From positions 1 through 40,537 of the forward strand of contig CAZMBV010000002.1 in NCBI GenBank assembly GCA_964564335.1: a stretch of DNA of 40,537 nucleotides, read 5' to 3'. Below are positions 1 through 40,537 of the stretch, piece by piece. The notes under the pieces are model-generated. The model was not told the origin of the DNA and searched no databases. It saw only the letters and a list, made by a program, of their open reading frames with translations. The translations under genes were made by a program, and so were the position numbers. The stretch's first letter is position 1. Each line of letters opens with the position of its first letter. This stretch comes from an uncultured archaeon (lineage in GTDB: Archaea; Asgardarchaeota; Thorarchaeia; Thorarchaeales; Thorarchaeaceae).

Positions 1-692
1 TGACCGCATCCGAAGAGGTGCACTGGTCTATCCGGTGGCAGATACTTCTTTGCAGCTAGCGTCACTCGGACAATATCTGCATATCTGTACATTTCCATCA
101 ATGGAACAACACCTCCTATTGGGTAAACATCAAAATCCAGTGCTCCCATAGCTTTAGCTGACTGTTCTCGTAAGTCTTCGAAGATTCCACCCTGAACAGT
201 CCCAGCAAGCATCATATCCCCTTTGAGACCTACAGACATTCTTGCCCGTTCTAGAGAGAGTTTGACATCTTTCTCTACTTGCTCTCTCTCGACATCAGGT
301 TTTGAGAAAGCATCCAGAATAGTTCCTATATCGGTCTTGATTTGCTTCTGAAATTCTATTATGGCAATTGGGTCTATTTCTTCATCGGGAAGATCATGGA
401 AGTACATCTGGAAGGTTCCAGAGTCGGTCATGATTGGATGATTGAAATCTAAGAGAGCATGGACGCCCTCTGCTATCGCCTTCTCTCTGTATCTTTCATG
501 AGAATTAATAATGTATGAATTTGTAATTACCATCTGAAACCCAAATTCTTCAACAAGTGCCTTAGGTGGAATAATAGATTTACCCGGGTGAATTACTGGC
601 ATGAGCAATGGTGTCTTCACTGTTCCATGTTTGGTCGAGAATCTACCTAATCTCGCAAGACCATCCTTTACTTTGATTTCGAAGTTTGCCAT
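1..692 (-). CDS. tgtA: tRNA-guanine(15) transglycosylase (archaeosine TGT), N-terminal ~230 aa. The gene continues past the left edge of the window.
   Basis: Absent from the supplied ORF track because no stop codon lies in the window. The reverse complement from ATG (complement of 690-692) reads MANFEIKVKDGLARLGRFSTKHGTVKTPLLMPVIHPG...IMTDSGTFQMY...FDVYPIGGVVPLME...DRPVHLFGCG and stays open to position 1. These are typical TGT TIM-barrel N-terminal signatures. Confidence 0.85.
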   Translation of the reverse strand, partial: MANFEIKVKDGLARLGRFSTKHGTVKTPLLMPVIHPGKSIIPPKALVEEFGFQMVITNSYIINSHERYREKAIAEGVHALLDFNHPIMTDSGTFQMYFHDLPDEEIDPIAIIEFQKQIKTDIGTILDAFSKPDVEREQVEKDVKLSLERARMSVGLKGDMMLAGTVQGGIFEDLREQSAKAMGALDFDVYPIGGVVPLMEMYRYADIVRVTLAAKKYLPPDRPVHLFGCG

Positions 693-781
693 TTGTGATC
701 CCCAATGAAACCTTAATGGCTGGGCAATGAATCTTTCTCTATGTCATAGCTACAATAGTACTGTTTAAGACACAACTATCA

Positions 782-2083
782 TTGAGTAGAGTAATGAGTG
801 AATCAACTGCATTACTTGTCCAGCGAAGAAAATACAGAGACCCCGATTTACTGAACGAGTTTGCCGCACTTGCTACTACAGCAGACTATGAAATTATAGG
901 TACATTTGATATAGTCAGTGACCCGTCTGCTAAGTTTGGTATACGCAGTGGCAAAGCTGATGAGATCAAGACTTGGATTGAGGTCAATAAGCCCGATTTT
1001 GTTTTATTCTCTCCTCAACTCAAATCGAGCCAAATGTTCAGACTCATGGAGTTGTGGGAAACAGAGGTTAGGGACAGAGCACAAATCATTCTTGAAATTT
1101 TTGATAAGCATGCTAATACACAACAAGCAAAACTACAGATCGAGCAAGCTCGGCTCAAATACGAATTACCTTTTGAGCGACATCAGATTCGGATGAGATT
1201 AGCGAAGGAGCATACTGGAGACCGTCCAGTAGCAGAACAGGTCGGTGCTGGAGAAGACCTCCTAAATTTGAAAATACAGGAGCAACGTAGAAGGATATCT
1301 GTAATAACTGAGAAGCTTGAGAAGATATCTGAAGCACAAGTGCTGAAAAAGAAAAAGCGTGTAAAAGAAGGCTTTATTGAAATCGCACTAGCTGGTTATA
1401 CAAATGCGGGGAAAAGCACCCTCCATCACGCATTGACAGCATCCGGTGTGGAGATTGCTGACAAACTTTTCACTACTTTGGCTACGAAAGCGGCTGAACT
1501 TGATTTACCCGGCAGGCAGATTGTTCTTTCTGACTCTGTAGGTTTTATTAGTAGTCTCCCTAAAGCTTTGTTACAAGCATTCAATACAACCCTCATGGAA
1601 GTAGCTGACGCTGATATTATCATTCTTGTTGTTGATGCTTCTGACACAATCGAAGAGATGGATCGAAAAGTCGATACCTGCCTTGACACGTTCAATGAAA
1701 TTGGTGCTAATGGAATTCCAATAGTTACTGCACTCAATAAAATTGATCTTATGGATGAAAATGATGTACAAGAACGGGAAGATATACTAGCAGAGATTTC
1801 TGCTGCAGTTGTTCCTATTTCTGCAGAGACTCATGCGCATCTTGATGAACTCGTTGCCGCATTGGAACAAATACTACCACAACTTATCCTCTATTCAATT
1901 TCGTTGCCTTACGGCGATTTTGGAATGTCAATCATTTCAAGACTTCATGAGGATGCTATAATTGAATCGGAATCCTATAATGAAGATAGTATAACTATTA
2001 CTGCCCGTCTTAATTATGAGGTATTTCAGTCCCTAGAACGTGAGTTGAATCCCGGGAGTATCACTAAAATTATGCTCAGATGA
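782..2083 (+). CDS. hflX: GTPase HflX
   Basis: 433-aa ORF with the HflX N-terminal domain followed by a G domain (G1 GYTNAGKSTL, DSVGF, G4 NKIDL). The start is TTG 782 or ATG 794 (MSESTALL...). It is divergent from tgtA. Confidence 0.85.
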   Translation: MSRVMSESTALLVQRRKYRDPDLLNEFAALATTADYEIIGTFDIVSDPSAKFGIRSGKADEIKTWIEVNKPDFVLFSPQLKSSQMFRLMELWETEVRDRAQIILEIFDKHANTQQAKLQIEQARLKYELPFERHQIRMRLAKEHTGDRPVAEQVGAGEDLLNLKIQEQRRRISVITEKLEKISEAQVLKKKKRVKEGFIEIALAGYTNAGKSTLHHALTASGVEIADKLFTTLATKAAELDLPGRQIVLSDSVGFISSLPKALLQAFNTTLMEVADADIIILVVDASDTIEEMDRKVDTCLDTFNEIGANGIPIVTALNKIDLMDENDVQEREDILAEISAAVVPISAETHAHLDELVAALEQILPQLILYSISLPYGDFGMSIISRLHEDAIIESESYNEDSITITARLNYEVFQSLERELNPGSITKIMLR

Positions 2084-2116
2084 GTATTCTTTCAAATATG
2101 TTTGGATTCATTTCAC

Positions 2117-2137
2117 TTTTTTTTGTTTTTTCATTTT
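2117..2137 (+). terminator. Oligo-T tract (T8-G-T6...TTTT) just after the hflX stop; candidate archaeal intrinsic terminator
   Basis: Sequence cacTTTTTTTTGTTTTTTcaTTTTg lies 34 nt after the hflX TGA. Archaeal RNA polymerase terminates at T-runs. The tract falls inside the 2080-2292 extension of the giant ORF, which I consider non-coding. Confidence 0.35.
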
Positions 2138-2292
2138 GCTTACATTCTGTGCCAACAATTATAACGACTAGTACTCTACAAAAAATGTTCCGCTGTTGGG
2201 AGAAGTCACTCAGGAGGGATGATATTCACGTTGGAAATTATCGTTACTTCCTGTTTTTCCAAGGCGATCTGGGTCAAGGAGGAGTGTCAGAT

Positions 2293-5200
2293 ATGCGTGG
2301 ACGAAATATTCGGAATCAAGTTATTTCTGTGCTTATAATTTGTAGTTTCATTGTTGGAATCATTACACCTGCGGTATCAGCTGGTCAAATTGCTGTGGAG
2401 TATGAGGAATCTAAAAAAGAACCGGCTGAGCGGTATCATCTTGATTCCATATACATTTTTTTTGATAAAAATGACGAAATAATGAAGACAATCGTTGATA
2501 TCGTTACGGAGATAGTATCATTCAAGCTGGAATCAATCGTCATGATTCCAGTAGACACATACTCTGATTTTAGTTATCAGTTATCAGATGAACCTTGGAT
2601 TGCAGTTTATGCATTCCAATCCAATCTAACACATGTTCAATTCCCAGACATATCAATAACTTGGCAACAGTTTTACAAATCGCTTGCACAACATCAGTCT
2701 ACGCACCACATTATAGGAATGGCTAACACACTCTCTATGGAAGAATACATCATCGATGATATTCCTGATATTATTGACAGTCAAGCTGAGCAAACAGATG
2801 CATTACTTCTTGCAGTACATGATATTTGGTCAATTACAGACGTTATTGAAAGTCGTGCAGATGAAGATGAGAAATACAAATCCGCATCTGAGGACTTACG
2901 AAGCATTGCCCTCACACTTTTTGCTGATAACTTCAACGAGATATTTTCACGCACATTGGAACCAGTTGATGTTGTTGGTCAAATTGATCAGGTTGCTCTT
3001 GAAGAACGGACACAGGAAATGTGGGCTGAACACGCACCCACAATAGAACCTGCGGTGTATAAAAAACTCGATAATGGGACTTTGGTCGAGATACCGAAAG
3101 ATCAAATTCCGGAAGACTTCTCTCCTGTTATCAAGCTTAGCTCTGCAATTACCCCTCCTGGAAGTGATTTCTCTCTTGGAAAGATACCCTTGTTTTCTGG
3201 GCTCAGAGGACCAATAGGTGAGATTGTTAATGTTCTCCTGAAGTTACTCTCCGATTCCGACAGTGTTGATATTTCAATCGACAGCGACACAATGGATTCA
3301 ATCCGTACTATTTTCGAGATTATTCAACCGTTCATCGGGATCGTATCCAACTATGACAGTTCCTCTCCAATGAAGTCCATAATACAGGCCTTGGCTAATG
3401 AGTTCCCCTTCATCGAAGAATATAAGGTCTACATAGAGGTTCTTTTGAAGTGCTTATTCAGTCTTAGAGGAAGCCCATCCGAGATTATTGGTACTGTAAC
3501 AGAAGCAGTCATATCACTCCTGCCAGAGCTCTTTCCTGGTGAAATAACTGATTTCGTAGTAGATCTACTGGGAGTCAATAACGGTCTTGCAGATGTGTTG
3601 ACTGATGTAGTCGATGGAGGAAAGGGTGTATTTGATTCCCTACTCGCATTCTTTACAAACAACGTATTGACTTCACTATTCAATAAGACTCTTGTTGCCA
3701 CATTTGGTCTAGCCCAATCAACTGCTGATGTTTTGTTACCTCGAATGAGTGCATTTTCACAATCAATTATTAATTTCATCAGTACACTTGACTTTGAGAC
3801 CTTCGTAAATGATGTAGCTGAAGAATTATTGACTGATTCTTTAGGTCTCATGACTGATGCAGACGGAGAAGAAGTCCTTGCTCGTATCATGTCTGTTGTT
3901 AAGTTGAGTCTGACAGTTCTCGATGCTGTAGACTCATTTACAATCGAGTCTGTGGTTTCGGTTGTTGCTCAACTCGTTGTTGAATTCTTTGGAGCTCCTG
4001 CTCTGCTTGACGATCCTGAAGATATTGCGAGAGGTATGATGGGCATAGTCAAGGACTATATGGAAGGTTCAGTGACAAATGTTGCAGGTTTCCGTGATGA
4101 ATTAGAATCTGTTGTGACTCCTTCCATCACAGGGTTTGCAAGTCCGTTAGGAGATTTGCTTATAGATGTAATAACAATGATTGCAGGCTTCTATAATGAT
4201 GGATTTAGTCCGTCTGCAGTCCCAGATATGTTTGAGGTTTTTGAGGGTCTTGTTGATGAGATGGGTTTCACACCTTCAGTCCACGATGATATCATAGGTG
4301 CGATTAATGGTGTCCTTAGACCTGTCCTTGGTATTATTGCAGAGGTATCCAATAGTGATTCTCTTCGAGAGATGGTCAGTAAAACACTTAGTGAATTTGA
4401 TACTGAAATTGGAAACATACCTGGTCTTGTTGTAGATGTAATTTCCTACCTTGACCTTGAGGGTACATTGGATGCTATAGTTGGTGCTTCAGATGTACTC
4501 GATTCTTTGGCGAAAATCTCTACAGGCATCATCAAGATTGCTGAAGCTGCTCAGGGTAAGTCATTCGAAGGAGTCATGCATGGCATTTTGATTTCTGTAG
4601 CTGCTATTACCGGCGTAATGCCTGCTTTTGATGATGTCCCTATTGATGCATTCTTGGAACTGCTTAAGGCATTCTTTCCTGAAGTATTTGGTATTGAGCG
4701 AGAAGACGCTCCGATGCCCTCTCAGGTCATTGCCAATGTGACTACAATTGTCGGTGGCTACCTTGGCCTTGAATTTGATACAGGAATGCTTAACGAGTTT
4801 CTCAAGTCTCTGATGGACACAAAGGACATTTTCACAAAAGGTGTTAGATGGCTTACAGGCATGCTCTTTGATTGGTTGACCGGTGAACTAACTCCCTTAT
4901 TCAAAGACCTGACTGATATGATTGAAGAAGCCCTTGGAAATTCCGGTGAGATTCTAGGATACCATAGCAAAATTCCAATTGGGGTGGGTGATTGGAACCT
5001 ATTCGACCTGACCATAGATCTTGGGCTCATCGCAGACTTTGAGATAGATCCGACTCCACTCTTCGATATCGTTAGAAGTGTAATCTTCGATGGCCGCGAG
5101 GTATTTTCACTCGATAGCCTAACGGATTTCTTTGGCGTCCTCTTCAAGTGTTTTTCAATCAGCCCTAGGTTCTACGCAGATATGGGTGTTGAGGAATTTG

Positions 5201-8200
5201 ACACCTCAAAGAATCCTATGCTCAAATTTCTGTTGGAGTCCTTTGGTCTAGAATTGACCTTCTCCGGTCATGCCCATTTTGTCCTTAACCTATTCACTTT
5301 CAGGGGTGGCGTTTTTGAATGGGACCAGTTCATGCGTGTATTCGAGTGGGGCTTCAATATCAAGATCGGCGTGTCACGGACGTTTACTTTCTTGGACTTT
5401 ATTACAGGCGGAGCTGCAGGTGCGCTCAATGCAATTGGTGAGTATATTGGCTTGGATGCTATCACAGTCACTGTGTTCTTTGCTGTAGAACTCGATATCG
5501 TAAAGCGTGCGGCAACAGCAATTGCTCCCGAGGTCTCAACACTTACAATCGCCATCGCCCTTGGAGCGACTGCGCATATTGGATTAGACCTTCTTATCTG
5601 CGAACTTGCCATAGATGGGACTATAGAGATTATATTGACGTTCTTCCAAGACCTGGCGAGTAGCAGTCCGATGCAGATCACATTGAATCTGATATTTACC
5701 ATATCCGTCACTGTCGACCTTTTACTGGTCTCAAAGGATTTTGATTTTGAGATACTGAATAAACTCTGGGACCTTAGTCCGCATAAAGGTGAAGATGAGT
5801 ACGCGAATTCAGGAATTGGATTCGATACGGACGGAGACGGCCTCGGAGACGAATACGAGGCTACGTTGCCCGGATATGACCTCAATAATCCCGATACCGA
5901 CGGGGACGGTGCAGGTGACAAACTCGAAGTCCAAACGATGTTCACTGACGGCACTAATCCAGATACTGATGGGGACGGATTATTAGATGGTGAAGAATGG
6001 GAATTGGGTACTAATCCTCACTTCGTGGACTCTGACTGGGATGATATCACAGACTTTGAAGAAGTCCGTGTCTATGGGACCAATCCCCTCTGTATGGATA
6101 CCGATGGGGATGGGCTAAATGATGACTATGAGATCTACACCAAATGGAATATTACCACAGTCACTCCAACAGTCACAGAGGTCATCATCGGGGGAGTAGC
6201 GTACAACGACCACACAGACCCGCTGAATCCTGATACCGATGGGGACTCTCTCCTTGATGGAGATGAGGGTCCGATGGGTGCTTACTACGGTCTCTCCTTG
6301 CTCTATAATGAAACTGCTTCTGATCCCGACCCGTTGATTTTCAATAATGGGTACACTCATCCTCTCGACGCTGACACGGATGATGACTCCTACTTGCAAT
6401 TGTACAATGGAGTGGTGGACAGTCAAGCGTTGTTATTCCTGAAAGATATGAACGATGGTGCAGAGGTCCATGGGCTGCTAGCAGTCTTCTATGACGATGA
6501 TGGTATTCCTGAGGAGAAACGTCTGTTCACTAATCCTTGCAATCCCGATTCTGATGGAGACACTGGCATTACAGACAGAACCCCACAGGCAAGTCTGTGG
6601 ATAAATAGCGATGGGTTCGAGCTTGCTCAAGACCCCCCAACTAATCCCTTGGATGCAGACTCTGACGGAGACGGGTTAATTGATGGCATTGAAGGTATCC
6701 TCAGTCCGACGAGCAGTCACACTAATCCCAATATGGCCGATACTGATGGAGACGGGCTCTTTGATATGCATGAGCTTCTCTTGGGCTGTGACCCTCGTTC
6801 AACTGATACAGATGGAGACCTCATAACTGACGGCGACGAGTTCTACATCTTCTTTACGAACCCCTTAATTGAAGATACAGATTTTGATGCGTTAAAAGAT
6901 GGTGAAGAGGTCTTCCTGTGGCATTCAAATCCCCTCATCGACGATTCTGATGGCGATGGAATTCGAGATGGAGATGAGGTCTTACTGTACGGTTCGGACC
7001 CCATGGACGAGGATGGAGACAATGATGGGCTGACTGACTTCCAAGAGATCATGATATACTATACCGACCCATTTTCGTTTGATACAGACCTTGATGGTCT
7101 TGGTGACGGCGCTGAGATATTTACTTACAATTGTGACCCGCTTTCCTGGGATACAGACGGCGACTCGATAACTGAACCAAATGAGTTTGGTGAGATGACT
7201 TGGCCGATGAGTGATTATGATGAGGTCATGATTCACCATACAAATGCCACCGCTACTGATTCAGATCTTGACGGGCTCTCTGATGCCATAGAGCTGTATG
7301 TAGGCGCTGGAGAAATTCCATGGATGGATCCAATTCAGCTTGACCCAATGAACGCCGATACAGACGGAGACAATCTTACCGATGGTTGCGAAATGATGTT
7401 GGTGAATTATACCGCTATTACGTATCCCTATATTGCTGTGAGTATAGTCTTCGTGCATAGCACATCGCCCGTTCTAAGTGATACAGATGGAGACCTATTG
7501 ACAGACTATCAAGAAATTGTTACCTTTAAGACTGATGCATCAAATGTCGATACCGATAATGATACCATCAGTGACTGGTGGGAAGTCTGGGTCTACAACA
7601 CGTCAGCTATCAATGCAGATACTGATGGAGACAATTTACCAGACATCAATGAGACATTGACAGAGGTATGGCCTTATGGTCCCTGGCCGCCTGCGGGTAG
7701 CCCTACTGAACCAGGCCAGTTCTCAATGGCAACTGAACATCCTGGAGCGGTATTAGCATCAGCTGAATATTTGACTTCTGCCACAGATCCTGACTCGGAT
7801 GATGATTGGTTGCCGGATGGAGCAGAAGTGCAATTCTACATGACGAATCCGATGGATGCAGATAGTGACCATGACGGTACAAACGACGGGTTGGAATTTG
7901 ATACAGATTTTGACGGTCTTCTGGACGCCTATGAGTTCAGCCTGGGACTGCAGTATGTTGTGGGTGGAGGGATTATGAATCCTGATTCCGACGGAGATGG
8001 GCTTTTGGACGGTGCTGAAGTGAACATATACCATACAGACCCACTTAACCGTGATTCAGACGGAGATGGCATCCCGGATGGATTCGAGGTAGCGACTGGC
8101 TCCGACCCGCTGTTTTGGACGTACTTTTCGGTGCTTGCTCCAGTAGGGACTTATGTCCCTACAGTGCCAATACAATTTGAGGCGCTTAACTATACTGCGT

Positions 8201-8982
8201 TTGATAGTATGTGGTATCGGTATGGAGATGGTTTATCGTGGAGTTCCAATGTATCACTGACATATAGTGCAGTAAGTGGTAGATGGGAGGATGCAAGCGT
8301 ATCTCTACCAATAGGCGTCTATCTCTTCGAGATATTTGGTGAGGATGTTAACGGCACGGAGCGTACATACAGCGGCTCATTTACTGTTTCAGAAGAAGGT
8401 AGTGCGGTTTCAATCGGATCAAGGATGGTGATCATGACTCCCGTCAATGGTGGGGTAACATATTCTTCCACCGCAGTGAGAGTGCAGAACCTTACATCAT
8501 TCGAGTCGATGTGGTATCGATACAAAACTTCTGGACCTTGGAGTGACAACATCACTCTGACCTATAGTAATGATTCACTTCACTGGTCTGATGTATCTGC
8601 TGAGTGGCCTCCAGGAGAATATGTCCTCCAGGTGTTCGGAGAGATTGCTGATGGTACAGAGTTCATGGCAGAAATAACATTCACGGTACCAGCACCATTT
8701 CCATGGCTAATTGTTATTGGCGTAGCAGCTGCGGCACTGTTTGGACTAACCCTTATCACCTACAGGTTCTGGTGGATGAAGCGGGGCACAAAATCGGAAA
8801 AGAGTCCTGATACACCTCCCGATCCAGGTACAACAGAAGAGAAACCTACGCCTAAGAGAAAAAGAAAGACTCCTGTTACGCAAGAAGAACCAACGCAGGT
8901 TAAGACGAAACCATCGACTAAGAAGAGTACGGGAACGTCTTCGAAAAAGAAAGCCACTACGGCTGAGGAGGGAGGCAAGTAA
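2293..8982 (+). CDS. Giant (~2230 aa) type-I membrane surface protein: signal peptide, ~1170-aa domain-less acidic region, ~26 thrombospondin type-3-like Ca-binding repeats, two tandem beta-sandwich-like domains, TM helix, Lys/Thr/Pro-rich tail
   Basis: The track ORF is 2080-8982. I prefer ATG 2293 because GGAGG lies 8-9 nt upstream and the N-terminus MRGRNIRNQVISVLIICSFIVGIITPAVSAG-Q is a classical signal peptide. Repeats have the form DTDGDGLxDxxE. The TM helix is PWLIVIGVAAAALFGLTLITYRFWW, followed by a basic tail. Confidence 0.85.
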   Translation: MRGRNIRNQVISVLIICSFIVGIITPAVSAGQIAVEYEESKKEPAERYHLDSIYIFFDKNDEIMKTIVDIVTEIVSFKLESIVMIPVDTYSDFSYQLSDEPWIAVYAFQSNLTHVQFPDISITWQQFYKSLAQHQSTHHIIGMANTLSMEEYIIDDIPDIIDSQAEQTDALLLAVHDIWSITDVIESRADEDEKYKSASEDLRSIALTLFADNFNEIFSRTLEPVDVVGQIDQVALEERTQEMWAEHAPTIEPAVYKKLDNGTLVEIPKDQIPEDFSPVIKLSSAITPPGSDFSLGKIPLFSGLRGPIGEIVNVLLKLLSDSDSVDISIDSDTMDSIRTIFEIIQPFIGIVSNYDSSSPMKSIIQALANEFPFIEEYKVYIEVLLKCLFSLRGSPSEIIGTVTEAVISLLPELFPGEITDFVVDLLGVNNGLADVLTDVVDGGKGVFDSLLAFFTNNVLTSLFNKTLVATFGLAQSTADVLLPRMSAFSQSIINFISTLDFETFVNDVAEELLTDSLGLMTDADGEEVLARIMSVVKLSLTVLDAVDSFTIESVVSVVAQLVVEFFGAPALLDDPEDIARGMMGIVKDYMEGSVTNVAGFRDELESVVTPSITGFASPLGDLLIDVITMIAGFYNDGFSPSAVPDMFEVFEGLVDEMGFTPSVHDDIIGAINGVLRPVLGIIAEVSNSDSLREMVSKTLSEFDTEIGNIPGLVVDVISYLDLEGTLDAIVGASDVLDSLAKISTGIIKIAEAAQGKSFEGVMHGILISVAAITGVMPAFDDVPIDAFLELLKAFFPEVFGIEREDAPMPSQVIANVTTIVGGYLGLEFDTGMLNEFLKSLMDTKDIFTKGVRWLTGMLFDWLTGELTPLFKDLTDMIEEALGNSGEILGYHSKIPIGVGDWNLFDLTIDLGLIADFEIDPTPLFDIVRSVIFDGREVFSLDSLTDFFGVLFKCFSISPRFYADMGVEEFDTSKNPMLKFLLESFGLELTFSGHAHFVLNLFTFRGGVFEWDQFMRVFEWGFNIKIGVSRTFTFLDFITGGAAGALNAIGEYIGLDAITVTVFFAVELDIVKRAATAIAPEVSTLTIAIALGATAHIGLDLLICELAIDGTIEIILTFFQDLASSSPMQITLNLIFTISVTVDLLLVSKDFDFEILNKLWDLSPHKGEDEYANSGIGFDTDGDGLGDEYEATLPGYDLNNPDTDGDGAGDKLEVQTMFTDGTNPDTDGDGLLDGEEWELGTNPHFVDSDWDDITDFEEVRVYGTNPLCMDTDGDGLNDDYEIYTKWNITTVTPTVTEVIIGGVAYNDHTDPLNPDTDGDSLLDGDEGPMGAYYGLSLLYNETASDPDPLIFNNGYTHPLDADTDDDSYLQLYNGVVDSQALLFLKDMNDGAEVHGLLAVFYDDDGIPEEKRLFTNPCNPDSDGDTGITDRTPQASLWINSDGFELAQDPPTNPLDADSDGDGLIDGIEGILSPTSSHTNPNMADTDGDGLFDMHELLLGCDPRSTDTDGDLITDGDEFYIFFTNPLIEDTDFDALKDGEEVFLWHSNPLIDDSDGDGIRDGDEVLLYGSDPMDEDGDNDGLTDFQEIMIYYTDPFSFDTDLDGLGDGAEIFTYNCDPLSWDTDGDSITEPNEFGEMTWPMSDYDEVMIHHTNATATDSDLDGLSDAIELYVGAGEIPWMDPIQLDPMNADTDGDNLTDGCEMMLVNYTAITYPYIAVSIVFVHSTSPVLSDTDGDLLTDYQEIVTFKTDASNVDTDNDTISDWWEVWVYNTSAINADTDGDNLPDINETLTEVWPYGPWPPAGSPTEPGQFSMATEHPGAVLASAEYLTSATDPDSDDDWLPDGAEVQFYMTNPMDADSDHDGTNDGLEFDTDFDGLLDAYEFSLGLQYVVGGGIMNPDSDGDGLLDGAEVNIYHTDPLNRDSDGDGIPDGFEVATGSDPLFWTYFSVLAPVGTYVPTVPIQFEALNYTAFDSMWYRYGDGLSWSSNVSLTYSAVSGRWEDASVSLPIGVYLFEIFGEDVNGTERTYSGSFTVSEEGSAVSIGSRMVIMTPVNGGVTYSSTAVRVQNLTSFESMWYRYKTSGPWSDNITLTYSNDSLHWSDVSAEWPPGEYVLQVFGEIADGTEFMAEITFTVPAPFPWLIVIGVAAAALFGLTLITYRFWWMKRGTKSEKSPDTPPDPGTTEEKPTPKRKRKTPVTQEEPTQVKTKPSTKKSTGTSSKKKATTAEEGGK
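5824..8112 (+). repeat. In-frame array of ~26 D-x-D-x-D-G-x-x-D-x-x-E (thrombospondin type 3 / calcium-binding) repeats inside the giant CDS
   Basis: Recurring DTDGDGLGD, DTDGDGAGD, DTDGDGLLD, DSDGDGIRD, DTDGDNLTD, DSDGDGIPD and similar units, each usually followed by xE and an N-P-x-x-x-D linker. Confidence 0.85.
8131..8690 (+). repeat. Tandem duplication of a ~90-aa membrane-proximal domain (protein-level repeat)
   Basis: Copy 1 reads ...FEALNYTAFDSMWYRYGDGLSWSSNVSLTYSAVSGRWEDASVSLPIGVYLFEIFGEDVNGTERTYSGSFTV. Copy 2 reads ...VRVQNLTSFESMWYRYKTSGPWSDNITLTYSNDSLHWSDVSAEWPPGEYVLQVFGEIADGTEFMAEITFTV. Confidence 0.8.
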
Positions 8983-8983
8983 A

Positions 8984-18840: not shown

Positions 18841-19530
18841 CTGAGTGACAATCATGAATGGCCTCCAGTCGCAGGAGATTTCCAAGTACGAAACCCCTCA
18901 CACTGTGTTGCTATCTGCACACTTGGGAAACAATTGGATATCTCAGGTGATTTATGTATCTTAGGAACTTGCAAAACAGAAAATATTGGAATAGAGCGAG
19001 TCATAATCAATGTGATTTCAAATCCTTGTATTCGCTTTCTGATACTAACAGGACCAGAGGTCCCTGGTCATCTAACTGGTCGTACTCTTCGCGCGCTTTA
19101 CATGAATGGAGTCAACCCAAAGACTAGAAAAATAGTAGAAGCTGAAGGAGCTATTCCATACATAGAGAATGTTCCTCTAGAAGGAATTGAACGATTCCGA
19201 CAACAGGTCGAACTGATTGAGATGATCAATACTCTCAACGCACAAGAAATAGAAAAAGTGTGTTCAGAGATTGCTAAACGAAATCCTGGCCCTTATGATG
19301 AAGGTGCTATGTGGATTGAATTTAAAGCAGCAAAATCAAGGGATTCTCGACGACCTAAAATAACCTCGGATACAATACTTCTTCCTGAGTATGGAACTAT
19401 CTTCGATTATTTATCATCATTAGTAACAAAATCTGAATCACATTCAATGATTGCTGAGCATCCCTCTCCGATTGTCGTAGAGGTTAGAGAGAGTGATTCA
19501 GGTACACTTCTTGTTGGAAGGGAGGGTTAG
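18841..19530 (+). CDS. mtrA: Soluble MtrA-like corrinoid-binding protein without a C-terminal TM helix; start codon unresolved
   Basis: The track ORF starts at TTG 18934. However, the same frame is open back to the TAG at 18826-18828 and encodes HEWPPVAGDFQVRNPSHCVAICTLG, which is conserved MtrA N-terminal sequence. Further MtrA signatures are GTCKTENIGIERV, LILTGPEVPGHLTG (the corrinoid-ligand His position) and GAIPYIENV. CTG 18841 lies 7 nt after GGAGGT. Confidence 0.75.
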   Translation: MSDNHEWPPVAGDFQVRNPSHCVAICTLGKQLDISGDLCILGTCKTENIGIERVIINVISNPCIRFLILTGPEVPGHLTGRTLRALYMNGVNPKTRKIVEAEGAIPYIENVPLEGIERFRQQVELIEMINTLNAQEIEKVCSEIAKRNPGPYDEGAMWIEFKAAKSRDSRRPKITSDTILLPEYGTIFDYLSSLVTKSESHSMIAEHPSPIVVEVRESDSGTLLVGREG

Positions 19531-19534
19531 CAAA

Positions 19535-20470
19535 TTGTTTGCATTTGAAAAAGAACAACTCATCTATAATATCGGAGGAGTGAAGATAGGTGGCGGTCTT
19601 GGAGAGACCCCAACAGTTCTTGCTGGTACTATTTTCTATGGTGGACATAAAATCGTCGAAGATGTAAAGAAAGGCATATTCGACAAAGTAAAAGCGACTG
19701 AGCTTGTAAATAAACAGGATGAGATGTCAGTAATGACAGGCAATCCTGCACTTGTTCAGATATTCGCAGAAACATCTGAGGCGATGATTCGCTACATTGA
19801 TTTTATCACTGAACTGACAGCCGCTCCATTTCTCATTGATTCAAGTGATGCCGATGTCCGTCTATCGGGATTAAAACATGCAGAAGAGATAGGACTGCTT
19901 GATCAGGCTATCTACAATTCTATCAATGTGTCCATCACAAAAGAAGAACTCAGAGTACTGGGTGAGATTCAACATGAATGCGCACTTGTTCTTGCATTTA
20001 ATCCGCAGGATTCAACAATCGCTGGAAGAAGAGCAGTTCTTGAAACTGGTGTGATGGAATTAGATAAGGGCCTCTTGGAATTATGCAAGGATATTGGTGT
20101 TACAAAACCTCTGTTAGATACAGCTGTAACTGCAATGGGTGCAGGAGCTGGTTCAGCAGCCGCTTTTACTTTCGTATCTAAAACCCTCTATGGATATCCC
20201 ACTGGTTCTGGGGTTCATAACGCTCCTGCTTCGTGGTCGTGGTTACGGAAGTACAAGAAGATTAACAAAGAAGCATTTCAAACTGCTGACATTGCTTCTA
20301 ACCTAATAGTTCAACTTATGGGAGCTGATTTTGTTTTGTATGGCCCCATTGAGAATGCAGACCGAGCTTTTCCTGTTGTCGCAATGGGTGATGCATTTAC
20401 AGCAGAATCTGCATACTTGGAATTTGGAATAGAACCTGGCCCAGATCATCCGTTCAAAAAATTACTGTGA
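19535..20470 (+). CDS. mtrH: MtrH-family pterin methyltransferase, paralog 2
   Basis: The track ORF is 19493-20470. The likely start is TTG 19535 (GGAGGG 8 nt upstream, 4 nt after the mtrA-like stop), which gives (M)FAFEKEQLIYNIGGVKIGGGLGETPTVLAGTIFY, colinear with paralog 1 and with canonical MtrH. Confidence 0.8.
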   Translation: MFAFEKEQLIYNIGGVKIGGGLGETPTVLAGTIFYGGHKIVEDVKKGIFDKVKATELVNKQDEMSVMTGNPALVQIFAETSEAMIRYIDFITELTAAPFLIDSSDADVRLSGLKHAEEIGLLDQAIYNSINVSITKEELRVLGEIQHECALVLAFNPQDSTIAGRRAVLETGVMELDKGLLELCKDIGVTKPLLDTAVTAMGAGAGSAAAFTFVSKTLYGYPTGSGVHNAPASWSWLRKYKKINKEAFQTADIASNLIVQLMGADFVLYGPIENADRAFPVVAMGDAFTAESAYLEFGIEPGPDHPFKKLL

Positions 20471-21870
20471 TGGTGACAATAAGTTTGCAACGAGTTTTGA
20501 GACCAAAATCGATTGGACTGTCCTCTCTTCGCATTGGTCCGTTTTACACTGTTGCATCAGTTGAACTTGGAAATACCACTACTAAAGCTATTATAGTTAC
20601 AACAAATCTAAAGACCGCTGAAATCTTCGAGATTGAAAAAGAAGTTCGCATGACGCGGGATGTTAGACCTCCAAAAGCAGGTGAGGAAATATTCGGTGAA
20701 ACAGTCTTTGGTGTAGCGTTAACCAAGGAATCGGTTGCTGAGATGATTTCAAGCATTCTTACTTCGGTTCTTTCAAAATCCAATCTTAGCATTGATAGAG
20801 ACCTACATTTTGTTGTTCGGTCTACCGGAGTGACAGCTGGATTCGCCAGTCCTGAGGAAGTTGGATCGATTGTCAAAGCTCTTGCAGATGGTTGTCTTCA
20901 AGCAGGTATTCCACCACGAAAAATGACTTCTGCCATGACTCCTGAACAACTCCCTCCGGGATTACGTGATTTTACATGGTTGAAGAAGGTCTACTTCGAT
21001 GGAGCAATTGCATCATCACTACCTCCATCAAACACAGAAATCGTGGCGAATGAGATGGAAGGCGAACTTGTCACAGCGGGACTTAAAGGAGCAGTGAAGG
21101 GAACTGCAATTGACTTCAGAAACCCTGTGATGACGCTTGACTTTGGAACTACGCTTGCTGGGAGAATCACTGATTCAGGTATGCCATATGCCAAAACAAT
21201 TGGTTCCTTTGCCGGTCTTGCAGGCGCCATTCCTGATGCTATTATTCGTGGTGCTGGTCTTGCTCAATCTGGCACAGGTTGTGTTCTAGATATACCTCAA
21301 TCCAAAGCGCGTGTACGTGTTGAGATCAACCCGGTGGACATATTCGAAGCGCATGATTTGATTAGTATTGAGCGTGTACCAGAATCAGCTTCTCGTTATG
21401 GAACGGTTCCTGTCAATCCGCAGGCAGCAAATGAATCTAATGTAGTATTGATAGGTGTGGATGCAGACCTGACAAAGTTGGAAAATTATGGCAAGATATT
21501 CTCTGAAGGATATAATGTGGACTATGTGCATGAAGTCATTGATGGAATTCAAGCTGGCATAGTTGAGCGTATTCTTAAGGTGGCTGAATCTGAGAATTTG
21601 ATTCTCAAAGAGACCTCCCTCGGTCTGACCGGGCGTGCAATCACGACAGGTCGAAAACCTGAGCTTATAGCAAAATACTTGAAAACGAGTTTCGGAGAAC
21701 TCTGGACTGACCATCATCAACTTGTATTTGTCGAAGATGGACTTGCTATGGGTGCAGCTGTTGCAGCAAGATGTATGAATTCGATGGGTACCACAAGACA
21801 TCCAATGGGTGGTAGAAAGGGCGACCGATGTATAATGGCTGAAAGGATGAAGCTACAAGAAAGAAAGTAA
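20467..21870 (+). CDS. ASKHA-fold (actin/Hsp70/sugar-kinase-like) ATPase-like protein; possible corrinoid-protein activase/reactivase
   Basis: GTGA overlap with the mtrH-2 stop. A phosphate-1-like VELGNTTTKAI sits near the N-terminus. A second glycine-rich loop (LDFGTTLAGRI) and a C-terminal LTGRA...VEDGLAMGAAV are also present. The function is inferred from context only. Confidence 0.45.
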   Translation: MMVTISLQRVLRPKSIGLSSLRIGPFYTVASVELGNTTTKAIIVTTNLKTAEIFEIEKEVRMTRDVRPPKAGEEIFGETVFGVALTKESVAEMISSILTSVLSKSNLSIDRDLHFVVRSTGVTAGFASPEEVGSIVKALADGCLQAGIPPRKMTSAMTPEQLPPGLRDFTWLKKVYFDGAIASSLPPSNTEIVANEMEGELVTAGLKGAVKGTAIDFRNPVMTLDFGTTLAGRITDSGMPYAKTIGSFAGLAGAIPDAIIRGAGLAQSGTGCVLDIPQSKARVRVEINPVDIFEAHDLISIERVPESASRYGTVPVNPQAANESNVVLIGVDADLTKLENYGKIFSEGYNVDYVHEVIDGIQAGIVERILKVAESENLILKETSLGLTGRAITTGRKPELIAKYLKTSFGELWTDHHQLVFVEDGLAMGAAVAARCMNSMGTTRHPMGGRKGDRCIMAERMKLQERK

Positions 21871-21876
21871 GAAGCC

Positions 21877-21884
21877 TTTATTTT
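21877..21884 (+). terminator. Short T-tract (TTTATTTT) after the ASKHA gene; weak terminator candidate
   Basis: Lies 7 nt after the TAA at 21868-21870. It is the only T-run in the 46-nt gap before cofE. Confidence 0.2.
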
Positions 21885-21916
21885 GGAATCACATCTGTTT
21901 TGCATGGGTTTCCATT

Positions 21917-22696
21917 ATGCAAGTCTTTCCTATTAAAACTCGAATTATTCGTCAAGATGACAACATAGTAGATGTACTACTAGAAAGTCTAGAAACACTG
22001 GGAATTACTCTTCTGGATAATGATATCATCACGATGGCAGAAACCCCTCTTGGAACTACTGAGGGTCAAGTGGTAAAACTCTCTGAGGTTGAGGTGTCCG
22101 ATAAAGCCAAGGCTCTTGGAGAAAAATACGAGATACTTTCTGAAGTTGCGGAACTGATACTCCAAGAGGCTGATGAGATTCTTGGAGGAATTCCTCGTGT
22201 TGTTCTTACAATCAAGAATAATACACTCATGGCAAATGCTGGTGTAGACAAATCCAATGTTCCTCCTGGTTATGCTTCTCTCTTACCTGTTGATTCTCGT
22301 GCCAGCGCTGACCATATACGTTTGGAAATCAAGGAGAAAACAGGAAAATCTGTTGGTGTAATGGTGATAGATAGTAGAACGCAACCACTTCGATTAGGAA
22401 ATATTGGAATGGCATTAGGAGTTGCAGGATTCCGACCTGTTGCTGATGATCGCGGGCGACATGATCTCTTTGGAAATGAGCTGCGAATAACTAGGAGAGC
22501 AATTGCGGATAATCTTGCCTCTGCTTGTACTGCAGTAATGGGTGAATCTGATGAGTCTGTTCCAATTGCACTAATTCGAGATGCACCTGTGGACTTTGTT
22601 GATCAATCATTTGATTCATCCGAGATGTGGATGCCTCCAGACGAATGTATGTACATGGCAATCTTTGATCAGTGGCGAAGAGATGCCTCGAAATAA
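21917..22696 (+). CDS. cofE: Coenzyme F420:L-glutamate ligase (F420-0 gamma-glutamyl ligase)
   Basis: 259-aa ORF colinear with archaeal CofE: MQVFPIKT..., TLMANAGVDKSNVP, GVMVIDSRTQPLRLGNIGMALGVAGF, GRHDLFGNELRIT and VMGESDESVPIALIRD. Confidence 0.8.
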   Translation: MQVFPIKTRIIRQDDNIVDVLLESLETLGITLLDNDIITMAETPLGTTEGQVVKLSEVEVSDKAKALGEKYEILSEVAELILQEADEILGGIPRVVLTIKNNTLMANAGVDKSNVPPGYASLLPVDSRASADHIRLEIKEKTGKSVGVMVIDSRTQPLRLGNIGMALGVAGFRPVADDRGRHDLFGNELRITRRAIADNLASACTAVMGESDESVPIALIRDAPVDFVDQSFDSSEMWMPPDECMYMAIFDQWRRDASK

Positions 22697-22765
22697 TCAA
22701 AGAAGATATTCAAACTGGTAATTTAGTTAGTATGGCCCACACGAAATAGTAGTGCCGACACATTA

Positions 22766-24235
22766 GTGTTTCAAGTATCTATCAAAGAAAGAAAGAAAAG
22801 GACCATCGCGAACCAAAGCACACTCGGTGGAGTATGCGCAGGAGCAATTACGGACTTGGCAAAGAAACGTGTCTTAATCGATGTAGCAACAGCAGGTGCA
22901 TCAGGAGACATGTTCTTATCTGCCCTTACAGACCTCATTGGAGAAGCAGATGTCCTATTACCTGTAGCCGCGAGTCTGCTGATTTATGATCCATCATTTC
23001 GACTTGCTATTGGTACAAAGGAGCATTCAGGGAACACTGGTCGGGTTCTTCAAATTACTCACAATCCCACTATACGATTAAGTCCTAATTCTATGATGGA
23101 AGTCCTGCAAGCTGTTGCAGAAGAAGTAGAGCTATCACCGAAGGCAAAGACCTTCGTTAACGACACGATGACTGTAATACTTCAGGCTGAGAGTAGAGCT
23201 CATAACAAACCAATTGATGAGTTGCATCTCCATGAAACAGGAAGCATCGATACTGTTCTTGATATCGTTGGTACCGCATATTTACTAGAACGAGCTGGCC
23301 TGTTTGAAGATACTGAGATAGTATCTACACGAGTCGCTACTGGAAGTGGAATCATCTCCACTGAACATGGTGATCTTGAAGTTCCTGTACCAGCTGTTGC
23401 TGAAATTATTGTAGTTCATGATATGCTGTTCCATAACGGTGAAGCTGAAACTGAAGTTCTCACTCCTACAGGTGCAGCTATTCTTGCAGTTCTTGCATCA
23501 GAGTATGTTGACTCAGTTGACGATTTTGTAGCTCGAAATCAAGGAATCGGTTTTGGGACGCGAAACCTTGGCGAAGTTCCTAATATGATGAAGATAATTG
23601 TGGGCGAAGTTATTGTTCCAGAGATAACGGAACAAGAAAAATCTCCAAAGGAAGAACTCAAGAAGAAGGAACCTAAAGTCGAACCCAAAGATGAAACCAA
23701 AGTTGAGGAAACACCAATCACCACTACAAAATCAAAAACCGAGGAGCGAATAGACGTGCTTGATGAGTGGAATTCAGACGAAGTAATTGTTATTGAAACA
23801 AATGTTGATGATGTTGAAGGGGAAACTCTAGGAACCCTATTCGATACTTTGCTCGGAGAAGGCTTAGCCTATGATGTAGTCATTATTCCTGCGTTTGGTA
23901 AGAAAAATCGACCATGTCATATCGTAAAAGTCATAGCTCCTAAGACTGGATTGAAGAGCATAGCAGAAATCATGATTCGCCAACTAGGTACTATTGGTAT
24001 TCGCTACACTACTTGGGAGCGACTAAAGGCTGCCCGTGAGACCCTTGTCTGTTCTCTTGAGATAGATAATAAGGAATACATGGTCCGTGTGAAGGTTTCA
24101 AGAACAAGAGACGGAAGTATACTCAGCATCAAGCCTGAATCTGATGATATTGTTCGAGTATCCCGAGAAACTGGCATTCCCATTCGTGAACTCAAACCTA
24201 GGATTGCGATGCAGGCACATGCAGTTAATGAGTAG
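22766..24235 (+). CDS. larC: LarC-family (DUF111) nickel-insertion protein with a Lys/Glu-rich internal linker
   Basis: AGASGDMFLSALTDL and LHLHETGSIDTVLDIVG are the LarC N-domain signatures. A C-terminal domain follows the linker EITEQEKSPKEELKKKEPKVEPKDETKVEE. The more likely start is TTG 22856 (AGGAG 9 nt upstream), giving (M)AKKRVLIDVATAGASGDM. Confidence 0.75.
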   Translation: MFQVSIKERKKRTIANQSTLGGVCAGAITDLAKKRVLIDVATAGASGDMFLSALTDLIGEADVLLPVAASLLIYDPSFRLAIGTKEHSGNTGRVLQITHNPTIRLSPNSMMEVLQAVAEEVELSPKAKTFVNDTMTVILQAESRAHNKPIDELHLHETGSIDTVLDIVGTAYLLERAGLFEDTEIVSTRVATGSGIISTEHGDLEVPVPAVAEIIVVHDMLFHNGEAETEVLTPTGAAILAVLASEYVDSVDDFVARNQGIGFGTRNLGEVPNMMKIIVGEVIVPEITEQEKSPKEELKKKEPKVEPKDETKVEETPITTTKSKTEERIDVLDEWNSDEVIVIETNVDDVEGETLGTLFDTLLGEGLAYDVVIIPAFGKKNRPCHIVKVIAPKTGLKSIAEIMIRQLGTIGIRYTTWERLKAARETLVCSLEIDNKEYMVRVKVSRTRDGSILSIKPESDDIVRVSRETGIPIRELKPRIAMQAHAVNE

Positions 24236-26495
24236 ACAGTAGTAACTGAGTAGGATCTCTATCTTTTAATGGAGCAAGATATTGAACTGGTATTAGATTT
24301 TCAAAGGCACGTTCACAGAGTTCTGCGTATGCTTCAGAATCGTATCTTGTGGAGTTGTCAAATAGCTCTAGAGCTCGCACCCTTCGAATCGGATTGTCTG
24401 CACCCGCATCAACCATGACGTATCTGACCTTTTGTCCTGCGTGAAGTTCCTTCCCTGCTTTGACAAGTTGCCGAGCTACAATTGCAGCTCTGGATGTCGC
24501 ACGATACTCATCAGGCTCCCTTGTTAAGGTGTTGTTCAGAATGAGGTCTCGGAGGGCCACATCATTATCGTGAAGTCGTTCGATGTAACTCCGACAGACT
24601 GCATAGGCATCTGGTATACGCTCTAGAAAACCCGCCTTATCATTGGCATGTGCAAGAGTTTTGATCATTGACATTTGACAGTCTCCAACATAGAGACAGG
24701 TATCACGACGTCGGGTCTCGATTCCACGCGTTTTGATACCGCCATTCCTGTATACACCATAGTATCGATTTAGAGGAGCGATAGATGGATGAAGCCGTGA
24801 TGATGGAATGACCATCCATTTGTAGATGCCTTTTGGTGCCATTGAAATATCGACTTCTTTGGTTACACGTCTGCAGAATTCCTCAACATTTTCGTGACAG
24901 ATATCTCCCTTCAGCCATACAGAGTCAACAATACCATGAATCATCTCTAGACCCATTTCTTCCCCAATGTCCTGCGTCTTGAGCATGACCTCTCTGGCGA
25001 GAGCTGTGACTGCAGTATGTGCTTCGACTCTTCCAAACTTTGCGTTCTTGAAGCCAAGGTACCCAAAACAAGAAACCAGAACGCCCTTCAGAGTATTCTG
25101 GATGAATTCATACTTCTTTGCCTCGTTACCTTCTTCAATCAGTCTTTTGAAACCCTTTCTTCTATTGACCAACATCTCCAATGACTGTGATACTATGCCT
25201 CTCTTTCGAGTACATAGTTTGAAATTAAGTTCGGGAACCTGAATGCAATACTCTTTACCATAGGAACAGTCTGTCCTTGTACAGATAGTTTCAGGACTAA
25301 TATTTCGAGTGACCATGAGTGTAGGATACATCGATGAGAAATCGCACTCTGCAATGTCCTCGTAGATATCTGGCTTTGGCTGAAGTATCAGACCCCCTCT
25401 ATCTATAGCCGCCAGTTCATTGATTGATTTGAGGAACTCAGGATTCTTCTTCACTGGTGGGATTAAAATATCCATCTTGAATGCGTTGTAGAACTGAACT
25501 GCAGCATTCACTGAACCAATCGTCATTCGAGAAACTCTTTGCGGTCTTCCAAGCGCGAGTCTGCAGCTCTCTGCAACCCCCTCAAGTCCTACTGGTGAAT
25601 AGAAGTGCATACCAGTCTTTCCTCTATCGATGTGGATTCTTCCGTTCAAAATAACTTGAGTTCCCGATTTGTATACGATTCGATTGTATTGCCAGAATGA
25701 CTGTGGTGTTCCCTGCATGACCTTCAGGGGCTTCCCATCCCGTGAGAGAATAAGGTCCATTCCATTTACCTTAGCTCGAATGCTAAGATATCTGAAAAGT
25801 TGTTCATCCCCGCCTCTACTGACTATTACGTCGGGGTCAATTTTGTTGATGGTTTCTTGAAACTGCCTGAGAATCTCTCCCTCATCCTCATCTTCAATCA
25901 GGATAGTCCGCTCCTTGTGATAGACCTCGATGTGATGTATTCTATCTTCCATACCCGGAAATATCTCGTCTGTATCTATGAGTACTTCAAAGTCCATCTT
26001 CTCGAATTCAGGAAGGTCGTATTCTGGGTTGTCACGGTCATCAAGACATTCGATATGTACGATCTCATCGCCACGTGTCTCAAACTCGACATTTCCAAAG
26101 GCGAACATGTTCTTCGCTATGAAGAGTTGTTGCACTGCATCAATATCTCCATGAAACACAGTAGCCCCTGGTAGTTTCTCTAGGTCTACTGCTACCTCTC
26201 TCTGTGCCTCTGGTGTTGTGAGAACCTCAAGGACCGGCGTCTTTTCATCATCATACACGCTGACAAATTTATGCACTATCTTCGAGTCAATAATCTTAGG
26301 ATGCTCAAGGACCGACCTGATGACCTCTGAGTCACTCCAGTCACCACTTCGAATCATATCCGTGCTGACGAATATCGAAGGATGGAATCCGCGATAGGTA
26401 TATCCTCTAGTTTCCCCATCATGTTTGATCCACAGGGTCAATGCTTCTTTCTCATAGTCGATATTCGCATCTAAGAGCCAGCCTGTCTTGCTCAT
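24225..26495 (-). CDS. polB: Family B DNA polymerase paralog with a degenerate motif C
   Basis: 756-aa ORF. Motif A is CDFSSMYPTLM (complement of 25314-25349). A motif-B-like LKGVLVSCFGYLGF and TRGIETRRRD are present. Motif C reads MIHGIVDSVWL (complement of 24912-24944) instead of Y-x-D-T-D-S/G. Confidence 0.8.
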   Translation of the reverse strand: MSKTGWLLDANIDYEKEALTLWIKHDGETRGYTYRGFHPSIFVSTDMIRSGDWSDSEVIRSVLEHPKIIDSKIVHKFVSVYDDEKTPVLEVLTTPEAQREVAVDLEKLPGATVFHGDIDAVQQLFIAKNMFAFGNVEFETRGDEIVHIECLDDRDNPEYDLPEFEKMDFEVLIDTDEIFPGMEDRIHHIEVYHKERTILIEDEDEGEILRQFQETINKIDPDVIVSRGGDEQLFRYLSIRAKVNGMDLILSRDGKPLKVMQGTPQSFWQYNRIVYKSGTQVILNGRIHIDRGKTGMHFYSPVGLEGVAESCRLALGRPQRVSRMTIGSVNAAVQFYNAFKMDILIPPVKKNPEFLKSINELAAIDRGGLILQPKPDIYEDIAECDFSSMYPTLMVTRNISPETICTRTDCSYGKEYCIQVPELNFKLCTRKRGIVSQSLEMLVNRRKGFKRLIEEGNEAKKYEFIQNTLKGVLVSCFGYLGFKNAKFGRVEAHTAVTALAREVMLKTQDIGEEMGLEMIHGIVDSVWLKGDICHENVEEFCRRVTKEVDISMAPKGIYKWMVIPSSRLHPSIAPLNRYYGVYRNGGIKTRGIETRRRDTCLYVGDCQMSMIKTLAHANDKAGFLERIPDAYAVCRSYIERLHDNDVALRDLILNNTLTREPDEYRATSRAAIVARQLVKAGKELHAGQKVRYVMVDAGADNPIRRVRALELFDNSTRYDSEAYAELCERAFENLIPVQYLAPLKDRDPTQLLLSTH

Positions 26496-26770
26496 CAGGG
26501 AGTGGTCTCCTCAAGTCGTTGTTCCAAAGCCTCCACCCTCTTTACAATATCGTCAAGTTCTCCTAACATCTCAAGGACTGCTGATAGTAGGATTACCTCT
26601 ACAATACGTGGAGTCACAATCATTGTACCTGCGTCTGCATACCCTCTTGCAGAGTCGAAAATGTGGTCAAATCGTTCTCTCTGGGATGGTCTCAGTGTTC
26701 GCCGGAACTCTTTCCAGCGTGTTTCTTCGATTCTGATACCATCTCTAAATGTTCGGACTGTACGTCCCAC
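26495..26770 (-). CDS. Hypothetical 91-aa protein with a C-terminal coiled-coil-like helix, translationally coupled to polB
   Basis: Its TGA overlaps the polB ATG (TGATG, sharing base 26495). Two plus-strand ORFs overlap it, but only this one has operon logic. Sequence is MGRTVRTFRDGIRIEETRWKEFRRTL...LGELDDIVKRVEALEQRLEE. Confidence 0.55.
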   Translation of the reverse strand: MGRTVRTFRDGIRIEETRWKEFRRTLRPSQRERFDHIFDSARGYADAGTMIVTPRIVEVILLSAVLEMLGELDDIVKRVEALEQRLEETTP

Positions 26771-27036
26771 GTTTGCACCCTCTTGGTGACATGTCTGAAC
26801 GTGACTGTTCAGCCCTCATACAGTAACCTCATTGATTGTGGGTTTTACTGGATGAAACCATCCTTCCAAATGGATACCAACGAGGGGGACAGTCTCCCGA
26901 AAGTAAACGAGATCATTCCGTCTTGCGACAACCGAATTATCATCTTTGTTCAATCAGAATACACTCAAATACTGGAAAACTCAAATAGCGCGATAGTATT
27001 CGATGAGAGAGGATACTAATACTCAGGTGGCAAAAG

Positions 27037-27603
27037 ATGGTCACTGCACTATTCAAAGTTGTACTCATGGGTGACGGAAGCGTCGGAAAGACCAGTCTTC
27101 GTCGAACCTACATGGGCGAAGGTTTCAGAGCTAATTACATGATCACCATCGGAGCGGACTTCGCCGTCAAGAAAATGCAACTTGAAGGTGGACATGATGT
27201 TTCGATACAGATCTGGGATCTCGCAGGTCAGGAGCACTTCAAGAGCGTCCGTTCAACCTTCTACAAAGGAGCTCAAGGTGCACTAGCAGTGTATTCCACA
27301 GTCGAGCGTGGTTCCTTCGACAATCTCATGAACTGGGTAGATGAATGCTGGACTAATGCTGGCAAGAAGATACCAATAGTTCTCATTGCTAACAAGATAG
27401 ACCTTAGAGACCAATTCAAGGATAATCCTGTTATGGCACAGACAATTGTCACAACTGAAGAGGGTCAAAAACTCGCAGCCGATATTGCTAGTCAAGGAGT
27501 AATAACTTCCTTCCTTGAAACAAGTGCAAAAACTGGTATAAATGTAGAAGCCGCTTTCTTGGAATTAGCAATCAAGATCCTTGAAGCTGGCGGTCTCGCC
27601 TAG
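27037..27603 (+). CDS. Rab/Ras-like small GTPase without a C-terminal prenylation Cys
   Basis: G1 is LMGDGSVGKTSL, switch I is TIGADF, G3 is WDLAGQE, G4 is NKIDL and G5 is ETSAKTGINVEAAF. FYKGAQGAL is Rab-like. AGGTGG lies upstream of the ATG. Confidence 0.85.
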   Translation: MVTALFKVVLMGDGSVGKTSLRRTYMGEGFRANYMITIGADFAVKKMQLEGGHDVSIQIWDLAGQEHFKSVRSTFYKGAQGALAVYSTVERGSFDNLMNWVDECWTNAGKKIPIVLIANKIDLRDQFKDNPVMAQTIVTTEEGQKLAADIASQGVITSFLETSAKTGINVEAAFLELAIKILEAGGLA

Positions 27604-27606
27604 GAT

Positions 27607-28833
27607 TCATTCGTCGTTTAAATTGACAATATCTAAATCTCTTAGAATAGTTCCAAAGAGATCACTTGCTGCAGAATGAAGTATCTCATTATTGTTGGAG
27701 TGAATATCCAACCGTAATTTTGAGATACTATCCCCTTTGTTTCCAACCACAGTTAGTGTGATTGCAAGTTGAGTTTCTGAATAATTGCTCTTTGCCATTC
27801 CTGCAATGACCCCCATGAATGTGTTTTCACGTTCCATATTCTCATTCTGAAAGATGTAGAGATTCTTGTTTTCCATAATAGTATGCAATGCTCGATAGAG
27901 ATTTCTTGCCTCAGCACTAACTGTATGTTCCCTATTCCATTGTTCCATATCTGACTTCATATGGATAAACTCGTCAGCACCCATTTTTAATGGACTAAAT
28001 TGACTATAGATAGATCTGATGAATACATTACCTGCTTTTGCCGCTAGATCCTCTCCACTATCATCAACAAGGCGCACAGATGTTATGATTTCTCCCTCAA
28101 TGCACTCCCCTTGTATATTGAATCCAAAAATCAAAGAACCTGCATTATCTGGTTGTATCTCCTCAATGAATTGTGTTAGCGAATCCATTGGACTGAGACA
28201 TTCATTTGGATATGCAAGAATAGAAACGCTCACTTCGAAAATTGGAGAGTCCCCCTCATTCTTGATAGTTATTCCGTATTCCAAACTATCGGGTGTTATT
28301 GTATAATCGTTTATAACAAGTACATCATCTGTTGTTCGAAGAGGGATTGCATCCGTTTCTAGAAGGATATCTGTGGGATTCTCTTTTGATTTTGGAATGT
28401 ATGCTCCCACAGGAGCCTCTTCACCATAAATCTGCAACCATCTAAGTGCAAAGCCGACGGTCTCTCTAACACTCTCTGTATTGTCTCCCATATATTTCTC
28501 CAATATAGGGATTGCATCAAGTCTTCGTGTGAATGCTAACATTCCTGCAGCAGCAGCTCGAACTTGAGGACTATCGTCATTAAGAGCAATATCAAGGCAC
28601 TCAAATCCATCTTTCCCCCATTCACCTAGTTTGCAGACTGCCAGAAGTTTGATATCCTCATCCCCAGTGAGAGCAGCATCCTTAGTAGCTTGAATACTTG
28701 TGATCTGCTCTAACATGACTGTAATTTCGTCATCAGACGACTTCAGAACTTGTTTTACAGCCTTCCGTAACCGATTAAGTGATTCCCCACCACCCATAGC
28801 TCGTGACAAGTTTCTATCTGTCTTTCTAGACAA
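27607..28833 (-). CDS. HEAT-repeat (PBS-lyase HEAT-like) protein with a beta-rich middle region and an alpha/beta C-terminal region of unknown function
   Basis: 408-aa ORF with a TTG start. HEAT units include NDDSPQVRAAAAGMLAFTRRLDAIPILEKYMGDNTESVRETVGFALRWL. The remainder has no motif I recognise. Confidence 0.6.
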   Translation of the reverse strand: MSRKTDRNLSRAMGGGESLNRLRKAVKQVLKSSDDEITVMLEQITSIQATKDAALTGDEDIKLLAVCKLGEWGKDGFECLDIALNDDSPQVRAAAAGMLAFTRRLDAIPILEKYMGDNTESVRETVGFALRWLQIYGEEAPVGAYIPKSKENPTDILLETDAIPLRTTDDVLVINDYTITPDSLEYGITIKNEGDSPIFEVSVSILAYPNECLSPMDSLTQFIEEIQPDNAGSLIFGFNIQGECIEGEIITSVRLVDDSGEDLAAKAGNVFIRSIYSQFSPLKMGADEFIHMKSDMEQWNREHTVSAEARNLYRALHTIMENKNLYIFQNENMERENTFMGVIAGMAKSNYSETQLAITLTVVGNKGDSISKLRLDIHSNNNEILHSAASDLFGTILRDLDIVNLNDE

Positions 28834-28971
28834 AGTCTACCCTCTTGAAAACCTGCAACCTCGAACCATTTAATCATTGTTCTTATTCTGCAGACATCGT
28901 ACCTATTCATGCTGTACTCGCAACACTTTTACGTATTATAAAGTTCGGCACCTTACGAACCAGCCATGTGA

Positions 28972-30105
28972 GTGAACCCTATGGAAACCCAAGAACAGAC
29001 TATCTTCTTGAAACCAACAATCCTCAAACCACAGGCAGAACATGGTGCAGATATCACGCGACGTTTTGCAATGAATCGCGTTGGGCGCATGTTTGCAGCT
29101 GCACTTCAAGATAGGAGCATTCGTCTTTATGCTGCTGAAGACGCAGAGGAAATGCAGCTTATGCAAGATGATTTTCTCAGCACATCTCTTGCATTTAGTC
29201 CGAGGGGAGATATAGTTGCCTCTGGAACTGTTGAACGTGTTGTGAAACTCTGGGATATTCGTACGGGCGAATGTGTCGGAACTCTTGAAGGTCATACATA
29301 TCCTGTTCTCTCATTAGCATTCTCTCCAGATGGTAGTAAGCTTGTATCCGGTAGTGGTGATACAACTCTGATCATTTGGGATATGGAAAATCAATCAAAG
29401 ATTCGCCAAATGAAGGGGCATGGGTTCTACGTTGTTGCTGTTGATTGGGATCCAAATGACAATAGAATTGTTTCTGGCTCAGTCGACGCAAACATTTGCG
29501 AGTGGGATTCAAATAATGGTGAGATTATTGCACGTCACTCTGAACATCGAACAGCAGTGAGGGAAGTGCGATTCAACCCTGACGGTTCAAAACTAATTTC
29601 TGGTTCCTCTGACCTGACCATGGTGCTATGGGACTCTACATTCAAACCTATGAAAGTCGATGGAACTCTTCAAGCTCACGAGAGCGAAGTTCGTGCTCTT
29701 GGCTTTAGTCATGATGGGAAATATCTTGCATCTGGGTCATCTGACAAGACAATATTACTTTGGGATATGGATACTCTTCAGGTTCAAGGCCAAGCCTCAA
29801 CAATGGGTGAAATCGATGGGATCGAATGGTATCCAAATCGACACGCGTTCATTTCATCTGATGGTACAGGGGCGATTCTTCGATGGGAAGTTGAAGATAT
29901 GGGTGCAATGTTGAAACCCTTTCAAGACTTACTTGCTGAGATAGAAACTGCAAATGATCCAAATCGACGTGATGAATTCATTCAAAAATTTGACGAGATT
30001 TGTGGACAATATGATGCAGCTACACTACAGACAAAGAATATGTTTTATGCTATCTGGCAATGCAAACGTGCGTTAGGACTACTCAAGGGCAGCATTAAAA
30101 AATAA
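28972..30105 (+). CDS. WD40 beta-propeller protein with a short C-terminal helical extension
   Basis: Repeated GH...S(L/V)AFSPDG..L(V/A)SGS.D.T(I/L)..WD units, for example GHTYPVLSLAFSPDGSKLVSGSGDTTLIIWD and AHESEVRALGFSHDGKYLASGSSDKTILLWD. The start is GTG 28972 or ATG 28981. Confidence 0.85.
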   Translation: MNPMETQEQTIFLKPTILKPQAEHGADITRRFAMNRVGRMFAAALQDRSIRLYAAEDAEEMQLMQDDFLSTSLAFSPRGDIVASGTVERVVKLWDIRTGECVGTLEGHTYPVLSLAFSPDGSKLVSGSGDTTLIIWDMENQSKIRQMKGHGFYVVAVDWDPNDNRIVSGSVDANICEWDSNNGEIIARHSEHRTAVREVRFNPDGSKLISGSSDLTMVLWDSTFKPMKVDGTLQAHESEVRALGFSHDGKYLASGSSDKTILLWDMDTLQVQGQASTMGEIDGIEWYPNRHAFISSDGTGAILRWEVEDMGAMLKPFQDLLAEIETANDPNRRDEFIQKFDEICGQYDAATLQTKNMFYAIWQCKRALGLLKGSIKK

Positions 30106-30109
30106 GATA

Positions 30110-30658
30110 TTAGAACATAGGTTCCTTCGGAGCCGATTTTGATTCCTTAATCATTTTCTTACAGAGATTGACATAGGCTTCTTCTACATTCTCTCCAGTT
30201 AGTGCACTCGATTCAACGTAGATGAATCCATTCTCTTTTGCATAGGCTTGTCCATCTTTTTTAGTAACTGCTCTACTTTCTACCAAATCTATTTTGTTAG
30301 CAACAACAACAAGAGGAATTTCTTTTCCAGTGTTTACGAAGGTTTCCTCCTTCCATCTATCAATATTGAGAAACGTTCTCCGTCTTGTTACATCATAGAG
30401 GAGGAGACCGCCTCTTGCTCCACGGTAGAAACCCTGACGCACAAACTCGAATCGCGGTTGTCCTGCAAGGTCCCAACATTGCAACGTGATCTGAGCATCG
30501 ATGTCAGGAATCTCTAGTCGCTTAACTGCAAAGTCTGCGCCTATGGTCCGTTTGTAATCAGAGTCAAAAGTGTTCTGAGTGAACCTAGTGGTCATCGCGG
30601 TCTTTCCAACTGCACCGTCTCCTAACATCACAATTTTGAAACGGAATTCCGCGCTCAT
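30110..30658 (-). CDS. Rab/Ras-like small GTPase without a C-terminal prenylation Cys
   Basis: G1 is MLGDGAVGKTAM, switch I is TIGADF, G3 is WDLAGQP, G4 is NKIDL and G5 is SSALTGENVEEAY. FYRGARGGL is Rab-like. Confidence 0.85.
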   Translation of the reverse strand: MSAEFRFKIVMLGDGAVGKTAMTTRFTQNTFDSDYKRTIGADFAVKRLEIPDIDAQITLQCWDLAGQPRFEFVRQGFYRGARGGLLLYDVTRRRTFLNIDRWKEETFVNTGKEIPLVVVANKIDLVESRAVTKKDGQAYAKENGFIYVESSALTGENVEEAYVNLCKKMIKESKSAPKEPMF

Positions 30659-30791
30659 TTGAATAAGCTCCTAATCATTTGAAAGGGTGCAAGCTCATTT
30701 AAATCTCTACTGTGAATGAAGACAGTCTCACATGATTTAATAGGGAAACGCGCAAATTGACAATCAGTCCCTAGTTTGATGGTGCATTTTA
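30659..30791. promoter_or_regulatory. Shared divergent promoter region of GTPase 2 and the Roadblock gene, with two TATA-like boxes
   Basis: TTTAAAT (30698-30704) lies about 40 nt from the GTPase ATG on the minus strand. TTTAATA (30736-30742) lies about 50 nt before the Roadblock ATG. Both are A/T-rich boxes of archaeal TATA type. No experimental support. Confidence 0.3.
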
Positions 30792-31175
30792 ATGGAACGA
30801 CCTGACTATCGCGAACTCCCAAAGATCTTAGAACGAATGAACAAAGAGGGTGGATACTCCGCTTCAGTTCTTGCTAGAGGCCAAGGCCTTCTTGTTGCCT
30901 CCGCAACATCCCCTACGACAAATCAAGATGTTGTGGCTGCGATGTGTGGTATAATTGCTGATGTGGCAGAGCGAGTTAGGAAGGAGCTTGCACTTGGAGA
31001 TGTTCGTGACATCAGTCTTAGATGTGCTATGGGCAAAGCTGTATTCAAGAGAGTTGGTGCACGCGGAGACGATGTGCTCATTATCGGTGCTATTATGCCT
31101 AAGAACGTGCGTTATCATTCACGCGCAATTGGTAAAGCAACTACAGGCATTCGAAAACTCATGGGATACAAATAG
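30792..31175 (+). CDS. Roadblock/LC7 (MglB-like) domain protein
   Basis: 127-aa ORF with the Roadblock pattern: GGYSASVLARGQGLLVASATSP...DVVAAMCGIIADVAERVRKELALGDVRDISLRCAMGKAVFKRVG...DVLIIGAIM. Confidence 0.75.
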   Translation: MERPDYRELPKILERMNKEGGYSASVLARGQGLLVASATSPTTNQDVVAAMCGIIADVAERVRKELALGDVRDISLRCAMGKAVFKRVGARGDDVLIIGAIMPKNVRYHSRAIGKATTGIRKLMGYK

Positions 31176-31215
31176 CATAATCCGCGTCTTACACATCCTC
31201 AAAACATTCAAGTGA

Positions 31216-31224
31216 TTTATTTTT
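31216..31224 (+). promoter_or_regulatory. TTTATTTTT box between the Roadblock and thioredoxin-fold genes; either a terminator T-tract or a TATA box
   Basis: Lies 41 nt after the Roadblock stop and 41 nt before TTG 31265. AGGAG at about 31250 precedes that start. Confidence 0.25.
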
Positions 31225-31264
31225 CATCAGACAGTACTACTAGTCAGCCCTAGGAGAATACGCC

Positions 31265-31591
31265 TTGAACACTGAGCAGGATGAAACTGTATCAGAGGAA
31301 GACGATGATAGGATAGAAGTCGTCTTATTCAAATCTGATACATGCGCTTTTTGTCCAAGGGCTGAGGAAGTGATTCGAGAAACGATTGAAGACTTTGGTC
31401 CCAACACCTTCAAACTAAACATCATCAATGTGAGTGAGAATCCAGATTTAGCAGAGAAGTATGGTATCTTTGCACTACCTACTGTGATGATTTCTGGGGT
31501 ATCAATCACTGGAATCCCTGAACCTGATATGTTGATGAAGATGATACTTGGTGCTAAAGTAATATCAATGAAAAAGGATGAGTCCAAATGA
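31265..31591 (+). CDS. Thioredoxin-fold / glutaredoxin-like small protein (CxxC = CAFC)
   Basis: TTG start. Sequence is VVLFKSDTCAFCPRAEEVIRE...NPDLAEKYGIFALPTVMISG. ATGA overlap with the downstream KaiC-like gene. Confidence 0.7.
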   Translation: MNTEQDETVSEEDDDRIEVVLFKSDTCAFCPRAEEVIRETIEDFGPNTFKLNIINVSENPDLAEKYGIFALPTVMISGVSITGIPEPDMLMKMILGAKVISMKKDESK

Positions 31592-32334
31592 GCGACTATG
31601 AAATTGAAAGAGTAAAAACAGGTATTACTGGTCTTGATGAGCTGATAGAGGGTGGTTTCCCACGCGGGGACACCATACTGATTGCTGGTAAGGCAGGAAC
31701 AGGCAAGAGTATTCTTGCAACACAGTTCATCTACAAGGGTGCCACTGACTACGATGAACCTGGTGTGTTTGTCACATTGGAAGAACCACCTCACCTGATT
31801 AAACGAAACATGCTTAGGTTTGGTATGGATTTGGAGGCGCTCATCAAACAAGGCAAGATTTCCATTGTTGACCTTTCTCCATCCAAAGAAATAACCCCGG
31901 TAACAATTGGTGAATATCCAAGTTTCGATCTTTCGGGACTGCAAGCCATTATCATGAACCACATCAAGAAAATAGGTGCCAAGCGGGTTGTTTTGGATAC
32001 TCTATCAATCATGGCATACAAATTCAGAAGTCGTGATATACTTCGTGAAGAATTCTTTAAACTCGCTGCCATGATAACAAGAACTGGATGTACACTCATT
32101 ATCACAAGTGAGATTCCTGCTCAAGATCATGGTTTGGGTGTTTTTGATATCGAAGCGTTTTTGGCTTCAGGTGTCATTGTGCTCTACAATGAGAAAATTT
32201 CCAACACATCACGTTCTCGTTCAATAGAAGTACTCAAATTGAGGGGTTCAAAACACAGTTCAAGAATTCACTCCATGAGGATTACAGACGAAGGTATAAG
32301 AGTGTGGCCTGGTGAAATAAGTCCAGGACATTGA
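31588..32334 (+). CDS. KaiC-like / RecA-superfamily ATPase (single domain)
   Basis: TGITGLDELIEGGFPRGDTILIAGKAGTGKSILATQFIYKG contains the Walker A motif. Walker B is RVVLDTLS. VLKLRGSKHS is typical of archaeal KaiC homologs. Confidence 0.8.
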   Translation: MSDYEIERVKTGITGLDELIEGGFPRGDTILIAGKAGTGKSILATQFIYKGATDYDEPGVFVTLEEPPHLIKRNMLRFGMDLEALIKQGKISIVDLSPSKEITPVTIGEYPSFDLSGLQAIIMNHIKKIGAKRVVLDTLSIMAYKFRSRDILREEFFKLAAMITRTGCTLIITSEIPAQDHGLGVFDIEAFLASGVIVLYNEKISNTSRSRSIEVLKLRGSKHSSRIHSMRITDEGIRVWPGEISPGH

Positions 32335-32344
32335 TAACTAGGAT

Positions 32345-33058
32345 GTGAACAAGACGAACAGTTCAGGTGGAACCGCCCCAACTCCTGCAAGGGCAAGTCC
32401 TATGATCAGCGAATTGGTCAAATTCGGCCAGCTGACACAGGTTTCCTACATGTTAGTAGGTCCACTTGGTTCAGGTAAGACTACTTATGCTGAGGCTTTT
32501 CTTGCTGAAGGTATAGCTCAGGGATTTCCAGCTGTTTTTGTAACAACAGATGTTTCTCCTAGAGTAATTCGAAATGATATGAGTCGACACGGGTGGACTA
32601 CTGAAATTCAAGAAGCATCCGGTCAGTTTGTCTTTATTGATGGATATTCTGAGCGCATGGGTGCACCAAAAACAGGATCCGCTCGTTCTTTAGCTAAAGT
32701 TGATGATATCAGTGAATTGGGAATAGTCCTATCAGAAGTTTTAGAGGATCTCGTTGTAGCTCGAATTGTAATTGATAGTCTCTCAACACTAATTCTTCAC
32801 TCTAACGAAGCGACCATGCCACGAGCTGTACAACGTCTTAGTGGGAGGGTCACGCAGAGTTCCCACAGTATCATGTATGTTCTAGAAGAAGGAGTTCATG
32901 ATGAGAAGACATATGCAACATTCTCCTATCTAGCAGATGCAGTTCTACGATTTCGCATTAATGATAGTGGAAATCTCCCTAAACATGAAGTTCGAATGGA
33001 AAGGATGCGTGGAACAGAAACATCTCGCGAATGGCATGATTTTGTGATTGAGCGATAG
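32345..33058 (+). CDS. Second, more divergent KaiC/RecA-superfamily ATPase
   Basis: Walker A is MLVGPLGSGKTTYAEAFLAEG and Walker B is RIVIDSLS. MERMRGTE corresponds to the KaiC-like LK.RG motif. The start is GTG 32345 or an internal ATG (MISELVKF). Confidence 0.65.
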   Translation: MNKTNSSGGTAPTPARASPMISELVKFGQLTQVSYMLVGPLGSGKTTYAEAFLAEGIAQGFPAVFVTTDVSPRVIRNDMSRHGWTTEIQEASGQFVFIDGYSERMGAPKTGSARSLAKVDDISELGIVLSEVLEDLVVARIVIDSLSTLILHSNEATMPRAVQRLSGRVTQSSHSIMYVLEEGVHDEKTYATFSYLADAVLRFRINDSGNLPKHEVRMERMRGTETSREWHDFVIER

Positions 33059-33119
33059 TTTTCTGTGAAACTTTTAAAGCGGTAGGTACTGATTTTTCTA
33101 GAGTAAGGAGCGAGTATTT

Positions 33120-35417
33120 GTGGAGTCTATACTTCAAGCAATACTGAGAGATATCTTGATTGCACGTCTCTCGCTTGATGATGGATTATCTAAAATTCAA
33201 GGAATCTCCTTTCGGAACCCCGAAGAAGCTAATGTGTTATTTGATATTGCTCGAGCAATTGAGGAGATAATCCTTCGTCGCCCTGGACTTGCAAATGCAA
33301 AGCTGACCGAGTTAGCTGTAAGAATGTCATTCAACGAGAATAGGGTACTTCCAGAAATGTTAATCCTTCTTGATACACGATATACGAATAGTTACAGAAG
33401 AGCTGAATGTGAACTTCTACCTGATCTCGAAGCACTTCCGCGTCTGATTGATATTCTTGGTGAATTGTCTCAAGCAATTAATTCAACGATTCGTTTGAAT
33501 CTCCGTCCTGTTCTTCCTTTCTTGAGTGATGAAGTGTTAATGGTACTAAATGCAATCTATGATCGTCGGCATGATGCCACTATTTCATTGGCGCTTCACG
33601 AGGTTCATTATCTTGCATGGATACTAGTTGAAGCTGGATTCTTTGAAGGTTCTGAATTACTTCTGAATAGATTGATTGAGATAACAAATGAAATTGGTGA
33701 TGACGAGCTCACGTTTGAAGTCACCTTTGATTATACCTGTGTTCTAACAGAATTGAAAATGTTTAATGAGTCCAGGAATATTCTCAATGATTTGGAGAAG
33801 TACGCACGACGAAGTAAAGATTCTCTCAAGCTTGCAGAAGTCACACTTCAACAGGGAGTGAATGAAACCCGTGATGATACTGTTGATTTTAATGTGGCTC
33901 GAAAGCTTGGGGATAAATCTTCAGAATTTTATGATATTGCTCTAAAAGCTGGTTTAGTCAATCGTGATGAAGTGGGTCTTGCGCATTTAGTGATTGGTTC
34001 AAATATTCTTGTGAATGGCTGGAGAGAAGGAGTTTCTAATGCTGTTGAACGATTAGAACTTGGCTTAAAACTCTATGATAGTATTGAGAACAAGACCCCC
34101 CACCAAATGATTCATGTTTTCCGAACATTAGCTGGGCTTGGCTTTGCTCATGGATTAATGAGCGATCACGAAAATATGAGCAAGGCAATCGAGTACCTCT
34201 CCCATGCTAGAGATATCCTGGAGCAGTATAAGGATTCTATCTCCAATTACGAAATTGAGTTATCACGAGTCGAGAATGCTATTGGTTGGTTATGCCTTTC
34301 TACAGAATCCGATGAGTTCTGGGAATTGGGTATTCAAGCTTTCAAACGTACTGTAAAAATTAGGGAAAAATTACTGACTAGTGGGCAAATCTCTGATATA
34401 GAAATTCTTGGGACACGAATGGGTCTTGCATTGTCAAAGATGCGTTCTGCAGAACGTACTGATACTGATGATTCTCAAGAACCAATTCGGGATATTATCG
34501 GACAATATGTACCTCTATTTCCGACTGACTCGCGAGCATACGAAGAGATAGCAATCTCAACCTTTGACCTTGTTTGGCTTCTTGCGCGCCACGGTGGACA
34601 TTTACCTGCACGACTACGTAGGCTCTTGGATGATATTGATAGAATGCTGGAGGATACAGAAACAGATTCGATATTCATACAAGGGGTGTCTCTAGTTTTT
34701 CCATATTTAGAAAATTCTTGGAATACACTTCTTGAACGTTCAAAGATAATGAGTACTAGTTCGAGCCATCTTGCAGATGTTGCTAAACTTATTGCCGCAT
34801 TTGCTGTTTCAAAGATTAATCTCGAAGTACTGAATGTAGAACTTAGCGCTAGAGTCAAACCTGCTGTTGATGATGAAGTGGTCAGGGTTGATGCCTTACT
34901 TGCACAGTATTGGTTGGGTCAGACTTACCTTATTCAAACTATCCGAGCCTTTTACGATAACAAGGACTATTCCGATTTGGCTTCTGGTCTATATGCAGCA
35001 GCAATAGCATTTAACGAAGTACTTGACATTGAATCTGATTTTGGAGAATCAGTTGAATTCATCAAAGCTACATCAGCGTCAATGTTTCAGATGTTACGAA
35101 AATTCTCATTAACCTTGGAGAATCAATATGCAGCGTACATAGATCGATCCAAATTCTCTGGAATATTAACCAATACTGATGATGCTCAATACACTTTCAT
35201 TCTTGCAGAAGACTGGCTAGGCCTCGTTAAAATTGCAAATGCGTACCTACAGATGGTTGAACAATCTGAGATGGTTGAAGCTCAACCCTATCTCAACGCT
35301 GTATTCTCCAATATCACTCGAGCACTACGGATGATGGATGCAGTATCTCTAGTTGACAGACGAGTTTTAGCACTTCTTGGAGCAGAAATGAATCGACGAT
35401 ATTATCTGAGAATGTGA
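33120..35417 (+). CDS. Hypothetical 765-aa, apparently all-alpha (TPR-like/helical repeat) protein
   Basis: Long ORF with a GTG start and AAGGAG upstream. The composition is Leu/Ala/Glu/Arg-rich and amphipathic throughout. I see no catalytic or TM motif. Confidence 0.55.
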   Translation: MESILQAILRDILIARLSLDDGLSKIQGISFRNPEEANVLFDIARAIEEIILRRPGLANAKLTELAVRMSFNENRVLPEMLILLDTRYTNSYRRAECELLPDLEALPRLIDILGELSQAINSTIRLNLRPVLPFLSDEVLMVLNAIYDRRHDATISLALHEVHYLAWILVEAGFFEGSELLLNRLIEITNEIGDDELTFEVTFDYTCVLTELKMFNESRNILNDLEKYARRSKDSLKLAEVTLQQGVNETRDDTVDFNVARKLGDKSSEFYDIALKAGLVNRDEVGLAHLVIGSNILVNGWREGVSNAVERLELGLKLYDSIENKTPHQMIHVFRTLAGLGFAHGLMSDHENMSKAIEYLSHARDILEQYKDSISNYEIELSRVENAIGWLCLSTESDEFWELGIQAFKRTVKIREKLLTSGQISDIEILGTRMGLALSKMRSAERTDTDDSQEPIRDIIGQYVPLFPTDSRAYEEIAISTFDLVWLLARHGGHLPARLRRLLDDIDRMLEDTETDSIFIQGVSLVFPYLENSWNTLLERSKIMSTSSSHLADVAKLIAAFAVSKINLEVLNVELSARVKPAVDDEVVRVDALLAQYWLGQTYLIQTIRAFYDNKDYSDLASGLYAAAIAFNEVLDIESDFGESVEFIKATSASMFQMLRKFSLTLENQYAAYIDRSKFSGILTNTDDAQYTFILAEDWLGLVKIANAYLQMVEQSEMVEAQPYLNAVFSNITRALRMMDAVSLVDRRVLALLGAEMNRRYYLRM

Positions 35418-35425
35418 CTTTCCTC

Positions 35426-37579
35426 TCAATCAAATCTGATATTTTGATTATCTGAACTTCGATATCCACCTGCACGAGCTCCCCAGGTTGCCCATCCAGA
35501 TGTTTCAGTTCGAATTTCATTAGCAAGGCCAAAAGATTCTCTAACTGGAATTTCTGCATGAATTTTGAAAAGGGACCTTTCTGAGTTAATCTCAAGAACT
35601 TGCCCTTTCCTCTTTGCAAGTATCGATGACAATGTTCCAACATATTCTTCTGGAGCACTGATTTCCAATTTAATCCAGGGTTCCAATAATGTGGGGTTTC
35701 CACTCATGACACTTTGCCTGATTGCTTCTAGAAGTGGTTGAGTTATCTCCCCCCAAGAGGTTTCCGGAGCACTGTACTTTAGGTGTGCCTTCTCGATAAT
35801 GACCCATATTTTCCGCATTTTCTCCCCATTGATTGGACCATTCTTAATCATGGTTCTGAATGCTTCCTTTATCCATTCAACTTCTTCTCCATATGGATTG
35901 ATTTTCCCAGATGCATCAATGAGCCAGCAATTTGAGATGTATTCTTTGTCGATAACTGTCCCTAATTCGTCAGATGGATTCTCACTAGTAGGCATCAATA
36001 CCTTTACTGAGAAATTACTTACGTTTTCAGCTTCGGAAGTACAGGTAACTCCATCTTTTGTAATCTGTTCTCGCATCAGAACCATAGGGGTCCCTAGAAT
36101 CACAGCGAGGCCCATTCGAGTCAACTTCTCTACAGTAATCTCAACATGGAGTTCTCCTGCTCCTGAAAGTAGCATTTCTCCCGTTTCCGGATTCACTTCG
36201 AACTCCAGAGCTGGGTCAGACTTGACATAGTCTGCGATAGGTTCTGGAATATTAGCTAGTTCTGACAGATTCCTTGGTTCAACTGTGTACGTCACAACTG
36301 GCTCCATTGGATATTGTAATCCCATCATCGGCACCATGCCTTTGAATTTAGGGTCAACAAGAGTGTCTCCAACAGCTATGTCTTTGATTCCGGTAATGAA
36401 TGCAAGATTTCCTGCAGGAACTGCAGGAAGGTCAACTCTTGTCTTTGACATTGAGAGACCTATTTGAAGCGATTTCACTTGTTCTCCGGTTCTAAGATTG
36501 ATGAGTGGTTTTGCACGTTCTAATATCCCTGAGAATACACGGATTGCAGAAACTGTTGAAGCATGTCTATCTGGTTGAACATCTCCGACAAGACAGATAC
36601 AAGGTCCTTTAGAATCACATGTCATAAGAGACCGCCCCTCTTTAGATTCTATATCTCCTTCCCAAAATGATGGGATCCTGTATTCCTGAGCTCTGATTGG
36701 ATTAGGTATGGTCTGAATAACTGAATCAAGGATGACTCTTGAAACAGGATATAGTTTCATCAGATCTTTTCGCTTCTCATTTCTATAAATACCCTCGATT
36801 TCCTCAAGTAGTTCGATGAATGAATTTGCAAGATCTGTAGGATTTTCACTCCCCCTAGTTCTTTGCTTCAATGTGTCCTTATCTATTCCCCATTTATCTA
36901 GAGCTGAGCCCACACTTAGAGATCCCTTGTTGAAAGAAACCTCCCATTTTTCTAGAAGATCATCATCTAGATATTTTCCGAGCATGGCATTAAATTCTCT
37001 GACTACTCGATTAATCTCCTCTGCAGTCTTTCGACCACTTAGTTTTCTTTCTCTTAGAAGTCTGTCAACTTTGTTAACGAATAATACTGGTTGCACAAGC
37101 TCCTGCATTGCTTGCCTAGTAACAGTTTCAGTTTGAACCATTATTCCTTCAATTGCATCTACAACTACAATTGCACCATCCGTTAGTCTCAATCCTCGAG
37201 TGACATGACTGGAGAAGTCAATATGCCCCGGAGTATCAATGAGATTGATGAGATGTTCTTTCTCTTTCATTACATGCAGAATTGAAATCCCTGATGCTTT
37301 GATGGTAATTCCACGTTCTTGCTCTATGAGGTCATAGTCAAGTAGTCTCGCAGTAGCTGCGACTTCTTGTGAGAGAAGTCCCGAAGCCGCAATTAGCGAA
37401 TCTGTCAAAGTAGTCTTCCCATGATCAATATGTGCAATAACTGTGACATTCCTTATTCTCTCTGTTTCTGTCACTAACCCTGCAGCACGTTCTTTTACGA
37501 ACTTCTTGTAGATATGGGACAATGGAATTCTGCCTACCTTTGAATTACGTATTTTCCCTAGGGATAACAATCTCTTCAT
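35426..37579 (-). CDS. Elongation factor 2 (aEF-2/EF-G family) paralog lacking the diphthamide His loop
   Basis: G1 is AHIDHGKTTLTDSL, G3 is DTPGHIDF and G4 is NKVDR, with five-domain EF-2 colinearity. Domain IV tip reads EKAHLKYSAPETSWGEITQP (complement of about 35745-35790) where EF-2 has H-x-D-x-x-H-R-G. An alternative start at TTG (complement of 37520-37522) gives the canonical N-terminal length. Confidence 0.8.
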   Translation of the reverse strand: MKRLLSLGKIRNSKVGRIPLSHIYKKFVKERAAGLVTETERIRNVTVIAHIDHGKTTLTDSLIAASGLLSQEVAATARLLDYDLIEQERGITIKASGISILHVMKEKEHLINLIDTPGHIDFSSHVTRGLRLTDGAIVVVDAIEGIMVQTETVTRQAMQELVQPVLFVNKVDRLLRERKLSGRKTAEEINRVVREFNAMLGKYLDDDLLEKWEVSFNKGSLSVGSALDKWGIDKDTLKQRTRGSENPTDLANSFIELLEEIEGIYRNEKRKDLMKLYPVSRVILDSVIQTIPNPIRAQEYRIPSFWEGDIESKEGRSLMTCDSKGPCICLVGDVQPDRHASTVSAIRVFSGILERAKPLINLRTGEQVKSLQIGLSMSKTRVDLPAVPAGNLAFITGIKDIAVGDTLVDPKFKGMVPMMGLQYPMEPVVTYTVEPRNLSELANIPEPIADYVKSDPALEFEVNPETGEMLLSGAGELHVEITVEKLTRMGLAVILGTPMVLMREQITKDGVTCTSEAENVSNFSVKVLMPTSENPSDELGTVIDKEYISNCWLIDASGKINPYGEEVEWIKEAFRTMIKNGPINGEKMRKIWVIIEKAHLKYSAPETSWGEITQPLLEAIRQSVMSGNPTLLEPWIKLEISAPEEYVGTLSSILAKRKGQVLEINSERSLFKIHAEIPVRESFGLANEIRTETSGWATWGARAGGYRSSDNQNIRFD

Positions 37580-38129
37580 TACATTTCGAGCATTGCATCT
37601 TTATAGATTTGGAATCTCGTGATATCTCATTCTTGAGGGGTTGGCCACATTTACAAACGTATCCAACAAGTCTGGCTGGATTTCCGACTACGAGACCATA
37701 TGCTGGTACATCTTTCGTCACCACAGCACCACTCCCAATCATGCAATATTCACCGAGAGTTGTATTGCAGACAATAGTTGCATGCGCTCCGATTGAAGCT
37801 CCTTTCTTGACCAACGTCTTGAAGACCTGCCAGTTATCACCAAATGCACGTGGATACATATCATTTGTAAATGTCATGTGTGGTCCGCAGAAAACATCAT
37901 CCTCAATTGTCACTCCATGGTATACTGAAACACCATTTTGGATCTTCACATTGTTTCCTATTACAACATCAGCGTCAATGTACACATCCTTACTTATGTT
38001 ACACCCCTTACCTACCTTCGCAGTCCCTCTTACATGAGCAAAGTGCCAGATACGTGTTCCATCTCCAATATCTGCTCCTTCGTCAACAACGGCTAATGGG
38101 TGTATGAATACATCTGTCATGAGCTTCAC
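37545..38129 (-). CDS. Left-handed beta-helix (hexapeptide-repeat) sugar N-acetyltransferase (WbpD/WlbB-like) with a C-terminal 4-Cys zinc ribbon
   Basis: IHPLAVVDEGADIGDGTRIWHFAHV...GNNVKIQNGVSVYHGVTIEDDVFCGP...GSGAVVTKDVPAYGLVVGNPARLVGYV is followed by CKCG...CSKC. Confidence 0.7.
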   Translation of the reverse strand: MKLMTDVFIHPLAVVDEGADIGDGTRIWHFAHVRGTAKVGKGCNISKDVYIDADVVIGNNVKIQNGVSVYHGVTIEDDVFCGPHMTFTNDMYPRAFGDNWQVFKTLVKKGASIGAHATIVCNTTLGEYCMIGSGAVVTKDVPAYGLVVGNPARLVGYVCKCGQPLKNEISRDSKSIKMQCSKCNEEIVIPRENT

Positions 38130-38155
38130 TAATGAAAAAGTGCTGTTATGCGGTG

Positions 38156-38773
38156 TTAACTCTTACTCTTCCCACGTTTCTTCTTTGATGTAGTTGGGAT
38201 TGCCCATAGTGTACCTTTGTAGGTACTAGTGTTAGGACATCCAACACATTTGTTCATCGTATATCTCTTGCAAGCCTCACAATCCATCTTACAGGGTGCT
38301 TTGGATGATCCCATGTTATCCGGAGCCAGATTAATTTGGAGAAATTTGGGAAGAATTGGTGCATTTCCAAACCATGTTTCTGATTTTCGAATCCCTGGTT
38401 CTGTTCTCATACTGCAGGTTCCTAGGATTGACTCAAGGCTCCAAGTATCTTCTGCAATCATCATTGCAAAGAGATTGTATGAACCTGTAACAGGAGCAAA
38501 CATCAGAAGTCTTGGACAACGTTCATACTTCTTTTTGATATTCTCAGCAACCTCCATGCTCTCAGTTTCTAAACCTAGAAATAGGACTTTTGTATCAGCC
38601 GCTTCGGAATTAATCCCTGCTGAAATCTTGACAAGATTTGCTTTGATTAGTTTGTCTAATCTCTTGCTAACTGCTACATGTGACATTCCAAGAGACTTTC
38701 CAATCTCAGAAAGACTTGTTCGACCGTCCTCTTGCAGTATTGAAACGAGCTTTTTATCGGTATTATCCATCAC
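38156..38773 (-). CDS. Lrp/AsnC-family transcriptional regulator with a C-terminal Cys-rich extension and basic tail
   Basis: The N-terminal wHTH is KKLVSILQEDGRTSLSEIGKSLGMSHVAVSKRLDKLIKANLV. A RAM-like middle domain follows. The C-terminus reads CKMDCEACKRYTMNKCVGCP...KKKRGKSKS. Confidence 0.75.
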   Translation of the reverse strand: MMDNTDKKLVSILQEDGRTSLSEIGKSLGMSHVAVSKRLDKLIKANLVKISAGINSEAADTKVLFLGLETESMEVAENIKKKYERCPRLLMFAPVTGSYNLFAMMIAEDTWSLESILGTCSMRTEPGIRKSETWFGNAPILPKFLQINLAPDNMGSSKAPCKMDCEACKRYTMNKCVGCPNTSTYKGTLWAIPTTSKKKRGKSKS

Positions 38774-38858
38774 TGTTTTGCACCCGGTGTTGAGATTACA
38801 ACTTGAAACCGTTTCGTGGTTGCAAGTTAAAGGTCTATATGAATGCCGCGGAAGACGC

Positions 38859-39551
38859 CTACACTTCTTCAGCTATACTCCAATCATTCTTGTAGATGTG
38901 TGCATTAATAGAAAGTGTTGTTATAGTGCCGGGTTTCAAGTTAGTTTTCTCTGAAACATAGGCGAGAAGTTCTCCCAGAGCGTAAACATTAGCAGGCCAA
39001 GCACCATACATATCATTGGAACGGATCATAACGGACAAATCCAGTAGACCCTCACGGACCATGAATACAAAATGGTTCAGACAAGGGACCTCATCCACAA
39101 CGGTGTCTTTTCGAGGGTCCCAGGTTGTTGCGACTGCGCGCCTAGAATTTGGACTTTCCTTTAGTTTCGTAATAACGTAATCTATCTGATTGATTTCATC
39201 TCCCCATGCATTGAGTCTTTCTCCATAGGTATAATCAAAATCAAGTCGGTCGGGGTTTAGCAATTGAGTAGCATACTTTTCCTTGAGTACACCTTCACTG
39301 AAAGGATATTTCTTACTTACTCTATCCACGTACGGGTCTGCAATATGAATCATAACATTACTATGCCATTTGGTTTCGCTACCTCTTTCATCGACACGTA
39401 CCATTCCACTATCCATAATTTTTCTAACAACTCGAATCCATCCATCCTCTGGACTCTTTGCTTTCAGATACGTTGGCATGAAGTAATCACCATCTTCAGT
39501 ACTCAGTCCATCACACAGCTTCCTTATTCTAGCTTTTGTCTTGTAAACCAT
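38859..39551 (-). CDS. thyA: Thymidylate synthase, ThyA family (short archaeal type)
   Basis: SRRAVATTWDP, the PCLNHFVFMVREGLLDLSVMIRSNDMYGAWPANV active-site Cys region, and SINAHIY. Confidence 0.8.
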   Translation of the reverse strand: MVYKTKARIRKLCDGLSTEDGDYFMPTYLKAKSPEDGWIRVVRKIMDSGMVRVDERGSETKWHSNVMIHIADPYVDRVSKKYPFSEGVLKEKYATQLLNPDRLDFDYTYGERLNAWGDEINQIDYVITKLKESPNSRRAVATTWDPRKDTVVDEVPCLNHFVFMVREGLLDLSVMIRSNDMYGAWPANVYALGELLAYVSEKTNLKPGTITTLSINAHIYKNDWSIAEEV

Positions 39552-39877
39552 TCCCTTTCTATTGTCGGAATTTCGACAATGATTCGCGCCAAACTATATC
39601 CCGATTTGTTTCATGTATTGGTGGTACTTACTAGATACTTGTTCAATGAATTGCTCTTGAGTTGCAAAATTCAAGCTATTAACACTGTTAATCGAACCAA
39701 GTTTTGTACGACCTTAAGTAGCACCGGAAGTGATTCATATTGTGGACAATGAACGAACCACTCCTTCCCGGAAACGTCTTAAAACTTAGCGACAGGCCGA
39801 CTCCACACGTGACAACGCTTTTATTCCAAGAACACCAAAGTGTCTTTTACCCCCTTCTCGCCGGGAGGGAAGGTTGA

Positions 39878-40189
39878 GTGATTCATACGCCGGGAGGACT
39901 AGCTACGAAGCCGATTTTATATCTATTCACACAGGACAACTGTGTAAATTGTCCTGCAGCAAAAGCAGTAGTCGATGAAGCTTTTAGCGGGTCTGATTGC
40001 GTTGAGGTGAAAACTGTGGATCTACAGAAAATGGACCCAGACTTTGAGTTCTTACTATTGGAACATCAAATTTTCATTTCTAGCACTCCCACAATTATCC
40101 TTGAGAACAAGGGTACGATGAAACTACTCTACAGCGGAAAAATTCCTGACATTGATGACATCCGAAGGGAGGTCCAAGATTTCGCATGA
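39878..40189 (+). CDS. Glutaredoxin-like (NrdH-like) thioredoxin-fold protein, CxxC = CVNC
   Basis: ILYLFTQDNCVNCPAAKAVVDE...TPTIILENKG. GTG start with GGGAGGGAAGG 9 nt upstream. ATGA overlap with the downstream RNR gene. Confidence 0.65.
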   Translation: MIHTPGGLATKPILYLFTQDNCVNCPAAKAVVDEAFSGSDCVEVKTVDLQKMDPDFEFLLLEHQIFISSTPTIILENKGTMKLLYSGKIPDIDDIRREVQDFA

Positions 40190-40537
40190 CTGACATTCGT
40201 AGCACGCTAACAGATGCAGAGGATCTTCGTATGAGAGAGAAGAAGATGCCCAAGGTTCGTACGACCAGTAGCACCATGGAGACCTTTGATGCCAACAAAA
40301 TCATTGATAGTCTTGTTTTGGAAGCTAAGCTACAGCGTACTGACGCACATCTAGTAGCAGTACGAGTCATGGATCGTATCGTAGCCTCTGGGATTAAGTT
40401 CCTCTCTGGGCCTCTCATACGTGAAATGTGTAACAGTGTCCTTGCTGAAATGGGATTTGAACGAGAGAGAGTTCTCTATACTCGTGTTGGAATCCCAATG
40501 TACGACCTTGGCATGCTCATACACAATACTGGCGACC
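40186..40537 (+). CDS. nrdD: Ribonucleoside-triphosphate reductase, probably anaerobic class III (NrdD); N-terminal ATP-cone, with the 3' end running off the right edge
   Basis: Absent from the ORF track because no stop lies in the window. From ATG 40186 it reads MTDIRSTL...KVRTTSSTMETFDANKIIDSLVLEAKL...IKFLSGPLIREMCNSVLAEMGFERERVLYTRVGIPMYDL, an ATP-cone followed by a Y-T-R-V-G-x-P segment as in archaeal NrdD. Confidence 0.65.
   Translation, partial: MTDIRSTLTDAEDLRMREKKMPKVRTTSSTMETFDANKIIDSLVLEAKLQRTDAHLVAVRVMDRIVASGIKFLSGPLIREMCNSVLAEMGFERERVLYTRVGIPMYDLGMLIHNTGD

Follow-up and report, generated by a model that had tools for sequence, protein, structure and literature searches.

A pair of giant, tightly spaced genes in a Thorarchaeota genome

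The window, by which we mean the whole 40,537-nt stretch of DNA that was analysed, comes from a Thorarchaeota (Asgard) MAG obtained from a salt-marsh metagenome. Two genes that we call P1 and P2 together occupy 14,584 nt, or 36.0% of the window (Table 1), which agrees with a preliminary description of two adjoining open reading frames (ORFs) of ~2,230 and ~2,630 residues that lie 1 nt apart and fill ~36% of the window. In the ORF list and its translations, P1 is open from 2080 to 8982 (+ strand). We chose the ATG at 2293 as its start because a GGAGG precedes it and orthologues share it, their N termini being in agreement, and this yields a protein of 2,229 residues. A sequence had also been pointed out ahead of the P2 start; it is Shine–Dalgarno (SD)-like and lies, as GGAGGGAGG, inside the end of P1. 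The same junction layout is seen in most Thorarchaeota loci (AAGGGAGGTGCxTAG-A-GTG), and an SD-like GGAGG within the end of P1 was found in the comparison of loci presented below. With its SD inside the final codons of P1 and a spacer of only 1 nt, P2 would be translated in coupling with the end of P1. No tandem repeats were found at the DNA level in the window sequence, and the repeat arrays encoded by the two genes are therefore old rather than an assembly artefact.

Table 1. Features of the P1–P2 locus, in window coordinates
Feature	Position	Strand	Remarks
AT-rich intergenic region	2084–2292		209 nt, after an HflX-like gene; holds the P1 SD-like GGAGG
SD-like GGAGG	2278–2282	+	10 nt ahead of the P1 ATG, seen in the sequence
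P1 gene	2293–8982	+	2,229 aa, giant type I membrane protein
P1 signal peptide	2293–2382	+	aa 1–30, MRGRNIRNQ–h region–AVSA/GQ (slash, predicted cleavage)
P1 N-domain	2383–5802	+	aa 31–1170, ~1,140 aa, about half of P1
Beta-rich hydrophobic module in the P1 N-domain	5245–5742	+	aa ~985–1150, about eight long amphipathic strands
P1 TSP3 region	5803–8127	+	aa 1171–1945, about 27–31 DxDxDGxxDxxE putative Ca-binding repeats
Two tandem beta-sandwich domains of P1	8128–8697	+	~90 aa each, Ig-like, weakly Y_Y_Y-like, membrane-proximal
P1 TM helix	8701–8766	+	aa ~2137–2158, conserved in orthologues
P1 cytoplasmic tail	8767–8979	+	71 aa, basic, K/T/S/P/E-rich, end ...EEGGK
P1–P2 coupling junction	8967–8986	+	GGAGGGAGG at 8967–8975 within the final P1 codons, then TAA (8980–8982), 1-nt spacer a (8983) and P2 ATG (8984–8986)
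P2 gene	8984–16876	+	2,630 aa, giant multipropeller membrane protein
P2 N-terminal hydrophobic segment	8984–9058	+	aa 1–25, MRAK + h-region + PTAP
FG-GAP propellers 1 and 2 of P2	9251–12958	+	aa ~90–1325, boundaries approximate
Beta-sandwich insert in P2 propeller 1	10130–10693	+	aa ~383–570
P2 middle domain	12959–14083	+	aa 1326–1700, Asp-box-like SVDNGSTW, weakly sialidase/GH93-like (BNR-like)
C-terminal FG-GAP propeller region of P2	14084–16753	+	aa ~1701–2590, about 14–16 blades by motif spacing
P2 C-terminal TM helix	16772–16861	+	within aa 2597–2626, then short basic tail AKRREVE

P1 joins a novel N-terminal domain to an array of TSP3 repeats

We judged the topology of both proteins from hydropathy, from the charge rule and by inspecting motifs. 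Kyte–Doolittle profiles reveal one strong hydrophobic segment at each end of P1 (aa 6–33 and 2131–2158) and segments at aa 1–25 and 2597–2626 of P2, and every segment in both proteins is flanked by basic residues on the side predicted to be cytoplasmic (positive-inside). P1 displays all the features of a Sec-exported type I membrane protein, i.e., n, h and c regions, an AxA site, a stop-transfer helix and positive-inside charges. Its cleavage site, judged from the sequence by the (−3, −1) rule, is conserved in orthologues, which show the matching pattern ...PQAVWA/GQ and end in a basic cytoplasmic tail of 45–75 residues. The order of its parts is signal peptide, novel N-domain, TSP3 repeats, two Ig-like domains, TM helix and basic tail.

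The N-domain is predicted to consist of a small alpha/beta part (aa ~50–110), a long helical part (aa ~300–880) and the beta-rich module, whose conservation across Asgard archaea is seen in the alignment and whose strand model is of low confidence. No relatives of the domain were found in Pfam, NCBIfam or the PDB, where sequence and profile searches matched designed helical bundles only, and its named relatives are all from Asgard archaea. Word-indexed protein searches, that with a diverse profile included, gave 10–11 matches, nearly all labelled partial, and orthologues were instead sought by tblastn on fetched loci and a full HMM scan. The AlphaFold2 (AF2) model, made from a shallow 12-sequence alignment, is poor (pLDDT 50, pTM 0.35). 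Foldseek with this low-confidence model returned nothing below an E value of 0.1; its outer-membrane-barrel-like matches are not trustworthy. Judged from its sequence, the N-domain is a new protein domain of ~1,140 residues.

For the repeats of P1, TSP3_bac scored 61.1 bits, well above its Pfam cut-off of 25, while the Pfam scan gave no dockerin match, and the dockerin identity that had been considered for these repeats in the preliminary description was dropped. We counted 19 strict DxDxD[GSDNA]xxDxxE and 31 DxDxD motifs, all within aa 1178–1932 and mostly spaced by 22–23 residues, which makes the original count of about 26 repeats a fair one. This region is the best conserved part of P1, with a mean identity of 64% and a collinear arrangement across Asgard archaea at 47–79% identity. 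In the membrane-proximal Ig-like pair, an internal duplication is visible in the sequence, and the match to Y_Y_Y is below threshold (E = 0.011). A PDB sequence search with aa 1171–2229 gave no match.

P2 is predicted to be a chain of FG-GAP propellers with additional domains

In P2, Pfam detected FG-GAP_3 at 129 bits, against a cut-off of 26.9, and FG-GAP at 75 bits, against one of 22.1, so that the domain annotation first proposed for the pair, TSP3 in P1 and FG-GAP in P2, holds. Propellers 1 and 2 are the most conserved part of the protein, with invariant DxDxDG Ca-loop motifs, and ~17 loops of this type are scattered along P2. A confident AF2 model of aa 26–1225 (pLDDT 82, pTM 0.76) shows tandem propellers plus the insert, with about 15 four-stranded blades. 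Since these were modelled in aa 26–1225 alone, the earlier estimate of more than 20 blades is plausible, as is a total of about 29–31 by spacing. Only multipropeller proteins were matched when Foldseek was run with this model. A cytoplasmic DDB1-like scaffold was considered and dropped, since Ca motifs are present together with signal and TM segments.

The N-terminal hydrophobic segment of P2 has no AxA site (...FGAIPTAP, with Pro after the conserved Ala), is followed by a ~60-residue disordered linker, and corresponds to a predicted internal TM segment in the fused orthologues described below. By its sequence it may act either as a signal peptide or as a signal anchor that stays uncleaved, its cleavage being uncertain. 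Because of the missing AxA site and the TM role of the segment in the fusions, P2 may be anchored at both ends. A signal peptide, a C-terminal TM helix and a single membrane pass had originally been assigned to both proteins: all three are consistent with P1, whereas for P2 the C-terminal helix stands, the cleavage site is absent and the single pass is in doubt. A scan of the last 61 residues of P2 and the last 110 of P1 against NCBIfam found no archaeosortase-type CTERM model at E ≤ 10. N-glycosylation sequons are only weakly enriched in the pair, too little to serve as evidence.

The beta-sandwich insert has no sequence relative in Pfam or the PDB and is a candidate ligand-binding module. 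Some P2 homologues match PF13088 in the middle domain, for which the P2 of the window itself gives no Pfam match. These two domains and the N-domain of P1 had been overlooked in the preliminary description. The insert and the middle domain bear on the idea that the pair might be a machine for processing or binding surface glycans, with P2 resembling PL11 rhamnogalacturonan lyases, lambda-carrageenase or sialidase-type enzymes and P1 serving as an accessory scaffold. P2 does have subthreshold Pfam and PDB matches to RGL11, the CGLA propeller and YesW/YesX, its middle domain combines one clear Asp-box with weak GH93/sialidase matches (E 0.005–0.4), and the insert could be a carbohydrate-binding module (CBM). 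However, all these P2 matches are below or near the curated cut-offs and are explained by the common propeller fold, and no CBM relative was detected for the insert. Sialidases keep a catalytic Arg triad, and a 13-sequence alignment of the middle domain contains no invariant or near-invariant Arg. We regard a glycan machine as quite improbable.

The pair is conserved across Asgard archaea and fused in some

We gathered 50 loci through P2 alone, of which 47 were informative because the upstream DNA was present. A P1 orthologue lies directly upstream of P2 and on the same strand in every one of them (47/47), so the conservation of the two genes as neighbours, which the preliminary description had proposed to check, goes far beyond what was expected. 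The loci come from Thor-, Loki-, Hermod-, Njord- and Heimdall/Hod-archaea, with Lokiarchaeum ossiferum among them, and all the named relatives of the pair are Asgard archaea. Two loci carry the labels Bathyarchaeota UBA233 and Nitrososphaerota, which call for re-classification. Spacing is ≤39 nt in 39 of the 40 unfused loci, with a gap of 1 nt in 16 loci and of 2–7 nt in 8, and an overlap of 1–8 nt in 6. No third conserved gene was found beside the pair among the loci compared.

Conservation extends to the proteins. P2 has a near constant length of about 2,600–2,700 residues across relatives, the Thor- and Lokiarchaeal proteins are 40% identical over their full length, and the aspartates of the Ca loops are invariant in the alignments. 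Pairwise distances of P2 correlate with those of P1, both in the N-domain (r = 0.92) and in the TSP3 region (r = 0.95). The pair is thus not a lineage-specific adhesin pair, and the degree of its conservation speaks for a structural role under constraint, without showing which one. Such conservation of sequence and length is unlike that of typical fast-evolving adhesins.

At some loci, P1 and P2 are fused in frame into a single ORF of about 4,700–4,900 codons where complete. There are at least three types of fusion junction, one in a clade of five loci (L006, L008, L024, L032 and L038), one in L034 and one in P0084. The fused proteins are topologically coherent, with a predicted out-TM-in-TM-out-TM arrangement in which the P1 tail becomes a cytoplasmic loop leading into the hydrophobic segment of P2.

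Two alternatives can be weighed against these patterns. P1 and P2 might be independent giant adhesins that share an operon for co-regulation and form no complex, since unrelated adhesin genes cluster in many prokaryotes and each of the two proteins has its own export signal and its own anchor. Adhesins that act independently, though, tend to differ in the order of their genes and in the number of repeats. Here, the adjacency of P1 and P2 is universal across an entire phylum-level group, their lengths are fixed, their divergence is correlated, and fusion has occurred on at least three separate occasions. We find this alternative unlikely. The second, that the proteins deliver polymorphic toxins, stems from the automatic arCOG07561/arCOG10338 label of an orthogroup, ORTHOMCL19 (TSP3_bac + FG-GAP_3 + PQQ), which a supplementary table (PMC9834061) lists for the two cultured Lokiarchaeia and which is a putative counterpart of the pair. 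Both C termini, however, consist of a conserved TM helix and a short or low-complexity tail with no variable toxin domain, a pattern of conservation opposite to that of polymorphic C termini. Neither Pfam nor NCBIfam detected a toxin domain, and no conserved immunity-like gene lies downstream. A toxin identity is largely refuted by these findings, and we give it hardly any chance.

The pair is expressed in a cultured Asgard archaeon and may form a surface complex

RNA evidence is available as assembled contigs for an orthologous locus, that of L. ossiferum. In three of four metatranscriptome runs, single RNA contigs of 13.7–14.1 kb span nearly all of both genes, and their depth differs from that of both flanks. 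The pair is thus expressed in a cultured Asgard archaeon. The same runs also hold contigs of 65–92 kb, and therefore neighbouring genes or DNA carry-over can assemble together too. Natural fusions with at least three junctions and the shared ~14-kb RNA contig lend support to the co-production first suggested from the gene layout and to a physical partnership of P1 and P2.

Taken together, these findings lead us to propose, with a probability of roughly 60%, that P1 and P2 are two subunits of one conserved, Ca2+-stabilised, membrane-anchored surface complex found Asgard-wide. We infer that the two proteins form a heteromer and bind Ca2+. In such a complex, both genes would be transcribed together, and both ectodomains would be exported via N-terminal Sec-type signals. 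P1 would be held by its C-terminal TM helix with ~70 basic residues in the cytoplasm, and P2 by its own C-terminal helix and possibly also by an uncleaved N-terminal segment next to the P1 helix. Outside the cell, P1 would expose a large novel head, helical and beta-rich, on a Ca2+-loaded TSP3 "wire" and a stalk of two Ig-like domains, and P2 would display its FG-GAP propellers, which bear the Ca2+ loops, as a chain together with the inserted beta-sandwich and the weakly BNR-like domain. The most likely role of the pair would be that of a structural or adhesive element of the envelope, in adhesion or envelope scaffolding. A matrix function and a part in cell–cell contact, both put forward in the preliminary description, are further candidate roles.

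Several observations on Asgard envelopes are relevant here. In cryo-ET, the surface of L. ossiferum lacks an ordered S-layer and bears numerous complex proteins that are unidentified (PMC9834061); the pair is one candidate for them. For other Asgard isolates, a homotetrameric protein distinct from P1 and P2 has been proposed to form the S-layer (bioRxiv 10.1101/2025.02.26.640444), and the pair is therefore not the sole envelope candidate. In our literature searches, we found no paper that deals with FG-GAP or TSP3 proteins of Asgard archaea, and their sole trace was the automatic orthogroup table mentioned above (supplement, PMC9834061). The labels found for such proteins are automatic, generic and partly misleading only.

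With ~14.6 kb of coding sequence, presence in all sampled Asgard classes, fixed gene order, strong constraint and expression in culture, the pair fits a core component of the envelope and provides concrete targets for work on surface structures. A bolder version of the two-subunit complex would make it the main block of the "complex surface structures" of Asgard archaea, namely an ancient transmembrane adhesion receptor that predates the Asgard split, analogous but not homologous to integrins, and that links Ca2+-dependent contact between cells, or with partners, to the cytoplasm through the P1 tail. We think this rather unlikely. Among known prokaryotes, Asgard archaea are the closest relatives of eukaryotes, and models of eukaryogenesis hinge on the way in which Asgard cells make contact with partner organisms. 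If the pair were such an adhesion receptor, it would have a bearing on the means by which the archaeal ancestor of eukaryotes kept hold of its partners.

Comparison with known systems

The highest structural matches of the P2 model were DDB1, SF3B3 and Elp2 (Foldseek E 1e-13 to 1e-16), which match because they have several propellers on one chain. They are cytoplasmic or nuclear WD40-type proteins, with TM-scores of 0.13–0.30 and 8–11% identity, and as far as the model goes the resemblance is one of fold class only. By sequence, the best PDB matches of the P2 profile were CRTAC1, ITFG2 and BBS2 (E 1e-6 to 3e-5), which, like bacterial VCBS/ASPIC-type proteins, have the same type of blade. In these proteins, the match spans only one P2 propeller, and their architecture, anchoring and partner gene differ.

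For P1, the best NCBIfam matches were Myxococcus proteins with similarly long arrays of bacterial-type TSP3 repeats, CglD of the gliding motility adhesin complex and MtsC/MtsD of cell–cell cohesion. These matches are confined to the repeat region, and all the equivalog scores are below cut-off (148.3 vs. 400, 77.2 vs. 800 and 32.9 vs. 350 bits). Unlike P1, the Myxococcus proteins belong to the lipoproteins or MYXO-CTERM proteins of bacteria, and they have neither the P1 N-domain nor an FG-GAP partner gene. P1 also shares DxDxDGxxDxxE motifs and a ~23-residue periodicity with the type 3 "wire" of animal thrombospondins and COMP, and by analogy a Ca2+-filled, nonglobular structure is expected for its repeats. 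In contrast to thrombospondins, Pfam detects no lectin-like TSP_C, EGF, TSP1 or coiled-coil domain in P1, and its repeats are Cys-poor and miss the disulfide pattern of animal TSP3, there being 9 Cys in the entire protein.

Integrins of Metazoa and their relatives show parallels in organisation. Like the proposed complex, integrin alpha/beta consists of two membrane-anchored subunits in fixed proportion, with large ectodomains and with cytoplasmic tails that are short or of modest length, and integrin alpha shares with P2 FG-GAP blades with DxDxDG Ca2+ hairpins. These parallels, the basic P1 tail of 45–75 residues, and the actin, small GTPases and Roadblock proteins of the host group, some of them encoded within this window, could suggest an integrin-like receptor that relays outside-in or inside-out signals to the cytoplasm or the actin cytoskeleton via the P1 tail. 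We consider the chance of this small, for the hallmarks of integrins differ. In place of a single seven-bladed propeller with thigh and calf domains, P2 carries several propellers, along with an insert and the BNR-like domain, no Integrin_alpha2 match was found by Pfam in whole-protein and segment scans, and the match of the P2 profile to integrin alpha-V is marginal (E ~5e-4). The GFFKR motif is absent from its tail (...VIFAKRREVE), of which the orthologue consensus keeps only RR. P1 is without the beta-I/VWA, PSI, hybrid and EGF domains of integrin beta, TSP3_bac being its only Pfam match above threshold, and no cytoplasmic partner gene is conserved nearby. Its tail is of low complexity, and the KKGG conserved at the tail end is accounted for by the SD of P2, which overlaps it. 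The likeness to integrins and thrombospondins seen in the preliminary description thus applies to the repeat modules and not to the other domains that define these families. On the basis of domain content, the pair is neither an integrin nor a thrombospondin, and its likeness to integrins is one of analogy rather than membership.

Structure of the gene pair

Two giant genes, P1 (upstream) and P2 (downstream), together span 14,584 nt, or 36% of the window. The two giant ORFs with 1-nt spacing, first noted in the preliminary description, are borne out by the ORF table and the junction sequence. The P1 start codon agrees with the N-termini of all orthologues in our locus comparison. At the junction, a Shine-Dalgarno (SD)-like GGAGG sits within the last P1 codons, which accounts for the P1 tail having a conserved ...KKGG terminus, and translational coupling would lead to P1 and P2 being made in fixed proportion. 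No DNA tandem repeats are present at the pair. Minus-strand ORFs of 90-330 aa, e.g., 5268-5954 (-), are found again in 10-28 related loci; all are located entirely within conserved P1/P2 coding sequence, and the best reading of them is as shadow ORFs rather than genes.

Coordinates of the gene pair and of neighboring features in the window
Feature	Position	Strand	Remarks
P1 reading frame	2080-8982	+	open; ORF table, translations
GGAGG before P1 start	2278-2282	+	sequence
P1 start ATG	2293	+	gives 2229 aa
P1/P2 junction	8967-8975	+	GGAGGGAGG, then TAA, single A, ATG; sequence
P2 gene	8984-16876	+	2630 aa; ORF table, translation
MTHFR-like, two MtrH-like, MtrA-like and DUF2114 genes	16950-21870		immediately downstream of P2
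Ras-family small GTPase 1	27037-27603	+	
HEAT-repeat protein	27607-28833	-	
WD40 propeller	28972-30105	+	
Ras-family small GTPase 2	30110-30658	-	
Roadblock/LC7 protein	30792-31175	+	
Two KaiC-like ATPase genes	31588-33058		
765-aa ORF	33120-35417	+	adjoins KaiC-like genes; no Pfam match

The neighbors in the window include MTHFR-like, MtrH/MtrA-like, DUF2114, family-B DNA polymerase, KaiC-like and EF-2 genes, as well as two Ras-family GTPases, Roadblock/LC7 and WD40. The genes immediately downstream of P2 resemble a corrinoid methyltransferase cluster, here in a nonmethanogen, and a eukaryote-like signaling gene cluster is found at 27037-31175. Among the loci compared, there is no third gene conserved beside the pair.

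Modular architecture of P1 and P2

In line with the N-terminal signal peptides and C-terminal TM helices noted first, hydropathy scans revealed in both proteins a single strong hydrophobic segment at each terminus; basic residues flank it on the side that would face the cytoplasm. The P1 signal ends in AVSA|GQ (PQAVWA|GQ in orthologues). The Ca-type repeats seen in P1 and the FG-GAP repeats seen in P2 were confirmed by motif counts and Pfam scores. All P1 DxDxD-type motifs (19 strict, 31 loose) lie within aa 1178-1932, P1 scores 61 bits against Pfam TSP3_bac (cut-off 25), and a dockerin-like identity of these repeats, which had been named as a point against the assignment, found no match in the Pfam scan. 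Next come two ~90-aa Ig-like repeats and a transmembrane (TM) helix, and the protein closes with a tail of 71 aa rich in K/T/S/P. Upstream of the repeats, aa 31-1170 have no relative in Pfam, NCBIfam or PDB, and this ~1140-aa N-domain without known relatives is new. A low-confidence AF2 model (pLDDT 50) suggests a small alpha/beta domain, then a long helical region, and, at aa ~985-1150 (window 5245-5742), ~8 long amphipathic beta strands of 13-20 aa each. In the alignment, the latter segment is very hydrophobic and kept in all Asgard P1 orthologues; its sole fold-search matches are membrane beta-barrels, which are untrustworthy.

P2 scores 129 bits for FG-GAP_3 and 75 bits for FG-GAP. The model of aa 26-1225 is good (pLDDT 82.4, pTM 0.76), with a ~60-aa disordered tether, then ~15 four-stranded blades making two propellers, and an inserted beta-sandwich domain (aa ~383-570) that has no detectable relative in domain and sequence searches. 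Foldseek returned only tandem-propeller proteins for this model, e.g., DDB1 and SF3B3, with low TM-scores. An Asp-box is present in aa 1326-1700, with weak sialidase/GH93-fold matches (E 0.005-0.4), and FG-GAP blades resume at aa ~1700-2590. There are ~17 DxDxDG loops along P2, many of their aspartates being invariant across Asgard. In TSP3 repeats and FG-GAP hairpins, DxDxDG motifs are established Ca2+-binding sites, which would allow the pair to carry several dozen ions.

The pair is conserved across Asgard archaea

P2 has more than 130 homologues, mostly of 2600-2700 aa, in Thor-, Loki-, Heimdall-, Hod- and Kari-archaea, including two L. ossiferum assemblies, with a full-length identity of 40% between Thor and Loki. 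Named close homologues are labeled Thorarchaeota, which, together with the neighboring genes, identifies the window as part of an Asgard (Thorarchaeota) genome; DNA near-identical to the window is present in salt-marsh metagenomes. Scanning one genome per species with the P2 profile alone as query yielded 50 loci, in 47 of which P2 is immediately preceded, on the same strand, by a P1 orthologue (tblastn with three P1 parts); the other three end without upstream sequence. The neighborhood check suggested in the preliminary description thus came out as 47/47 loci with upstream DNA. From the P1 stop to the P2 start, the distance is 1 nt in 16 loci, typically as AAGGGAGGTGCxTAG-A-GTG, 2-7 nt in eight and 9-39 nt in nine, while the genes overlap by 1-8 nt in six and are separated by 227 nt in one. 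The TSP3 region, collinear across loci, shows the highest conservation within P1 (47-79% identity, mean 64%), mean identity being 40% for the P1 N-domain and 46% for the first 800 aa of P2. Pairwise distances of P1 and P2 correlate, with r = 0.92-0.95. When 1.84 billion representative proteins were searched with a P1 N-domain HMM, only 97 hits were found (full-length ones of 2043-2326 aa), and those with a name are all Asgard and all annotated "hypothetical protein."

Several MAGs have two paralogous pairs, three cases being diverged (loci L003+L037, L004+L029 and L017+L020), and L051 has a tandem second P2 paralogue, giving the order P1-P2-P2'. Accordingly, another pair may exist elsewhere in the genome from which the window comes. 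In L004 (3255-6776), P1 codon 91 is an in-frame TAG, and in the 269-kb contig CAZLEV010000003.1 (L001/L016) P1 is split into ORFs of 664 and ~1500 aa; pseudogenization, misassembly or recoding could lie behind either case. Complete pairs also occur in MAGs labeled "Nitrososphaerota" (L031) and "Bathyarchaeota UBA233" (L042); their sequences group with Njord- and Heimdall-type pairs, and an error of labeling or binning seems more probable than a host outside Asgard. Five distant paralogues (P0194, P0201, P0213, P0209 and P0144) have only the N-terminal ~300 aa of P1 plus TSP3 repeats; named ones are from Hodarchaeales and Kariarchaeaceae. Most have a length of 1500-1600 aa, and P0144 has 2800 aa, with added NlpC/P60 and PKD domains. 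These proteins suggest that TSP3 surface proteins form a wider family in Asgard.

Natural fusions and expression

P1 and P2 form one ORF in six loci; it measures 4840-4902 aa in the four with a complete 5' end, and two of the six reach a contig end. The P1 TM helix and then its basic tail are directly joined to the P2 N-terminal hydrophobic segment through three junction types, one common to five loci (of the six), another in L034 and a third in the divergent P0084. In the fused proteins the order makes topological sense, with ectodomain, TM, a loop of ~45-70 aa in the cytoplasm, TM, ectodomain and TM. By classic gene-fusion reasoning, this is evidence that the two proteins are partners functionally and probably also physically. 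The fusions further show that the P2 N-terminal segment, placed between tail and ectodomain, is able to span the membrane. In P2, this segment lacks an AxA site and has a conserved VP-x-x-P motif, with Pro directly after Ala; unfused P2 may therefore be anchored at both ends, beside the P1 helix, rather than being single-pass as originally proposed.

A look-up of RNA runs for the window's own organism returned none, and expression was looked at in the L. ossiferum orthologues (L022), whose junction is contained in four metatranscriptomic runs. In three of these, a single contig of 13,746-14,061 nt with zero mismatches runs from ~100 nt inside P1 to the P2 end, at a depth of 79-389 (upstream 1-16 in two runs, downstream 500-3000). 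This fits one ~14-kb bicistronic mRNA, these being assembled contigs rather than reads, from runs whose very long contigs show that genes can be joined by carry-over DNA or by read-through.

Taken together, the modules, topology signals, linkage, fusions, correlated divergence and expression that we observed are best read as reflecting a two-subunit, Ca2+-stabilized, membrane-anchored surface complex that P1 and P2 would form. Candidate roles that we infer are envelope scaffold, spacer or adhesion module; the fixed length and strong conservation, unlike in variable adhesins, point to a structural role under constraint.

Comparison with known systems

The only earlier annotation that we found for such proteins is automatic, a polymorphic-toxin label on an orthogroup that may contain the pair. 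We rejected it in view of the conserved terminal TM helices, with no toxin domain in P1/P2 (Pfam, NCBIfam) and no immunity gene downstream. The likeness to integrins is one of outline, with anchoring of both subunits and Ca-loop FG-GAP blades in one of them; thigh/calf domains, a beta-I/VWA partner and the GFFKR motif are absent from P1/P2 by Pfam and tail inspection. With thrombospondins, P1 has only the type-3 repeat in common, lacking TSP_C, EGF and the Cys pattern. The integrin- and thrombospondin-like wording used initially is therefore apt for the repeats but not for the rest of these architectures. Among named prokaryotic proteins, the closest are CglD, MtsC and MtsD, TSP3 proteins of Myxococcus, which P1 matches in its repeats only, far under equivalog cut-offs (NCBIfam). 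Our literature search found no paper pairing Asgard with FG-GAP or TSP3, although an earlier description elsewhere is possible.

L. ossiferum has been shown to have no ordered S-layer but unidentified "complex surface proteins" (PMC9834061). Since Hodarchaeales isolates have been proposed to have a different, homotetrameric S-layer protein (10.1101/2025.02.26.640444), the pair is one envelope candidate among others. Its repeat modules are ordinary, and it would belong to the giant Ca-dependent surface proteins, a known kind. What is new is the recognition of a fixed, Asgard-wide, coevolving and occasionally fused pair, together with evidence for its expression in a cultured Asgard archaeon. 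The pair is a concrete, testable candidate for unexplained Asgard surface structures.

Follow-up and report, generated by a model that had tools for sequence, protein, structure and literature searches.

Five neighbouring genes within 4.1 kb of a Thorarchaeota (Asgard) genome are tentatively read here as a Thorarchaeia-specific, class-wide conserved neighbourhood of small-GTPase signalling genes, each apparently transcribed independently; their products might conceivably form one complex. The window, meaning the whole 40,537-nucleotide stretch of DNA that was analysed, encodes in this order a Rab-like GTPase (G1), a HEAT-appendage protein, a WD40 propeller protein, a second Rab-like GTPase (G2) and a Roadblock/LC7 protein (Table 1). 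The most plausible functional pair among them is G2 and the Roadblock protein.

Layout of the locus

All five open reading frames of the preliminary description were recovered from the ORF list in the same arrangement, with stop-to-stop gaps of 3 nt and 4 nt in the two tail-to-tail pairs and divergent spacers of 138 bp (HEAT/WD40) and 133 bp (G2/Roadblock), as described there. Its family assignments were upheld by Pfam: Ras PF00071 at 2.5e-46 for G1 and 3.7e-50 for G2, WD40 at 2.8e-49, Robl_LC7 at 9.1e-9 and HEAT_2 at 1.9e-7, the last over residues 57-130 only. Motif search and direct reading confirmed complete G1-G5 motifs in both GTPases, and neither carries the Cys box already reported as missing, there being no C-terminal Cys in either. 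Their Rab-like nature was borne out by the best PDB matches, to Thor-Rab and then to eukaryotic Rabs. Compared with known defence systems, the nine locus proteins gave no match beyond a generic one to WD40 repeats and a single marginal KaiC hit.

Comparison of intergenic regions from 16 loci revealed a separate promoter-like element for each gene of the HEAT/WD40 pair, and the WD40 element is kept in genomes lacking the HEAT-type gene. Two back-to-back TATA-like elements were seen in a MAFFT alignment of 25 G2/Roadblock spacers; this spacer measures 128-140 bp in most close relatives. Because the strands alternate and each of the five genes has its own TATA-like element conserved across the class, the genes are not an operon and, judging from these sequences, are independently transcribed.

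Table 1 Features of the locus, with positions in the window.
Feature	Position	Strand	Length	Description
G1	27037-27603	+	188 aa	Rab-like small GTPase
HEAT-appendage gene	27607-28833	-	408 aa	
Appendage-like domain	27634-28338	-		aa 166-400; beta-sandwich aa 166-281, alpha/beta platform aa 282-400
Predicted flexible hinge	28339-28425	-		aa 137-165; acidic-hydrophobic motif, low pLDDT
HEAT-repeat region	28426-28695	-		aa 47-136; prokaryotic HEAT_2/alphaRep type
HEAT/WD40 divergent spacer	28834-28971			separate promoter-like element per gene
CATTTAATCATT	28867-28878			promoter-like element for HEAT-type gene
AACACTTTTACG	28922-28933			promoter-like element for WD40 gene
WD40 gene	28972-30105	+	377 aa	propeller protein
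Conserved C-terminal helical tail of WD40 protein	29887-30102	+		~aa 306-377; ends FYxxWQCKxALGLLKG
G2	30110-30658	-	182 aa	Rab-like GTPase
G2/Roadblock divergent spacer	30659-30791			two back-to-back TATA-like elements
CATTTAAATCTCTACTGT	30696-30713			TATA-like element serving G2
ATGATTTAATAGGGAA	30732-30747			TATA-like element serving Roadblock
Roadblock gene	30792-31175	+	127 aa	
TCAAAACATTCAAGTGA	31199-31215			strongly conserved motif between Roadblock and thioredoxin-like operon
Downstream context	31265-35417	+		always travels with G2 and Roadblock (Pfam, NCBIfam)
Thioredoxin-like gene	31265-31591	+		CxxC protein
KaiC1	31588-32334	+		KaiC-like ATPase 1
KaiC2	32345-33058	+		KaiC-like ATPase 2
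TPR gene	33120-35417	+	765 aa	TPR-type alpha-solenoid, Thorarchaeota-specific

Conservation and breakage across Thorarchaeia

Synteny was compared across about 100 distinct Thorarchaeota contig groups, of which the informative ones were counted. WD40 and G2 are adjacent in layouts A and B, and G2 and Roadblock in 55 contig groups covering all three layouts. Equal synteny extends Thorarchaeia-wide over about 20 kb to an unrelated housekeeping flank on both sides (MtrH, DUF2114, F420 ligase, Ni-insertion protein, PolB, DUF8156, the thioredoxin-like gene, the KaiC pair, the TPR protein and EF2), so the conserved adjacency is not specific evidence for a unit. Some GTPase-Roadblock adjacency is also expected by chance, because Asgard genomes are rich in small GTPases, which account for up to about 2% of genes, and in Roadblock/longin proteins.

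The set is broken in several lineages. The HEAT-type gene is absent from 24 groups, about a third of the contig groups, where G1, WD40, G2 and Roadblock are still together, and a relative-rate comparison detected no relaxed constraint on these four genes after the loss. G1 is followed by unrelated genes, and thereby separated from the rest, in 12 groups; in one complete genome it lies about 850 kb from Roadblock-G2-HEAT. In the clade with this split WD40 is absent from the locus, and Roadblock, G2 and the HEAT-type gene are contiguous, the last two co-directional and about 90 bp apart. In 4 groups G2 and Roadblock are separated by intervening genes for pyruvate kinase or membrane proteins, and one contig group (L013/L156) lacks G2. 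G1, WD40, G2 and Roadblock make up the constant core, to which the HEAT-appendage protein is an accessory that varies between lineages. The earlier proposal that the five genes form one unit holds insofar as the neighbourhood is kept in relatives, but the lack of an operon, the equally syntenic flank and the breaks, losses and insertions inside the set count against it.

An alternative that we regard as possible but doubtful is inherited synteny without functional coupling, in which a segment of about 20 kb has remained stable since the ancestor of Thorarchaeia and each GTPase has its partners elsewhere. Conservation of the whole block from MtrH to EF2, the alternating strands with their separate promoter-like elements, the rearrangements, loss and insertions, and the unrelaxed rates after loss of the HEAT-type gene are all consistent with it, as is the report that GTPases of MK-D1 are generally unlinked to Roadblock or longin genes (Tran et al., PMC10933270). 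It is weakened by the fact that four of the five families (the two small GTPases, Roadblock and a propeller/adaptor-type scaffold) cooperate in other known systems, by the contiguity of Roadblock, G2 and the HEAT-type gene after the split, when the latter two became co-directional, and by the identity of the paralog adjoining Roadblock, which is G2, the one with an MglA-like Arg.

The HEAT-appendage and WD40 proteins

The product first described as a HEAT protein does contain HEAT repeats (about 90 residues, HEAT_2), but its residues 166-400 form a different, appendage-like domain. The strongly acidic protein comprises a conserved disordered N-terminus, about three HEAT repeats, a disordered hinge and this two-lobed domain. 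Pfam found HEAT_2 in all 33 family members; the PDB sequences matched in a profile search were solely alphaRep/HEAT proteins (positions 57-133), and profile and Pfam searches gave no Adaptin_N match in the repeat region. An AlphaFold2 model built on a 33-sequence alignment had a pLDDT of 79.8 overall, about 90 over residues 170-400 and below 50 at residues 142-162 in the hinge, where the motif ENPxEILLETDxIPLRTTDD is conserved (alignment A1). With Foldseek, the top 14 PDB matches of the appendage-like domain were all COPI gamma/beta-COP or AP2 alpha/beta2 appendages (E 6e-12 to 3.8e-7, about 240-256 aligned columns in most matches, and target-normalised TM 0.39-0.62 for matches 2-14). Pfam Coatomer_b_Cpla recurred below threshold in 10 of the 33 family members (best E 1.1e-3), and a W299-NREH motif is invariant in the alpha/beta platform. 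An HMM of the region retrieved 294 clusters, and the source organism was Asgard in 6/6 of those with a name; these relatives constitute a large Asgard family, its named clusters including Thor, Loki and Hel, of surface proteins that cross the membrane once and carry the homologous domain on the cytoplasmic side. The HEAT-appendage family itself has 138 members, with all source names but one being Thorarchaeota, and its gene is the fastest-evolving of the locus (median identity 48%).

As modelled, the protein looks like a scaled-down adaptin large subunit (mini-adaptin-like). The coat-plan analogy drawn previously from an alpha-solenoid and a beta-propeller was in this respect understated, the solenoid gene also carrying an adaptin/COPI-type appendage-like domain. 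An alpha-solenoid, an unstructured hinge and a two-lobed appendage (Ig-like sandwich plus platform) are shared, on the predicted model, with the AP and COPI large subunits (alpha/beta2-adaptin, beta/gamma-COP). The thorarchaeal solenoid, however, is about 90 residues of generic HEAT_2 against an Adaptin_N trunk of about 600, the sequence similarity of the appendage stays below Pfam thresholds, Pfam found no mu- or sigma-type adaptor subunits encoded nearby, and the GTPases encoded beside it are of the Rab-like rather than the Arf-like type. In eukaryotes a small GTPase recruits the adaptors, which work together with beta-propeller proteins. Archaeal "adaptin appendage" proteins (Liu et al. 2021; Eme et al. 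2023; Makarova et al. 2024) likewise combine an IG-like with a TBP/platform domain, often with a zinc ribbon or transmembrane link like the relatives found by our HMM. Those described occur as fusions with Vps28, Vps23, longin or GOLD domains, or stand alone in ESCRT contexts, whereas here a HEAT solenoid and an appendage-like domain share one protein whose gene lies between two Rab-like GTPase genes; appendage domains of Asgard archaea were reported as unfused only, none of them following an adaptin-type solenoid (Eme et al. 2023).

The WD40 protein has canonical WD repeats, five stretches of which were matched by Pfam, and probably seven blades; its C-terminal tail is invariant (alignment A3). 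Matches in the PDB were generic WD40 only. Orthologs were found solely in Thorarchaeota, the next-best hits being generic bacterial WD40 proteins of 27-40% identity.

These proteins could also be arranged as a minimal adaptor-type or coat-like machine under GTPase control, assembled on a membrane by the Rab-like GTPases, with the HEAT-hinge-appendage protein as adaptin large subunit, Roadblock as longin-fold small subunit and WD40 as an outer or cargo-binding layer. Such a machine would draw on the predicted adaptin-like architecture and on the encoding of all four component types within 4.1 kb, and Asgard single-pass surface proteins with a cytoplasmic appendage-like domain could be its clients. 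We consider it very unlikely, given the short trunk that is not Adaptin_N, the GTPases without lipid anchors, the missing mu/sigma partners, a HEAT-type gene dispensable in many species and the absence of WD40 from the split-clade locus.

The GTPases, the Roadblock protein and the downstream genes

G1 and G2 are paralogs with 41% identity. G1 (GDGSVGKT 12-19, T37, DLAGQ 61-65, NKID 119-122, SAK 163-165) has Ile36-Thr37 in place of the switch-I Arg and a 13-residue insert between the G4 and G5 motifs, and was matched in the PDB best by Thor-Rab (3.4e-38), then by Rab8A, Rab1 and Ypt7. It evolves more slowly than any other gene of the locus, with a median identity of 95% over 29 loci (PolB 73% there) and a relative rate 0.41-0.49 of that of reference genes. 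Very strong constraint is typical of highly connected GTPases, and the near-invariance of G1 may, on that typical pattern, be counted in favour of a GTPase-signalling neighbourhood.

G2 (GDGAVGKT 13-20, R37-T38, DLAGQ 63-67, NKID 121-124, SAL 151-153) matched PDB 7EZB (Thor-Rab) at E 1e-89 over residues 1-176, and tblastn gave 78% identity to contig LRSL01000056.1. This contig, named as that of Thor-Rab by Tran et al. 2024 (PMC10933270), is locus L020 of our comparison, and its gene order is identical to that of the window. Based upon the 7EZB match and the shared gene order, G2 is the ortholog of Thor-Rab, an active GTPase for which crystal structures exist. Thor-Rab comes from Candidatus Thorarchaeota SMTZ1-45 (KXH73347.1; PDB 7EZB/7EZD/7EZE); its basal GTPase activity, as measured, is Rab-like and similar to that of Rab11B, and its switch-I Arg37, equivalent to MglA Arg53, is unusual among the Thor Rabs of SMTZ1-45 (Tran et al. 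2024, PMC10933270). G2 shares with Thor-Rab the Rab-like core, the switch-I Arg37 and the lack of a C-terminal Cys. The MglA-like Arg is found in G2 but not in G1; the DxxGQ motif of G2 is canonical, and G2 is Rab-like, not MglA-like. Gene neighbourhood lay outside the analysis of the Thor-Rab paper (PMC10933270), which assigned no regulator or effector to Thor-Rab. The Roadblock protein crystallised there (KXH72322.1) appears to come from a gene other than the counterpart of the window Roadblock gene, because its accession is about 1,000 from Thor-Rab's and solved Roadblock chains, Asgard and bacterial, match the window protein weakly. The latter is a basic protein in which the motifs RPDY (3-6) and VRYHxRxxGK (106-115) are invariant (alignment A2); its family spans 54 loci, nearly all named Thorarchaeota and the remainder archaeal or "Promethearchaeota" MAGs in which the gene order is unchanged.

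The order G2, Roadblock, thioredoxin-like, KaiC1, KaiC2, TPR is the same in each of the three layouts, that of the split clade included, with Roadblock on the strand of the thioredoxin-like/KaiC/TPR operon. KaiC1 (90% identity) and KaiC2 (86%) are very conserved too, and the TPR protein, for which the model is all-helical (pLDDT 86.9) with Foldseek matches to generic TPR scaffolds only, is Thorarchaeota-specific, as are the Roadblock and HEAT-type families. Roadblock, perhaps with G2, could on these grounds be the input/output switch of the downstream module, leaving WD40, HEAT-appendage and G1 as bystanders. This seems unlikely to us: a 90-170-bp spacer with TCAAAACATTCAAGTGA and a ribosome-binding-like site sets Roadblock apart from the thioredoxin-like gene, which unlike Roadblock overlaps its neighbour, KaiC1, and a literature search for a KaiC-Roadblock-GTPase link returned unrelated work only.

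The template for the proposed G2-Roadblock pair is MglA-MglB, a bacterial polarity switch of a Ras-like GTPase and a Roadblock-dimer GAP, in which a GTPase with an intrinsic switch-I Arg is likewise encoded beside a Roadblock/LC7 protein. Unlike MglA, G2 has a Rab-like sequence and structure and a canonical DxxGQ; the G2 and Roadblock genes are divergent, in contrast to the mglBA operon; and the thorarchaeal locus adds a second GTPase, a WD40 and an appendage-domain protein, any GAP activity there being putative. A Roadblock or longin-fold regulator is also joined to a Rab-like GTPase in the Asgard LAMTOR1-like Roadblock/Rab-like GTPase/DENN operon (Liu et al. 2021), and the same pairing occurs in the eukaryotic Ragulator/FLCN and C9orf72-SMCR8-WDR41 complexes, the latter including a WD40 subunit. 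The present locus departs from these in composition and in its genes not being co-directional, and Pfam detected no DENN domain in any neighbour protein.

In a conserved neighbourhood of small-GTPase signalling genes, which we prefer, the GDP/GTP cycling of G2 would be under the control of a Roadblock dimer acting as MglB does on MglA, which may either serve as a GAP, bringing the switch-I Arg37 and the Gln67 of G2 itself into place for hydrolysis, or stabilise one nucleotide state. GTP-bound G2, and possibly also G1, would bind one or both of two effector scaffolds, the HEAT-appendage protein and the WD40 propeller, and the appendage-like domain and the conserved linear motifs of the hinge and N-terminus might recruit further partners, like adaptin ears and hinges. 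The locus supplies testable partners for an archaeal Rab that has already been crystallised.

Gene order and conservation

Five genes, encoding two Rab-like GTPases (G1 and G2), a HEAT-type protein, a WD40 protein and a Roadblock protein, were recovered in the ORF list in the order + - + - + and at the positions claimed in the preliminary description, with 3 and 4 nt between the stop codons of the convergent pairs and divergent spacers of 138 and 133 bp. Pfam searches agreed with the families proposed there: Ras (PF00071) was returned for G1 at 157.7 bits and for G2 at 170.1 bits against a gathering score of 21.6, Robl_LC7 at 35.4 bits against a cut-off of 23, and WD40 and HEAT_2 were also confirmed.

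Features of the locus and of the surrounding window, with median identity to the window across 29 loci carrying all genes
Feature	Position	Strand	Residues	Median identity	Description
HflX-type GTPase	782-2083				Left end of the window; GTP-bdg_N, GTP-bdg_M, MMR_HSR1; unrelated to the five genes
Giant ORF	2080-8982		2300 aa		TSP3_bac and FG-GAP repeats; probably a surface protein
Giant ORF	8984-16876		2630 aa		TSP3_bac and FG-GAP repeats; probably a surface protein
PolB				73%	
DUF8156-PolB/G1 junction	26771-27036				Insertion hotspot (loci L047, L070, L002); 0.3-4.7 kb of unrelated genes
G1	27037-27603	+		95%	Rab-like GTPase
HEAT-type protein	27607-28833	-	408 aa	48%	
HEAT-type protein, N-terminus			1-38		Disordered yet sequence-conserved (AlphaFold2 model)
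HEAT-type protein, helical repeats			47-136		AlphaFold2 model
HEAT-type protein, hinge			142-162		Predicted; pLDDT <50, no secondary structure
HEAT-type protein, beta-sandwich			166-281		AlphaFold2 model
HEAT-type protein, alpha/beta platform			286-400		AlphaFold2 model
WD40 protein	28972-30105	+		68%	
WD40 C-terminal helical tail	29887-30102		~70 aa		Ends in nearly invariant FYxxWQCKxALGLLKG
G2	30110-30658	-		78%	Rab-like GTPase
Roadblock protein	30792-31175	+		65%	
TCAAAACATTCAAGTGA	31199-31215				Roadblock/thioredoxin-like spacer; conserved in almost all of the Thorarchaeota loci compared
KaiC operon	31265-35417				CxxC thioredoxin-like protein (weak KaiB match), two single-domain KaiC-like ATPases, 765-aa solenoid; thioredoxin/KaiC1 overlap; conserved
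KaiC1				90%	
KaiC2				86%	

Comparison of about 100 distinct Thorarchaeota contig groups revealed three arrangements. All five genes occur in the window order in 34 contig groups (layout A), some of which carry a HEAT-type protein that is 29-40% identical. The HEAT-type gene is absent from another 24, where G1 is followed by a co-directional WD40 gene (layout B). The locus is split in layout C, with the G1 side represented by 12 contig groups and the G2 side by 5-6; about 850 kb separates the two halves in the complete genome CP070658.1. On the G1 side, G1 keeps its place close to DUF8156 (and to PolB, where that gene is visible), with unrelated genes after it. On the other side, Roadblock, G2 and the HEAT-type gene remain beside the KaiC block with G2 and the HEAT-type gene co-directional and WD40 absent; a scan for WD40 orthologs aimed at these split-layout genomes was dominated by generic bacterial WD40 proteins. 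G2 and Roadblock are neighbors in 55 contig groups, with 1.2-1.7 kb of unrelated genes (pyruvate kinase, membrane proteins) between them in four. In the Thorarchaeota MAG contig SOKL01000065.1 (loci L013/L156), WD40 is followed directly by Roadblock after 187 bp and G2 is missing, which is either a real loss or an assembly artefact.

Gene order held across Thorarchaeota, and orthologs of the HEAT-type, Roadblock and WD40 proteins were not found outside Thorarchaeia. The window comes from a genome of the Thorarchaeota, the group to which nearly all named homologs of its lineage-specific proteins are annotated. The helical tail of the WD40 protein had no counterpart among solved WD40 structures.

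The preliminary description had treated the five genes as one unit, an inference that is only partly supported; its observations on the sequence were right. In its favor, G2 and Roadblock are adjacent across layouts. Against it, synteny is equally conserved for a further 8 kb or so on each flank, where the genes have no relation to the five: MtrH, DUF2114, F420 ligase, Ni-insertion protein and PolB lie on one flank, and the thioredoxin-like gene, the KaiC pair, the TPR protein and EF2 lie on the opposite one. The alternating strands do not make an operon, and a TATA-like, promoter-like element conserved class-wide precedes each of four genes (WD40, G2, Roadblock and the HEAT-type gene). Between Roadblock and the downstream operon there is, in addition, the strongly conserved TCAAAACATTCAAGTGA motif. 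No common palindrome that could serve as a shared operator was found across the divergent spacers, only the separate TATA-like elements. A relative-rate test, a weak one with only 21 HEAT-less pairs, gave no sign that constraint on the remaining four genes had eased where the HEAT-type gene was lost. Because of the conserved unrelated flanks, the separate promoter-like elements and the lack of a relaxation signal in HEAT-less genomes, adjacency is not proof of a unit. Inherited synteny alone, without functional coupling, would be compatible with these observations, and we regard it as a serious if unlikely account. The reading we lean towards, at somewhat less than even confidence, is that of a GTPase-signaling neighborhood in which G2 and Roadblock form the firmest pair. 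This pair is singled out because the two genes are adjacent in every layout, because G2 carries an MglA-like arginine and because MglA-MglB provides a precedent.

Two Rab-like GTPases and a Roadblock protein

Both GTPases have complete G motifs and neither ends in a C-terminal cysteine, as had been claimed. G1 and G2 are 41% identical to each other, and Rabs are their closest match: besides Thor-Rab, the crystallized Rab of Thorarchaeota SMTZ1-45, the best PDB sequence matches (E 1e-32 to 1e-39 for both) were Rab8A, Rab1 and Ypt7 for G1, and Rab2, Rab14 and Rab11 for G2. The C-terminal cysteine motif for geranylgeranylation is absent (G1 ends in ...ILEAGGLA and G2 in ...SAPKEPMF), the only cysteines being at position 104 in G1 and at positions 61 and 166 in G2. 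Homologs of REP and RabGGTase were not found in BLAST searches by Tran et al. (PMC10933270).

G2 matches the Thorarchaeota Rab chain of PDB entries 7EZB, 7EZD and 7EZE over residues 1-176 (E 1e-89). Thor-Rab derives from contig LRSL01000056.1 of SMTZ1-45 (Tran et al. 2024, PMC10933270), which in our comparison is locus L020/L044/L139 and has the same gene order as the window; on this sequence evidence, therefore, G2 is the ortholog of Thor-Rab. That protein was reported to have a Rab-like core, similarity in the RabF regions, basal GTPase activity like that of Rab11B and no prenylation motif (PMC10933270).

G1 evolves more slowly than any other gene of the region, with a relative rate of about 0.4. 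Its conservation across Thorarchaeia exceeds that of PolB, EF2 and both KaiC-like ATPases, a level unusual within a large paralogous GTPase family. G1-like genes outside Thorarchaeia (in Heimdallarchaeum and in MAGs labeled Bathyarchaeia) are of uncertain orthology, at 45-50% identity with different neighbors, and WD40 and HEAT-type genes were not found beside them. Some of their products have N- or C-terminal regions that appear longin- or roadblock-like by eye.

The GAP of the MglA-MglB pair is a Roadblock dimer, which positions a switch-I arginine of the GTPase. In G2, Arg37 directly precedes Thr38 in switch I; the G1 counterpart is Ile36. Arg37 of Thor-Rab is equivalent to Arg53, the intrinsic arginine finger of MglA, an equivalence that rests on structure-based alignment of the G2 ortholog, and other Rab paralogs of SMTZ1-45 lack it (PMC10933270). 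By analogy, a dimer of the window Roadblock protein would act as a GAP that positions the arginine of G2. As in MglA/MglB, the gene for a Roadblock/LC7 partner adjoins that of the GTPase; unlike in the mglBA operon, G2 and Roadblock are divergent, each with a conserved TATA-like element. Assigning regulators to GTPases by genome layout was described as difficult by Tran et al. (2024, PMC10933270). The Roadblock protein that they crystallized, KXH72322.1, does not appear to be the product of this neighboring gene, since its accession lies about 1,000 from that of Thor-Rab (KXH73347.1) and the Roadblock protein of the window has only weak matches among solved Roadblock chains (E 1.6e-4). Their Thor-RB was described as lacking a basic patch, whereas the window protein is basic (22 K+R against 13 D+E); the HEAT-type protein is strongly acidic (66 D+E against 38 K+R), so that the two have opposite charges. 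The locus also differs from the Asgard operon of Roadblock, Rab-like GTPase and DENN genes (Liu et al. 2021) in having no DENN-domain protein: Pfam gave no DENN-family match at E <= 0.01 in ten proteins around the locus.

Roadblock and G2 could instead serve the downstream thioredoxin-like/KaiC/KaiC/TPR module, beside which they remain when the locus is split. We consider such a role improbable and prefer G2 and Roadblock as partners of each other. The 765-aa TPR protein is Thorarchaeota-specific and modeled as an all-helical solenoid (pLDDT 86.9), and the KaiC1 homologs among the 120 matches listed were only those named Thorarchaeota or closely similar ones. The TCAAAACATTCAAGTGA motif, with CTAGGAG some 40 nt beyond it, is a possible promoter or operator for this operon. 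A defense-system reading was rejected, as PADLOC returned only one marginal KaiC match besides a generic match to WD40 repeats.

A predicted solenoid-hinge-ear protein and its relatives

The label of HEAT protein given in the preliminary description applies only to residues 57-130, which match HEAT_2 and are of a common prokaryotic HEAT_2/alphaRep type; the part C-terminal to the repeats is predicted to be a hinge and an ear, that is, a domain resembling the appendage of adaptin and COPI subunits. A search with the single protein retrieved no related loci, and alignment-based scans did. An AlphaFold2 model built from 33 family members had a mean pLDDT of 79.8, rising to about 90 for residues 170-400. 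In a Foldseek comparison with the PDB, the top 14 matches were all appendages of COPI gamma/beta-COP or AP2 alpha/beta2-adaptin (E 6e-12 to 3.8e-7, probability 1.0, mostly about 240-256 aligned columns). Pfam Coatomer_b_Cpla ("Coatomer beta subunit appendage platform") matched the ear at 17.6 bits, below its 32.7 threshold, and this sub-threshold match recurred in 10 of the 33 family members. The predicted architecture is that of a miniature adaptin large subunit, with a two-lobed C-terminal appendage and a flexible hinge between trunk and appendage as in AP/COPI large subunits. The trunk differs: Adaptin_N of about 500-600 aa in AP/COPI is replaced by about 90 aa of HEAT_2/alphaRep repeats, and Adaptin_N was matched in none of the 33 family members. 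The hinge contains the conserved motif ENPxEILLETDxIPLRTTDD, and the platform has a conserved W299-NREH surface. The ILLETD of the hinge is a conserved linear motif that does not fit a clathrin box, position 4 being polar.

Adaptin/COPI C-terminal domains have been described in Asgard and other archaea (Liu et al. 2021; Makarova et al. 2024), either as standalone proteins or joined to Vps28, Vps23, longin or GOLD domains. Appendage domains were not detected downstream of an adaptin-type solenoid by Eme et al. (2023), who reported the domains as "not fused to each other", and our literature search found no paper describing the window locus.

An exhaustive search with an HMM of residues 160-408 gave 294 clusters at E <= 1e-3, and the six sampled clusters with a named source were all from Thorarchaeota, Lokiarchaeota or Helarchaeota. 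A good many of the relatives are long proteins that cross the membrane once, with large extracellular beta-helix, LVIVD, SBBP, FG-GAP or Ig domains, followed by a transmembrane helix, a basic stretch, the ear on the cytoplasmic side and often a final CxxC...CxxC zinc ribbon. Membrane relatives in a search with window 27610-28356 include P0140, P0141, P0146, P0147, P0157 and P0164; in two others, P0128 and P0130, the ear is duplicated in tandem within a soluble protein. The giant proteins of the window were checked as ear carriers and the ear domain was absent.

Taken at its fullest, this architecture would make the locus an archaeal GTPase-switched adaptor module, an analogue or relative of the AP/COPI machinery. 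Its parts would be a mini-adaptin (HEAT, hinge and ear), a Roadblock subunit of longin fold, a beta-propeller and two Rab-like GTPases, and it would engage the large family of Asgard single-pass surface proteins through the homologous ear in their cytoplasmic tails, sorting cargo or receptors at the membrane of a prokaryote. The ear matches argue for this reading. Against it, mu/sigma-type domains (Clat_adaptor_s and Adap_comp_sub) were not found by Pfam among the locus neighbors. A protocoatomer joins a beta-propeller and a long alpha-solenoid, in that order, within a single polypeptide; here the propeller and solenoids are encoded by separate genes, and the WD40 protein has only its helical tail of about 70 aa. 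We hold the adaptor module to be very doubtful, and a true adaptor or coat-like machine is equally hard to credit. 

In the GTPase-signaling reading that we lean towards, the WD40 propeller and the HEAT-hinge-ear protein would be candidates for effector or scaffold roles, the latter as a lineage-variable accessory that remains with G2 upon splitting of the locus.

Significance for Asgard small GTPases

Eukaryote-like small GTPases are numerous in Asgard archaea. To our knowledge, almost none of these has an assigned regulator or effector. The locus is a variation on known Asgard eukaryote-like components, to which the analysis adds the identification of G2 as Thor-Rab with a Roadblock neighbor, the extreme conservation of G1, and a HEAT-type gene that encodes a fused solenoid, hinge and predicted ear. 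The one Thorarchaeota Rab with a crystal structure and measured activity is thereby placed beside a Roadblock protein, a propeller and a predicted HEAT-hinge-ear protein, whose predicted fusion of HEAT solenoid and ear is what Eme et al. (2023) reported being unable to find in Asgard genomes. The proteins of the locus are small and their expression should be straightforward. The locus is of interest because the question of partners for Asgard Rab-like GTPases becomes directly testable: the G2-Roadblock pair, if real, would be the first case of an Asgard Rab-like protein matched to its regulator, and should the ear protein prove to be an effector, it would bear directly on the pre-eukaryotic origin of adaptor-type machinery.
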